Positions 1 through 49,903 of a stretch of DNA of 49,903 nucleotides are shown one piece after another (within the stretch, counting starts at the first letter, position 1; each line of letters begins with the position of its first letter). Source of the stretch: a virus (lineage: Duplodnaviria > Caudoviricetes); the IMG/VR virus record IMGVR_UViG_3300017780_002852, positions 1-49,903 of that record, one strand, 5' to 3'. Made by a program: the position numbers and the translations under genes. The notes under the pieces were generated by a model. That model worked only from the letters and a program-made list of their open reading frames with translations, searched no databases and was not told the origin of the DNA.

Positions 1-123
1 CGAGCAATCGGGGCAAAGTACGTCTCCCCGGCTGCAATCTCCTTGATACGCTGTTCAGGGTTGAAGTCCCCGATCAGGAGAGGAAAGAGGGACCCACCTT
101 GCCAAGCTTCAGTCAGGCCGGGA
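1..123. repeat. Exact 123-bp direct repeat with window end (circular assembly overlap)
   Basis: 1-123 is identical to 49781-49903; an ORF reads in frame across the join. Confidence 0.95.
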
Positions 124-506
124 CCACGAAGACGACCATCAGGTTGAACAGTCGGCTCAGCCGAGACCAAGGTCCACGACATATTGTCGTCGCGAAGACC
201 AAACCTGTTCTTGCGAACGGGGGCACGGGCTGTGTAGTACAACGCGTTCCTGTGGCGAATGAACCCAAGAGGATACGGACCAAGACTGAAGTCCTCTTCC
301 TTGGTCTTGGCAAGGTTGACGTGGTCACGCCGCCCGCCGTATTTGGGGTCAATGTACTGCACGTCAGCCAGCACTTCACCAGCCCTGCCTCCCACGTATT
401 GGCGGATGTAGACCCACTCGCCCTTGTAGAGAGCAAGGCAATTGTTGATCTTCTCTTGCGCGTCTTTGGCGTTACCAGAGACGTACTTTTCGATAACAGA
501 AACCAC
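1..506 (-). CDS. 5' part of a 220-aa hypothetical protein in the amidoligase cluster (continues at 49780-49624)
   Basis: Manual translation: GTG at 506 after AAAGGTAG, MVSVIEKYVSG...LALYKGEWVYI...PLGFI; open through the junction; absent from the ORF track because it is split. Confidence 0.8.
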   Translation of the reverse strand, partial: MVSVIEKYVSGNAKDAQEKINNCLALYKGEWVYIRQYVGGRAGEVLADVQYIDPKYGGRRDHVNLAKTKEEDFSLGPYPLGFIRHRNALYYTARAPVRKNRFGLRDDNMSWTLVSAEPTVQPDGRLRGPGLTEAWQGGSLFPLLIGDFNPEQRIKEIAAGETYFAPIA

Positions 507-520
507 AGGTTTCTACCTTT

Positions 521-1276
521 CTAGCCGTTGATGCGGCGTTGGACATCTTCAGCGCGGAGCTGCATGAACTGGCACTTGGGGCCGTTGTTGAAGAAGTCCT
601 CGGCACCCTCGATAGCACCCCTGTACACGCGGCGCATGGTCTTCTCAGAGTTGAGCCACGCGTTGCTCAGGGTACGGTACTCGATGCCGTAGGGCTTCGG
701 ACGATACGCCCCAGCCTTGCCGTAGAGCTGACGACGGATAGGATCGCGGTCCCATTCGAGGGAGGGGATGCCCAAGGTCACGTCAAGGTTGCGCGCCAGA
801 CGCCCACACAGGAGCAGGTGGTCACGGTCAACCTCGTCAGTCACACGAGCCCAGCCGATGTGGACGTGCCCAGACGCCGTGCGGATGGTCTGCTCGGCAT
901 TCGGGGACGGGTTCTTGTCGAACGTGTACGCCGAATAGTCCGGGTTGCAGCCCAGCTCGATGGCTTGGCGAGGGAGCTTGGAGAAGTACGCCTTCTGGTA
1001 CTGCACATACGGAGCAAGGTGGAACATATAACGCTCCGGGATCATGGCACGAACCTGCTCCATGACTTCCTTGACGTTGTGAACGAACTCGTCCTCGGAA
1101 GAGGCCGGGTCGGTGTTGAACTCGACAGCGGTGCCATCAACCTGCACAGCGCCGTGCTTGAGGATGTGGGGCTGCTCCTTGGTGCCCGGCACAAGGTCGT
1201 GAGCCGAGCGGTACGCGCCGTTCACGGTGTCGATCAGGAAGAACTCAGGATCGCAACCGATGGTGAACTTGGTCAT
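521..1276 (-). CDS. phiEco32-like COOH-NH2 ligase type 2
   Basis: Motifs TIGCDPEFF, DGTAVEFN, GCNPD, GHVHIG, YGKAG-R-KPYGIEYRTLSN. Confidence 0.9.
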   Translation of the reverse strand: MTKFTIGCDPEFFLIDTVNGAYRSAHDLVPGTKEQPHILKHGAVQVDGTAVEFNTDPASSEDEFVHNVKEVMEQVRAMIPERYMFHLAPYVQYQKAYFSKLPRQAIELGCNPDYSAYTFDKNPSPNAEQTIRTASGHVHIGWARVTDEVDRDHLLLCGRLARNLDVTLGIPSLEWDRDPIRRQLYGKAGAYRPKPYGIEYRTLSNAWLNSEKTMRRVYRGAIEGAEDFFNNGPKCQFMQLRAEDVQRRING

Positions 1277-1294
1277 GTGTGATAGATGCCTTCT

Positions 1295-2506
1295 CTAGTT
1301 GATCTTGGCTGGGACTTGGGCGATGTGACGAAGGGATGCGTCGGTATTGCAGATGTTGCAAAGAACGTCTCCGGTGGCCCCAACACCACAGTCTTTCAAC
1401 TCGTGGGGCTCAACAGAATCCTTGCAACAGAAAGCGCAACCGTTGTCAGAGAGAAGCTTGGCAACAAGCAGGTCTCCGGTGAGGATGGGAACAAGGGGAT
1501 CAACGATCTTTGCAGTCTCTTCCTCGGGAATATCGCCAGAGGCCCATTCAGCATAGATACGGTTCAGAGCCGTGACAAGACCCTCAAACCGCTTGCGCTG
1601 AGGCTTGGCCCATTTGTGCCGAGTAGAATGGTCGAAGCCGATCAGTTGCATCTCCATCCCTTGGATCATATTCAGTGCCGCTTGTTGCGGTGAGACCCCT
1701 TTCGACGGTTTATACCGTGTCGAGACCGGACCAACCCCCCTTCCTCCAGTCGTAGGCGGGATAGCTTTTTTTTCCGGTTCCTTACCCCCCTCGATACGCG
1801 TGATCGTCACGGACTCAGCGATGGGCTTACCAGAAGCCAGATCGAGTTCCATGAGAGTGTCCTCTTCGAGCAGACGCGGAAACTGCTCCAAGGTCTCAAT
1901 GCCGTTGCGCTGAAGAACCCAGTAGAGCATCTGGCCTTCAGATGCCCAATAGATTTTCTTCTTGTCCTTGGAGAAGGCGTAGGACAGGCTGCGTTCCTTG
2001 TTGCGGACGAAGCCAAGCTTCTTGTTCTCAGCATCGAGAAGAGCCAAAGCCCACGCACCCCAGATTTTCGGGAGGACCTTGTCGATGCCCTCCTTGGAGA
2101 TGTTGTAGATCAGCTTCTCGGAGTCAATGGCCCCTTTCAGTTCATGGGGCAGATTACCCAAGGCTTGGAACGGGATCATACCGTTGTGCATACCGACGAG
2201 ATCGTTCCAGTAGAACGGGTGGGCGTCCTCGTGGTTGTACTTGGATTGCCAGTCCGACGTGGACTTGCGGGTGTGACCCATGAGCACGTCATTGCGCGTA
2301 GTGATCATGTTGTCCACACGCCTGAGATCGATGAACGTGGAGCTGGGGACAGCACGCTTGAAGATGTCAACGGTGCCCGTCTTGGTCTCGAACCCGCAGA
2401 GGCCAGAGGCGTCGTTGCCCCTGACTTGGCTGTGGTAGAGCAGCTCCTTGAAAACATCGGTATCCTTGTGACCAAGGTCACCGGCAACGCCTGCAAGTCC
2501 ACACAT
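1295..2506 (-). CDS. Class II (Ntn) glutamine amidotransferase with C-terminal Cys-rich extension
   Basis: N-terminal MCG, RG-DASG, GHTR, AHPF, HNG, DSE; C-terminal CAFC...CNIC. Confidence 0.9.
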   Translation of the reverse strand: MCGLAGVAGDLGHKDTDVFKELLYHSQVRGNDASGLCGFETKTGTVDIFKRAVPSSTFIDLRRVDNMITTRNDVLMGHTRKSTSDWQSKYNHEDAHPFYWNDLVGMHNGMIPFQALGNLPHELKGAIDSEKLIYNISKEGIDKVLPKIWGAWALALLDAENKKLGFVRNKERSLSYAFSKDKKKIYWASEGQMLYWVLQRNGIETLEQFPRLLEEDTLMELDLASGKPIAESVTITRIEGGKEPEKKAIPPTTGGRGVGPVSTRYKPSKGVSPQQAALNMIQGMEMQLIGFDHSTRHKWAKPQRKRFEGLVTALNRIYAEWASGDIPEEETAKIVDPLVPILTGDLLVAKLLSDNGCAFCCKDSVEPHELKDCGVGATGDVLCNICNTDASLRHIAQVPAKIN

Positions 2507-3207
2507 TAAACGTTGGCCTCCTTAAAGCCAAGACTGGGAAGAACGTATTTGTTGACGTAGTTCAGGAAGAGCGCCTGACAGTTGGGGTATCCTTGAAATT
2601 CAGGGTGAGGCTGGAAGCACAGGCTGCGGGTGCCGGGATACCACATGGCCTCGATGTCGATGCCGTCGTGTTCCCACTTGCACGCTTCGGGGATCAGCTT
2701 CTTCGTGTTGGTGCGCTTGCTGACGCCGTCACGGTCGATGGCATACGCCAGAAGCTTGAACGGAATGTTCTGATCAGGCGTAGGTGCACGCATCATCTGG
2801 TGGTGAGTGGACGAGCAGAAGTACGCCTTCTTGTCATCGACGGAGTAGACCGGGTGGTCCATGACGTGGTCTTCGACGTGTTGCCACAGCTTACCTCCGT
2901 TCATGACGTTAAGGAACTGCCCACCACGGCAGATACCGATGAACGCACGCTTGATGTTGTCACCCTTGTTGATCAGGCGGTGATAGATTGAAGTCTCCAC
3001 CGCATCACGTTCAGGGTTGTTGGCCGTCCGGTTGAGCTTGGGCTCACCATACAGGGAGGGTGAAACGTCAGAGCCCCCCGTGAAGAGGATGATGTCAGCT
3101 TCTTCGTGGTCGAAGGTCACCGCGCCGAACAGGCCAGCGAGGCGCTTGTATTCCCCGTTACCCCCCTCGACGTAGACCATGGGGACTTTCTGCTCAGGCT
3201 TAGACAT
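2506..3207 (-). CDS. Class I glutamine amidotransferase / gamma-glutamyl hydrolase (peptidase C26-like)
   Basis: FTGGSDVSPSLYG, GICRGGQ (nucleophile Cys), STHHQ, QPHPE. Confidence 0.9.
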   Translation of the reverse strand: MSKPEQKVPMVYVEGGNGEYKRLAGLFGAVTFDHEEADIILFTGGSDVSPSLYGEPKLNRTANNPERDAVETSIYHRLINKGDNIKRAFIGICRGGQFLNVMNGGKLWQHVEDHVMDHPVYSVDDKKAYFCSSTHHQMMRAPTPDQNIPFKLLAYAIDRDGVSKRTNTKKLIPEACKWEHDGIDIEAMWYPGTRSLCFQPHPEFQGYPNCQALFLNYVNKYVLPSLGFKEANV

Positions 3208-4075
3208 ACGGTTTCACCTTGTTATCCCAGTACCACTTGTTCAGCAGCACGGGGTTCTTGAATGTATTCTTCTCGGCAAAGTCGTTGCCGTAGCGGTCTT
3301 GCTCCCTCGGCTGCCAGCTGTCAGGACCCTTCTTCGTCACACCAAGGAACAGCTTATCGGAGCTACCCCCCATGAACGTCTTCGGAGACTTGCCAGACGC
3401 GAGACTTTTCTTCGGGTCTGGCGTGTAACCGGCTTTCAGATAGCAGACAGCGGTGTTGGGGTACACCGACGCAGAGAAGTTGTTGTGCCCGCCGCCCCAG
3501 CTTTCAGTGTGGAGCTTGCCACCGATAGAGAGAATGTGGTTGGCGGCAAAAACGTTCCAACGCAGCGGAAGGTCCTTGGTCTCAGGAGCTTCGAGAAACA
3601 TCCTGAGAGATTGCCGCGCGCCGTTGAACTCGTAGGCACGACGGTTGAACACCGCAAAGCACCCCATCTCAGGGAGGCTGAGGGTCTTGAACGCAGTCTC
3701 ACCGTACACGATGCCCATGTAGGCAATCAGCTTGGCGCGATCCTCGGGAGTATCGTAGCCCTCCAGCTGTTCAGGCATGGCATCAAGCCACGGCTGCCAC
3801 GGGGAGTCAGGATGGGTGACCGCGTGGTACGTGTAGAACTCACGTTCAGCGAGGTCTTTGTTGTGGCCATGGCCAATGTACCCCGGGAGGAACCAGAACG
3901 GAAGCATCCCCTTGTCACAGGCGTAGTCGAAGCCTGCATAACAGCCCGTGCCGTGGCTGTCCAGATCAAAGCCGGTGCGAAACCCCAACCCGGCACACCC
4001 CACAGGGGCATCGTTGGAGTCCTTTTTGAATTTGTTGAGCAACTTCTCAACAAACTTGTTTCTCACGTCAATCAT
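3200..4075 (-). CDS. Hypothetical protein within amidoligase cluster
   Basis: 291-aa ORF overlapping both neighbours; no motif recognised. Confidence 0.75.
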   Translation of the reverse strand: MIDVRNKFVEKLLNKFKKDSNDAPVGCAGLGFRTGFDLDSHGTGCYAGFDYACDKGMLPFWFLPGYIGHGHNKDLAEREFYTYHAVTHPDSPWQPWLDAMPEQLEGYDTPEDRAKLIAYMGIVYGETAFKTLSLPEMGCFAVFNRRAYEFNGARQSLRMFLEAPETKDLPLRWNVFAANHILSIGGKLHTESWGGGHNNFSASVYPNTAVCYLKAGYTPDPKKSLASGKSPKTFMGGSSDKLFLGVTKKGPDSWQPREQDRYGNDFAEKNTFKNPVLLNKWYWDNKVKPYV

Positions 4076-4454
4076 GAGTGCGAACCCATGCTGCTACGTC
4101 TCCTTTGTAACGAACGTTTTGGTATTTCAGATGCCCACCTTTGGGCAGCTCTTCCTGAAGATACATCCACGCTTCAGGCATTCCGATGATACGAACCGGT
4201 TGGCGTTTGTACCACTGAGGATGCCCCTCCAGCCGGTCGAGCTGTGATAGATAAGCCACGTCCAGCACCCGGTACATCTCCACCTCAATGAGATGGGTAG
4301 CCGGTGCCTTGAAGACAATGGGGAAGCGGCCAGCTGACGCCATATGATAGCGATCAGCAGTCACAAAAGTACCCACGTAGCGAAAGCCGCGTGGGTCCAT
4401 CATGTGATTATTGTGGAAGCCTTTCTTGAGGCTACCGTATACGGCAATGTGCAT
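4068..4454 (-). CDS. Gamma-glutamylcyclotransferase (AIG2-like)
   Basis: AVYGSLKKG-N, LDRLEG-P-Y-R, AWMY. Confidence 0.9.
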   Translation of the reverse strand: MHIAVYGSLKKGFHNNHMMDPRGFRYVGTFVTADRYHMASAGRFPIVFKAPATHLIEVEMYRVLDVAYLSQLDRLEGHPQWYKRQPVRIIGMPEAWMYLQEELPKGGHLKYQNVRYKGDVAAWVRTHD

Positions 4455-4693
4455 CAGTCCTCCACCAGACCAAGCATATACGAGATAGCGCCGACAGAGG
4501 CGACGATGGAGATGAGGCCGAGGAGGAAAGCGAGGAGACCAGCCAGAAAGGCTGCGCCCGGTGCCCCACCAGCCCCAGCAAGCTCAGCTTGATTGCCGAA
4601 GTAGATGGTGGCTGCAATAAGGATAGCACAGCCAAACACCATCAGCCCGGAGTTGCCAATATGCTTGGCAAAAGCCAAAACGCGGTTCTTCAT
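4454..4693 (-). CDS. Small membrane protein (2 TM)
   Basis: Two hydrophobic stretches; abuts GGCT start. Confidence 0.7.
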   Translation of the reverse strand: MKNRVLAFAKHIGNSGLMVFGCAILIAATIYFGNQAELAGAGGAPGAAFLAGLLAFLLGLISIVASVGAISYMLGLVED

Positions 4694-4702
4694 GCGAGTC
4701 CC

Positions 4703-5005
4703 CTAATCTTTGACGGCTTTACTGTGCCCGACACGCAGCGACATGAGCACGGTCCATAGCGCCGACTGGTATTCCATGAAACGAGCAGCTGCCGTGGCTT
4801 CAAGCTGTCGCCAAGGGTGCTTCCCAAAAAGGAGGGACGTACCTGAGCTATGCTGATATATTGCTTGGGCTTGCTGCCAGTCTTGACGAGCTTTGGTTGT
4901 CCGCTCATAGTACTGCTCCAAATGCAAAGGAGACAGCTTTGTGGCTGCCTCCTTGTCCCAGTTCCTCTCTAGAAGGTCAACTGGGATTACTTTTGTCTTG
5001 CTCAC
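4703..5005 (-). CDS. Hypothetical protein
   Basis: First ORF downstream of the sigma70 promoter at 5074-5101. Confidence 0.65.
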   Translation of the reverse strand: MSKTKVIPVDLLERNWDKEAATKLSPLHLEQYYERTTKARQDWQQAQAIYQHSSGTSLLFGKHPWRQLEATAAARFMEYQSALWTVLMSLRVGHSKAVKD

Positions 5006-5073
5006 TAGCTGGTTAGTTACCTGCTGCTAGCTATCCTATATAATAGGTATCCAACGGCGGACCCTACATATAT

Positions 5074-5101
5074 ATTATAGCAGATTTCTAGAAGTTGTCA
5101 A
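5074..5101 (-). promoter_or_regulatory. sigma70-type promoter for amidoligase operon
   Basis: TTGACA-16nt-TATAAT with TG extended -10 on minus strand. Confidence 0.8.
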
Positions 5102-5283
5102 GCGTCAGGGTGTCGCAGGGGATTATCCGCTTGGAGGACCTGAATCAGTCTGTGTGAAACATCTGGGTTCTGCTTTCGTGACCTCTTGTAAGCCTCTTGA
5201 GCTTGCCCCAAGTTTGAGGATTTCATGACTTCATAGGGCATTCCATCGTTATACCCTATGAACTCCACAACAAATTTGGTCAT
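5098..5283 (-). CDS. Hypothetical protein
   Basis: MTKFVVEFIG..., ATG overlaps upstream stop, GAGGTGG RBS. Confidence 0.6.
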   Translation of the reverse strand: MTKFVVEFIGYNDGMPYEVMKSSNLGQAQEAYKRSRKQNPDVSHRLIQVLQADNPLRHPDA

Positions 5284-5558
5284 TCCACCACCTCGCAGAA
5301 GCTCACCCACTTGGCGTCAGTCCTCATAACGTGGTTACGCAGATCGACGTTGGAGGTGTATTGCTCCACCGTTATGACAGGCTGCTGCAAGGCACGGCAG
5401 GCATCTTCCCGGAGGACCCAAGCCTTGCCCTCAGCGCCCAAATATACGGGCACGTACCGAGTCTGGCAGGCTGTCAGGATCATCAGGAGCAGGACCAGCA
5501 GCATCCCCCGCAGCAACAGCAGCGTCTGCGGCTTCCCTTGATTGACGTTCGAGTTCAT
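5280..5558 (-). CDS. Lipoprotein, putative o-spanin (Rz1-like)
   Basis: Hydrophobic signal ending in lipobox LTAC; overlaps the 3' half of the upstream TM gene in another frame; GGAG RBS. Confidence 0.65.
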   Translation of the reverse strand: MNSNVNQGKPQTLLLLRGMLLVLLLMILTACQTRYVPVYLGAEGKAWVLREDACRALQQPVITVEQYTSNVDLRNHVMRTDAKWVSFCEVVE

Positions 5559-5706
5559 TGTTGGCTTTCTCCACTTCAACAGCCTTGGTGACTTCTTCGT
5601 TGGCTTGCTTGACGCTCTGGTCAGCCTTCCCCGCGTGATAGATACACCACAACAGGGTGATGACAGCGAGCCCGATAAGCCCATAGGCGATCAGCTGCTG
5701 TTCCAT
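5431..5706 (-). CDS. Putative i-spanin (Rz-like)
   Basis: N-terminal TM helix followed by Ala/Glu/Lys-rich helical region and Pro/Asp tail. Confidence 0.6.
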   Translation of the reverse strand: MEQQLIAYGLIGLAVITLLWCIYHAGKADQSVKQANEEVTKAVEVEKANNELERQSREAADAAVAAGDAAGPAPDDPDSLPDSVRARIFGR

Positions 5707-5707
5707 G

Positions 5708-5896
5708 CTAGTAAACATCCCAGATTGCGGTCAAGATGGCAAAGAGGAACACAGCTACCCCCAGCACCGCCAAGATAAGGAGGTAGACGCTCAAGAAGAT
5801 GAGGTTACGAGTGACCACGCTTGCGATGAACGAAGCAGGTGCTGCCACGATAAGGGCCGTGACGGCCAGCCTGCTGATAAATTCTGTCAGGGTCAT
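5708..5896 (-). CDS. Small membrane protein
   Basis: 62 aa, two hydrophobic helices. Confidence 0.65.
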   Translation of the reverse strand: MTLTEFISRLAVTALIVAAPASFIASVVTRNLIFLSVYLLILAVLGVAVFLFAILTAIWDVY

Positions 5897-5899
5897 GAG

Positions 5900-6286
5900 T
5901 TACCCGATGAACTTCTGCCAGAGGGTGTAGACGAAGCCAAGGTCCTTGTTGACCAAGGTGATCCACATGCCCGTCGAGCACATGGCGTTGATCATCCCGA
6001 GAACGGCGATGACGCCCGAAACCCACTGGAGGATGAACCAGCCGATGTAGTCATCAAAGTCCGCGTAGCCGTCGTTTTTGTCCTTCTCGCGGGAGATATG
6101 CCCGGTGGTGAAGACGGCGATGCCGACGAAGAGCGTGATGAAGACCACGTTCGTGATCAGACCGATCACGGCGGCAAGGAAGTTCACGTTGACCGCGAGT
6201 TCATAGGCTTTCGGGGCGATGTCCACCACCCCCTTCTCGATGCCGTCGAGGTATTCCAGAAGCTTGTCTTGCAGAGCTTGTTCCAC
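5900..6286 (-). CDS. Membrane protein (2 TM)
   Basis: GGAG RBS, two hydrophobic segments. Confidence 0.75.
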   Translation of the reverse strand: MEQALQDKLLEYLDGIEKGVVDIAPKAYELAVNVNFLAAVIGLITNVVFITLFVGIAVFTTGHISREKDKNDGYADFDDYIGWFILQWVSGVIAVLGMINAMCSTGMWITLVNKDLGFVYTLWQKFIG

Positions 6287-6310
6287 AGTTATCTCCGATT
6301 GCGCAACATG

Positions 6311-6339
6311 AAAACCCCTACAGCAAATGCCGTAAGGGC
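6311..6339 (-). terminator. Probable intrinsic terminator
   Basis: CCCTTACGGCA-TT-TGCTGTAGGGG-TTTT on minus strand. Confidence 0.55.
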
Positions 6340-6385
6340 CAGTATGTATTCCATTTTTTAGCTAGTCGGTCCCGCGTGTGATAGA

Positions 6386-6490
6386 TTACTTGTGGGGCTG
6401 CCAGCAATTGCAGTCCTGCGCCGGATAGAAGCAGAACTGACAGCGAACGACGGGCGTATAGTTCGTCGTTGAGAGAAGGCGATAGCGCAT
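6386..6490 (-). CDS. 34-aa Cys-rich peptide
   Basis: MRYRLLSTTNYTPVVRCQFCFYPAQDCNCWQPHK; ATG overlaps the upstream TAA; manual translation. Confidence 0.45.
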   Translation of the reverse strand: MRYRLLSTTNYTPVVRCQFCFYPAQDCNCWQPHK

Positions 6491-6684
6491 TAGTGTTGTT
6501 TCCCTTTCCTAGGGGTTACGTCAATGAGACAGCGAAAGCCGCGAGAGCGAACACGCTCCGCGACCTTCACAGCGTTCACATAGTCCCCGTAAATGAACGC
6601 CTGACAAGCGCGTCCATTCACGGTGTACACCAGCTTGTAGTATTCCATAGGGCTAGGCGGCGACCATCGCCTTGCCGCAACCAT
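6490..6684 (-). CDS. Early hypothetical protein (start may be the internal ATG of MEYYK)
   Basis: ORF in tightly packed early cluster. Confidence 0.5.
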   Translation of the reverse strand: MVAARRWSPPSPMEYYKLVYTVNGRACQAFIYGDYVNAVKVAERVRSRGFRCLIDVTPRKGKQH

Positions 6685-6907
6685 GGCGACCGACCTGCGG
6701 CTGGTTGCTCGGCGGGATGATCTTCACGAGGCCGGGGCGCTTGGCCATGCGGTCGGTGGCGTCGATGCAGTACTTGACCGCGTCGGCGTGGCTGCCCTTG
6801 TGGGCCAACACGATGGTCTGGCCCTGAACAAGCTTGCCCTTCTTCATGTAGACCGGCGGGATGAACACAATCTTGTGCATGAAGTTGTCAGCATAGGTCG
6901 ATTTCAT
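6653..6907 (-). CDS. Early hypothetical protein
   Basis: AAAGGGA RBS, biased codon usage. Confidence 0.7.
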   Translation of the reverse strand: MKSTYADNFMHKIVFIPPVYMKKGKLVQGQTIVLAHKGSHADAVKYCIDATDRMAKRPGLVKIIPPSNQPQVGRHGCGKAMVAA

Positions 6908-6927
6908 TTGGCAGTTCCCTTTGTTGA

Positions 6928-6957
6928 AGGCGCTAAGCGCCCGCCCTTGTGATAGAT
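6928..6957 (-). promoter_or_regulatory. Conserved intergenic element, copy 1
   Basis: AGGCGCTAAGCGCCCGC-N4-GTGATAGAT (+ strand), repeated at 7334-7363. Confidence 0.7.
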
Positions 6958-6958
6958 G

Positions 6959-7165
6959 TTAACGACGACTGTAGGCGCGATACGCGCGATACGACGTGGT
7001 GCTAAGCTCTTTCTTGAGTTCTTTCACCTCAACAATAAGAAGCCTCATACCGTCAATAAGGCTTTTGACTGCGTAGGTGTACTCTCCTTCATCAGGAGGG
7101 ATGTTTTGGACAATGCTCTCCGCAACGCGAAGCCGCGCTTCCAAGTGATCAAGGTGTGCGCTCAT
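6959..7165 (-). CDS. Early hypothetical protein (coiled-coil)
   Basis: MSAHLDHLEARL..., ATGA overlap with upstream ORF. Confidence 0.6.
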   Translation of the reverse strand: MSAHLDHLEARLRVAESIVQNIPPDEGEYTYAVKSLIDGMRLLIVEVKELKKELSTTSYRAYRAYSRR

Positions 7166-7317
7166 GCCTTGGCTGTCACGTCTTGGTGGGCAACCCAGCC
7201 TGCCCTCACCTGCCGGTTTGCTTCTTGCACATCCTTGCTTTTGCAATTCCACCCGACAGTCCCCTCACGCAGCGCGATCTCACGCAGCATGTAACCAATC
7301 TGAAACCACGTAATCAT
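7162..7317 (-). CDS. 51-aa early hypothetical protein
   Basis: MITWFQIGYMLREIALREG...; AAGGG RBS; manual translation. Confidence 0.55.
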   Translation of the reverse strand: MITWFQIGYMLREIALREGTVGWNCKSKDVQEANRQVRAGWVAHQDVTAKA

Positions 7318-7333
7318 GGCGTACCCTTGCGTT

Positions 7334-7363
7334 AGGCGCTAAGCGCCCGCATGTGTGATAGAT
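7334..7363 (-). promoter_or_regulatory. Conserved intergenic element, copy 2
   Basis: Same 17-bp + N4 + 9-bp arrangement as 6928-6957. Confidence 0.7.
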
Positions 7364-7371
7364 ACCGACGC

Positions 7372-7405
7372 AAAAAAGCCCACGCCCCGTGAAGGGCGCA
7401 GGCTT
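7372..7405 (-). terminator. Intrinsic terminator
   Basis: AAGCCTGCGCCC-TTCAC-GGGGCGTGGGCTTTTTT on minus strand after 7428. Confidence 0.8.
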
Positions 7406-7427
7406 CAGTTTGCGGGGGAGGGTAGGG

Positions 7428-7973
7428 TTAGGCGGCTTTCGGGACCAGCTTCAGGCCGTGCGCGGGTTTCACCTCGCTCAGCGCCTTGATATAGGCTTGC
7501 GCGGCGGGAATGTCGAGATCAGCCGCGACGCGGTCGTTCTCAATCGCCTTGTCCAGCCGTTTCGCGAGGCGTTCAATCGCCTTCACGATGGCGTCAGCAT
7601 CCATCGCGCGCGGGTCTTTCTCCGCCGTGTGGTCCCAGTACATGACAGCCGCGAGGCCGTCGAGGTTCCAATCGGTAAAGCCCTTTTCCTCAGGCTTGAG
7701 GATGCGCGATCCCTTTTCCACCGCCACGTCATCCTTCAGTTTCAGGCGGATGGGCGTGAAGTCATACAGCCACGCCGTAAAGGCTTTCTTCCGGGTCGCC
7801 GTGTGGAGCGCGTTGTAAAGGTCAACAAACAGCGTCATATCGCCGTGTTCCTTCGCGTGTGCCGCCATACCGAGAGAGGTCGAATGGATCAACTCGGCAA
7901 GCTTGCCCCCCATTGCCGCGATTTGACGGATGGAAGAGCGGAAGGCTTTCTTAGTGTCAGACATGGGTAGCAT
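7428..7973 (-). CDS. Conserved early phage protein (HGD-motif family)
   Basis: SIRQI...HAKEHGDMT...RKKAFTAW pattern recalled from early proteins of other podophages; function unknown. Confidence 0.8.
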   Translation of the reverse strand: MLPMSDTKKAFRSSIRQIAAMGGKLAELIHSTSLGMAAHAKEHGDMTLFVDLYNALHTATRKKAFTAWLYDFTPIRLKLKDDVAVEKGSRILKPEEKGFTDWNLDGLAAVMYWDHTAEKDPRAMDADAIVKAIERLAKRLDKAIENDRVAADLDIPAAQAYIKALSEVKPAHGLKLVPKAA

Positions 7974-7988
7974 CCTTGCAAAAGGGCT

Positions 7989-8261
7989 CTAGCGATTGCT
8001 AAAGCGTTTGGGGTTGGCGGGCGTGATAGATTCGAACCGTTCGGTTCTCCCATAAGGCGAATGCCCGCCGCGTGCGCCTTTGGATTGGAGATGCTGCGTT
8101 GTCATAGGGGAAGCAATGTCGCTTTCCCGTTTCACCTCACGCAGCGAAATGTGCAGATTGTCATTGACTTGCGAGGCACGCCACATGGCGCCTAGCTTTG
8201 CCAGCTTGCGTTCCCGTTTCCCGGGTCGGATGTGCTTACCCACGGGGAATAACCATATCAA
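7989..8261 (-). CDS. Basic early hypothetical protein (start uncertain)
   Basis: ORF fills the gap between early genes. Confidence 0.45.
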   Translation of the reverse strand: MIWLFPVGKHIRPGKRERKLAKLGAMWRASQVNDNLHISLREVKRESDIASPMTTQHLQSKGARGGHSPYGRTERFESITPANPKRFSNR

Positions 8262-8454
8262 CGTGGAAACCCTGCCGCGTATAGGACGCGTATGCCCGTT
8301 CGGCGTTGGCGCGACTGTCCAAGGGATACATAACCGTGTCCCACTGGCCTAGCGGCTGGCCGTCCCGATTGTCCGGCATTCCGACGCCGCGCCAAACGTG
8401 CAGCGATATGTAACCGTCGCGCGTGTCTTTCGCGCCAGATTTGAAAACGTTCAA
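8236..8454 (-). CDS. First early hypothetical protein
   Basis: GGGAG RBS upstream of TTG start. Confidence 0.55.
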   Translation of the reverse strand: MNVFKSGAKDTRDGYISLHVWRGVGMPDNRDGQPLGQWDTVMYPLDSRANAERAYASYTRQGFHVDMVIPRG

Positions 8455-8898
8455 GGCACAATACTCCCGTTGTTGACACTCAAAGGTTGAGTGTTTTGTC
8501 AGTGGCTACTAAGCGCGAGCATAGCTCCGCCTTTGGCCAAAACCGGCTTTTCAGGCCGGTGCGATTTATCCCCAACGTTTCCCAAGCTGCCCCCATGCAC
8601 ACAACGCGCATGGCTTCACCCAGTACTCGGCAAGAGCACACAAGCGCGGCAAGAGATAAGGCCGCTATGAGGTCGCACGGGTTCGCATTCCCCCAAAGGA
8701 GGGGCTTGGTTCTTCCGGCCACAAAAGGACCATACACCACCCCGCCCCAGATACCATATCGATAATCGATAAACCACCACTTGTGATAATTATTACACAC
8801 CTTGTAACGATGTTCACGCCTCCCCGGGCGAGCGTGATAGATGTTACAAAGCGAGGAGAACGCGCGAGGGGGAGAAGAACGCGTACATACGCGCGAGA

Positions 8899-8914
8899 TG
8901 CAAGACCCGTGCCA
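8899..8914 (-). promoter_or_regulatory. sigma54 -24/-12 consensus site
   Basis: TGGCACG-GGTC-TTGCA on minus strand. Confidence 0.75.
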
Positions 8915-9076
8915 TTCATCCCATATCGCCAAGTCGAACCCCTCCGCTACCCATCCCTAGGCGGACGGGAACTCGCGAGTGCGGGCCATCCCTGCCCCGG
9001 CAAGAGGCATGAACGAAAGGGGAACATGATATCACCTGACGTTACGTCATACTGAGATTTTCTAAACAGTCGTGCT

Positions 9077-9213
9077 TGATACTCATGCAAGTAACGTGCC
9101 ATGGCTATATTACAAATGTAACATCGGGATACCCATTGATACTGATGCAAGTAACGGGCCAGATTATGTTTGTAATACAACGGGGTGATGATACTGATGC
9201 AAGTAACGTGCCG
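9077..9213 (-). repeat. Three 24-bp direct repeats, each carrying a sigma54 -24/-12 site
   Basis: TGATACT(C/G)ATGCAAGTAACG(T/G)GCC at 9077, 9137 and 9189; minus strand reads TGGCACG/TGGCCCG/CGGCACG-TTAC-TTGCA. Confidence 0.85.
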
Positions 9214-9536
9214 TGTTAGTCCTGATGCCTGAATTCTGAATACTGAATACTTTGCTCAACGTTCAGTGTTCAGTGAAACATCCTGTAACATTAATTGAAC
9301 GGGGAGGGGATTGACTTCCCTTACGCCCATATGATAAGATGAACGCGGGGGGTAGCCAAGGGGGGTCATGGGGGCCTTCCTCTGTGCAATGACACACGTT
9401 TTCATATTCTCCAAGAAATTCTCAGAATATTGGCCCGTGACTCCCTTGACAAATTTCCCGGATGCGGCATTTGAGCCTCTATGGACTTTTCTGTCGGTCT
9501 TCTCTAGAAACAGAATGGCTTTTTCTTAAAAGCCTC

Positions 9537-9565
9537 TTGACTTTTGTTTCAAAATATGCTATAAT
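9537..9565 (+). promoter_or_regulatory. sigma70-type promoter for the structural arm
   Basis: TTGACT-17nt-TATAAT with TG extended -10. Confidence 0.85.
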
Positions 9566-9776
9566 ATAGATGTAATCCAAAACAAGATACAACAACATCC
9601 CTACTAATGGCAGTCCTTCAGTAATGAAGACAGCCTGTCGGCTGTGGGTTTGCTGAACGCCACAGCAACAACGCTGGTGAGTCTACTAGAATCCTCCCAT
9701 ATATTAGGAGAGGGCTGAATTTCAAAATCGGTAATCAAGCCTTTGCTTGGTTGATCCTTACCTAAAGGGGCGCTCT

Positions 9777-11864
9777 ATGTCTAAGATTGAAGAACTGACC
9801 GACATCAACGCCTCTTATACAGGCATCTCCAAACTCAATAGCCATCTGGCCAAGATTGAGACTGCGTTCCAGAATACCCTGAGTAGGGATGGATCGACGC
9901 CTAACCACATGCTTGCTGACATTGACATGAATAGTCAGCAACTGATCAATCTGGGTACACCCACCCTTGGTCACCACGCTGTAACAAAATCGTATCTGGA
10001 CGCTATTGCGTTTGATGGCTCGGTAGACTTGGCTCTCCCGGGCCGTATTAAATTCTACAACACGTACTCTGACATGCAGTCTGAGTCTGTGGATGGGGGC
10101 CTTGAGGCCAATGCGGTGTTCTGCACAGCAGGACGCTCAGCGGCTGGTGACGGGGGCTTTGGCTTCTGGCGCGTCAGGTCGGGATCAACGACAGATAACG
10201 GTGGCACAGCTATCAACCATAGCTCCTTGAGCTTCTACTTCGAGCGCCTGCACGACGGGATTTTCAACGTAGACTGGTTTGGTTCTGAGTTCGGTGCTGC
10301 GGCGACAGCAGCTGTTACAGCCTTCCCTTCTGTCGGTGGGTATCTTAAAACCACCCCGGGTAAGCACTACACGGCTACTACCCAGTTCGCGATCCCGCGC
10401 ACAAAGAACTTCTACACCATTGATATGCAAGGTTCCCGGTTTACGTGGAGCTACACAGGGGGTTCCCCGATCAAGGTTGGTGATGGCATAGCCCAGACTC
10501 AAGGGGCGGTGTTTATTGGCTACGGGTCGTACATGGAGCAGTCTGTCTCCGCGACTAACGCCCTCTTCGAGATCAGGGGTCTTCGGAACCTGTACACCCT
10601 TGGGCTGAAGGGTGCCGGTATCTACAGCCTCTGCAAATGGGGTGACCCGGCAGATGCCCAGTCCTGCTACCAGTGGTGGCACAAGGACTGTGAATGGAAT
10701 ATGAACACAACGGCCCACTCCCACCTTATCAATGCAAACGGGTCGGCTGGTGGTTACTACGAGACCGACACCTATATTGAAGGTGTGCTTGCCAACGCTG
10801 CGACTACGGCTGCCTTCTACCTTGACATCAACCAAGGCCCGGCAAGGTTTGACGGGATGAGCCGGAACGGCGGAATCTGGAAGTACTTCGACTACGGAGT
10901 GTACGCGGAAAACGCTCGCATCGTCAACTTTGACTGGTCAAGCTCCGTCCGAACAGATGATATGAAAGACTGGTGCTTCCGTGTCCTTGTCAACTCCCTT
11001 GGTGTCAAGGGTGGTTGTGAGGGCATCAATATTCGTGGGACATTCAGTGGCGGGCAACAAGGTGGTGGGGTCTGGCTCTCCAACGAGTCCGGGGCTGCCG
11101 CTGCTGTAATCCAGAACGTCTCGGTCTCCGATGTTCAGACTGCAAACCTTGTGGAAGCTTTCTTCAAGGCAACAACCACAGGTACAGGGACGATGAAGCA
11201 ACTTCACGTCCACAACAACTACCTGTCGGACTACAACACGTCGTCCAACAACGTTGACTGTATCGTTCTTGATGGAGACATCACTGAGTCCTCAGTCTCC
11301 GGGAATACCATGGACCGTAAGAATGGTTCATCGTTTACCCCCAGATACCTCATCTACAATAACACAGCCTCCACCAAATCCATCTGGATCACAGCTGATA
11401 ACTCGACTATTGACGCCAACACAGGGGTTGTCTACGATCCCAACATTGGTGACCTGTCAATCAAAAGGTTCTGCGCACTCCACGGGGATGGGACCCCGCG
11501 TAAGGCTTATCCCCTTACCTTTGTCCAGACCAACTTTGCTGCGTCTCAGACAGACGTTGCCATGGAGTCGGCCACGGGTATCGGGACATTCTACCGTGTT
11601 CCCAACCGCTCGCGAGTCACTGAAATCTCTACATCCCTGAACGCAGCCGTTGCGGCGGGGTCGCTTACAATTGGATACGGGGTGGCTACTATCGATCCCA
11701 ACCTCGATATTGTCCACACATCTGGCACAGGCTCGACAGTCCGTTACGTGTCTGGTTCAGCCGCTCTGGCTGCCGGAGACTCGGTCTTTGTCAGGTACAC
11801 AACCAATGCTGGCGTCACATTGAACATTGACGGTTCGGCTACCGTCTGGGTTCAGGAGATGTAA
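9777..11864 (+). CDS. Tailspike / tail fibre, probable beta-helix depolymerase
   Basis: N-terminal anchor (LSRDGSTPN-M-DIDMNS) shared with gene at 22164; GR-AGDGG-G and NVDWFG tailspike neck motifs; Asn/Gly/Ser-rich beta repeats; ATG 9777 follows AAAGGGG. Confidence 0.8.
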   Translation: MSKIEELTDINASYTGISKLNSHLAKIETAFQNTLSRDGSTPNHMLADIDMNSQQLINLGTPTLGHHAVTKSYLDAIAFDGSVDLALPGRIKFYNTYSDMQSESVDGGLEANAVFCTAGRSAAGDGGFGFWRVRSGSTTDNGGTAINHSSLSFYFERLHDGIFNVDWFGSEFGAAATAAVTAFPSVGGYLKTTPGKHYTATTQFAIPRTKNFYTIDMQGSRFTWSYTGGSPIKVGDGIAQTQGAVFIGYGSYMEQSVSATNALFEIRGLRNLYTLGLKGAGIYSLCKWGDPADAQSCYQWWHKDCEWNMNTTAHSHLINANGSAGGYYETDTYIEGVLANAATTAAFYLDINQGPARFDGMSRNGGIWKYFDYGVYAENARIVNFDWSSSVRTDDMKDWCFRVLVNSLGVKGGCEGINIRGTFSGGQQGGGVWLSNESGAAAAVIQNVSVSDVQTANLVEAFFKATTTGTGTMKQLHVHNNYLSDYNTSSNNVDCIVLDGDITESSVSGNTMDRKNGSSFTPRYLIYNNTASTKSIWITADNSTIDANTGVVYDPNIGDLSIKRFCALHGDGTPRKAYPLTFVQTNFAASQTDVAMESATGIGTFYRVPNRSRVTEISTSLNAAVAAGSLTIGYGVATIDPNLDIVHTSGTGSTVRYVSGSAALAAGDSVFVRYTTNAGVTLNIDGSATVWVQEM

Positions 11865-11866
11865 CT

Positions 11867-12397
11867 ATGGCTAACAAGTTCAAGGGTGGTAACAATGCGT
11901 GGATGAGCACGGGGCTTTTTGCCGATGTGCTTCTCCGCCATAACCGCCCTGAGTATAATCTTGAGCGTTGCCTTTACTGGCTGGAGGATCGGGAAATCGA
12001 GGGGGACCCGAGACCTATTTTCAAAGACCTCTATATCAGATTGAAGGACCCGACAGGTGTTAAAGCTGCTCAACTTTATCTCGATGGCTATTCCCATTTT
12101 GAGTACATTATGGAAAGCTCTCCGTGGTTTAAGGAAGCCGTCGAAAGATGGAACCGAGAACTCGAAGCCACCTTCAGAGCCGAAGCCCTAGAGCGTGTCA
12201 GAGAGCTTGCGGAAAGTGCAGCTGGGGAGGCTGTCGCTCTGGCAGCGAATAAGTATTTGGCTAACCTTGATTACAACAAGGAGCCAAAAGCAAAGCGGGG
12301 ACGCCCCTCCGCCAAAGAAGTAGAGGGCGAACTAAAGCGTCAAGCACACCGGGACACATCACTTGCCTCGGATTATCAACGTATGAAAGGAAACTAA
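11867..12397 (+). CDS. terS: Probable terminase small subunit
   Basis: FKDLY-DPT...WF-EAV-RW-EL helical pattern, basic KRGRP tail, upstream of terL. Confidence 0.65.
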   Translation: MANKFKGGNNAWMSTGLFADVLLRHNRPEYNLERCLYWLEDREIEGDPRPIFKDLYIRLKDPTGVKAAQLYLDGYSHFEYIMESSPWFKEAVERWNRELEATFRAEALERVRELAESAAGEAVALAANKYLANLDYNKEPKAKRGRPSAKEVEGELKRQAHRDTSLASDYQRMKGN

Positions 12398-12400
12398 CCA

Positions 12401-12916
12401 ATGGCTGCTGCTCTAAACCGCAAAGTCGATATGCGTGGACTCATCCTGCAAGTCGCCGGTATTGAAGAAAAACCGACCTCGAACGCCACCAAGACTCTGG
12501 CGGCTGGTTCGACAAAGACCCTGACTGCTAACGACTCTGGCGCGTATGTGCAGCTGGACACGGCGGCGGGTTCTACCGTCACCCTCCCGGCTGGCTCTAC
12601 GTGCGCCATCGGCACCAAGTTCACGTTTACCGTAAGCGTGCTTGCAACGTCCAACTCCCACATTGTCAAAGTGGCGAACTCGTCTGACATCATGATTGGC
12701 TCGCTTGCCACAAACGACAGCGACACGTCGGATGCTTACGCCTCGTTCAACACAACGTCCACGTCGGACACCATCACTCTGAACCGCACGACTACTGGTT
12801 CGGTGCGTACTGGTGAGACGTTCACCTGTGAATACGTGGCTACTAACCGCTGGCTGGTTTCCGGCTTCGTGGTTGTCAGCGGCACCCCGGCGACTCCGTT
12901 CTCGGCGACCGTCTAA
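12401..12916 (+). CDS. Virion structural / decoration protein
   Basis: Thr/Ser/Ala-rich beta protein, LT-DSG...VTLPA...G-F-F pattern. Confidence 0.6.
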   Translation: MAAALNRKVDMRGLILQVAGIEEKPTSNATKTLAAGSTKTLTANDSGAYVQLDTAAGSTVTLPAGSTCAIGTKFTFTVSVLATSNSHIVKVANSSDIMIGSLATNDSDTSDAYASFNTTSTSDTITLNRTTTGSVRTGETFTCEYVATNRWLVSGFVVVSGTPATPFSATV

Positions 12917-13209
12917 TGACCAAGTATTTCCAACAAGGTACTCGCGAGTACGACTTCACAAACACAGACGTGATCGCGGTAGCCGGGGCGTCGGCTCAGT
13001 CTGCTGCCTTTATCTCGTCGGAGATTCTGGTGACAGGTAACACTAACTGCTGGATCACTATTGGTGCGAACCCGACAGCTGTGGCTGACACAGATGGAAA
13101 TATGTATCTGGCGGCTAACGGTGAACGACACATTCGCGTCAAGGTCGGTGACAAGCTGGCTGTGATCCAAGACTCGGCAGCGGGCCACATCTCGGTGTCT
13201 CCTTGCTAA
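12916..13209 (+). CDS. Small putative structural protein
   Basis: Coupled ORF; GANPTA motif, beta-rich. Confidence 0.6.
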   Translation: MTKYFQQGTREYDFTNTDVIAVAGASAQSAAFISSEILVTGNTNCWITIGANPTAVADTDGNMYLAANGERHIRVKVGDKLAVIQDSAAGHISVSPC

Positions 13210-13901
13210 TCAGGCCCGCCACTCTCATGGGTAGCGTTGCCCCGCAGACTCTTCTGGAGCAAATCCAGCAGAGGGCTGCGGGGTTAACGCCTCTTTACTA
13301 TCTGAACTTCATGAGTGACATTGCCTATGTCAACGGGACTAACCTTGGAAGCATTGCCAACATCCCGTCCATCACGGGAACTTTGAACCTTTCTTCTGCT
13401 GGACACACTTTTGCAGCAGCAGCGAACGGCCTCAAGTTCCCTATCTCTGGCGTCACGCAACCCCTCACTGTCGTGGTTGAAGGTGTACGAGATACAGACA
13501 CCGGGGGTGTGGAAGGGTTTGCTATTGTCTGTGATAACACCGCCGCCGAACAAGTCAAGATTGAGGTGTCGGCGGCTGACCAGTTCAGGTTTATTACCCT
13601 GAAGGGTGGAGTCACCCAAGCAAACGTTGCGGCCTCTGGTACAACCATTATCGGGAAGCGAGTACGCATAGCTGGACGCAGCAACACAGACTCTGTGCAA
13701 ACAGCTCGTACTACTGATGGTGGGGTTGTCACAATGGGCACAGAGGACACCCTTGCAACTATTCCAAATAACCCCACCCACGTCTGGCTTGGGTATGATG
13801 AACTGGGAAGTTCAACTCCGTTCAGAGGTAAAATCAGAGAGTTCATGATTATCAACGGCGCGCAGAACGATGCCACCCTCCAAGCTCTTGCTAATATATA
13901 A
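13203..13901 (+). CDS. LamG/concanavalin A-like putative fibre protein
   Basis: C-terminal VWLG...FRGKIREFMIIN...L-AL pattern typical of LamG folds. Confidence 0.6.
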   Translation: MLIRPATLMGSVAPQTLLEQIQQRAAGLTPLYYLNFMSDIAYVNGTNLGSIANIPSITGTLNLSSAGHTFAAAANGLKFPISGVTQPLTVVVEGVRDTDTGGVEGFAIVCDNTAAEQVKIEVSAADQFRFITLKGGVTQANVAASGTTIIGKRVRIAGRSNTDSVQTARTTDGGVVTMGTEDTLATIPNNPTHVWLGYDELGSSTPFRGKIREFMIINGAQNDATLQALANI

Positions 13902-14312
13902 ATGCCTAGACCCAGACAACGCAATATCTACTACGCAACCCGCAGTAGCGGGGAGGCCAGTGTTGGTCCAGCAGGACCAGAAGGCCCAATGGGACCAACA
14001 GGACCTGCTGGCGCAGATGGTGCCACAGGACCAGCAGGAGCAGATGGTGCCTCCTCAGTTGCTTACCCCGTTACAGTCACTACAGCCAACGTCAGAGATG
14101 TGGAGTACACTGTAGCCCACGTTGGGATGGTTTCCAGTTCCATCATCAAAGCTTTTATTAAAGCAGGCTTGGACAGTGATGAGAACAACGCCGACATGAT
14201 GCCTGAAGCTACTGTGAGTGCAATGGCTGGTACAGACACGGTCACCATTATCCTGACTTCGACAATCCCTATGTCCGGTCCTGTCAACATAGTTTATGAG
14301 GTTCTCCCTTGA
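13902..14312 (+). CDS. Collagen-like repeat protein
   Basis: GPAGPEGPMGPTGPAGADGATGPAGADG (Gly-X-Y repeats). Confidence 0.75.
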   Translation: MPRPRQRNIYYATRSSGEASVGPAGPEGPMGPTGPAGADGATGPAGADGASSVAYPVTVTTANVRDVEYTVAHVGMVSSSIIKAFIKAGLDSDENNADMMPEATVSAMAGTDTVTIILTSTIPMSGPVNIVYEVLP

Positions 14313-15058
14313 GCAAAATATCTACAGACCTACGTAGCGGAGTTCTACACCCGCGAGAGAACCTGTATGTTACAGGAAACTTGGGGTCGCTGAACTCTGA
14401 GATCATCACATATTGTGACGGTTCTGCTTCCGTGACTCTGGATATGCGAGGAACTTTCAGCGGGACCTTTGAAGTTGCCGGGACTGTCGATGGCACAAAC
14501 TGGATTGCTATCCCGATCAGAATGGTCAACGTTGCGGCTGTCGCTTATGTTATTGCAGCGGTTGGTACGACAGCTGGTGTCTGGATTGGCTCCTGTGTTG
14601 GATACAGGCAGGTGCGCGTGCGTTGCACGGCCTACACAAGTGGCACAGCAATTGCTACGTTGGTTGCCTCCGCGTACCCTGATATTGGTCCACAAACATT
14701 AACGACGACGGCTACTGCAACTGCTACCGGTGCGTCTGGTGCAGCTGTCACCCTCACCATTGCTTCTCCGGGTACTGGTCTACGTCCTTACCTGACCTAC
14801 CTGTCGATTAACAGGTATGCTGCGGCTGTATTGACTGCCTCTGCGACTCCTGTTGTCGTGACTACAACTAATATTCCAACCAGCCTTGCTTTCACCTTCC
14901 CAGCGGATGCCGCTGCTCTTGGGACTATTGACCGTTGGCGTGAGGACTTTGCTTACCCCATTGCCACAAGTGCGCAAGCAACTGCGACGACTATTGTATG
15001 CCCAGTGACAACTGGTGTTATCTGGCGGGTGACTGCTGGATACTTTGTAGCCCCGTAA
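14309..15058 (+). CDS. Putative virion fibre/decoration protein
   Basis: GTFSGT...TVDGTNW...VRVRCTAYTSG beta-sandwich pattern; Thr/Ala-rich. Confidence 0.6.
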   Translation: MSKISTDLRSGVLHPRENLYVTGNLGSLNSEIITYCDGSASVTLDMRGTFSGTFEVAGTVDGTNWIAIPIRMVNVAAVAYVIAAVGTTAGVWIGSCVGYRQVRVRCTAYTSGTAIATLVASAYPDIGPQTLTTTATATATGASGAAVTLTIASPGTGLRPYLTYLSINRYAAAVLTASATPVVVTTTNIPTSLAFTFPADAAALGTIDRWREDFAYPIATSAQATATTIVCPVTTGVIWRVTAGYFVAP

Positions 15059-15071
15059 TAGGAGAACCACA

Positions 15072-15338
15072 TTGCCCGCAATGACCCTTGCGCAAAAACG
15101 TGCAGCTAAGAAATACAACGCAAAACCGGAACAGATCAAACGGCGATCAAGCCGTAACAAGGCCCGCCGCAAAATGATCAAAGCAGGTAAAGCCAGAAAA
15201 GGTGATGGTAAAGACGTTGGACACAAAAATGGTAACCCCCTCTCAAACAAACGCTCTAACCTCAGAATGCAATCCAAACGGAGCAACCGCTCCTTCGCCC
15301 GCACCAAAACGGCGCGGAAGAAAAACCCGCGCGACTAA
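15072..15338 (+). CDS. Small basic HNH-like endonuclease (terminase-associated)
   Basis: KGDGKDVGHK-G-N-SNLR-S-NR; AGGAG RBS. Confidence 0.7.
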   Translation: MPAMTLAQKRAAKKYNAKPEQIKRRSSRNKARRKMIKAGKARKGDGKDVGHKNGNPLSNKRSNLRMQSKRSNRSFARTKTARKKNPRD

Positions 15339-16917
15339 GGATACTGTAGCTACAGATACCCCGTCTGTAGACATTACGGAAAACGACATCCGGGTTGCAG
15401 CCGAAGCTTCATTTGAAGAGTTCGTTCGGCTTGTAGCCCCTAGGAATGTGTTCGGGCACGTTCACATCGAACTGTGTCAATGGCTGAGCCGGAAGGATGC
15501 TAAAGATCACCAGCTCGTCTTGATGCCACGAGATCACGGTAAGTCCCGGTACGCTGCTTTCTACGCTTTGTGGGAGATCGTGCGAAACCCCGCAATCCGT
15601 ATCTTGTATATCTCGTCTACCGCGAACCTTGCCGAGAAACAACTCGGCTTCATCAAAGACATCATGCAGAGCGCCAAATTCCGCCGTTACTGGCCGGAGA
15701 TGACGCACGAGGATGAAGGCAAGCGCAAGAAGTGGACTAACTCGGAGATCATGGTCGATCACCCTAAACGGGTGGAAGAAGGTATCCGAGACCCGACGGT
15801 GATGATCGCCGGTCTTGAGAAGTCCATTACGGGTCTGCACTTTGACCTCGCTATCCTTGATGACGTTGTTGTCCAAGAGAACGCTTACACAGAAGAAGGC
15901 CGTGACAAAGTCAAAAGACAGTATTCTCTTCTGGCGTCTATCGAAGGTGCAGATGCTAAAGAGGTTGCTGTTGGTACTCGTTACCACCCCGCTGATCTTT
16001 ATGCTAACATGCTCGCTATGGAGTATGTCCCTGTTGATGAAAATGGAGAGGAAGGCGAACCTGAGAAAATCTACGAAATCTTTGAAAGACAAGTAGAGGA
16101 CGCAGGAGACGGTACTGGCCAATTTCTCTGGCCGACACAGACAGGGTCCAATGGTCAGACCTTTGGGTTTAATAGAAACATCCTTGCCAAGAAAAAAGCA
16201 AAGTACATCGATCAAACTCAGTTCAGGGCCCAGTACTACAATGACCCAAATGACACTTCTTCTGCCGCTATCGGACGTGACAAGTTTCAATACTTCGATC
16301 CAGCCTTCCTTAAGTTTGATGGTAGACACTGGCACATACAGGGACGGCGGCTCAATATTGCTGCTGCTATCGACTTCTCGTATTCTACAAGACTGCGATC
16401 TGATTATACCGCTATCGCCGTTGTGGGAATAGACGCAGACCGTAGGCACTACATTCTTGAGATCGACAGGTTCAAGACCTCAGAGATCAGGGACTACTAC
16501 CAACACATCCTTGATCTGTACAAGAAGTGGGATTTCAGAAAGCTCGTGGCCGAAGTCTCTGCCGCCCAGCAGGCCATCGTCAACGAACTCAAAAGCTCCT
16601 ACATCGTCCCCAACGGTATCATGCTGTCGGTGGTTGAGGTCAAGCCTACACGCCACGACGGGACCAAGGAAGAACGCCTGAAGGCTATCCTTGAACCCCG
16701 CTACCAGAATATGTCTGTCTGGCACTACCGTGGTGGCAACTGTCAGGTTCTGGAAGACGAGCTTGTCTTGCAGCACCCGCCCCACGATGACTGCAAAGAC
16801 GCAGTCGCCAACGCCTTTGTGAACCTTTCCCCTCCTGCCTCTATGATGTTTGGGGAAGCAAACAAGAACGTCGTTCAACTTAAGAGCCATCCCAAATTCG
16901 GTGGACTTGGAGGATAA
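15202..16917 (+). CDS. terL: Terminase large subunit (true start probably near 15340-15375)
   Basis: Walker A PRDHGKS, Walker B AILDD, GTRYH, QYYN, nuclease IDFS...SDYTA and HDDCKDA. Confidence 0.92.
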   Translation: MMVKTLDTKMVTPSQTNALTSECNPNGATAPSPAPKRRGRKTRATKDTVATDTPSVDITENDIRVAAEASFEEFVRLVAPRNVFGHVHIELCQWLSRKDAKDHQLVLMPRDHGKSRYAAFYALWEIVRNPAIRILYISSTANLAEKQLGFIKDIMQSAKFRRYWPEMTHEDEGKRKKWTNSEIMVDHPKRVEEGIRDPTVMIAGLEKSITGLHFDLAILDDVVVQENAYTEEGRDKVKRQYSLLASIEGADAKEVAVGTRYHPADLYANMLAMEYVPVDENGEEGEPEKIYEIFERQVEDAGDGTGQFLWPTQTGSNGQTFGFNRNILAKKKAKYIDQTQFRAQYYNDPNDTSSAAIGRDKFQYFDPAFLKFDGRHWHIQGRRLNIAAAIDFSYSTRLRSDYTAIAVVGIDADRRHYILEIDRFKTSEIRDYYQHILDLYKKWDFRKLVAEVSAAQQAIVNELKSSYIVPNGIMLSVVEVKPTRHDGTKEERLKAILEPRYQNMSVWHYRGGNCQVLEDELVLQHPPHDDCKDAVANAFVNLSPPASMMFGEANKNVVQLKSHPKFGGLGG

Positions 16918-16920
16918 TCT

Positions 16921-18741
16921 TTGCCTAGAGCAGTAGACTTCAAAGAATACGCTAACGCGGACCTCTTGGCTTGCCAAGTGGCTGAGAAATACACCGAGTG
17001 GGACAGCTATCGCTCTGGGGCTATGGCGCTTGCCAAAGAGGTTCGCGAGTACATCTTCGCGACCTCTACCAAGCATACCTCAGCTGGTGGTCTTCCTTGG
17101 AAGAACTCTGTCCACATCCCCAAGCTGTGCCAGATCAGGGATAACCTGTACGCCAACTACACAGCCTCCCTGTTTCCCCATGACAAGTACATGAAGTGGG
17201 AAGGTGAGGATCGTACAAGCAACACCAAAGCCAAGCGCAAGATTATCCAAGCGTACATCCAGAACAAGTTGCGGCTAAGCCAAGCAACGACTGAAAGCAA
17301 CAAGTGCATCCTTGACTGGATTGACTACGGTAACTGCTTTGCCATGGTTGAATACGTCAACCAGACTAACGTTGACGAGAATACAGGTGAAGTAACCCAA
17401 GGTTATGTGGGCCCGCGTATTGTCCGCATCAGCCCAGAAGACATCGTGTTCGACCCGACTGTTGCCCTGTTCGAGAATACCCCCAAGATCATCCGGTCGA
17501 TCATGACGCTGGGCGACCTCAAGGCGACTATTGCCGAGAACCCTGAGAAGGGTTACCTCAGCGAAGTCTTTGACAAGGTCACGGCCCTCCGTGGTAAGTT
17601 CAAGACAGCGCGTGGCTTCGACATCCGCAAGAACGGGCAGTTCATCGTGGACGGGTTCTCCTCGTTCATGAACTACTTCCAGTCAGACTACGTTGAAGTT
17701 CTGGACTACTACGGTGACATCTACGACCCGGAGACCCAGACTCTGAAGCGCAACCAATGCATTACCGTAGTTGACCGCGCCTACATCATCCGCAATGAGC
17801 AGCAGCCCTCGTGGCTTGGCACAGCTCCGATCTTTCACTGTGGTTGGAGGATCAGGCCGGATAACCTGTACGCTATGGGACCTCTGGACAACCTTGTGGG
17901 CCTACAGTACCGCATCGACCACCTTGAGAACGCCAAAGCCGACGGCTTCGATCTCATCATGCACCCGGTCCTCAAGATCAAGGGTATGGTGGAAGAATTC
18001 GAGTACGGTCCCGGCGCGCGTATGTACGTGGGCGATGAAGGCGATGTCGAGTTCATGCACCCGGACCCTATGGTCCTGCAAGCCGACACCCAGATCATGA
18101 TGTACGAACAGAAGATGGAAGAGATGGCTGGTGCCCCAAAGACCGCCATGGGCTTCCGCACACCGGGTGAGAAGACTGCGTTCGAGATGCAGATTCTTGA
18201 GAACGGTGCCAACAAGGTCTTCATCAACAAGACCTCCTACATCGAAGAGAAGTTCTTCGAGCGTATCTACAACGCCATGCTGGAAGTTGCCCGCAGGAAC
18301 ATCGGCCCGGCTGAGACAATCCGTGTGGCTGATGAAGACTTCAACTACAAGGAGTTCCTGAAGGTCACGAAGGAGGACATCACAGCTCGTGGTATCATCC
18401 GTCCCATCGGTGCCCGCAGGTTCGCCCGTAACGCCAACCTTATCCAGAACCTGACCCAACTTATGGCGTCGCCTCTTGGACAGGACCCGACAATCAACGT
18501 CCACTTGTCTGGCAAGAAGATGGCCCACCTTGTGGAAGAACTCCTTGGCCTCGATGACTTCGAGCTGGTTCAGGATAACATCCGCGTTCTGGAGAATGCC
18601 GAGACCCAACAAATGCAAGCCGCTGCCCAACAGACCCTTATGGAGAAGCAAGCTATGCCAGTCCCCCAACCCGCTGGTCAAGTCCCGGGAGCGCCAGCCC
18701 CCACACAGGGGTCAGCACCCCGCCCGGCTAGGCCTGCCTAA
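16921..18741 (+). CDS. Portal protein
   Basis: 606 aa directly after terL; DYGNCFA, RISPEDIVFDP, RPDNLYAMGPL, RTPGEKTAFE. Confidence 0.88.
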   Translation: MPRAVDFKEYANADLLACQVAEKYTEWDSYRSGAMALAKEVREYIFATSTKHTSAGGLPWKNSVHIPKLCQIRDNLYANYTASLFPHDKYMKWEGEDRTSNTKAKRKIIQAYIQNKLRLSQATTESNKCILDWIDYGNCFAMVEYVNQTNVDENTGEVTQGYVGPRIVRISPEDIVFDPTVALFENTPKIIRSIMTLGDLKATIAENPEKGYLSEVFDKVTALRGKFKTARGFDIRKNGQFIVDGFSSFMNYFQSDYVEVLDYYGDIYDPETQTLKRNQCITVVDRAYIIRNEQQPSWLGTAPIFHCGWRIRPDNLYAMGPLDNLVGLQYRIDHLENAKADGFDLIMHPVLKIKGMVEEFEYGPGARMYVGDEGDVEFMHPDPMVLQADTQIMMYEQKMEEMAGAPKTAMGFRTPGEKTAFEMQILENGANKVFINKTSYIEEKFFERIYNAMLEVARRNIGPAETIRVADEDFNYKEFLKVTKEDITARGIIRPIGARRFARNANLIQNLTQLMASPLGQDPTINVHLSGKKMAHLVEELLGLDDFELVQDNIRVLENAETQQMQAAAQQTLMEKQAMPVPQPAGQVPGAPAPTQGSAPRPARPA

Positions 18742-18743
18742 CC

Positions 18744-18998
18744 ATGAAGAGTAAGTGGTTCCAACACCTCCAAGACCCTAAAGAACGTAAGAATTTCAAG
18801 GATGGTGTAGCTAATTCAAAATTTGTACTTGACAGATTGAAAGAAATATGTTATAATAGTATAGAAGAGAGTGGTAAATCGTCCAAGAACGATTACGACA
18901 AGCCTTCATGGGCCTACTACCATGCCGACCGGCTTGGGTACATAAGGGCCCTGAAAGAAATTATTGAACTACTCCAAATTGACCCAGAGGAGACGTAA
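18744..18998 (+). CDS. Hypothetical protein between portal and scaffold
   Basis: DY-PSWAY-AD-GY-RAL pattern; position. Confidence 0.75.
   Translation: MKSKWFQHLQDPKERKNFKDGVANSKFVLDRLKEICYNSIEESGKSSKNDYDKPSWAYYHADRLGYIRALKEIIELLQIDPEET
18829..18857 (+). promoter_or_regulatory. sigma70 promoter for scaffold/capsid, internal to upstream ORF
   Basis: TTGACA-17nt-TATAAT. Confidence 0.85.
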
Positions 18999-19004
18999 TA
19001 GCTA

Positions 19005-19748
19005 ATGAGTATCTTCCAATCAGCATCTGACCAGAACGCGAATGGAGCTTCCCCGATCCAAGACCTAGTGGGCGAGGGTAAGAAATTCAAGACCGTAGAC
19101 GACCTTGCTAAAGGAAAAGTAGAGGCCGATGCGTTCATTGAAAAACTACAACGAGAGCAAAAAGAACTACGCGAAGAACTTGAACGACGCCTGTCAGTAG
19201 AAGACGCCCTGAAGAAAGCTCAAGAAGCTGGTGTCCGAGTCGATCCACCGAAACCTGCGGTATCCGATCCTCCCCAGCAAGCCAAGCCCCAAGGCGACGC
19301 AGACATTGATAGCCGCATCACCAAGGCCCTCGAAGCCCGTGATCGCACTAAAGTCGTTGAAGACAATCTTCAGGCTGTCACCAAGCGATTGGTGGACACC
19401 TACGGCACCACTGATAAAGCCGCCGAAATTGTGAAGGCACGTTCCGAAGAACTCGGTATGACTGTCGAACAACTCGGTCGAATGGCTGCTGACAACCCCA
19501 AGGCATTTTTCCGTCTTGTTGGTGTTGACGACAAAGCTGGTAACGAAGCACCTAAGACTTCGAGCTGGAACAACGTCAAGAACACCAACGCCATGAAGAC
19601 CGCCAGCGGGAACTCGGTTGTCCAACCCGGCACCTACAAGTGGTACAACGAACTCCGTAGAGAAAACCCGGCCCAGTATTTCAGCCCTCGCATTCAACTT
19701 CAGATGGATAAGGACGCCCGTGAAAAGGGCGAGGCCTTTTACAAATAA
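19005..19748 (+). CDS. Capsid scaffolding protein
   Basis: LVGEGKKFKTVDDLAKGK-EAD-FIE-L coiled coil; precedes capsid gene. Confidence 0.8.
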   Translation: MSIFQSASDQNANGASPIQDLVGEGKKFKTVDDLAKGKVEADAFIEKLQREQKELREELERRLSVEDALKKAQEAGVRVDPPKPAVSDPPQQAKPQGDADIDSRITKALEARDRTKVVEDNLQAVTKRLVDTYGTTDKAAEIVKARSEELGMTVEQLGRMAADNPKAFFRLVGVDDKAGNEAPKTSSWNNVKNTNAMKTASGNSVVQPGTYKWYNELRRENPAQYFSPRIQLQMDKDAREKGEAFYK

Positions 19749-19765
19749 CAAGAGGATATTAATCA

Positions 19766-20773
19766 ATGGCTGGTATGTCTACAGCAAACATGGATGCAGT
19801 TACCCGAGCGGAACTGTACGCCACCCAACTCAAGGACATCCTTGTGGACAAGATTCAGGGCACGAACTACGTGCGCTGGCTCTCTGAGTTCCCGGATGGT
19901 ACGACGTTTACGATCCCGTCTATCGGTGCTCTGGACGCGTATGACTACACCGAAGGTCAGCCGGTTGTCTACACCGCGCTGGATACCGGTGAGTTCCAGT
20001 TCACCATCACGACCTATCTGGCGACGGGTACTGCTATCACTCGTAAGGCCAAACAGGACTCGTTCTATTCGTCCGAGATCATCTCGTCGTTTGTTCCCAA
20101 ACAAGCGCGTGCGATTGACGAACGTCTGGAAACGGACATCCTGAAGGAAGGTCAACCGAAGACCGGCACGCCCGCTGGCTACCAAACTGCTGCTGGCATC
20201 AATGCCATCAACGGTGGTCGTCACCGCTGGGTTGGTTCGGACACCCTTAACGGCGGCAAACGCGTTCTGGCGGTTCAAGACTTTGCTGAAGCGAACTTCT
20301 CGCTCAACAAAGCCAACGTTCCGGCGGCTAACCGCATTGCCATCGTTGACCCGTCCACGCTGTTCGTTATGGAAACCCAGACGAACCTTGTGAACCTGTC
20401 GAACAACAAGGCTTGGGAAGGCGTCATTGCCACAGGTCTCGGCTCCGACATGCAGTTCAAAGTCAACATCATGGGCTTTGACGTGTACACCTCGAACCGT
20501 CTTGCCAAGTGCGGCAACGACCAGTCGGGTGTCTCGGAAACGATCAGCGGTGTGGCTTCGGGTACGGACGCTGTCTGCAACATCTTCTTCTCGGCCTCGT
20601 CCGACGTTCTGCCCTTCATCGGTGCGTGGCGTCAGATGCCGACAGTTGATACGGAGTTCAACAAAGACCTCCAGCAAGACGAGTTCGTCACAACCTGCCG
20701 TTATGGTATCAAAATCTACCGGCCCGAAAACCTCGTGACGGTCCTGACTGACCCCACGGCTGTTTACGCCTAA
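19766..20773 (+). CDS. Major capsid protein
   Basis: 335 aa, strong RBS, biased codons, FPDG-T-IPSIG, GFDVYTSN, RYG-K-RPENL. Confidence 0.88.
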   Translation: MAGMSTANMDAVTRAELYATQLKDILVDKIQGTNYVRWLSEFPDGTTFTIPSIGALDAYDYTEGQPVVYTALDTGEFQFTITTYLATGTAITRKAKQDSFYSSEIISSFVPKQARAIDERLETDILKEGQPKTGTPAGYQTAAGINAINGGRHRWVGSDTLNGGKRVLAVQDFAEANFSLNKANVPAANRIAIVDPSTLFVMETQTNLVNLSNNKAWEGVIATGLGSDMQFKVNIMGFDVYTSNRLAKCGNDQSGVSETISGVASGTDAVCNIFFSASSDVLPFIGAWRQMPTVDTEFNKDLQQDEFVTTCRYGIKIYRPENLVTVLTDPTAVYA

Positions 20774-20791
20774 TAGAAGGATACACATAAC

Positions 20792-21343
20792 ATGGCTGAT
20801 CTCAAGGAATGGTACAACGCGGACGGCCTCAAGGTTCGTTTCGCGGGCTACCAAGGACAGAAACGCTCGCGTAAGAACGTGTTCGTGGAAGTCGAAGTCG
20901 ATGGCAACTTCCGGGAATTTGTTTGCCACTACGACCTTACCCTCATTCCCACAACCACAACCTCCTACTCCACAGACCGTAATAACGACGGTACGGTGGA
21001 TGGCTTCAACTCGGGTGACCTGTTCATCCCGGCTGGTGCCTCTGTTATTTCGGCGGACCTGTACGCGCTTGTCGCGGCTGCGGGCGGAACCGAGATCGAA
21101 GTGGGTGGTTATCAGGAAAACGGCACGGTCATTGACCGCGACGGCCTGATTACGGCGGCCAACGCTGCGACGGCCAACATGGCGGCCTCCAACCGAGTGA
21201 TTGGTTCGGGTGCTGACCTTGCGGACGCTAACGCTGAAAACGGCGTTGGTTCGGCTAACTACTACCCGGGCATTTATGCCAACGGCACATTCACCGCCGG
21301 TTCGGGTAAGATTGTTATCCGCTTCGTTGAACCTGCTGCCTAA
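20792..21343 (+). CDS. Capsid-associated structural protein
   Basis: Follows MCP before terminator; W-NADGL, IPAGA, FTAG motifs. Confidence 0.7.
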   Translation: MADLKEWYNADGLKVRFAGYQGQKRSRKNVFVEVEVDGNFREFVCHYDLTLIPTTTTSYSTDRNNDGTVDGFNSGDLFIPAGASVISADLYALVAAAGGTEIEVGGYQENGTVIDRDGLITAANAATANMAASNRVIGSGADLADANAENGVGSANYYPGIYANGTFTAGSGKIVIRFVEPAA

Positions 21344-21362
21344 TAGTAGCGAGTAGTTAAGG

Positions 21363-21400
21363 AGCCCGGTTCCGGCCTAAAAATCGGGGCCGGGCTTTTT
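21363..21400 (+). terminator. Intrinsic terminator after capsid genes
   Basis: AGCCCGGTTCCGG-loop-TCGGGGCCGGGCT-TTTT. Confidence 0.85.
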
Positions 21401-21418
21401 CTTTGGAGATTTTCATAA

Positions 21419-21898
21419 ATGTCTGAACACAGCGTCCTGACTGGGGCCGATCTTCACGAATGCAAGGGCGCTGCTACAGCTGCTGCAAACACGGTATTGC
21501 AGGCTGATGGTGCAGGCTCCGCACAGTGGAACGACATTGTCACCCCGCTCAAAGCGGCTAACCGAATTGCCGTCGTAACCCGAATTGAAGACATCTCGAC
21601 TGCGGCTTCCGTCTTCGTAGCAAGCCCTATGGCTGGCGATGTTATCGGAATCTACGTTACCCTGCAAGGGGCTATTACTGTCGCCAACTCAACAGTCACA
21701 GCCGAGATCAACGGCGTGGCTATGTCCGGCCTCTCCATTACAATTACCCAAGCTGGCTCAGCTGCTGGCTCTACATTCTCTGGCACCCCCTCCGGCAACA
21801 ACGCTGTTGCGGCAGGCCAAGCCATCGAGATCATCACAGACGGTGGATCAACGACAGCTATTGTCGCTTATGTGACAATCCTCATCGATACGGAGTAA
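21419..21898 (+). CDS. Virion structural protein
   Basis: H-LT-DLHE-KG N-terminus, beta-rich body. Confidence 0.7.
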   Translation: MSEHSVLTGADLHECKGAATAAANTVLQADGAGSAQWNDIVTPLKAANRIAVVTRIEDISTAASVFVASPMAGDVIGIYVTLQGAITVANSTVTAEINGVAMSGLSITITQAGSAAGSTFSGTPSGNNAVAAGQAIEIITDGGSTTAIVAYVTILIDTE

Positions 21899-21904
21899 CC
21901 GTCG

Positions 21905-22186
21905 ATGGAATGGATTTCTCACCCACTCACCTACGCTATGGCGGCTGTACTCGGGTTCTTCTTGAAGGACCTATTCAATAAAGTCCAACGCACGGGAGAA
22001 GTAAGAGCAGAAGTGGATGCTTTGAAAGTTCGGGTTGTGGCCCTTGAGCTTAGCCACAAAGAGCATTCCGAAATGGCCAAGGCTGTCATCCGTTTGGAAG
22101 AACAAGTCAAGAGGCTTTCTGAAGACATCAAGTACTTCTTGAACCATATGAGAGGATACCCTAGTGACAAAACTGACGCTTCCTAA
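21905..22186 (+). CDS. Small TM plus coiled-coil protein
   Basis: N-terminal hydrophobic helix, heptad pattern. Confidence 0.65.
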   Translation: MEWISHPLTYAMAAVLGFFLKDLFNKVQRTGEVRAEVDALKVRVVALELSHKEHSEMAKAVIRLEEQVKRLSEDIKYFLNHMRGYPSDKTDAS

Positions 22187-22988
22187 CTTCTCGTCACTTA
22201 CCAACGAGGCTTCTTTTCTCTCATCCCTGAATACGGCGATGGAAGCTATCGAGGCTTTCTCTGATCTGGTGCTGAGCCTTAATGGCACGACACCGAACGC
22301 CATGACCTCCGATCTGGATATGAACTCCAATCGTATCCTGAACGTCCCGGCTCCTGTAGACGACAACGACCTTGTACGCCTTGTTGATCTCACAGATGGT
22401 ATCCAAGGACCTGCGGGACCTGCTGGAGCAGATGGGGCTCCGGGCGGGGCTCTGGCTGACGGTGACTACGGAGACATCGTTGTCTCTGGAACCGGCACGG
22501 TGATGTCTTTTGACTCAGCAGTTGTTACAGCAGCTGCCAAGACTGTCCTTGACGACGCTACTATCGCGGCTATGCGTACCACCCTAGGTCTCGGTGGGGC
22601 ATCCGTACTGGACGTTGGTACGTCTGCTGGCACGGTCGCGGCTGGTGATGACTCTCGTTTCACTCGCTACACTGTCAATGACCAGTCTGGGGCTACCTAT
22701 ACCTTTGCTACTACTGACCCGGGCAAACTGGTTCGTCAGACTGCTGGTGGCGCACACACTTACACCATCAACCCTAATGCCACCACAGCGATCACCGTAG
22801 GCTCTGTGATCGTGATCCGCAACGCGGTGGGTGCTGGTGTACTCACAATCTCCAGAGGCGCTGGTGTGGCTCTGTACGCCAATGGCAGCACAACCTCGGC
22901 CAATGCCAGCCTTGCTGCTGGTGCTGTTGCTACCCTTATCCAAGAAGCCACTGATACGTGGATCATCATTGGTGCTGGAGTCTCGTAA
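22164..22988 (+). CDS. Tail fibre protein (short)
   Basis: Anchor domain LSLNGTTPNAMTSDLDMNSNRILN, short collagen stretch, DGDYGDI, VGTSAGTVAAGDDSR fibre motif. Confidence 0.8.
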   Translation: MTKLTLPNFSSLTNEASFLSSLNTAMEAIEAFSDLVLSLNGTTPNAMTSDLDMNSNRILNVPAPVDDNDLVRLVDLTDGIQGPAGPAGADGAPGGALADGDYGDIVVSGTGTVMSFDSAVVTAAAKTVLDDATIAAMRTTLGLGGASVLDVGTSAGTVAAGDDSRFTRYTVNDQSGATYTFATTDPGKLVRQTAGGAHTYTINPNATTAITVGSVIVIRNAVGAGVLTISRGAGVALYANGSTTSANASLAAGAVATLIQEATDTWIIIGAGVS

Positions 22989-23330
22989 GTGATCTTGGCT
23001 CCGATCTTTTACCCCGGGTCTGACCCTATCGTTATCTCCGTGAGTCCTACTGTTTTCTCTGAGAACGTGGGGGCGACAAACGGGACAACTGGGGGCTCTG
23101 CGACAATCACGATCTCTGGGGGCATTGGTCCGTACACAGCTACGTGGGTGTCTGACAACCCCAACATCACAGCCACCAACGATGTCTCTGTGTCCACCAC
23201 AACGTTTGACTGGTTGAACCTTGGGGGTGTCGCTGACACAGAGTTTGCTGTCATCACCATAACCGTCTACGACTCCATCCTGAACTCCTCCACCTTCAAC
23301 TACTCCGCTACTGTTACGAGGACCCACTAA
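22989..23330 (+). CDS. Ig-like small tail-associated protein
   Basis: ISGG-GPYT-TW, Thr-rich. Confidence 0.6.
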   Translation: MILAPIFYPGSDPIVISVSPTVFSENVGATNGTTGGSATITISGGIGPYTATWVSDNPNITATNDVSVSTTTFDWLNLGGVADTEFAVITITVYDSILNSSTFNYSATVTRTH

Positions 23331-24079
23331 TGATCAAGAAAACTCTTCTTGAGATTACACAAGTAATCCTGAGCAAGATGGACTCGGACGAGGTCAACTC
23401 TATCGGGGACACGACTGAATCCCTTCAGGTCGCCCAAGAGGTAGAGAACTCGTATTACGACCTGCTCGGTAACATGGACATCCCTGAGAGGGGTAGACTG
23501 ATCACATTCGACGCCGTGATCGACCCGGACAATAGGCCTAATTACCTCAAAGTGAAAGAATTAGTTGACAACTTCGAGTTTTTGATGTATAATATAGGTA
23601 CAGAAGCAGCTCCAAGTTACAAGCGTATGGTGTACATGGAGCCGGAAGACTTCCTGCTCTATGTGGCGACCAACGCAGAAGGCTCCACGACTATGGTGGT
23701 CACGGACTTCGAGGGTGCCAAGTTCCCGATCAAAACAGATCAAGACCCCACCTACTACACGACATTCGACGACGCCCACCTTGTCTTTGATGCCTACAAC
23801 TCCTCGGTTGATGATACGCTTCAGGAGTCCAAGTGCATCGGGTTTGCTCAAGTCATCCCTGTCTTCGAGATGACCGATGACTACGTCCCGGAACTCCCGG
23901 CCAAGTACTTCCCCATGCTGATTGCCGAAGCCGCTTCAATGTGCTTCATCAACCACAAGCAGGCCCCCAACTCCAAGGAAGAGCAACGCTCTCGACGCCA
24001 GATCGTCAGGCACCTCAACAACCGTCGTCGCTCTAAAGACGCTATTCGCCGTGGACCGGACTTCGGCAGAAACAAGTAA
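23330..24079 (+). CDS. Tail tubular protein A / head-tail adaptor
   Basis: TLLEI-Q-IL-MDSDEVNSI-DT-ES-QVA; position in podovirus tail module. Confidence 0.75.
   Translation: MIKKTLLEITQVILSKMDSDEVNSIGDTTESLQVAQEVENSYYDLLGNMDIPERGRLITFDAVIDPDNRPNYLKVKELVDNFEFLMYNIGTEAAPSYKRMVYMEPEDFLLYVATNAEGSTTMVVTDFEGAKFPIKTDQDPTYYTTFDDAHLVFDAYNSSVDDTLQESKCIGFAQVIPVFEMTDDYVPELPAKYFPMLIAEAASMCFINHKQAPNSKEEQRSRRQIVRHLNNRRRSKDAIRRGPDFGRNK
23565..23593 (+). promoter_or_regulatory. Intragenic sigma70 promoter
   Basis: TTGACA-17nt-TATAAT in a local AT-rich patch. Confidence 0.75.
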
Positions 24080-24081
24080 AG

Positions 24082-24378
24082 ATGGTAAAGAAGATCACTC
24101 TTACCCCCAAGCCTACAAGACGATCACCTAATCCCAAGTATATGAGTAGCCGCCACGTCGAGTACAAGATCATCCAGACACAGATCGGTTTCTGGAAGGT
24201 TGTCATGTACAAGGGTGGGTTTACTCCTAAGCCACTAAGAAGTCAGTACACTCGGTTTGACCTCGCCGAGAAAGCTTTGATTGCTTGGTTGAAACGAACA
24301 GATAAATTCAGAGAGGCTATCTACCCCGGATGCGTTCACAAGCCACAAAACTCTACAGGACGTTCGTCAAGGGTCTGA
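24082..24378 (+). CDS. Hypothetical basic protein
   Basis: GG-P-L-YT-AEKA pattern; between adaptor and nozzle. Confidence 0.65.
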   Translation: MVKKITLTPKPTRRSPNPKYMSSRHVEYKIIQTQIGFWKVVMYKGGFTPKPLRSQYTRFDLAEKALIAWLKRTDKFREAIYPGCVHKPQNSTGRSSRV

Positions 24379-26600
24379 TCACGGAAGCCTCCCCGCTTAC
24401 GTACCCCGAAGACACGTCACTCGATGAGGATAACTGCCTCCTGTTTGCCAAGGGTAATCGTACCCGCAGGCTGGGCGCAGACTATGAAGATAACCACACG
24501 TTGTCTTCGTTCCAAATCCCTTCCATGGCTACTGCTCCGATTTCCGAGTTCTCGTGGACTTCGGTAAACAACAATGCCTTGATCAACTTCCTGTGCCTTC
24601 AGGTCTCGGGAACAATCTACTTCTTCGACCTTTACGCCAACCCCATCTCTGGGGCGATGAAAGGTTTCACCATTGACCTGACGGCCTACGCGGCTCCGGG
24701 TGCGACTACTGTTAGTGAAAGCCCGTGTCAGATGGCCTCTGGCAAGGGCTATCTTTTTATCGCGGGTGAGAAACTCAAGCCCCTGCTGGTTGAGTACAAC
24801 GAGCTGCTGGACACGATCACGGTAGAGACAATCACGATCTCCATTCGTGACTTCGAGGGTGTTGACGACGACATGGCGGCTGATGAAGAGCCTGCTTCGC
24901 TCTCTGCCTTGCACCACTACAACCTTCGTAACCAAGGCTGGGTTGCTACGGACTCCTCTTCTGGTATGGTCTCGGTGTCGCTATACGGCAAGTACAAAGC
25001 TGTGCCGGGCGTCTCGACGGCTACTGACCCCATCCAAGAGTACAAGTTCTCGATTGGTCGCTACCCGGGAAACAACAAGCAATGGTTCCTCGGCAAGACT
25101 GCTGTAGAGGAGGGGGCCTATAACATTGGGGACTTCAACCCAGTACTGCTAAACAAGGCGCATGTTGGTAACAGCCGCGCTCCTCGCGGCCACTACATCG
25201 TCAACGCCTTCAATATCGACCGGGCAGCTGTTTCAAACATCTCGGGTATCCCCCCTGATGTTAAGACCTACGGTCCCTCGTCTGTCGCCTTCTTTTCGGG
25301 CCGGGCTTGGTGGTTCTCCCGTAACGGCGTGTACTTCTCCCAGATCATGACTGACAAGGGGAAGGTGGGTCAATGCTTCCAAGAGGCTGACCCCACGTCT
25401 GAGGAAATCTCGGAGCTGATTGCTACTGACGGTGGTTACATTCCTATCCCTGCTGCTGATGAAATCCTTCGGGGTATCGAGATTGGCAACGGCATCATGG
25501 TCTTTGCACGCAACGGCGTCTGGCTTGTGTCTGGTACTGACAAGGGTTTCTCGGCTCTGGAATATCAAGTCACAAAGGTCTCCACAATTGGCACGGACTC
25601 TCCCCTGTCCATCGTGGCTGCGGACGCCACGATCTATTGGTGGTCCAAGGTTGGCATCCAGCAGATCACCCAGAAGACCGGGTCCTTCGGTCCTATCCCG
25701 GGTGCATATGAGTCCACCAACATCTCGCAGCAGACGGTTGACACCTTGTTCAAGGAAGTCAGCCCGGCTACGCGCAGGTACGTCAAGGGCATCTTTGACC
25801 CCGCCACCAACACAGTCTACTGGGCCTACAAGTCTGAGGACTTCGACCCCAACTACGGGTACAACAGGTTCCTCAACCTTGATCTCAAGCTTGGGGCGTT
25901 CTATCCGTGGTCCCTCACTTCTGGGGCGTACCCCTTTGTGTGTGGGTTGTTCCTGACACCGGAACTCAACCTTGTCTCCAACTCTGAAGCGGTCACAGCC
26001 TCGGGCTCTACAGTTACAGCTGGCGGTGTTACGGTTACGGCGCAAGGCACAGAGCTTTCAGCCAAGCCCACCTTCCTCTACTTCGTGTCTGCTGTTTCGA
26101 CAGGCTCGGCTTACCGGTTCACCTTCGGCAACTTCTCCAACGATGAGTTCGTTGACTGGGAAACCTTTGACTCCTCTGGCGCTGTCTACGATAGCTTCGT
26201 GGAGTCGGGCTTCGAGATTCTGGAAGACGCCTTCAGGAAGAAACAGATCGTATACCTGTCTGTGTTCTTCAGACAGACAGAAGAGAACTTCATCCTGTCA
26301 GGAGATGACTATACGGTCGATAAGCCGTCGTCTTGCTTCCTGACTGTCAAGTGGGACTGGGCAACATCTGGTAACACAGGCAAGTGGTCTGAGGAACGAC
26401 AAGTCTACCGACACCGAAGAGTGCCATTTGTCAATCCTCTCGATCTCGCATTCAACACAGGAACCCGCGTTGTACACACAAAAAACAAAATCAGGGGGAC
26501 AGGCCGTGCAGTCCAATTCCGTCTCGGGACAAACGAACGTGGAAAGAACTTCGACCTACTCGGGTGGCAAGCCCTCTTCCAAGGTAACACTTCAGCTTAA
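24330..26600 (+). CDS. Tail tubular protein B / nozzle
   Basis: 756 aa beta-rich; FVKGLITEASPL-YP, AFFSGR, VYFSQ, DGG-I-I. Confidence 0.8.
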   Translation: MRSQATKLYRTFVKGLITEASPLTYPEDTSLDEDNCLLFAKGNRTRRLGADYEDNHTLSSFQIPSMATAPISEFSWTSVNNNALINFLCLQVSGTIYFFDLYANPISGAMKGFTIDLTAYAAPGATTVSESPCQMASGKGYLFIAGEKLKPLLVEYNELLDTITVETITISIRDFEGVDDDMAADEEPASLSALHHYNLRNQGWVATDSSSGMVSVSLYGKYKAVPGVSTATDPIQEYKFSIGRYPGNNKQWFLGKTAVEEGAYNIGDFNPVLLNKAHVGNSRAPRGHYIVNAFNIDRAAVSNISGIPPDVKTYGPSSVAFFSGRAWWFSRNGVYFSQIMTDKGKVGQCFQEADPTSEEISELIATDGGYIPIPAADEILRGIEIGNGIMVFARNGVWLVSGTDKGFSALEYQVTKVSTIGTDSPLSIVAADATIYWWSKVGIQQITQKTGSFGPIPGAYESTNISQQTVDTLFKEVSPATRRYVKGIFDPATNTVYWAYKSEDFDPNYGYNRFLNLDLKLGAFYPWSLTSGAYPFVCGLFLTPELNLVSNSEAVTASGSTVTAGGVTVTAQGTELSAKPTFLYFVSAVSTGSAYRFTFGNFSNDEFVDWETFDSSGAVYDSFVESGFEILEDAFRKKQIVYLSVFFRQTEENFILSGDDYTVDKPSSCFLTVKWDWATSGNTGKWSEERQVYRHRRVPFVNPLDLAFNTGTRVVHTKNKIRGTGRAVQFRLGTNERGKNFDLLGWQALFQGNTSA

Positions 26601-26883
26601 CACGGTTTACGAAGGGCCTGAAGGGCTCGTTCAAGTATACACGCTAGACGGTGTCCTCTGGATTGTCTCCGAGTTTTACCTCGACCTGACGAAGACCCAG
26701 AACATGGCAGACACAGCTCTGGTGGCTTACGAGGTCTTCAAGGCTCTGAAGAACAAAGGTGTTGAACGGGTGTATTGTCTGGCAGGAAGTCAGTCGGCGT
26801 TTGACTTCAACAGGACCCTAGGATGGGAGTCTGCTAACCACGTAATCAATGGAACACACGAAGTCATGGTAAAGGAACTATAA
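26428..26883 (+). CDS. GNAT-like small protein (T7 gp13-like position); start probably later than 26428
   Basis: LK-KGV-RVYC...F-RTLGW GNAT-type C-terminus; follows nozzle. Confidence 0.55.
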   Translation: MSILSISHSTQEPALYTQKTKSGGQAVQSNSVSGQTNVERTSTYSGGKPSSKVTLQLNTVYEGPEGLVQVYTLDGVLWIVSEFYLDLTKTQNMADTALVAYEVFKALKNKGVERVYCLAGSQSAFDFNRTLGWESANHVINGTHEVMVKEL

Positions 26884-26884
26884 G

Positions 26885-27367
26885 ATGGCAGACCCAGTTA
26901 CCCAAGGTATTCTGCTTGCAGTCACGGCGGCTAGCACTGTGGGTTCTGTGTACTCACAGACCAAGGCAGCTGGAGCAAGCCGTAGGGCAACGCAGGCTCA
27001 GCGTAGGCAAGAAGCTCTTGCTGCGGCTGTGCAACGCCGCCAGACAATCAAGGCTGGCCGTACAGCGCAAGCCCTAGCTCTCCAAGCTGGAGAGAACCAA
27101 GGCGTTGCTGGTCCCGGAAGCTCGGCGACTGGAGCCGCTATGGCTATTGGGACGCAGACAACCGCCAACCTGTCGTTCCTTGATAAGCAAGGGCAGCTCG
27201 CAGACTACGCAGGTAAGATGTTCGATAAGTCAGCCAAGTGGCAACAGACAGCGGCAATCTTCGGTGGTGCTGCGCAACTGGCCAGTGTTGGTTACGGAGT
27301 GGCACAGGAAGCTGCGGCCTCCAAAGCCCGCGATGAACTGCTCGCGAAAAATGGGATCAAAATTTAA
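26885..27367 (+). CDS. Internal virion (ejection) protein, small
   Basis: MADP start, Ala/Gln/Gly-rich helical protein; T7 gp14-like position. Confidence 0.7.
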   Translation: MADPVTQGILLAVTAASTVGSVYSQTKAAGASRRATQAQRRQEALAAAVQRRQTIKAGRTAQALALQAGENQGVAGPGSSATGAAMAIGTQTTANLSFLDKQGQLADYAGKMFDKSAKWQQTAAIFGGAAQLASVGYGVAQEAAASKARDELLAKNGIKI

Positions 27368-30300
27368 TGGTTAAGCCTGTCAGTGCTATGGACTTCATCC
27401 CGGTTGCGGGAGACGGTGGAAAGTATCCAGAAGCTATGGATGCTATGCCTATGCCTGTTGAGCAAACCACTCCGCTGGACGACGCGGCTGTAAGCAACCG
27501 GGCGACCAAGCACGCTATTGGCAAGCTCATGGACAGTGCCCCTGCTGATGGGGAAACACTCTTTGACCACTACGCCAACATGCGCAAGATGGCAGAGAAC
27601 ATTATCCGTATGGGTAACGAGACCCAGCTTCATAAGGAAGCCACTACCCGTGATCTGCTCCAACGCTCCACGTCTTACGCTGCGTTGGCTGCGGCTGATC
27701 GGTCAATCCCTGACGACGTGAAGTACGGCGCTCGTCTGGCTCTCCAGATGGCCCTGCAAGAGAATGCTATCAAGGCTTCGGCAGAAGCCACCCAGAAGAA
27801 GTACGTTGAGAATTTGCAAGGAGCTATTGCTTCTGGACGGTACGACGAAGCGTACATGATGTCCCGCCTGTGGGCTGACGGTGACGCGTACACGGGTGCT
27901 GTCAAGCGCCAAGAGCGTCGCGCCTTCATGCAAGACCTGATAGAAGAAGAGATTGCTGGTGAAGAGAACAGGTTCTGGCTCTTCAACATCACTGACGTTT
28001 TGAGCTACCTTATTCCTACTGCTACCTCGGCCTCTCAATCTGGCAACGTTGTTGGTAACGAGAAGATTGGTAATGACTCCTTCACAGACAACATCATGTC
28101 TGGAGAACGAATGAACCGAGAAGCCTCGGCTCTCTACCATATGCCGGACGCTGAGTTCTACAACGGTGGGGCCAAGAACTTCGTCAAGCAGGTCACAAAG
28201 AACACGACGGTTCTTGGTGGCCTCGGCAAGAACAACCTTATGCGTCAAAGCCTGTACGATATGTACACGCGCAGAACCCCGGGTGTCGATGAGACAAACG
28301 CTTGGGATGCCGTGGATGTCGTGCTTTCACCTCTGGCTGTCTTTGACGTTATCAACGGACTCAAGGTTTCTCGTTCTGCGCTCTCCATGCTTCGTGGAGC
28401 TGGTGCTCGTTCGATCAACTCCGGTCTTGTTACCAAGATCATGATTGACGCAGACAAGATTGGTCTTCCTGCTGCGGCTGCCAAGTACGGCGTGTCAACA
28501 GAAGATGTTGAGTCGGCTATGAAGTTCTCGGCTCTTGACCCGGCGGCTAACCCCCACAGCACAAGTGCTGCTGGAGAGATCATCACTGATCTGGACCGAG
28601 CTGAAGAAGCTGCTTACCGGTTGCTTGGTAACCCGCTGGCAACAGAGCGCCTGAATGAAGAAGAGGTTGCCCGGATCATCCCTCTCATTGAGAGCAAGAC
28701 AGCCAAGGACTTTGGCCGTCACGTTCACGATGTGCGCCTTGACACGATCCCTCTTGCCAACGGCTCCAAGGTCCTGAGCCCGACGGTTCGTCTCGGAACG
28801 ACGAAGAAGGGCCTCTTCATCTCTAAGGCTCAAGCTGAAGAACAGATTGCCAACATCGGTCTGGCTGACGCCAAGGTTGTTGACGTTGTTTCTGACAACG
28901 GCGTTCTCTACGCTATTGAGGGTAAGCTCCCGATCACCGAGAGCCAGTTCTACATTGCTCACGCTGCTGATGCAACCCGCCCCAAGAACTTCATTGAGCG
29001 GTTCCTCTATGGTTCCCGACAGACCTCGGCTGACACCAGCTACGGTCTTGCTGAAGTTGTGACGGCCAAGCGCCAACGTATCGTCACAGCCATCATGAAG
29101 ACTGTCGGCCCGTACTTCGATGCCCTCAACAGCAAAGAGCGCAAGATGCTCAAGGACATTCTTGTCCGTGCTGAGAGTGACCAGAAGTGGTATGACCACA
29201 TGGAGTTCTCTCTTCTGTGGGCCCGCCTGTCTGGCGTGGGTGACGACGTTCACGAGATCAAGGACATTTCCATTACGCTCGGCAACATCCCGTCTCCGGG
29301 GGGTGCTGCTGTCGATCCGGCATTCCTTGCTGAGAAAGCTTTCCTTGATCTCAAGGACAGGTCCGCTGCTATTGGTAAAAAGATTGATGATCTGGTCAAG
29401 GAGTCCGGAGCAGAGAGTGAAGCAGCCTTCTGGTCCAAGTACGCTGACGAAGACGCTGGCGCTCTTCACGATGAGCTGACTGCTGTCAACGCTGAGATTG
29501 CCAAAGGCCCTCAACCGGTAGAGACACCGGCACTTGACGCGTTCCTTGAGCCTCACACGTACAAGGCTCAACGGGCTATGGAGCCTACTAAGCCTCCGGC
29601 AGAAGGAATGGTGCGCGTGTACCACGGCGGCGTCCCTTCCCCGGGTGGACGTAGATGGGTGACTAGCAACCTAGATGATGCAAGAAACTGGGCCTCTAGA
29701 AACCCGGCTGGTCAAGAACCGTTTATGAAAGTTCTTTACACAGACTTGCCTGAAAATGATCCCCGTCTGTTTAACGGAGGATACGTTGACCAAGGGCCCA
29801 AGCAAGGCTTTACAGCTAGGTTTGAACTTGACGAAGCGGAGACAGCGACCCTTCAGCCACTAAAAGAAGGTGTATCTAACTTTCCTCCTGAGCATGAAGA
29901 CCTCTGGAAAGCTCTGGACAAAGCTGCTGATGATGCTCTTGCCGCTCAGGCAAGGGCTGGGGACGTTGCCAAGGCACGCACCCGTAAGGCTGCTGAGATG
30001 TCTAGGGCCCAAGAAGCTAGGGCTGCTACGCCTCATCTGGATCGTCTTACAGACATCTTCAGGGGGGGTGTGGCCATCTCCGAGATTGCCGCACGCCTTG
30101 ATGGCTCGCGTCTGGTTACCCCCAAGATTTACTCCTTGGCCTCCAAGGATGATCTGTTGATTCTGGCTAACGAGACTGCTCCTGTCGATCCTCGTTGGGG
30201 TACTCGTACTAACGGCATTCGTATTCTGGAACTCCCGGGTGGACGTTATTTTGCTTGGGCCGGTCACGAGGGATTTCATGAGGATGTGCTTGCCCAACTG

Positions 30301-33300
30301 AACACAGTTCTCAGGGATCGTGGGCTTCCTGAAGTTGCCAAGAGCGAAGTCAACAACATCTTTGTCAACGTGGCCCCTAATAAATCTGGGACCCCTAAGA
30401 TTGGTAAAGTTGAGGTTGCTGAACCCACGTGGACTGGACAGGACTACACTTGGGTCCACTCCAGAACCATGTCGTTTGGGGACTTCACCCGTAACTCCGA
30501 CAGCTACGCTACATCTGGGGCTGCTTTCAACAAGCGGGTCAAAGACGCAGAGCGTAAGGCTAACAAGTCTCTTAGCGATGCCATGACTGGTGGCGCTGCG
30601 ACGGAGCACTTCAGGGAAGCGGTGGATAACGGTCTCACACTCAGTGGCACCAACAAGCTTGTCAACGCTAACGGTGATGTGCTCCACACCAACCGCCAGA
30701 CAGTCATGAGCCGCCCGTTGGAGTATGATCCCTCCATGGATGGTCGTGTACCGGCTAAGGTTCGTGCTGCGTTCAATAAGATGATCGAACTCAACAACAT
30801 TGAGCACCTTCTCAGGAACGAGGAAGCGTATCTCCAGAAAGCTGTTCGGGGTATGCAGACCTTCTCGTTTGTTACGAGCAAGGGTGACGTTGTTGACATT
30901 GATGGTATCATCTACCGTGCTGGTAACATCCCGAGTGTCCCCTCGTCGCGTATCTACAACATCTCCGATGACCTTCACTATGTTGCCAAGACTGATGACA
31001 AGCTGAAGCCCGGTGTTGCCCTCCGTCTGTCTGACGCTGACATCAGCCGTATGATCAAGAAGGAAGGGTATGTTCTGGTCAAACTGGAGCAGCCTCAAGC
31101 CCTTCGTGGTAACATCACTGTACAGTGGTTCATCGGGAAGGCAAACGACTTTGAGGTCAAGCCTCTCAAGTTTGAGCAGATTGGCTACCGTGGTGGTGGT
31201 CACCGTGAATACGTGGACAAGTACTATGGCAAGCAAGCTCGTGTGGGTCGTCAAGGCGACACTGGCGAAACGTACCTGATGAACCCCTTCACTTTCATCG
31301 TGGGCACAAAAGCTCAGGTGGAGGAGTGGGCCAACGTCATGAACGAAGCTCGCCACATCATCAACAACGTTGAAGACACAGACCGTAGAGTTGAATTGCT
31401 TTCCAACCTCCTTGACAACAGACCGGGCTTCCCGTCTGGCGCTGAACTTGAGAACATGGTGAAAGCAAAACAGTTTGACCCTGCGTACCCGGTTGAAGCT
31501 GTGTACGACAGGGAGATGCCGACTGACCACGCCAAGCTGAAGTCCCAAGGTTGGGATGACATGGCTGACGAGGAACAGTCTGGATTGAACTCGTACTTCC
31601 AGACCCAAGGTCGTATGTACACCAGCCCTAAAGGTGAGCGCCTGCGTAACTGGGAAGGCCAAGACGCTTCGGTCATCGATCCGTTTGAAGCCATGAACAA
31701 ATCACTGAGCCAGATTGCTGGTCTCTCGTCTCTGTCGGACTACAAGCTCCGTGAAGTCGAGAAGTGGGTCAAGACCTTCGGTCAATACCTCGACACAACG
31801 GGATTGCCTGCTGACTCGTCGCCTATGCGTATCTTCCAAGAGTCGGTGTTCCGTAAAGATATGCCGGAAGCCATGAAGATCAAGAACTCGGCGGAAGCCC
31901 AACGAGATACCATCAAGCGCGTGCTTGGATGGCGCTCTGACGTTGACCGGGAGTTCGAGTTCATGGGCCGTCAACTCGTGGACTTTGTGTCTGGGGGCAA
32001 GCCCACCAAGTGGAACAAGAAGCTTAACCGCTCTCTCAACTGGGCCCTTGAGAAAGACCCGGTTGCCAAAGCACGTATGCTTGCCTTCCATATGAAGATG
32101 GGTCTGGGTAACGTTGCTCAGTTCTCGATGCAGATCACAACCATGCTGGCCGCTACGTCTATCGATGCCGTGGGTGGTATGCAAGGAATGTTCAACCTTG
32201 TCCCGATGATTGGCTACCTCGCCAAGTCGTCTGGTGACGAGTGGCTGGATATGTGGATCAAGATGGGGTGGCACAAAAACGTTGGCTTCGACAACCCGGC
32301 TGACTGGGTCGAGATGATGAAGGCTGCCAAGCAGTCTGGTCGTTTTGATATTGGTGGTGCTCACCAACTTATCAACTACAATGGTGTCGAAGCCGCTCAA
32401 GGTATCATTGGCAAGACAGGTAAGTTTCTCTCCAAGGGCTCCTTCTTCTTCAACGAAGCGGAACGCTGGAACCAGACGGTTGCTTGGACAATTGCTTGGC
32501 GCAGAGCCAAGAAGGCCGGACTGACTCCGGGCACTCCTAAGTTCAACGAAGTCCAGATGAGGCTTGCTGGCGACTTCTCGTTCAACATGAGTAAAGCTGG
32601 TGCTGCTGCTTGGCAACAGGGTTGGGCCTCTATCCCCACCCAGTTCCTCAGCTATCAGGCTCGCGTGCTTGAAGCTCTGCTGGGTAAGCAGTTCACCTTG
32701 ACTGAGAAACTCCGCCTCTTGCTGGGCCAAGGCATCATGTACGGCACAGCGGGTATCCCGTTTGCTGCATACATCTCTGAACAGATGCGTGGCAAGTCTG
32801 GGGATGCCCCGGAGATTGGTACGTGGGAAGGGCTGGTTGAACGTGGTATCATTGACACCATGATCTTCTCACTGACTGGTGAAGACACCCAGTTCTCAGA
32901 ACGAGCTGCGGTTGGTGGCTTTGTCACCGACACGTTCAGGGAGCTGATTGGCCAAAGCAAATATGGCAAGACATCGTTTGTCGATGTCATGGGTGGCCCA
33001 CTCTACGGTATCTCCAAGTCCATCTTCTTTGGGGAGACCGGTAAGCCGGGAACCTTCTGGGAAGTTGTCAGGTTCATGTCGGCGGAGTCCGGTGGAGACA
33101 CTGGCCTACCTCTGACCTCTGCGGCTGTCATCGATCTGGCCAAGAACATCTCGTCGTTCAACAACGCCTACAAGGCTTACATGGTGTGGAACTATGGCCA
33201 ATACGTCACCACGTCTGGTAAGGTTGCTCTTGACGACTTGCCGTCTACGGATGCTTTCGCTGTGTTCCTTGGTCTTGCCCCCGGTGAGTACAGGGACTAC

Positions 33301-33591
33301 GTGGCCAAGCAGGATTGGAGACGCAATCGCCAAGAGGTTGTCAACTCTGTTTCGAGTGCCATCTTGGAACTCCGCCAACGCAAATGGAGAGAGCCCGACG
33401 CAGGAGAAGAGATTGACTCCCAGATGGAAACCTTCAGGGCCCTCCACCCGGAAGACATCTGGATCGATGCGTGGAACATGGCCAACAGGTCACCGGCCAA
33501 CGAAGCGATCTACGATGGCCTTGCCCGTCGTTACGAAATTGAAAAGAACCAAGAGCGCATGGCGCTTGAAGCCAAAAGGGAAAAACAATAA
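27367..33591 (+). CDS. Large internal virion (ejection) protein, 2074 aa, with ART-like domain
   Basis: Size and position; C-terminal IPTQFLSYQAR and hydrophobic segments; VRVYHG...WVTS-A-WA at ~aa 749-775. Confidence 0.8.
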   Translation: MVKPVSAMDFIPVAGDGGKYPEAMDAMPMPVEQTTPLDDAAVSNRATKHAIGKLMDSAPADGETLFDHYANMRKMAENIIRMGNETQLHKEATTRDLLQRSTSYAALAAADRSIPDDVKYGARLALQMALQENAIKASAEATQKKYVENLQGAIASGRYDEAYMMSRLWADGDAYTGAVKRQERRAFMQDLIEEEIAGEENRFWLFNITDVLSYLIPTATSASQSGNVVGNEKIGNDSFTDNIMSGERMNREASALYHMPDAEFYNGGAKNFVKQVTKNTTVLGGLGKNNLMRQSLYDMYTRRTPGVDETNAWDAVDVVLSPLAVFDVINGLKVSRSALSMLRGAGARSINSGLVTKIMIDADKIGLPAAAAKYGVSTEDVESAMKFSALDPAANPHSTSAAGEIITDLDRAEEAAYRLLGNPLATERLNEEEVARIIPLIESKTAKDFGRHVHDVRLDTIPLANGSKVLSPTVRLGTTKKGLFISKAQAEEQIANIGLADAKVVDVVSDNGVLYAIEGKLPITESQFYIAHAADATRPKNFIERFLYGSRQTSADTSYGLAEVVTAKRQRIVTAIMKTVGPYFDALNSKERKMLKDILVRAESDQKWYDHMEFSLLWARLSGVGDDVHEIKDISITLGNIPSPGGAAVDPAFLAEKAFLDLKDRSAAIGKKIDDLVKESGAESEAAFWSKYADEDAGALHDELTAVNAEIAKGPQPVETPALDAFLEPHTYKAQRAMEPTKPPAEGMVRVYHGGVPSPGGRRWVTSNLDDARNWASRNPAGQEPFMKVLYTDLPENDPRLFNGGYVDQGPKQGFTARFELDEAETATLQPLKEGVSNFPPEHEDLWKALDKAADDALAAQARAGDVAKARTRKAAEMSRAQEARAATPHLDRLTDIFRGGVAISEIAARLDGSRLVTPKIYSLASKDDLLILANETAPVDPRWGTRTNGIRILELPGGRYFAWAGHEGFHEDVLAQLNTVLRDRGLPEVAKSEVNNIFVNVAPNKSGTPKIGKVEVAEPTWTGQDYTWVHSRTMSFGDFTRNSDSYATSGAAFNKRVKDAERKANKSLSDAMTGGAATEHFREAVDNGLTLSGTNKLVNANGDVLHTNRQTVMSRPLEYDPSMDGRVPAKVRAAFNKMIELNNIEHLLRNEEAYLQKAVRGMQTFSFVTSKGDVVDIDGIIYRAGNIPSVPSSRIYNISDDLHYVAKTDDKLKPGVALRLSDADISRMIKKEGYVLVKLEQPQALRGNITVQWFIGKANDFEVKPLKFEQIGYRGGGHREYVDKYYGKQARVGRQGDTGETYLMNPFTFIVGTKAQVEEWANVMNEARHIINNVEDTDRRVELLSNLLDNRPGFPSGAELENMVKAKQFDPAYPVEAVYDREMPTDHAKLKSQGWDDMADEEQSGLNSYFQTQGRMYTSPKGERLRNWEGQDASVIDPFEAMNKSLSQIAGLSSLSDYKLREVEKWVKTFGQYLDTTGLPADSSPMRIFQESVFRKDMPEAMKIKNSAEAQRDTIKRVLGWRSDVDREFEFMGRQLVDFVSGGKPTKWNKKLNRSLNWALEKDPVAKARMLAFHMKMGLGNVAQFSMQITTMLAATSIDAVGGMQGMFNLVPMIGYLAKSSGDEWLDMWIKMGWHKNVGFDNPADWVEMMKAAKQSGRFDIGGAHQLINYNGVEAAQGIIGKTGKFLSKGSFFFNEAERWNQTVAWTIAWRRAKKAGLTPGTPKFNEVQMRLAGDFSFNMSKAGAAAWQQGWASIPTQFLSYQARVLEALLGKQFTLTEKLRLLLGQGIMYGTAGIPFAAYISEQMRGKSGDAPEIGTWEGLVERGIIDTMIFSLTGEDTQFSERAAVGGFVTDTFRELIGQSKYGKTSFVDVMGGPLYGISKSIFFGETGKPGTFWEVVRFMSAESGGDTGLPLTSAAVIDLAKNISSFNNAYKAYMVWNYGQYVTTSGKVALDDLPSTDAFAVFLGLAPGEYRDYVAKQDWRRNRQEVVNSVSSAILELRQRKWREPDAGEEIDSQMETFRALHPEDIWIDAWNMANRSPANEAIYDGLARRYEIEKNQERMALEAKREKQ

Positions 33592-36353
33592 TGGCTGAGT
33601 TTACAGATACCCTCAATACCCCGGGAGACTACAAGCGAGCCGTGGGTGGGAACGGCGGAGCTGTGGATGTCTTCGGGCCTATCGCTGATCTGGCAGGCAT
33701 GGTTTTTGGTGGCCGTAAGGCTTCCAACTCTGACTCTGGTCTGGCGGACATCAAGAACATCCGTGATCTCCGTGCTGACCAAGCTCTGGATGAAGCAGCC
33801 ATTATGACCTCAGCCCTCCTGACTGGAGACTCCCGAAATCTGGAGACACTCCTTGGGGAACAGGGGCAACCCTACATTGCCGAGATGAAACGTCTCAAGG
33901 GATTGAAGGATGCGGAGGCTATCGACCCCAAGCAGTACGATGTGTACCTCAACAACGTTCTAATGGACGTTCAGGCCAAGTACCCCGACGCTGCCGATGA
34001 ACTTGGCAAGTGGTTCTCTGACAATAAATTCGATCACGCCATTGGTCGTGAGTGGAAAGCTCGTGAGGCTGCGGCAACTGCCCAGCTTGCTGTAGAAAAC
34101 GCTGTTGATGCTGAAATGTACAAGATTGGTATCAGCTTCCAGACAACGCTTGGGCTGTCCGCCGAGACTATGTCTACCATGACTTATCGTGATTGGGTCA
34201 ACAAGGGGATCGAAGTCACCAACACTCAGAACAGGGCCAAACTAAACAACGAAGCCTTTGTTCGTTCTCAAGCTGAGTTGGAGGCCGCTGCCAAGCTGTC
34301 TACTGCTGAACAAGAAGCCGCCAAGGTACGATTCAAGAAGGTGTCAGAGAGTGTGGTGCAAGACCACCTGAGTTCGGCTGACCCGGGTCTCCAGCTTATC
34401 ATGGAAGACGCTTCGTCGCTGAGCCGCACGATTACTGAGACCGGTGGTGACACAGCTATGTCCAAGAAGTTCACTGAGGCCACTCAGGTCTGGTATCAAA
34501 ACATCGATCTGTGGGAAGGTCAGACGTTGGCGACTGCCCGCGCTCAAGGTGTACCTGAAGAGAACTTGGCCCCCATCAAGGATCAGGCTCTGCGGGTGCG
34601 TAAGTTCATTGAGTCGTGGTCTACTGGGCCTGCCTCAGCTGGGGCCGCTGTCGCCCGCCAGCTTGACCTGCTCAAGACCAAGTACGGCATTGAAGGTATC
34701 CAAGCTGTCGATGGCTTGACCAGTCTCAAGGAAAGCCTTGGTACAGATATTGTCAACAAGCTGTTTGATGGTACTCTCCCGGGCTTTGGCGCTGCGGATA
34801 TTAACGCTTTGCGTGACCAGATGATTGGTCTGATCAACGCCAAGAACAACAACGTCAAAGACGCTACTGCCCGGATGCTTGATTTCCAGCGTGCTCTCAA
34901 CAGCCCTGACATCCCGTCTGACGTGGACCCCAAGAAACTCCAAGCAGCTGTGCTTGCCAAGTCTGTTGGTCTTGCTTCGTCTGTTCAGGAACTCAACGCT
35001 GGTCGTTGGTCTAACACAACAGCCTCTCACTTTATCAATGGCTCAAAAGGTTTGATGAAGGTGGTGGGTGACGCCCTTGGTCCTACGATCACCCCTGAGT
35101 CTATGGACAAGGCTGTCTTGACGCTGTTCACAGCTAATTGGCGTGGCGCGTGGAGAGAGTCCAAAACACTCGGCATCAGCCCTGAAGACTTCAAAGACGT
35201 TGGGAATCTCTCGGCCCTTCTGGCTGGTGAAGCCCTTGATACAATCAGGACTGCCAATGGTGACAAGATCAAGTTCAATGAGCAGACTGGACGTTACGAA
35301 CCGGTCCAAATTCGTTTTGCAACCTCCAGAGGTATCAGCCCGGTAGCTTCGGCTTTTGCTCCTCCTGTTGAAATGGCCACCCCTCCGGAAAGCATTAAAC
35401 TTGCGCGCCAAGCAAACTTCCTGCTGGAGCATCTTGACTTCCTGAACCAAGAGTTGGACTTTGTTCCTGAAGGGGCCCTCAAGGGCGACGGGACGGCTGA
35501 AGGCAAGATGACAGTCCGTCAAATCTTTGCCTCAGACGAAGGGCTTGCCAAGTCTCTCAACAACTGGATCAACTCTCAGGGCCCGTCTGAAGCAATGCAG
35601 ACAGCCATTGGACAATTTAATAAGGTCTCTGAGTCGATCAGAAGTGGGGATCGCTACAAGTCTCTGTTCAATAGCTCTGTTGGAGCGGGCACTGTGTCAG
35701 ATCGTATGACTTCCGCCACAATTCGTGGGAACATTACCACGTCTAAGATTTCCTTCCGAGAAATGAAGGGGATCGATGATTATCTTGTGGGGATGGGCAG
35801 AACTGAGGGTGGTGGGCAGCGTGGCAACTTTGCTCACGATCCGACACGCTCATCTGCTTCGGGCACGTACGGCTTCCTTGTGGGTAAGGGGGACAAGCTT
35901 GGTACATGGGACACCAACTTGATTGAGGTTATGCCGGAGGCTGCCAAGATGACTGACAAGGAGCGTGCAGAGCTGATGAATGACTCCGTCATTGAAGACA
36001 CAGTCATGAAACACTTCACAGCCAGGAATGCTGAAATACTCACCCGCGCCCGTGGTGTGCCCCCCAGCTGGGAAGAACTCAACATTGCTCACCTGCTTGG
36101 TGGCCAAGGTGCTGTGGACTTCCTCAAAGTCTTTGAGAAGAACCCTATGGCCAAAGCCAAAGACGTTCTTCCTGCGGACGTTGTCAGGAACAATCCGGAG
36201 CTGACCAAGGGAACGTTGCTGTACCTGTTCAACCAGCGGACTGGCCGTGGCGACGCTTCGTTTGAAGCGTACATCAAGGACAGACACGGCATTGAGTTTG
36301 CTCAGGTGCCTAGCCAAGACTACTTTGAAGACTTCAACATTGATGATGAATAA
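33591..36353 (+). CDS. Internal virion protein with C-terminal lysozyme/lytic transglycosylase-like domain
   Basis: TEGGG...SSASGTYGF...TW and AHLLG-GA...NP motifs. Confidence 0.78.
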   Translation: MAEFTDTLNTPGDYKRAVGGNGGAVDVFGPIADLAGMVFGGRKASNSDSGLADIKNIRDLRADQALDEAAIMTSALLTGDSRNLETLLGEQGQPYIAEMKRLKGLKDAEAIDPKQYDVYLNNVLMDVQAKYPDAADELGKWFSDNKFDHAIGREWKAREAAATAQLAVENAVDAEMYKIGISFQTTLGLSAETMSTMTYRDWVNKGIEVTNTQNRAKLNNEAFVRSQAELEAAAKLSTAEQEAAKVRFKKVSESVVQDHLSSADPGLQLIMEDASSLSRTITETGGDTAMSKKFTEATQVWYQNIDLWEGQTLATARAQGVPEENLAPIKDQALRVRKFIESWSTGPASAGAAVARQLDLLKTKYGIEGIQAVDGLTSLKESLGTDIVNKLFDGTLPGFGAADINALRDQMIGLINAKNNNVKDATARMLDFQRALNSPDIPSDVDPKKLQAAVLAKSVGLASSVQELNAGRWSNTTASHFINGSKGLMKVVGDALGPTITPESMDKAVLTLFTANWRGAWRESKTLGISPEDFKDVGNLSALLAGEALDTIRTANGDKIKFNEQTGRYEPVQIRFATSRGISPVASAFAPPVEMATPPESIKLARQANFLLEHLDFLNQELDFVPEGALKGDGTAEGKMTVRQIFASDEGLAKSLNNWINSQGPSEAMQTAIGQFNKVSESIRSGDRYKSLFNSSVGAGTVSDRMTSATIRGNITTSKISFREMKGIDDYLVGMGRTEGGGQRGNFAHDPTRSSASGTYGFLVGKGDKLGTWDTNLIEVMPEAAKMTDKERAELMNDSVIEDTVMKHFTARNAEILTRARGVPPSWEELNIAHLLGGQGAVDFLKVFEKNPMAKAKDVLPADVVRNNPELTKGTLLYLFNQRTGRGDASFEAYIKDRHGIEFAQVPSQDYFEDFNIDDE

Positions 36354-36363
36354 GGATAACTAA

Positions 36364-37260
36364 ATGGCTCTACCAGCAGCTATGCGAGCAGCCGCCAAGG
36401 TTGCTAAGGAAACTGCCGCCCTTGATGAAGTCGTCGAGGTGGGTGGTCGCTCCATGTCCAAGCGGGACCTGATCAAGTTTGAGATTGAGAAGATGCTTCG
36501 GTCCAACGGCTCGCAAGCCGATGTGACCAAATCTCTCAAGTCACAAGGTATCACCTTTGACAATGAGTGGATCAAGAATCAGATTGCCGTTGCCAAGCGA
36601 AGGGACATGACCCTCAAGCCTGATCCTCGTCAACGCAAGATGGAGGCAAACTGGGTTATTGAAAAAGGCCTAGGAGAAGGCAAGACGTGGGAACAGATTG
36701 GAGTTGACCTTCAAGACGCTGGGTTCAAGAAGGGTGGAGAGATGGCCCTCCACGCCAAGTCCATGTACTACAAGCGGCTCATGAGCAAGCCCGAGCCAGC
36801 CGTGATAGATAACGGTGAGTCGGGCCCCAACGCTGGGCCGCAAGATGGGGACTACCGTATGCCCCAGAAGTTGACAGATGAGGAGTTGATGGGCGCTTTG
36901 AAGGCCGCTGCTGAAGAAGCAAGCAAGCGGGCGAAGAACCAGACTCGTGCTGCCCGGGAACGAGGAGCTGCTAGCATCAACTCGTTTGATTGGTCTGGTC
37001 TTGATGAGTTGGCAAAGATGTGGTCTGATCCGGGGTACAAGAACCCGGAACTTATTGATCCTAAGATGTCTGGGAGCCTGCCTGATGGCCCGGCTCGTCC
37101 GTCTGATATGGACGTTATCACAGCAGAACGGATGCCAAAGACTGAAGAAGAGATGTCAGCCACCTTCCCTCGGGGTTTCAACTACGACACGGCCAGCCCA
37201 GAGGACCAGAAGCGATGGCGGGAGACTGCTGCGGAAGCAGACCGGCGTAACAAACAATAA
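36364..37260 (+). CDS. Hypothetical protein with two HTH-like repeats
   Basis: IEKMLRSNGSQADVTKSLKSQGI and IEKGLGEGKTWEQIGVDLQDAGF. Confidence 0.7.
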   Translation: MALPAAMRAAAKVAKETAALDEVVEVGGRSMSKRDLIKFEIEKMLRSNGSQADVTKSLKSQGITFDNEWIKNQIAVAKRRDMTLKPDPRQRKMEANWVIEKGLGEGKTWEQIGVDLQDAGFKKGGEMALHAKSMYYKRLMSKPEPAVIDNGESGPNAGPQDGDYRMPQKLTDEELMGALKAAAEEASKRAKNQTRAARERGAASINSFDWSGLDELAKMWSDPGYKNPELIDPKMSGSLPDGPARPSDMDVITAERMPKTEEEMSATFPRGFNYDTASPEDQKRWRETAAEADRRNKQ

Positions 37261-37296
37261 AAGAACCCCCGGAAGAGAAATCCTCCGGGGGTTTTC
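37258..37296. terminator. Bidirectional intrinsic terminator where the arms converge
   Basis: A-rich flank, AACCCCCGGA...TCCGGGGGTT stem, T-run. Confidence 0.88.
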
Positions 37297-37298
37297 AT

Positions 37299-37544
37299 TT
37301 AGGCCATTTCTTTCTTACAGTAGTCTTCGATGATCCTCATGCAACATTGGTAGATTGCTGTAGCCGTCTTCCTTTTGTTCCAGTCCTTGTTGTCGCCAGC
37401 AAGGGAGAACCAAAGCTCTCCGTTCTTGACAACCATAGCGGCCTTGCGATGCTGTGGATATTCGGGATCAGGTCCCACAAGGATACGGAAGGTAATCTCA
37501 GGACGGGCTGCGTCCATAAGCTTGTTGAATTTAGCTGTGTTCAT
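37299..37544 (-). CDS. Hypothetical protein
   Basis: ATG overlaps RNR stop. Confidence 0.65.
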   Translation of the reverse strand: MNTAKFNKLMDAARPEITFRILVGPDPEYPQHRKAAMVVKNGELWFSLAGDNKDWNKRKTATAIYQCCMRIIEDYCKKEMA

Positions 37545-39208
37545 TAGGCCCCGCAGGTGCCTCCTTTTCCAGAGATGTCACAGATGTCGCTCGTTTCTAC
37601 AAACACTTCACCCACCTTGCTTATTGCTTCTTTATAGGGGACAGCAGTAAGAGGCTGCCCACCGCGAGCGCCATCAGGGTAACAGGTAAAGCCACGAAGC
37701 CTGTGGGCGTACTTAGCCAGAATGTCAGCAAAGCGGTTGACATAAGCATCAGACAAAGTAAACTCGTTAACTGGGGGGAGGTTGATAGTAGACGAGATAG
37801 CTTGGTCAACATAGTCTTGAATATCCGCTTGGAACTTGATCCGACGTTCAAAGAACGGCGCGAGGTCAATCGCCGACTCAATCTTTTCAGGGTTCGCGCC
37901 ATAGACATCAATTAGCTCTTGCGCTGCGCCATCGACGACGTATTGGTAGTGCCAGTCGGTTCCTTTAAGATAGCGTCGCTTGTACGCCACGGCGAAGAGA
38001 GGCTCAATCCCGGTGGTAGTTCCAGCCAAGATACCAATGGACCCTGTCGGAGCAATGGCTCGAACGCCTTTAGGCGTCGCCACTCCCAGATCGTTTGCCG
38101 TTCGTTGCGCCACGAGGTCAGAGGTATCACGATAGGCCGTAAGCCATTCATGAAGTTCTGGCGTGACTTCATAGGAAGCACCCCGCTTAATGAGCCACTC
38201 GTGAATACCCATAAGGCCGAGGCCGAGACGACGGTTCTTTTCACGAACCTCATAAACTTTTGCATAGGGGAGTTGAGCCTTGAATGTTCCACAGAAGAGG
38301 AACTTGGTTGCTAGTTCGACAACATCTTGAAACTCTCGGAGAGAATCAATGCGGCCCATATTGATAGAGCCAAGATTACAAACATCGGAGTCGTCCTCCG
38401 AAGTGACTTCAGTACATGCATTTCTAAGTGTCTCGTTTTCTTTTTCGTAGAAGTTGAAACTAAACCCCGGCTCTGCTGAGCTAAGAGCTTGTTTAACATT
38501 ACGGCGGAATACGTCGCCGACTTGCCCGGTCCTCTGATACGTCTCAAGCCAATTGGTGTCATAATTTACCGATATGTTTGTCATGTCTAGTGGGGCAGGG
38601 AAGTTGAAGTTCTTCTGCTTCACGTCCCACAGGGTGAGGCCGGGAACAACCTCTTGTTCGTGCCAGTCCTTGGCTACAAGGAATTGATCCACATCCCCGT
38701 GAGCGTGATTGAGGCTAGCATAAATAGCAGAACGCCGCGATCCGCCCTGCATAACATTTCGACCAATTTCATTGACCATCGCCATTTTAGGAATTGGTCC
38801 ACCAGCAGTACCACCAGTCCTGTTGAGCCGACTGCCAGAAGCCCTGTAGCGAGAATAGTCAACACCGATACCTCCACCTGTCATCAGGCATGATTCTGTT
38901 TTCCAACTCAGGTTGGCCCAATCTTCTCTCGTGTCCTCTTCGGCACGTAGAAGGTAGCAATTGTTGTAGAATTTAGCCTCACGACCCGCGTAGTATAGGT
39001 AACGACCACCCGGGATGAACTTGAGGTCTCGGATGTAGGTGGTGAGCTGGTCTTGTTCGTCTTTGGGGAGCATGTCTCCGCAGATCGTTTTGACGAGTGT
39101 GGCGGCGAGTTCATCCCAAGTCTCTGCTCCTTCGTGTCGGTACTTCTGATTGAAGATGTCTTCGGAGAACTTGCTCCGGAATTGGGGGTTTTGATTTGAT
39201 TTGAACAA
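37544..39208 (-). CDS. nrdJ: Class II (adenosylcobalamin-dependent) ribonucleotide reductase
   Basis: PGGR, NNCY, GGGIG, GGSRRSA, NACTE (thiyl Cys), CNL, APTGS, ISSTIN, C-terminal Cys pair; no beta subunit seen. Confidence 0.88.
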   Translation of the reverse strand: MFKSNQNPQFRSKFSEDIFNQKYRHEGAETWDELAATLVKTICGDMLPKDEQDQLTTYIRDLKFIPGGRYLYYAGREAKFYNNCYLLRAEEDTREDWANLSWKTESCLMTGGGIGVDYSRYRASGSRLNRTGGTAGGPIPKMAMVNEIGRNVMQGGSRRSAIYASLNHAHGDVDQFLVAKDWHEQEVVPGLTLWDVKQKNFNFPAPLDMTNISVNYDTNWLETYQRTGQVGDVFRRNVKQALSSAEPGFSFNFYEKENETLRNACTEVTSEDDSDVCNLGSINMGRIDSLREFQDVVELATKFLFCGTFKAQLPYAKVYEVREKNRRLGLGLMGIHEWLIKRGASYEVTPELHEWLTAYRDTSDLVAQRTANDLGVATPKGVRAIAPTGSIGILAGTTTGIEPLFAVAYKRRYLKGTDWHYQYVVDGAAQELIDVYGANPEKIESAIDLAPFFERRIKFQADIQDYVDQAISSTINLPPVNEFTLSDAYVNRFADILAKYAHRLRGFTCYPDGARGGQPLTAVPYKEAISKVGEVFVETSDICDISGKGGTCGA

Positions 39209-39240
39209 CCGGGATTACACCTGTAATATGAATTTAGGGA

Positions 39241-39271
39241 AAGAAAAACCCCCGGCTTTTACACCGGGGGC
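39241..39271 (-). terminator. Intrinsic terminator upstream of RNR
   Basis: CCCCCGG-TGTAAAAG-CCGGGGG-TTTTTCTT on minus strand. Confidence 0.75.
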
Positions 39272-39331
39272 TACGACTCTAAGGCTGACTACTGCTTACT
39301 CAATAGGGCCGGTAGGCGTTGTCGTGTTAGC

Positions 39332-39541
39332 CTACACTACGGGAGTTTCATCTTTCGGCTTGGTCAGGAACTTGTCCTTGAAGAAGACGAGGATGGCAGC
39401 CGCGACAGCAACACCAAGGTTGCCGAAAACTTCAAGCTGCTCTGTGGACCACGAAACTGCCATACCGAGAGCCGCTAGAATGCCTACCCACGTTGTTCGT
39501 TCCGCTAGTCGTTCAGCGATGTATTTGAAAATAGAACCCAT
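39332..39541 (-). CDS. Small 2-TM protein, holin-like
   Basis: RLAERTTW-G motif, two TM helices, charged tail, AAGGAGGT RBS. Confidence 0.6.
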   Translation of the reverse strand: MGSIFKYIAERLAERTTWVGILAALGMAVSWSTEQLEVFGNLGVAVAAAILVFFKDKFLTKPKDETPVV

Positions 39542-39583
39542 ACTGGATCACCTCCTTTAAGCATCCCGGTTGGCGGGAATGAA

Positions 39584-39658
39584 TGGTGCCAAGAGAGAGG
39601 ATTGAACTCCCGACCGGCTGCTTACAAAACAGCAGCTCTGCCACTGAGCTATCTTGGC
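39584..39658 (-). tRNA. tRNA-Thr(UGU)
   Basis: Cloverleaf: GCCAAGA/TCTTGGC acceptor, GCTC/GAGC D-stem, loop TT-TGT-AA, TTCAATC T-loop, encoded CCA. Confidence 0.93.
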
Positions 39659-39667
39659 TAACACTAT

Positions 39668-39696
39668 ATTATACCACACTAATCCTCGAAAGTCAA
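39668..39696 (-). promoter_or_regulatory. sigma70 promoter for tRNA and holin-like gene
   Basis: TTGACT-17nt-TATAAT, TG extended -10. Confidence 0.85.
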
Positions 39697-39727
39697 GTCA
39701 ATTCCGTAGCGCCGCGACCTTCTGTCG

Positions 39728-40117
39728 TCATCCGTTTCGTCCAGTCTTTTCTTTCCAGATTCGGACTTCTTCTTGGATGTATTTGCTAACTGTCGAAGTC
39801 TGCGAAGCTCCTTCTGGTGCTCTTTCAGTTCGTCCGGGTCCATCTTTCGTTTCTTTCAGAATCATATCAAGGGCGATAACGAGACGTGTGATTGCGTGCG
39901 CTAGGTGGTTTTCCCCACTTTCGTCAATCTCTGAGATTGCGTCCCATTTGTAGATATGGCCAAGGGCCTTCTTGACTTGGTGGTCAATACCCTTGGGGCC
40001 AAGAGGGTCTACACCCTGCCACCCAAACGCTGCGTGCTTCTCAGCCCCGTGCTCAAAGACCCGTTCAACGGATGCCATGACCTCGGGAGGAAAGTACTCA
40101 GTCTTCGGATTCGTCAT
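39728..40117 (-). CDS. DUF5664-like dATP/dGTP diphosphohydrolase domain protein
   Basis: VFEHGAEKH-W...ALGHI-W...DESG-NHLAHA-RL. Confidence 0.75.
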   Translation of the reverse strand: MTNPKTEYFPPEVMASVERVFEHGAEKHAAFGWQGVDPLGPKGIDHQVKKALGHIYKWDAISEIDESGENHLAHAITRLVIALDMILKETKDGPGRTERAPEGASQTSTVSKYIQEEVRIWKEKTGRNG

Positions 40118-40274
40118 ATTCGTACCCCAGCTCAGATAGGATGGAATCAAGATTTCTTTTAACTCGACTAGGAAACGCTTTGAGAAGTTCTCCGACGGAG
40201 ATGTCGAGGAACTCTGCAAGCTCTCCTGCTGTCCATCGTCTGTCAATCAGTTCTCCTAGTTCATCGAGGTCCAT
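40098..40274 (-). CDS. 58-aa acidic hypothetical protein
   Basis: MDLDELGELIDRRWTAGELAEFLDISVGELLKAF...; manual translation, overlaps both neighbours. Confidence 0.6.
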   Translation of the reverse strand: MDLDELGELIDRRWTAGELAEFLDISVGELLKAFPSRVKRNLDSILSELGYEYDESED

Positions 40275-41016
40275 AGATTTCTTTCAACCTCCGCAAAGAT
40301 ACCCACTCTAGGTCATAATCTCCATTCTCGACTCCTCGTTTGATGACAACTCCAGAGGACCAATATCGTGCTGAAGCGCGCGCGAAAGGAGGGACGTAAT
40401 CTTGAAAGACACCACAACTGAGACCATGTATTCGCTGACCGCCTCCTCGGACTCGAACTGCATGGTCAAAGAGGTGTGAGTGTCCTTGCGTTGCAGAGTT
40501 AAGTTGCTTGGAGAGAATGGCAGCGCCAAGGTTAACGCCGCCGATAGGACGGCCCATGATCCCTGAAGCGAAATAGTGTGAGTATTGGATTCCATCAATT
40601 TCAACAATCTCTAAGAAGGGGTGCTCTTCGATACCGTATTCACGAGATTGGAAATCTCTTGTAGAGATTGTCCCGTCAAGGATAGGGTCCATGTCGAGCA
40701 CTCGAAGTAGACGGTGTTCGTGATTTCCCAAACATCGGACGATGCGGGGGCGTTTACGGTGGTTTTTTCGGACCACCGAGAGTAGTCGGTCTTGAGCCTC
40801 GACACCTGAAGCAATGTCAAGATGGTATCGGTTATTCTCGAAGCCTCTTTTACCTTTGTCGTAAGAGCAGAGGGATGGCATGTCAAACCAATCTCCAATG
40901 TCCACCACTGTGTCGGGCCGAACATCTGCGATGAGTTTACCGAGATACGTATATCGTTCGTTTGAATGTTGAGGATGTGCATGGCTGTCCGGGATGATCA
41001 GGTGGGTCTTAGACAT
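40261..41016 (-). CDS. Calcineurin-like metallophosphoesterase
   Basis: DSH, GDWFD, GNHE, SH, GHSH motifs. Confidence 0.88.
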   Translation of the reverse strand: MSKTHLIIPDSHAHPQHSNERYTYLGKLIADVRPDTVVDIGDWFDMPSLCSYDKGKRGFENNRYHLDIASGVEAQDRLLSVVRKNHRKRPRIVRCLGNHEHRLLRVLDMDPILDGTISTRDFQSREYGIEEHPFLEIVEIDGIQYSHYFASGIMGRPIGGVNLGAAILSKQLNSATQGHSHLFDHAVRVRGGGQRIHGLSCGVFQDYVPPFARASARYWSSGVVIKRGVENGDYDLEWVSLRRLKEIYGPR

Positions 41017-41377
41017 ACTCTTTAATGGTCTCCAAAGTACACCACAGGAAACCATTCTTCTCCGCCCACTCAGCGTGTGTGAGCCTTTTCTTGGGGAGCT
41101 TCTGGTGTGGCTTCATGAAACAGATCACGATCTTTCGATCAGGGAAAGCTTTACGCACAGCCCTCATCTTCCTAACGTCGTCTGCATCAAGGTAGCCTTT
41201 AGCTTCAATGATCACCCCAGTACGCCGATTAGTGTAGTCCGGGATGTAGAAGAACGTATACGGAAGTTTCTCAATTTCGTGGGCAAACTGCTTGGGCCGG
41301 AGACGGTTGAGCTTTCGCCCAACCTCCCCTTCAAAGCCCGAGCGTGCTAAACGCTTAGTTGGCAATTTGCTCACCAA
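41009..41377 (-). CDS. T7 endonuclease I-like Holliday junction resolvase
   Basis: RSGFE, YIPDY, IIEAKG, WAEKNGF. Confidence 0.85.
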   Translation of the reverse strand: MVSKLPTKRLARSGFEGEVGRKLNRLRPKQFAHEIEKLPYTFFYIPDYTNRRTGVIIEAKGYLDADDVRKMRAVRKAFPDRKIVICFMKPHQKLPKKRLTHAEWAEKNGFLWCTLETIKEYV

Positions 41378-41597
41378 CGTTCATATGCGGCAGTACACGG
41401 ACTACCCTGTGGTAAGGGACCAAGAAGACTGGAGCACCACTGTCATCTTCAGCTGAGAAGAATGTAAGCAGCGGGCCAGAAAACGACGGATACCCTGTAA
41501 CGTAGTGTTGCGCAAAGGTCCCCGGAGAGGCCTCAATTGCAACGTCCCAAGTCGGTGGCGGTTCAACCGCTTCTTCATTATCGGAAACAAGTCGCAT
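41355..41597 (-). CDS. Hypothetical protein
   Basis: 80-aa ORF with AAGGA RBS. Confidence 0.6.
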   Translation of the reverse strand: MRLVSDNEEAVEPPPTWDVAIEASPGTFAQHYVTGYPSFSGPLLTFFSAEDDSGAPVFLVPYHRVVRVLPHMNVGEQIAN

Positions 41598-41606
41598 GGG
41601 TGTTTG

Positions 41607-42473
41607 TTATTCCTTCCAGAATGTGTCTGTGATTTCGTCTACTCGTGGGGTCTCGAAAACCTCAGTGAGATAAGTGGGCCCATTGGCGTATAGAAATACT
41701 CGCAGACCCCGCCCTCTGTTAGCATCAGCCCAACACTGTCGCTTATGAGAGCAGAAGATGCAGCCCACTGGTAGACCTTTGTTACCGGACTTCCCAGCTG
41801 CGACTGGCTCATAACATCGAGCAGGGGGAGTGGGCTTGTCAAGTGCATCTCTTAGCTCCGCTATTTTAGGAGAGGGGTCAACCAAGGGCACTTCGACAAG
41901 AGCTTGATGCGCTCTTTCTTTCTCAATTGCCCAAATGTATCCTTTAGTCGCTCCCTCTGCTTTTGCATACCCGGAGAGTTGGAGGACGTATCCGAAAGGA
42001 TCGTCTCCTTTACATACCGAGCCATCGGCGAATTTTGTGAAGGAGAACTTAGAAGCAGACTTAACATCCACCGGTATGCCATCGATCTTACCGTCTGTAT
42101 GACCGACGATGCCATCTACTTCGACTCGTTTTTGTCTATCGGAAACATCGTGTCCAGCCTCTTCTGCAAGGTAGAGGAAAAGCTCTTCGATAATATCTCC
42201 GTAAAGGAATTTGAGCTTGTCAGCAGCGGCCAGCTTTTCAGGAGCGAATTTAGCTCCGGGTCCGTAACCTTGAATGTCGTAGTAGACTTGCCGTGCTGGT
42301 TTTCCAATGTTAGAGAGGCGTAGATATGACTGTCGTCCATCTCCGCTCGCTCGAAGTCGATTTGCAACGACACCCGCGAGGGCTGTGGCAAATCTCTGGA
42401 GCTTTTCGGGGTCCGGGGTGTGACCATTGAATAGGTTCTCTACGTCTTGAGTGAGTGTTTCAATTGATGCCAC
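41607..42473 (-). CDS. PD-(D/E)XK exonuclease (Cas4/RecB-like)
   Basis: LRLSNIG, GHTDG-ID, VDVKSAS, QLSGY, C-terminal CxxC...CW. Confidence 0.85.
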   Translation of the reverse strand: MASIETLTQDVENLFNGHTPDPEKLQRFATALAGVVANRLRASGDGRQSYLRLSNIGKPARQVYYDIQGYGPGAKFAPEKLAAADKLKFLYGDIIEELFLYLAEEAGHDVSDRQKRVEVDGIVGHTDGKIDGIPVDVKSASKFSFTKFADGSVCKGDDPFGYVLQLSGYAKAEGATKGYIWAIEKERAHQALVEVPLVDPSPKIAELRDALDKPTPPARCYEPVAAGKSGNKGLPVGCIFCSHKRQCWADANRGRGLRVFLYANGPTYLTEVFETPRVDEITDTFWKE

Positions 42474-43063
42474 TAGAACGGAATCTCATCAGAGAAGTCG
42501 TCCGGGTCGGTCTGATGATTAGCTTTGTCATCAAAGCCCCACTCGTCATCGTTCTTGGCCGCGCCACCCTTCTTCGGGAAGCCACCGTCACCACCACCCG
42601 CAGTACCTTCGTACTCGACGTGATCCCAGACTTGCATCTCAAGCAGGTAGGGCTTCCAACGTTTCGGCTGGCCCGGCAGCTCGACAACGAACTTCATGAT
42701 CTTGAGGTTCACAGTCGTGCCATTACCAATCAGCTTGGTCGGGTCCCACGGGTCACCGTTCTCATCACGAAGAGGGACGGGGTTAGCAGGTGAGCCATCT
42801 GACTTGACGGACTTGCGAACGAACTTGATGACGGGTTTACCAGTCGTCTCGTTCGGGGTATTGTCTTTGTTCGGCTTACCCTTCTTGACGTAGAAACGGT
42901 CGATGCCGAAGTCCTGAAGGGCTTTGAGGCCTTCCTTGTCGAATACTGCGTCCACCGTCCACTCTTGCGACTTGCCGTCGTAGGAAGGCCGGGGCTTACC
43001 AAGCACCTTGCACCAATATACCTTGGCTTGAATGATTTTGGTTTCGAGTTTCTCTTTAGCCAA
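42473..43063 (-). CDS. Single-stranded DNA-binding protein (T7 gp2.5-like)
   Basis: IGNGT-V, acidic tail ending DEIPF, dedicated promoter. Confidence 0.82.
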   Translation of the reverse strand: MAKEKLETKIIQAKVYWCKVLGKPRPSYDGKSQEWTVDAVFDKEGLKALQDFGIDRFYVKKGKPNKDNTPNETTGKPVIKFVRKSVKSDGSPANPVPLRDENGDPWDPTKLIGNGTTVNLKIMKFVVELPGQPKRWKPYLLEMQVWDHVEYEGTAGGGDGGFPKKGGAAKNDDEWGFDDKANHQTDPDDFSDEIPF

Positions 43064-43091
43064 TTACTTGTTCTCCTATCCTTATACCTAT

Positions 43092-43120
43092 ATTATATAC
43101 TAGAAATCGTCCGCTGTCAA
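43092..43120 (-). promoter_or_regulatory. sigma70 promoter for SSB operon
   Basis: TTGACA-17nt-TATAAT. Confidence 0.85.
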
Positions 43121-43199
43121 GTTTCTTGTGTACCGAGCGCAGACGTTTCCCTTGATCACAACGTATGGGGCAATCTTGTCTTCGATTGCTTTGACACGT

Positions 43200-45023
43200 T
43201 CAGTGAGTGTCTGCCCACGTTCTACCGATAGAGTACGTTCCATCGAGGGGTACGCCCAGTCTAAGTTTTTCACCAGCCAGACGTATAGCTTCTCGGCCTG
43301 CTTCTCCGACAAGTTCGGCACAGTCAGGGCGACTGTCGTATTGCCACTCATCGTGGATGTCTCCAACCTTCAAGGTATCCCATTTGTTCTTTTCAATCTC
43401 CCGTGTGTGGATGATGCAGGCGAGCTTCATGACGATGGCCCCTGCTGACTGGCACTTGTAGTTAAGGGCGGCGTGTGGGCTGGGGCACCTGACGAACCCT
43501 CCGTCGATTGTTCGCAGCACTCCTGCGTTGTCGTAAAACTCCTTACGAGCTGACTCCATAAGCTCCCCCAGTCCGGGGACGGCGTCTCCAAGGACGTGTC
43601 TGATCTTTGTTCCAAGCTCTTCCTCGCCTCCTGACATGGCACCTAGCTTACGGTCTGTTGCCCCGTAGATCAGGGCGTAGAAGTCGTTCTTTACCGGCTT
43701 CCTTTCCTTGGGTAGAACTCGCTTTGTGATTTCTCTGGCGTTAAGGGTGTGGAAGTCCTTAACACCAAACTTGGCTTGCGTATCGAGGATGTAATCATAC
43801 GCAGCTTGGCGATTTTGAGGGCTCGCTTCCCCAAGATAGTGGACAAGGATACGCCCCTCTAGGCCTGCTGCATCGATACCAACCAATACCCGGCCACTAG
43901 AAGCAGTCCATAGACCACGGGACTCAGGTCCAAATCGAGCTTCAACGGACGGAATGTTAGACGTATTGGGCCCAGTATGAGTACAACGACGGCTGCCAGC
44001 GCCGCAGCTAAACACCCTGCCGTGTATCCTGCTGTCATCATGGTTGACATTCTCCAACCAGTTGTTGATCATGTTGGCCCGCCCATTGTGGACAAGCCAT
44101 TCGGCGATCATCGCCACTTCAGGAATCTTGCTCTCTTCTGCAAAAGCAAGAACGCTTTCTTCGTCTGTGGACCAGCCACCGGACTTGGTCTTCTTGGTGG
44201 GTTTGAACCCAGCCTCTAGGAGCCTTTCAAGACGCTGGACAGGCGAGCCGACGTTGAAAGGTACGCTTTCAAACACCTCGTAAGTTCCATCGTCGTGATG
44301 GGTGAGCTTAGCATACTTTTCGGAATGTTTAACGTAACTTGAATATGGTCGTCCATCCTTAGTGGTTTTGTATAGATATACACCAGCTGATTTGAGCTTG
44401 TTCGGAAAGTACCGTCTGATAGCTTCTCCAAGTTCCGCTTCCTTCTGTCTTAGCTCTCGATAAAGTTCTTGGGCTCCCGGAATGTTGAACTGAAAGCCAT
44501 TGCGTTGTTGTTGATCAATGATTGCCGCAAAGTGATGTTCAAGCCAGCAGGAGTTGTTTGAGTACCCGGTAGACGCCATACGCTTGCTAAGCGCAAGATA
44601 GGTCCGTTTGCATATTGTCGTGTCCACGGAACAGTAGTGTTCCATCTCCGGGGTGTAGTGAGAGAAGTCTCCGAAGTCGAGTTTACGTAGTCCAACACGT
44701 TTACCCCAAGCATCTAGCGAATGACCTTCCTTAAGATACGGATCAAATAGATTACCAAGCACGACAGTGTCAATACAACGACCAATGGGAATACCAGCAG
44801 CCCACAGATGATTGAGATAATAAAAGTCGTAATGAATACCGAAGTGAGCGACGTAGACGTGCTCTGGTTTCTTCCACGCCAAGAACTCGGCGGCTTTCCT
44901 GAAGGAATGTTTCTCTCCCGTGATGACGTTTTCAACACACACCACCCAGATTTGAGTGGGTGTCAGGCCGTCGGCTTCTATGTCCAAGGCCCAGTAGTCG
45001 GTGGTGGGTGATAGATATTGCAT
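43200..45023 (-). CDS. polA: Family A DNA polymerase (T7-like) with 3'-5' exonuclease
   Basis: ExoI DIEAD, ExoIII YCSVD, motif A DAAGLEGR, motif B R-K-Y-YG, motif C HDE. Confidence 0.95.
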   Translation of the reverse strand: MQYLSPTTDYWALDIEADGLTPTQIWVVCVENVITGEKHSFRKAAEFLAWKKPEHVYVAHFGIHYDFYYLNHLWAAGIPIGRCIDTVVLGNLFDPYLKEGHSLDAWGKRVGLRKLDFGDFSHYTPEMEHYCSVDTTICKRTYLALSKRMASTGYSNNSCWLEHHFAAIIDQQQRNGFQFNIPGAQELYRELRQKEAELGEAIRRYFPNKLKSAGVYLYKTTKDGRPYSSYVKHSEKYAKLTHHDDGTYEVFESVPFNVGSPVQRLERLLEAGFKPTKKTKSGGWSTDEESVLAFAEESKIPEVAMIAEWLVHNGRANMINNWLENVNHDDSRIHGRVFSCGAGSRRCTHTGPNTSNIPSVEARFGPESRGLWTASSGRVLVGIDAAGLEGRILVHYLGEASPQNRQAAYDYILDTQAKFGVKDFHTLNAREITKRVLPKERKPVKNDFYALIYGATDRKLGAMSGGEEELGTKIRHVLGDAVPGLGELMESARKEFYDNAGVLRTIDGGFVRCPSPHAALNYKCQSAGAIVMKLACIIHTREIEKNKWDTLKVGDIHDEWQYDSRPDCAELVGEAGREAIRLAGEKLRLGVPLDGTYSIGRTWADTH

Positions 45024-45025
45024 CG

Positions 45026-46690
45026 TTACTGTGCCGGGGGAGGATCAAAGTTCCAATCTTCCGCAGGAGGGGGAGCAGCCTTGCCGTGTGAGGTAGTCCC
45101 ACCCTTCTCATAGGTGTTGACCTCATCTTCAGACAGCTCAACAAGACGCCCAGAGGTCTGGTCGAAGAACAGGTGGACGTGGCCACCCATACCTGAGAAC
45201 CGGTTCTTCTGGATCGTCAGCTTGACCACGTTACGACGCCAATCGTCAGGGCTCTCGCGTTCCCGCTCAAGCTTGAAGATGTCGTTGGACAGCTGCTCGA
45301 CGCCTGCTGTGCCCCTGATCTGGCCCTGTCGGTTCTGGTGGATAACCGCCACGACACAAATCTTGAGCTTCATGCACTCAGTCTTGAGCTTGGTTACAAT
45401 CTCGTCCAGCTGTTTCCTCTCGTCACCACTCTGGTCAGAGACGATGATACTGAGGTGATCGAGAATAATGTACTTGCAGCCCAAAGCAGCCATATGTTGG
45501 AGCTTTGCCAATACAGCGTGAATGCTATTTGAACCAAAGTGATCCCAGAAAATAGCCCGATCATTGTTAAGGACTTCGTCGTAGAGGGCACGTAGTTCGC
45601 CTTTGTCCAACGCAGCCCAGACATCAGGAAGGTGGAGACGACGATTTGCGTGAATACTAATGAGACCCAGACCAGAATCACGGTTGGTTTCCTCCAGTTT
45701 CATGAAGCCCACCTTGACATCTTCAGGGGTTTCCCGAAGAAGATTGTAGGCGATCTCGTTGGTGAACGTAGTTTTGCCAACGCCTGTCTCAGCGTTGATG
45801 ACAACAAGTTCCGACAGCTTGAGGCCATAGGTCTTGGCTGTCAGCCCGGGCCACGGGTAGTTGACAAAGCTCAGGTCTGGGGGGTTCTCGATCTCGTTCC
45901 ACAGCTCTTTACCCGTCTTGAGGGCAGCAGGCATGTAGACAGGGGCAGCCCACCATTCAGCTATGTATTCCTTGGCCATACGAGCCCGAAGATAGTCGTT
46001 CGGGTCCTTATGGCGTCGCATGGTCATGATGTGGGTTTTGCCCAAGGGCAGGCGTTCTGCAAGCTTACGCGCAGCATCCTGTCCCGGTTCATCGGAGTCC
46101 ATGCAGATCACGATACGCTCAAACGAGTTGAGGTATTCGTAGTTGTCAAGGCATTCCTTCAGGGCTGTGGAGGCAGCTGTGACACCAACGACGGGCCACT
46201 TTGAGTCTTGCAACTCATAGGCCGCGCCAGCATCGCAGGCACCTTCCACAATCGTGATGCCTCTAGCCGAGCCAGCAGGGAATGCGTGCTGGCCGATCAG
46301 TTCCATCTTTTCTTGGGAGCCCTCCCACCGGAAATCTTTCTTGCCACGCAGCCGGAATTGATTGGCTACATGCTTGTCACCTCGGAACCGGGGGTAGGTA
46401 TGAATGAAGGGACCGTCTTCGTAGAAGCCAAACTTGTAGATTTTGGCGGTGTCTTGTGAGATTTGACGGTCTTCGAGAGCGCGGTATTCAGACGGCACAG
46501 GCCGGAGCCCGCGCTTCTCGGTATTAGGGGGTGGTGCTTGTATGATCTTCTCCTCTTGCGGGATGTTTTGTGTAGTCTTTGAGCACACGAAACAGTGCGT
46601 GTGCCCATCGTCAAAGATGGCTAGTCCGTCGGAGGAACCACAGTCTGAGCAGGGTCCATGACGGATGAATTTGCTTTTTCTTTCAGATAT
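45026..46690 (-). CDS. T7 gp4-like primase-helicase
   Basis: Zn ribbon CSDCGSSDG...CFVC (upstream of the track's start), Toprim EG-D and D-DEPG, Walker A TGVGKT, ILDH, RGT, KNRF. Confidence 0.92.
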   Translation of the reverse strand: MSERKSKFIRHGPCSDCGSSDGLAIFDDGHTHCFVCSKTTQNIPQEEKIIQAPPPNTEKRGLRPVPSEYRALEDRQISQDTAKIYKFGFYEDGPFIHTYPRFRGDKHVANQFRLRGKKDFRWEGSQEKMELIGQHAFPAGSARGITIVEGACDAGAAYELQDSKWPVVGVTAASTALKECLDNYEYLNSFERIVICMDSDEPGQDAARKLAERLPLGKTHIMTMRRHKDPNDYLRARMAKEYIAEWWAAPVYMPAALKTGKELWNEIENPPDLSFVNYPWPGLTAKTYGLKLSELVVINAETGVGKTTFTNEIAYNLLRETPEDVKVGFMKLEETNRDSGLGLISIHANRRLHLPDVWAALDKGELRALYDEVLNNDRAIFWDHFGSNSIHAVLAKLQHMAALGCKYIILDHLSIIVSDQSGDERKQLDEIVTKLKTECMKLKICVVAVIHQNRQGQIRGTAGVEQLSNDIFKLERERESPDDWRRNVVKLTIQKNRFSGMGGHVHLFFDQTSGRLVELSEDEVNTYEKGGTTSHGKAAPPPAEDWNFDPPPAQ

Positions 46691-46848
46691 GGTTCAAGTC
46701 CTTTCAAGGCGAAGTTGTAGATTGCGTGTTCCTCATACAACAATCTGGTTTTGATTCTGTCGGAAACATTCTTGTCGTTAAGAGCAGAAGAGGTCCGCTT
46801 CATGCGAACCTCAATACGCTCCTTAAGCTCCTTGGCTGTGAACTTCAT
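46621..46848 (-). CDS. Hypothetical protein
   Basis: ATG overlaps upstream TAA; 3' end overlaps primase start. Confidence 0.6.
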   Translation of the reverse strand: MKFTAKELKERIEVRMKRTSSALNDKNVSDRIKTRLLYEEHAIYNFALKGLEPYLKEKANSSVMDPAQTVVPPTD

Positions 46849-47261
46849 TACGAAACTTCAACCCGCTCAAATGAGGCGGTCTCAGAATAATAACCGTTGG
46901 ACTCTCCCCAGAACTGGATGGTCACAGTCCCTTTGATAGTACGAATATTGTAGAACGTCCACGTCCAACTGTCAAGGTGTTCATAATCAGGGCCGGAGGG
47001 GGGCTCATCTGAAAACGTCTCTTCAGCGGAGAGGATGGGGGTGCCAATGAGGTCTTCAAGGTCACCGTCGATTTGTTTGACATCACATGATGCACAGCAA
47101 TCACCGTGATAACCAAGCGCGAAGGACTCTGATCCGATGAAGACAACTGCGGAGGAGTTAAACCTCCCACCCCCGTTCTCGTCAACTTTTACATCCGTAA
47201 AGATTTTTCCAACAAGGTCGGAAAAGTCAGGATAGCTCCCATTAATGCTAACAATTTTCAT
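46848..47261 (-). CDS. Conserved phage hypothetical protein
   Basis: H-DCC...GDLEDLIG-PIL-AEE...TWTFY-T-KG-V-GESNGYYSE; AAGGAG RBS. Confidence 0.8.
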   Translation of the reverse strand: MKIVSINGSYPDFSDLVGKIFTDVKVDENGGGRFNSSAVVFIGSESFALGYHGDCCASCDVKQIDGDLEDLIGTPILSAEETFSDEPPSGPDYEHLDSWTWTFYNIRTIKGTVTIQFWGESNGYYSETASFERVEVS

Positions 47262-47397
47262 TAGACACTCCTTCGTCTTCAAACTCTTCCAGAGATTCGT
47301 CGATAGCTTCTAGGCACGTATGACATGGGCGAATGCTCAGGTCTGGGTCGAACTCGACCTCTGTTAGTTCAGTGTCGCAGATATAGCAGCGGGCCAT
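47248..47397 (-). CDS. 49-aa Zn-ribbon protein
   Basis: MARCYICD...PCHTC, acidic tail; AAGGA RBS; manual translation. Confidence 0.65.
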   Translation of the reverse strand: MARCYICDTELTEVEFDPDLSIRPCHTCLEAIDESLEEFEDEGVSNENC

Positions 47398-47399
47398 CT

Positions 47400-47591
47400 T
47401 TATGTATCCTTATTATCTGGCTCGGGGTAAATGGCAAAGGCACACCCGGACGTTCTTTCGCAATCATCACAGGTATGGTATTCGTCTTTGTGATCGAACC
47501 CGTGAGCTATGATTGTCCCACAGGTGTTGCACAACAAAGCGCCGACGCCGTTGTTAAAGCGAACGTCGGCCTTCTTGTATGGCTCTCTCAA
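47400..47591 (-). CDS. Small Zn-finger protein
   Basis: FNNG-GALLCNTC...CDDC. Confidence 0.7.
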   Translation of the reverse strand: MREPYKKADVRFNNGVGALLCNTCGTIIAHGFDHKDEYHTCDDCERTSGCAFAIYPEPDNKDT

Positions 47592-47770
47592 GGGCCGTAC
47601 TTCTCAAGGTGCCTTCCCGAAACCTCAAAGTCATATGCTTTTTCAGCATAGTCGAGCTTGCGTTTACGGTTGAGCGTAACATGAGCAAGTTCCTTGTAGT
47701 ACTGCTCAAGTACTTGATAAGCTTTGACGGCTTCTTCTTTACTTATACTTGTCTCGGAATGCTTGGGCAT
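47588..47770 (-). CDS. Hypothetical protein
   Basis: MPKHSETS..., AGGAG RBS. Confidence 0.55.
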   Translation of the reverse strand: MPKHSETSISKEEAVKAYQVLEQYYKELAHVTLNRKRKLDYAEKAYDFEVSGRHLEKYGP

Positions 47771-48491
47771 ACCAGTCTCCTGCCATATCGGTGAGGCCCG
47801 GAGCCGTGTTGACTTCGAGCACATAGGGCTTGTCACCCTTCTCTACCCAAGCAATATCGACACCACCAAAGTCAAGCCCCAAGGCAGCAACAGCAGCCAC
47901 AGCAGCGTCAAGGCTACGCTGCGTAGGGGGATTGGCGGGGTCACAGATGTAGCGGTAGCCGTTGGCGTGGGATCGGACAAAGTCATTGTCAACAGCAATG
48001 TCTTTGTGTTTGATCTTGCGCTTGAAGCCGATGACTTTGCCTTGGAAGACGTGGACTCGGTACTCACGCTTTTTCCTCACATATCTAGTATACACCTTTG
48101 CGGGCACGATGTCAACAGCTTTCTCTGCGACAATGATACCCTTGCCCTCGGACGCCTCAAGAAGGGTGCGGCACATGACAACGGACTTCTCAGCCCACTT
48201 ACGTGCCTCGTCAATGTCCGTGGTGAAGTCAGGGATGAGCACGTCGTGTTCGCGCAAGGCATGGTAGGCCTTGAGCTTGTTGACGGCTACAGCCACGTTC
48301 GCAGGCCTGTTGTAGATACGCACGGCAACAGGGGGAGCCCAGTTGGTGTTGCCCCAGTTAATAACGTGGTGCCCGCCCCGGATCAGGCCGGGGTCAGGCA
48401 TACGGTGGATGCCCAGCTTGCGGGCAAGGATACGTGCGCCTTCAGAGTACCGCTTGTACGGCACGACGCAAAGAACGTTCTTCAAAGCCAT
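47739..48491 (-). CDS. ATP-grasp ligase (RimK-like, phage type)
   Basis: INWG, NKL, G-GI, EYRVHV, LGLDFGGVD, VLEVNTAPG. Confidence 0.9.
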   Translation of the reverse strand: MALKNVLCVVPYKRYSEGARILARKLGIHRMPDPGLIRGGHHVINWGNTNWAPPVAVRIYNRPANVAVAVNKLKAYHALREHDVLIPDFTTDIDEARKWAEKSVVMCRTLLEASEGKGIIVAEKAVDIVPAKVYTRYVRKKREYRVHVFQGKVIGFKRKIKHKDIAVDNDFVRSHANGYRYICDPANPPTQRSLDAAVAAVAALGLDFGGVDIAWVEKGDKPYVLEVNTAPGLTDMAGDWYAQAFRDKYK

Positions 48492-49618
48492 TACAGCTCC
48501 TCCTCTCGATCATCAGGGATAGCTTCGCGGGGATCATCAAGAATGAGTATATTGGCAGGGTTTCTACCAACTACGACATTCTTGATCTTGACAGCAGGGA
48601 AGTCTTCCCAAGCATTAACGTGCTTCCACGCTACCCTGTGCCTACCATCTTCCGCGCGCTGCCCTTGCATCCTTAGCAACTCGTCTGCGGCGTTCAGCGG
48701 GCGGGGGTCCGCCGGGCCTTGGGGCTTTTTTGTCGCCGCTTGGGCTGCCTCCTTCGGGGCCTTTGCCCACGAAACGCCGAAGGCAAAGTCCTGAGCGGTC
48801 TCAAGGGGGCCACGGGAAAGGTGATACACGTCCTTGATCAAGTCCCAAGTCTTCGGGAGTTCCCTCTGGAGAAACCCGTCAAGCCCGTTGATGGAGCTTT
48901 GGTAGAGATAGTCCTCGGGGGTGTACTTGTAGTTGTTCTGAGCGAAGTCCACCATCTCCTTGAGAACCTCAACCCAAGCAAGGATACGGTCTTCGTCAGC
49001 CTCACCTTCGTGAAGACGCACTTCGACAGAGCCGAACTTCCACAGGGCATGGAAGTTGATGGCCATGTACCGCATGTTCTCTTGGTTGAACACTTGGAAG
49101 CTGCCGGTCTCGATGGCGTTGATGAACTGGAGAGCGAAGTTCGGGTTCTCCATGAGCGAGATGCAGAAGTGGTTGCCCTTACGCTTGGGGCCACGAGCCG
49201 CAAAGAAGTATTCCTCGCACAGCGCATAGAGCGTGATGAACTTGCACAAGGTGTACAAGGTCTTGTGGGAGAAATCGATGTGGGTGTGCAGAGAGCACCG
49301 GTTCGACAGGTGAGGCTTGAACCCGACAGCCTGCTTGTACTTGGCAAAAGCGGGAAGGGCCTCGGTAGCAATGTCTTTGACAGACAGGGGAGCCCGCAAG
49401 ACAAGCTCGGTCGCGTCACCACGAAGAGACGGGTCTTGGTGGGCAACCCAGCTGCCACGCGCCATCACACCCATCTGATCCGCGCCAAAGCCCTCAAGCT
49501 CAAGCTCCAGACCAAACTCCTGATCGGGGGGATACGCAGACTCACCACAGAAGCGGTTCATTTTCAAATTGAGCAGGTTAGCCTCGGGGGCATACCGCTC
49601 AAACCTAAGCTTAGCCAT
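48491..49618 (-). CDS. Putative amidoligase (COOH-NH2 ligase fold)
   Basis: FGLELELE, DPSLR-E, CSLHTHID, RYMAIN, GSVEVR. Confidence 0.88.
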   Translation of the reverse strand: MAKLRFERYAPEANLLNLKMNRFCGESAYPPDQEFGLELELEGFGADQMGVMARGSWVAHQDPSLRGDATELVLRAPLSVKDIATEALPAFAKYKQAVGFKPHLSNRCSLHTHIDFSHKTLYTLCKFITLYALCEEYFFAARGPKRKGNHFCISLMENPNFALQFINAIETGSFQVFNQENMRYMAINFHALWKFGSVEVRLHEGEADEDRILAWVEVLKEMVDFAQNNYKYTPEDYLYQSSINGLDGFLQRELPKTWDLIKDVYHLSRGPLETAQDFAFGVSWAKAPKEAAQAATKKPQGPADPRPLNAADELLRMQGQRAEDGRHRVAWKHVNAWEDFPAVKIKNVVVGRNPANILILDDPREAIPDDREEEL

Positions 49619-49623
49619 AGTGG

Positions 49624-49903
49624 CTAGAATCCTTTCAGAGTGAGAGCAACCCGTTCTTTCAGGTGCTCAAAGCTGGGGTAGAGAGAGAGTTTCTTGGTGG
49701 TAAGGTCGAACTCACCAGCGACCTCGGTCTTGTAGTACAGGGAACACAGGGACCTGCTAACGCGGACAATCGCAAAGTCCCGAGCAATCGGGGCAAAGTA
49801 CGTCTCCCCGGCTGCAATCTCCTTGATACGCTGTTCAGGGTTGAAGTCCCCGATCAGGAGAGGAAAGAGGGACCCACCTTGCCAAGCTTCAGTCAGGCCG
49901 GGA
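49624..49903 (-). CDS. 3' part of the junction-spanning 220-aa hypothetical protein (starts at 506)
   Basis: ...IARDFAI...LYYK...LKERVALTLKGF then TAG at 49626-49624. Confidence 0.8.
   Translation of the reverse strand, partial: PGLTEAWQGGSLFPLLIGDFNPEQRIKEIAAGETYFAPIARDFAIVRVSRSLCSLYYKTEVAGEFDLTTKKLSLYPSFEHLKERVALTLKGF
49781..49903. repeat. Copy of bases 1-123
   Basis: Exact identity. Confidence 0.95.

Follow-up and report, generated by a model that had tools for sequence, protein, structure and literature searches.

What is a nine-letter word doing on a single strand of a phage genome, packed most densely at the early end, and which protein reads it? The window analysed here, the whole 49,903-nucleotide stretch of virus record IMGVR_UViG_3300017780_002852, holds GTGATAGAT 11 times on the + strand and not once on the − strand, as found by exact search of its full length on both strands; this confirms all the coordinates that a sequence-only reading had given by eye. 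The copies are listed below as ATCTATCAC, which is the same word read in the early-gene direction.

8834-8842, − strand: copy 1 of ATCTATCAC, first of the early arm, exact match
8023-8031, − strand: copy 2, exact match
7355-7363, − strand: copy 3, exact match, 30-nt flank in common with copy 4
6949-6957, − strand: copy 4, exact match, 30-nt flank in common with copy 3
6378-6386, − strand: copy 5, exact match
5635-5643, − strand: copy 6, exact match
4244-4252, − strand: copy 7, within the gamma-glutamyl cyclotransferase gene (4068-4454)
2980-2988, − strand: copy 8, within the glutamine amidotransferase gene (2506-3207)
1279-1287, − strand: copy 9, 2 nt ahead of the start codon of the COOH-NH2 ligase (gene 521-1276)
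45008-45016, − strand: copy 10, in the opening codons of the DNA polymerase (43200-45023)
36802-36810, − strand: copy 11, within an opposite-strand late gene (36364-37260, +), genome polarity kept

In 100 shuffles the mean count of GTGATAGAT was 0.26 and the maximum 2. An exhaustive k-mer count against Markov backgrounds of orders 2 and 4, a check suggested by the sequence-only reading, ranked it first among the 9-mers of the window (expectation 0.13-0.21; P 4e-18 and 8e-16, respectively), with the runner-up reaching P of only 1e-6 to 1e-7. The word can be set at exactly nine letters because the flanking bases are free. Nine of the 11 copies lie inside 7.6 kb (P 7e-5 for a circular genome), and gap size rises with rank (Spearman 0.83, permutation P 0.002); the earlier statement that the gaps broadly grow therefore stands as a trend, but the growth is not monotonic, the first three gaps falling from 811 to 668 and 406. 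A single one-mismatch neighbour of ATCTATCAC occurs in the window, at 17830 and in the opposite polarity, and the motif strand has none where 2.8-3.7 were expected (P 0.03-0.06), which is a mild depletion only. A tandem or long repeat was rejected as the origin of the word, and a peptide or codon origin was ruled out by the differing frames and strands of the copies.

The window is a circular assembly (123-nt end overlap), and therefore the gap of 6051 across its junction is correct, as had been supposed. The one sequencing run that contains it, perhaps its source, is a set of contigs with flat depth and neither read starts nor read ends. Sequence comparison points to a Zobellviridae-like podophage: the large terminase subunit (terL) matches those of Zobellviridae at 50-57%, terL, portal, capsid and tail are related to SIO1/ICBM1/ICP2, the genome has two convergent arms and lies within 40-50 kb, and in the terL tree the window clade groups with Cobavirinae. 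The window terL, portal and capsid gave no tblastn match in tf, Ab22 and Bjorn, which places the phage outside the LUZ24-like cluster. Comparison with ICBM1, RIO-1 and tf suggests the non-coding stretch at about 8.9-9.7 kb, where the two arms diverge, as the place of the genome ends, and the end copy is probably an assembly overlap rather than a physical terminal repeat.

8900-9746: non-coding divergent stretch between the early (−) and late (+) arms, probable site of the genome ends
9077-9215: three 27-nt repeats in this stretch
9537-9565, + strand: sigma-70-like promoter in this stretch
15081-15338, + strand: 85-residue basic HNH nuclease-like protein, PHROG 4590, candidate nickase (profile match; weak Pfam HNH_3)
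15202-16917, + strand: terL, with an open frame starting within the HNH gene
41009-41377: T7 endonuclease I homologue
49781-49903: 123-nt copy of bases 1-123, within coding sequence, probable assembly overlap

These data support a DNA signal of fixed orientation relative to the genome, concentrated towards its early end. The word could instead act in transcription, as a promoter, operator or antitermination site, or serve to load an ejected virion protein; this would fit with the 10 of 11 copies that are co-oriented with early/middle transcription, the several that directly precede genes and the flank common to copies 3 and 4. We consider these readings barely probable. The spacing to gene starts is not fixed, intragenic copies sit in differing reading frames, and copy 11 holds the genome polarity against transcription, in line with the earlier view that copies in and between genes do not make a simple promoter. 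A sigma-70 promoter reading was rejected, with 0 of 9 sigma-70-like sites in 4900-9800 overlapping any copy, and against a loading site, internal virion proteins are not common to tf and the window phage.

The word had been described as no known motif. This is correct for its exact letters, but its arrangement and most of its letters match the nick sites of tf/LUZ24. The 14 nicks of phage tf all fall at TACT/RTGMC on the top strand, the early-sense one, with 11 of them in the left half, and its sites are nicked in >90% of virions (PMC3517423). Rembedalsseter has 13 breaks at WACTRTGAC, both intragenic and intergenic, and shares this word with 60 relatives; a 2025 survey found no enrichment outside the 61-phage cluster (PMC11780129), a test of WACTRTGAC only, to which variants with changed letters are therefore invisible. 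Read pile-ups occur at GTACTATGAC in the LUZ24-like phage P1-14Or01 (PMC3634792), and TACTATGAC has been mapped as a nick site in LUZ24-like phages (PMC3517423, PMC11780129). Like these sites, the window copies form a 9-mer array on the early-gene-sense strand only, densest at the early end and then thinning, both in and out of genes, in a system of 8-17 copies; the phages also have in common two convergent arms, a peptide-ligase cluster and a PHROG 4590 HNH gene. The differences are the word itself, ATCTATCAC, with no array of WACTRTGMC in the window; the phage, which is Zobellviridae-like, has an unrelated terminase and capsid and is known from sequence alone; and the place of the HNH gene, at terL in the window and in the replication arm in tf/LUZ24. 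Between ATCTATCAC and TACTATGAC 6 of 9 letters agree; hence we class the window array as a likely variant of the tf/LUZ24 nick system, neither one of its members nor a Chi-like signal. According to PMC3517423, T5 (sciA/sciB) and phiKMV-like phages also have one-strand site-specific interruptions, denser in one half and unexplained in purpose; their consensus sequences are unrelated to the window word, and the PHROG 4590 profile matched neither of the two nicked phages T5 and phiKMV.

De novo scans returned the known site as the top word in tf (11/0 on the two strands), Ab22 (8/0), Bjorn (17/0) and LUZ24 (9/0). Arrays on the same strand and with the same gradient were found for ATCTATCAY/RTCTATCAY in G013 (16/0), G015 (11/0), G017 (13/0) and G023 (5/1), for TCCTATCAY in G026 (10/0), G025 (5/0), G027 (5/0) and G018 (4/0), for TGCTATCAY in CVT22 (8/0) and Asterion (6/1), for WGCTATCAY in Pecta (12/1) and for TACTATCAY in ICP2 (6/0). 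The ICP2 word is one base from that of LUZ24 and bridges it with the window word; GTCGGTS is a further lineage variant, and G004 carries GCTATCAY on both strands (7/6). The weak motifs were chosen post hoc, and those of G036, G041, G049, G051, ICP2 and CW02 alone are not above genome-wide noise. This word family is common to phages with hosts in Vibrio, Citrobacter, Klebsiella, Erwinia and Pseudomonas.

All near-complete genomes with a motif that were tested have a homologue of the small HNH gene, as do tf, Ab22, Bjorn and LUZ24, and the gene sits in one of four places in the genome. In tf it spans 16129-16416, in a different frame from the annotated tf_29. By tblastn, none of 58 ORFs was present in all motif-positive and absent from all motif-negative genomes; the HNH ORF was visible only in the near clade, and its wider spread appeared after a profile had been built. 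A tblastn search of the phage collection with the window HNH protein gave no match, which is a failure of sensitivity because ICP2, CVT22 and tf hold the gene. The protein has at least 1443 related protein clusters.

The Pfam HNH_3 match of the window protein (E 2e-4) falls short of the family cut-off. His48 and Asn69 are invariant across the family and Asn60 is nearly so; a structure model predicts strands at 44-48 and 61-65 and a helix at 66-69, which agrees with the HNH layout of a catalytic His on strand 1, a structural Asn and a metal-binding Asn/His on the helix. A wide structure search with the model returned no Z of 5 or above, all values being weak and under 4; the best matches are two HNH nucleases, one of them a nickase (Z 3.9, rmsd 7.9 across 71 residues; Z 3.7, rmsd 6.4 across 74), and I-HmuI (PDB 1u3e) is the only solved-structure match of the protein (E 0.02). 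GVE2 HNH (PDB 5h0o), Gme nicking HNH (PDB 4h9d) and I-HmuI share with the candidate, through weak matches (Z 3.5-3.9, E 0.02), a small beta-beta-alpha fold and the nicking chemistry predicted for it. A terL-adjacent gene is common to the window clade and the terminase-associated HNH nucleases, which also include HK97 gp74. The window protein differs from these in having no zinc cysteines, a long basic helix before the HNH core, a variable gene place and a proposed target spread over the early arm instead of a cos site.

The HNH protein might read the word without leaving a lasting nick in the virion, either by binding only or through a transient nick for recombination-dependent replication start or packaging-motor loading. 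The residue before the catalytic His, a metal-binding Asp in 33 of 51 family rows, is Gly in the window protein and Gly, Ala, Met or Glu in its clade, and the overlap of the HNH gene with the terL frame points the same way. We judge this unlikely. A Gly-His pair with one Asn ligand is known from beta-beta-alpha nucleases that do cut, among them Serratia nuclease and I-PpoI; the His and helix Asn are invariant; and the tf orthologue belongs to a phage whose sites, of the same layout, are nicked in most virions, as cited above (PMC3517423).

Residue 26 of the HNH protein is the only column of 84 whose core state splits motif base 7, with Asn/C in 22 and His/G in 5, the latter from three separate lineages. 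G007 (His26) carries GTCGGTG (12/0) and its HNH sister G038 (Asn26) GWCGGTC (11/0), and G036 (His26) carries MCTATGAC (6/0); G038 and G036 were found after the rule had been noticed. The window protein has Asn26. A residue rule for bases 4-5 was rejected, as the sole splitting column is N-terminal and poorly aligned, and so was a common TCCGGG(T/A) word for the HNH subtype of G039, G042, G043, G046 and G057, which is one-strand only in G039 (9/0).

If the word were a Chi-like site for host RecBCD/AddAB, piled up at the first-injected end, it would likewise be short, polar and over-represented, and the polarity and end-proximal clustering fit. Unlike Chi, the word changes with phage lineage and phage residue and not with the host; phages of enterobacterial hosts carry TGCTATCAY, which is unrelated to the enterobacterial Chi, GCTGGTGG, and tf is nicked at its homologous word. 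This reading appears very improbable, and with a word family that is shared across phages of five host genera and varies with a residue of a phage gene, the Chi-like, loading-site and antitermination proposals made earlier are not favoured.

In a template test 20 of 49 HNH-positive genomes passed as against 0 of 16 HNH-negative ones (Fisher P 0.0013, a value overstated because the genomes are related), with control templates passing in 16 of 260; template and cut-off were fixed after the first genome set had been seen. Three of the 20 passes (G018, CW02 and G047) are words not read as the motif, and 29 of the 49 failed. Among 22 newly fetched HNH-positive genomes, 5 passed a looser cut and 1 a stricter one. 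VP41s3, MEP401, G042, G043 and G048 have the HNH gene and no array, and phiEco32, for which an array had been predicted beforehand, has a tf-type His protein and no array (1 and 2 copies). The HNH-negative genomes occupy several separate spots in the terL tree, and the motif tracks the HNH gene across unrelated terminases (no terL match for tf; 23-28% for G007, G038 and G040).

The many HNH-positive genomes without an array would also be expected if another enzyme nicked the sites (the terminase nuclease domain, the endonuclease I homologue or a host nickase) and the HNH gene merely travelled along. Endonuclease I homologues do occur in the window clade, ICP2, tf, Ab22 and Bjorn. However, the motif-free ICBM1, SIO1, P12053L and CRP-5 likewise have homologues of endonuclease I and close ones of terL, and the first of these, a Lentibacter phage, lacks the HNH gene as well as an array; endonuclease I was not detected in the motif-bearing CVT22, Pecta and Asterion, and the motif family spans unrelated terminases while HNH residue 26 tracks base 7. 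We give this explanation a low probability.

Collectively our analysis argues that ATCTATCAC is probably the recognition site of programmed nicks in packaged DNA, with the 15081-15338 HNH protein as predicted reader and cutter. The protein would be made late, together with the terminase, and would cut replicated DNA after the fourth base, ATCT/ATCAC, as at TACT/RTGMC in tf; by analogy with tf (PMC3517423), the predicted nick in copy 1 falls between 8839 and 8838, and in Citrobacter phage CVT22 the cut is predicted as TGCT/ATCAY, at 8 sites. A virion may contain as many as 11 nicks that ligase could seal, every one of them in the strand that is non-template for the early arm, and we propose that the early template therefore stays whole. 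Tentatively, the nicks could be points at which the DNA swivels or flexes, in the end that packaging or ejection handles at the highest capsid pressure; the chief alternative purpose is to protect against host defence. On balance we lean towards a wider model in which PHROG 4590 is the missing tf/LUZ24 nickase and represents widespread site-specific nickases of ~85 residues with a readable code (Asn26 reading C and His26 reading G at base 7, N-terminal subtypes setting the 5' letters). In Zobellviridae, LUZ24-like and other podophages, each such enzyme would have its own self-written array on one strand.

Programmed phage nicks have been known for five decades with their purpose unexplained, and the cited papers on tf/LUZ24-like phages name no enzyme; in searches of an open-licence literature collection we found none linking the word, Zobellviridae nicks or the small HNH protein to tf/LUZ24 nicks. 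With changed letters, the arrays now reach a second phage family, with one small gene as the likely cutter; the residue-to-base rule offers G007 and G038 as a natural test pair, and some of the phages concerned are in culture on harmless hosts. The at least 1443 related clusters could therefore supply very small nickases that differ in target. If the model is true, loss of a single gene would leave virions without nicks, and the purpose of phage nicks would become directly testable.

The word GTGATAGAT occurs 11 times on the + strand of the window and never on the - strand, each copy where the sequence-only reading had placed it (shuffles gave a mean of 0.26 copies and at most 2). In a k-mer count it led every other 9-mer of the window in over-representation, by ten orders of magnitude. 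Nine copies are packed into 7.6 kb (P 7e-5), and the claimed growth of the gaps along the arm holds as a rank trend (rho 0.83, permutation P 0.002) though not at its start, where the first three gaps shrink. Near-matches on the motif strand are mildly depleted (0 versus 2.8-3.7 expected, P 0.03-0.06). Copies sit in genes, with frames that differ between copies, and the one at 36802 lies inside an opposite-strand gene without changing its polarity. These placements exclude a peptide origin and weaken the reading of the word as a transcription signal; a promoter is likewise disfavoured. In the early-strand orientation the word reads ATCTATCAC.

A 123-nt overlap between the window ends falls inside coding sequence, which makes the window a circular assembly 49,780 bases long. 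Gene calls from PHROG matches (54 ORFs) place small genes, a peptide-ligase cluster, primase-helicase, polymerase, nucleases and ribonucleotide reductase on the early/middle arm (- strand), and tail fibres, terL, portal, capsid, tail and internal proteins on the late arm (+ strand). Its terL is 50-57% identical to those of SIO1, ICBM1, CRP-5 and ICP2, and in a terL tree the window clade adjoins Cobavirinae; on sequence grounds we class this phage, from a freshwater metagenome, as a Zobellviridae-like podophage. The genome ends of ICBM1, RIO-1 and tf fall between the two divergent arms, so by analogy the array would start about 1 kb or less from the early end. Three repeats in the AT-rich divergent region, near the inferred ends, are candidates for a packaging or origin signal. 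The peptide-ligase cluster is also present in RIO-1, tf and CVT22.

Features of the window
521-4454 and 47739-49618, peptide-ligase cluster: gamma-glutamyl cyclotransferase, two glutamine amidotransferases, COOH-NH2 ligase, amidoligase, ATP-grasp
5074-5101, - strand, sigma-70 promoter of perfect consensus (TTGACA-16-TATAAT with TG), ahead of the peptide-ligase cluster
9077-9215, three 27-nt repeats (TGATACTSATGCAAGTAACG core; spacing 60 and 52)
15081-15338, + strand, HNH gene for an 85-residue basic protein (PHROG 4590 match, E 2e-16; weak HNH-family matches)
39584-39658, middle arm, tRNA-Thr(TGT)
39728-40246, middle arm, dATP/dGTP diphosphohydrolase-domain gene

In phage tf, 14 ligase-sealable nicks, every one in the early strand and 11 of them in the left half, lie at TACT/RTGMC (PMC3517423). 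Rembedalsseter has 13 breaks at WACTRTGAC, a site enriched in 60 relatives and not beyond that cluster, whose function the paper leaves unknown (PMC11780129). In a LUZ24-like phage the ends of sequencing reads accumulate at GTACTATGAC (PMC3634792), and UFV-P2 has 15 sites (PMC3890496); the passages of these four reports drawn on here name no nickase for the tf/LUZ24-like group. The arrangement of the array is already known; literature searches did not turn up its letters, its occurrence in Zobellviridae or the residue-base rule described below. A Chi site or a site for an ejected protein, both suggested in the sequence-only reading, are disfavoured.

A first set of 56 phage records (G numbers) was compared. 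In a blind scan the top word of tf, Ab22, Bjorn and LUZ24 was the known nick site, and the scan also picked out ATCTATCAY-type words in G013, G015, G017 and G026. Targeted counts and a scan that took position into account gave further variants. Since scan noise extends to about 1e-6 to 1e-9, the weaker calls lean on clade agreement.

Motif variants, as copies on motif/opposite strand; all down to ICP2 lie on the early strand in the same thinning layout
G023, 5/1
G029, CTCTATCAY 5/1
G012, ATCAGTCAT 6/0
G018, G025, G027, TCCTATCAY 4/0, 5/0, 5/0
G002, 7/1
CVT22, 8/0
Pecta, 12/1
Asterion, 6/1
ICP2, TACTATCAY 6/0
G007, GGTCGGTG 11/0
Spring virus, GTCGGTC 6/1

The scans found no word above noise in ICBM1, SIO1, P12053L, CRP-5, T5S1, 177E37-1, O4, T2S2, RIO-1, BA6 or G030. 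Dense dispersed palindromic words (TCACACGTGTGA, TCTTAAGA, TACTAGTA, TTACAAGCTTGTAA-like, GTTTACAST..ASTGTAAAC) occur on both strands of G008, G009, G041, G048, G049 and G054, in 10-28 copies with early-region clusters; they are a separate, operator-like system.

A profile search found the HNH protein, our candidate nickase, in every near-complete motif-bearing record. Across these records its gene takes four genome positions: it precedes terL in the window clade, lies among tail or lysis genes in ICP2 and the CVT22 group, and belongs to the replication arm in the G018 group, tf and LUZ24. A six-frame search gave no match in 16 records, and the family has no match in T5 or phiKMV. His48 and Asn69 are invariant. 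The predicted structure (pLDDT 85) has two helices followed by a beta-beta-alpha unit, its top rows in a fold search were HNH nucleases with weak scores (Z 3.9, 3.7, 3.5), and the single sequence match among solved structures was I-HmuI (E 0.02). The Gly preceding His48 in the window protein argues caution on the predicted nuclease activity; active sites with Gly-His and a single Asn ligand are known. In tf (L111:16126-16413) and LUZ24 (L254:123-431) the conserved HNH frame overlaps the annotated hypotheticals tf_29 and gp26, respectively, in another frame, and both annotations may be mis-called. The window terL frame opens within the HNH gene (15202-15338, +1 frame; in-frame starts 15202, 15205, 15229), with no terL start codon downstream of the HNH stop. 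This overlap, also seen in several window-clade members, is possibly translational coupling or a frameshift fusion.

We then compared protein and motif in 27 motif-bearing records, hand-picked and hand-registered (LUZ24, identical to Ab22, was dropped). Asn26 accompanied C at base 7 of the early-strand motif in 22/22 records and His26 accompanied G in 5/5; residue 26 was the sole column of 84 to split by base 7. In the HNH tree (89 columns, many forks open), His26 appears at three points, the tf clade, G007 and G036. Their nearby Asn/C relatives are ICP2 (97/93), G038 (99/88) and the G051 group, respectively. The swapped word was at background level in all ten records checked.

Co-occurrence of gene and array was scored with a template derived from the first set and a cut-off picked after the values were seen, excluding 13 first-set fragments below 37 kb and adding 22 records picked solely for carrying the HNH gene. 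Among HNH-positive records 15/27 of the first set and 5/22 of the new passed, against 0/16 HNH-negative records (Fisher P 0.0013, the genomes being related to each other) and 16/260 controls; three of the passes are unrelated words. A stricter cut left 12/49, 0/16 and 5/260, with 1/22 in the new set.

Words in new records that fit their own HNH type
G053, TCCTATCAY 7/1 (blind top match)
G040, ATCTATCAY 5/0
G038, GWCGGTC 11/0
G036, MCTATGAC 6/0
G049, G041, G051, 7/0, 7/1, 14/1

Contrary to a prediction made beforehand, phiEco32 has an HNH protein of the His type and no array. The gene is likewise present without an array in VP41s3, MEP401, G042, G043, G048 and most of the distant marine records; the G037 record (His type) is a fragment that does not include the early arm. 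The pattern is that of a gene necessary but not sufficient for the array. Two genomes without the gene carry borderline one-strand graded words at noise level, VpV262 a different one (GACRTGGA 12/1) and RIO-1 TACAWGACG 7/1, and are possible counter-examples. TCCGGGT (9/0 in G039) and TCCGGG(A/T) (14/7 in G046), which the other HNH relatives of both do not share, are possibly a further target type of the family.

Most likely, the HNH protein would be made late, together with terminase, and its long basic helix would rest on the motif word. By analogy with tf, the putative enzyme is predicted to cut the ATCTATCAC strand after base 4, and in the early arm such nicks would remain in the strand that is not transcribed. 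As to their purpose, defence evasion comes second; our tentative first choice is that the predicted nicks would act mechanically on the early end in packaging or ejection.

Follow-up and report, generated by a model that had tools for sequence, protein, structure and literature searches.

Arrays of sigma-54 (RpoN) promoter-type sites, of which the window (the whole 49,903-nt stretch of phage DNA analysed here) carries one with four sites, are, as judged from sequence, a real, conserved and widespread feature that is tied to phage genome ends. They recur in many unrelated phages and are absent from most close kin of the window phage. The reading that we tentatively put first, with a chance that falls a little short of even, is that the array is an activator-less docking platform for the host sigma-54 polymerase, acting in cis at the genome end: its sites would bind host sigma-54 RNA polymerase in closed complexes that are stable and mostly silent, and these complexes would serve to cap or mark the end of the DNA instead of acting as ordinary promoters. 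Both the binding in the host and the role in cis at the end are what we infer, and the distal site could additionally fire as a promoter.

Four sigma-54 consensus sites at the head of the early arm

The window assembled as a complete circle (123-nt terminal overlap, completeness 100%). Its genome is of the podophage type and has two arms that diverge, the replication and early genes being on the minus strand and the structural genes on the plus strand. No RNA polymerase family was found among the 59 window proteins scanned, and by its cobavirus-type terminase and gene layout, its divergent arms and its apparent lack of an RNA polymerase gene the window phage is Zobellviridae-like. In a terminase tree of 16 rows the window sits on a long branch (0.9). 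One freshwater metagenome run contains the window and is probably its source, and no variants were seen in that run.

The original prediction had described four minus-strand sigma-54 sites pointing into the early genes, and all four read as it claimed (Table 1; coordinates include the flanking base, and scoring was over 13 consensus positions). GG at -24, GC at -12, the exact spacing between them and the consensus flanks are present in 4/4 sites, and successive sites are 52, 60 and 187 nt apart. The whole-genome count of matches is marginal taken alone (8 against a shuffle mean of 4.0, with 8 or more in 5/100 shuffles), but the clustering is far above that of shuffled sequence: 4 sites fall within 8001–9750, where 2000 dinucleotide shuffles gave 0.076 on average and never more than 2, and among 100 shuffles of the whole genome a single one placed as many as two sites of the same strand within 320 nt. 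The window cluster is not chance. A single 27-nt repeat, in copies that are 85–93% identical, makes up the three upstream sites, which are hence not independent draws.

Table 1. Features of the window that are discussed in the text
Feature	Position	Strand	Remarks
First sizeable early gene 3′ of the array, phrog_1448	7428..7973	-	Query used for finding relatives
Conserved early-leader element	8653..8669	-	Common to L083, L084 and L085
Sigma-54 site 4 (distal)	8899..8915	-	12/13; 187 nt from site 3 (186 in L083); predicted start ~8888
Conserved block of non-coding DNA, sites 3 to 4	8935..9065	-	105/131 identical to L083
Dyad ACTCGCGAGT in conserved block	8971-8980		
Dyad TGACG-N3-CGTCA in conserved block	9037-9049		
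Sigma-54 site 3	9086..9102	-	12/13; 60 nt from site 2, as in L083
Dyad TTACA-N2-TGTAA between sites 2 and 3	9110..9121	.	Also in L083; one change in array-less L084
Sigma-54 site 2	9146..9162	-	12/13; orthologue of L083 first site; GG and TTGCA kept
Sigma-54 -24/-12 site 1	9198..9214	-	11/13; ~180 nt inside inferred left end; extra 27-nt repeat copy
Conserved terminus motif ending in C-runs	9340..9425	-	Aligned over 17 junctions, including the ICBM1 annotated terminal-repeat start
Strong sigma70-type promoter TTGACT-17-TATAAT	9537..9565	+	11/12; heads structural arm
Terminase large subunit	15202..16917	+	Top matches cobaviruses and other Zobellviridae, 53–57% identity

Position of the array beside the inferred left end

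The annotated terminal repeat of ICBM1, 172 nt long, begins inside the aligned terminus motif, and by this homology the left genome end of the window would lie near 9393 with the sites ~180–495 nt inside it, so that the earlier placement of the array near a genome end is kept as a placement by homology. The sites begin approximately where a terminal repeat of the ICBM1 size would stop. The window fits the pattern of repeats at a genome end that a packaging-end array would show. No other non-coding space is as large as the terminal gap, and this could account for the array position without any role at the end.

Relatives that have arrays and relatives that lack them both possess, next to the terminus motif, an equivalent of the strong promoter that heads the structural arm. 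In the early arm three minus-strand sigma70 matches were found, all of 9/12 (5 on both strands versus 2.9 by chance). The claim that no clear sigma70 promoter heads the early arm is therefore true, but it does not set the window apart, as an early-sense match of 10/12 is present in the slots of only 2/12 full-length array-less relatives. Inside the inferred left end, and directed toward it, is another sigma70-like promoter, which has an extended -10 (9311–9340, plus strand); for transcription from it to enter the late arm, the DNA would have to be circular or concatemeric, or the promoter copy would have to be that of a right-end repeat. Two further roles of the array were considered and dropped: repression of the late promoter by occlusion, given a distance of ~320 nt here and of 160–300 nt, by eye, in three other loci, and an insulator role, which was ruled out as both arms diverge from the junction.

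The conserved block between sites 3 and 4 lies, with its two dyads, 47–177 nt upstream of the predicted start of the distal site, and its flanks are 64/116 and 54/116 identical to L083. It is a candidate activator-binding region or small RNA; it had no Rfam match, and a two-sequence fold was uninformative (2/33 pairs compensatory). Just downstream of the distal site are an 18-nt inverted repeat (8802–8849) and three CRP-like boxes (8780–8848, two mismatches each).

The same slot in close relatives

The closest relative, L083 (first early protein 73% identical), also has four co-oriented sites. Three of them are orthologous to window sites, the 60- and 186/187-nt spacings are kept, GG and TTGCA are intact in 3/3 with 7/12 spacer bases the same, and one site pair is 27 nt apart. 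Conservation of the GG/GC spacing, which the original prediction had singled out as a check, is thus found in this genome. It also bears on a neutral origin, in which one or two chance sites were amplified by local duplication: three of the four window sites are indeed near-identical repeat copies, but three sites are kept in L083 though the region is only 333/561 identical, and the site pattern exceeds its spacing control in IMG/VR (see below), and we regard such an origin as barely credible. L084 (first early protein 59% identical) has no array and neither sigma-54 sites nor TTGAC in the slot, and it keeps the leader elements; hence the early arm of this clade need not depend on sigma-54.

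To survey the related termini, 46 terminase-relative loci were reduced to 17 candidates, of which three that were too short and one with a malformed match were dropped; the retained junctions with the window, L083, L084 and ICBM1 make up 17 slots. An array occupies the slot in 5/17 (window, L083, L072, L041 and L043), L030 has a single strong site and 11 have none. All sites of the window and of L083 are directed at the early genes, as are most of those of L072 (4/5); in L041 (4/4) and L043 (3/4) they point toward the genome end and are packed 27–54 nt apart. On the 16-row terminase tree, which is without L083 and L084, the array label needs 3 changes, and the well-supported branches are compatible with a single array origin. 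No cluster of three sites was found in 23 further virus records, 10 of these at least 90% complete, and the array is absent in all 13 named Zobellviridae records. Because 11/17 junctions and both of these sets of records lack it, the array cannot be a core part of packaging, and its patchiness among kin that share the terminase makes it an accessory, likely host-dependent feature. The array-less L019, L042, L057, L071, L076 and L084 hold other lineage-specific short repeats (CAAGTAA, TGTAAC, TAGGA-type) in the first 300 nt inside the terminus motif.

Searches for closer carriers were negative within their scope. The exact window repeat pattern had no match in IMG/VR, the relaxed pattern led to 3 loci that lack an array and whose proteins did not match those of the window, the window dyad pattern gave 13 loci, none with an array, and an alignment search of viral contigs confirmed no close relative. 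No cultured phage with an array was found, the terminase search giving only distant matches and blastn with a 25-site array short weak ones, and no cultured-phage DNA matched the window.

In L072 an early-facing sigma-54 site (1098–1245, minus strand) has three NtrC-like boxes ~85–150 nt upstream and two IHF consensus boxes. Three NtrC-like boxes were reached at this distal site in 1/1000 shuffles, boxes here and elsewhere being scored against what we take to be the NtrC consensus, and the site is a candidate nitrogen-regulated phage early promoter. IHF boxes were searched for with a published consensus (PMC2709558).

The L072 layout is that of an enhancer-dependent promoter and bears on the strong rival for the window genome, that the sites are genuine early sigma-54 promoters. 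At least the distal site would then be switched on by a host enhancer-binding protein on the upstream block, the other sites would be tandem promoters or loading sites, and early expression would be tied to host physiology. Gating of early expression on host sigma-54 was among the options of the original prediction; we rank it below an end platform, as a possibility to be taken seriously that we do not expect to hold. That the sites of the window and of L083 are co-oriented and far apart, at distances that are kept, suits promoters, as does the conserved block with its dyads at an upstream distance. Moreover, TTGAC is present in 11/12 array-less slots versus 1/5 array slots (Fisher p 0.01, with kin that are not independent), and the Pseudomonas phage YuA has one sigma-54-like promoter (10.1101/2023.10.13.562163). 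The window, on the other hand, has no NtrC box scoring 8/10 and no IHF consensus between its sites, where conserved dyads are present, and in L041 and L043 this slot is filled by reversed arrays. Viral arrays in general show no excess of NtrC-like boxes nearby (8/115 loci versus 11.3 expected), the sequence downstream of the window distal site is by eye nearer to the L072 cluster site than to the L072 enhancer-type site, and the leader elements persist in L084 with neither sigma-54 sites nor TTGAC. Reliance on a conditional host activator would also seem costly for a lytic phage.

Arrays across viral and cellular genomes

A tandem two-site pattern is present in an estimated ~1,400 IMG/VR stretches, as scaled from 125 stretches in 6/64 IMG/VR parts, compared with 114 stretches in a full scan for a spacing control with GG–GC off by one, a ~12-fold excess of the true pattern. 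Control matches are mostly coding-type repeats, their spacings being a multiple of three in 90/97 versus 33/125 in arrays. Viral arrays contain up to 25 sites, as in L182 (215–1000), where 25 sigma-54-type sites stand in blocks of alternating direction over ~790 nt, and within a genome the strict sites are mostly gathered in a single place. The array had been put forward as the best candidate in this genome for an undescribed system; given this recurrence, it is not peculiar to the window phage.

A terminase gene was recognized with PHROGs in 19/33 loci tested, and tblastn placed a large terminase gene 0.8–3.0 kb from the array in 39/72 flanked viral loci with at least two strong sites. The queries were mostly drawn from array loci, which biases this share but should not bias the upstream/downstream asymmetry: the array is upstream of the terminase gene in 39/39 loci, which form 15 clusters at 50% identity, one of them of 21 loci. 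Sites near terminase genes face away from them in 119 cases and toward them in 48. Of 36 loci compared for a G-run like that of the ICBM1 terminus motif, 27 have the stronger run toward the terminase gene and 3 have it on the opposite side, with 6 ties. Enrichment at contig ends was not seen (18 versus 12.8 expected within 1 kb; control 13 versus 13.6).

Counted once per cluster (81 clusters), same-strand spacings are 25–29 nt in 62 cases, 30–34 nt in 6 and 20–24 nt in 1, against ~20 expected each, and convergent site pairs are mostly 19–22 nt apart. Orientation is mixed in 26/37 clusters with four or more sites. A spacing of 26 nt would be 2.5 helical turns and would put neighbours on opposite helix faces.

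In cell genomes triple arrays are rare, the pattern being found in 92 stretches across 185,579 genomes, 40 of which are identical-core repeats. Among the varied arrays are one on L336, a phage contig, and those of two satellite-like elements with an integrase and a primase, L341 (4507–5275, in a Desulfovibrionaceae genome) and L385 (4069–5220, in a Methylococcaceae genome), where the array is dense and lies at one element end, after small ORFs. Sigma-54 is encoded in 17/20 cell genomes hand-chosen from the 92. The L341 ORF beside the array has a small-terminase-like motif by eye.

Sigma-54 identity and the missing activator

The consensus TGGCAC-N5-TTGCW (PMC4253122) is followed at the positions that the search pattern left free in 250 distinct sites of other viral arrays (R 95%, W 88%, Y 83%, versus 34, 63 and 60% in the control), and together with the spacing kept in L083 this upholds the sigma-54 identity that was originally proposed: the motif very likely represents sigma-54 sites. 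If the binder were instead encoded by the phage, for instance a regulator or the small terminase, which binds the R sites of lambda cosB, the sigma-54 likeness would be incidental. The terminus-adjacent position, the mixed orientation, the different short repeats that other relatives hold in the slot and the motif in the satellite ORF could all be so explained, but one and the same bipartite motif, with exact spacing and sigma-54 preferences, is found in 15 terminase clusters and next to no fewer than three families of small terminase, close kin lack it and the satellite ORF matched no terminase family. We therefore consider a phage-encoded binder improbable.

The sigma-54 holoenzyme forms a closed complex that is silent until an activator acts, and sigma-54 alone occupies some promoters in vitro (PMC2715252). 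The original prediction saw no such activator in the genome, and the searches agree: no GAFTGA-like motif was found in the six frames of the window at up to one mismatch, neither PF00158 (activator) nor PF04552 (sigma-54) was matched in the window phage, and among array phage records (14 at least 90% complete, many fragments) an activator was found in 0/43 and a sigma-54 domain in 0/41. An alternative, also raised there, is that the sites are promoters opened by a phage-delivered non-AAA+ activator that is ejected with the DNA. The genome encodes large internal-virion-type proteins without assigned function and the sites do face the early genes, but neither PF00158 nor GAFTGA was found, the 2074-, 920- and 298-aa proteins had no Pfam match and the last of these no usable Atlas match. 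We know of no precedent for an ejected activator of this kind; the option gained no support, and we hold it to be very improbable.

A proposed docking platform at the genome end

A docking platform for silent sigma-54 polymerase is favoured because the position beside the terminus is fixed, the orientation is free within one family and the packing is too tight for initiation everywhere; at the preferred 25–29 nt there is no room for each site to initiate, and this spacing would fit side-by-side occupancy on opposite helix faces. We also count in its support that no activator or sigma-54 domain was found in the array phage records, that L084 keeps its leader elements with no sigma-54 site, the satellite-like elements with arrays at one end and the presence of sigma-54 in most of the chosen cell genomes. 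That bound holoenzyme might grip or shield the DNA end had been among the options of the original prediction, and so far as sequence can tell it fits best with the terminus position, the mixed orientation and the close packing.

Within the docking reading three roles may be ranked. First comes a mark that would show terminase, and the machinery that processes the terminal repeats, where the end or the concatemer junction lies, though by itself this is unlikely; shielding or anchoring of the entering end is less likely again; and a sponge for sigma-54 is distinctly unlikely, the titration of RpoN that had been suggested earlier being a poor fit since a pure sponge leaves the fixed position unexplained. 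More broadly, many unrelated phages and satellites might have arrived independently at helically phased arrays on which locked host RNA polymerase would coat the genome end, as a structural cap that marks the packaging junction or protects the incoming DNA end, an idea that is doubtful though quite credible.

Several observations weigh against docking. The window sites are co-oriented into the early arm and widely spaced, which suits promoters, and the sites near terminase genes mostly face away. Moreover, TTGAC is missing from 4/5 array slots, the L072 distal site is enhancer-like, array-less kin are common and arrays are not enriched at contig ends. The docking and promoter readings can coexist in one genome.

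Relation to known systems

The phage sites share with bacterial sigma-54 -24/-12 promoters the motif, the exact GG–GC spacing, the tolerated substitutions and a closed complex that is silent without activator (PMC4253122, PMC2715252). They differ in that they are clustered, from three to 25 together, often in both directions and 19–29 nt apart, by phage ends and with no activator gene found. In E. coli, most sigma-54 binding sites appear transcriptionally inactive and single intragenic sites are no roadblock (PMC4591121). Such silent sites are likewise bound by holoenzyme without transcription, as is predicted for the phage arrays, but as described there they are single, mostly intragenic and chromosomal, whereas the phage arrays are intergenic and have a fixed genome place. 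The promoter P015 of phage YuA is likewise a phage promoter of the host sigma-54 type; it is a single promoter rather than an array (10.1101/2023.10.13.562163), and it is not known to be linked to a genome end. A literature search that covered mainly the main texts of open-access papers found no paper on sigma-54 arrays in phages.

Other Zobellviridae (ICBM1, ICP2 and kin) have a terminase (50–57% identical), divergent arms, the terminus motif and a strong late-arm promoter in common with the window. They differ in lacking the array, and ICP2 has three annotated sigma70 promoters in the slot.

Packaging junctions are marked in other phages by different means. In lambda cosB, IHF sites accompany the R sites to which the small terminase binds, and T7 RNA polymerase pauses at the concatemer junction. 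A protein-bound array or a halted polymerase just inside the genome end would be the analogous element here. Unlike in lambda and T7, the proposed binder is a host sigma factor held by its need for an activator, the array is present in only some kin, and the packaging role is a proposal.

The use of sigma-54 by phages is hardly described, with one YuA promoter and no arrays in the literature searched. If the arrays are end caps, the locked state of a sigma factor would be a structural tool in packaging or entry, a non-transcriptional use, and the host range of many environmental phages would depend in part on rpoN. In the case of promoters, early expression of lytic phages would be timed by signals of the host, for example its nitrogen status, with which the NtrC-like layout of L072 fits. 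Either outcome bears on the role of silent sigma-54 binding sites. An effect of rpoN on Salmonella phages was ascribed to RpoS and glutamine (PMC8744999), which would confound plating on rpoN-null hosts.

Further observations on the carrier genome

A small basic ORF at 7989–8243 (minus strand), probably the first early gene, is kept in L083 and L085, with similar starts by eye in L084 and L041; it had no family match, and the 7428..7973 protein had no relative among solved structures at E 0.001 (best 0.003). As host indicators, the tail fibre gave only leads scoring under 0.9, and GANTC at 0.52 observed/expected in the window is a weak hint. The final structural-arm gene (36364–37260, plus strand), which encodes the 298-aa protein, has helix-turn-helix-like stretches by eye. 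Minus-strand genes at 521–4454 and 47739–49618 encode a COOH-NH2 ligase, two glutamine amidotransferases, a gamma-glutamyl cyclotransferase, an ATP-grasp-type protein and an amidoligase, and this cluster reads as a peptide-modification module linked to glutamine/glutamate use. Finally, the motif ATCTATCACG occurs four times in the window, at 5634, 8022, 8833 and 36801, always on the minus strand and three times within the early arm; its 9-nt core lies near an early gene in L084 and L085 and occurs once in L083, and it is a possible site for a phage regulator.
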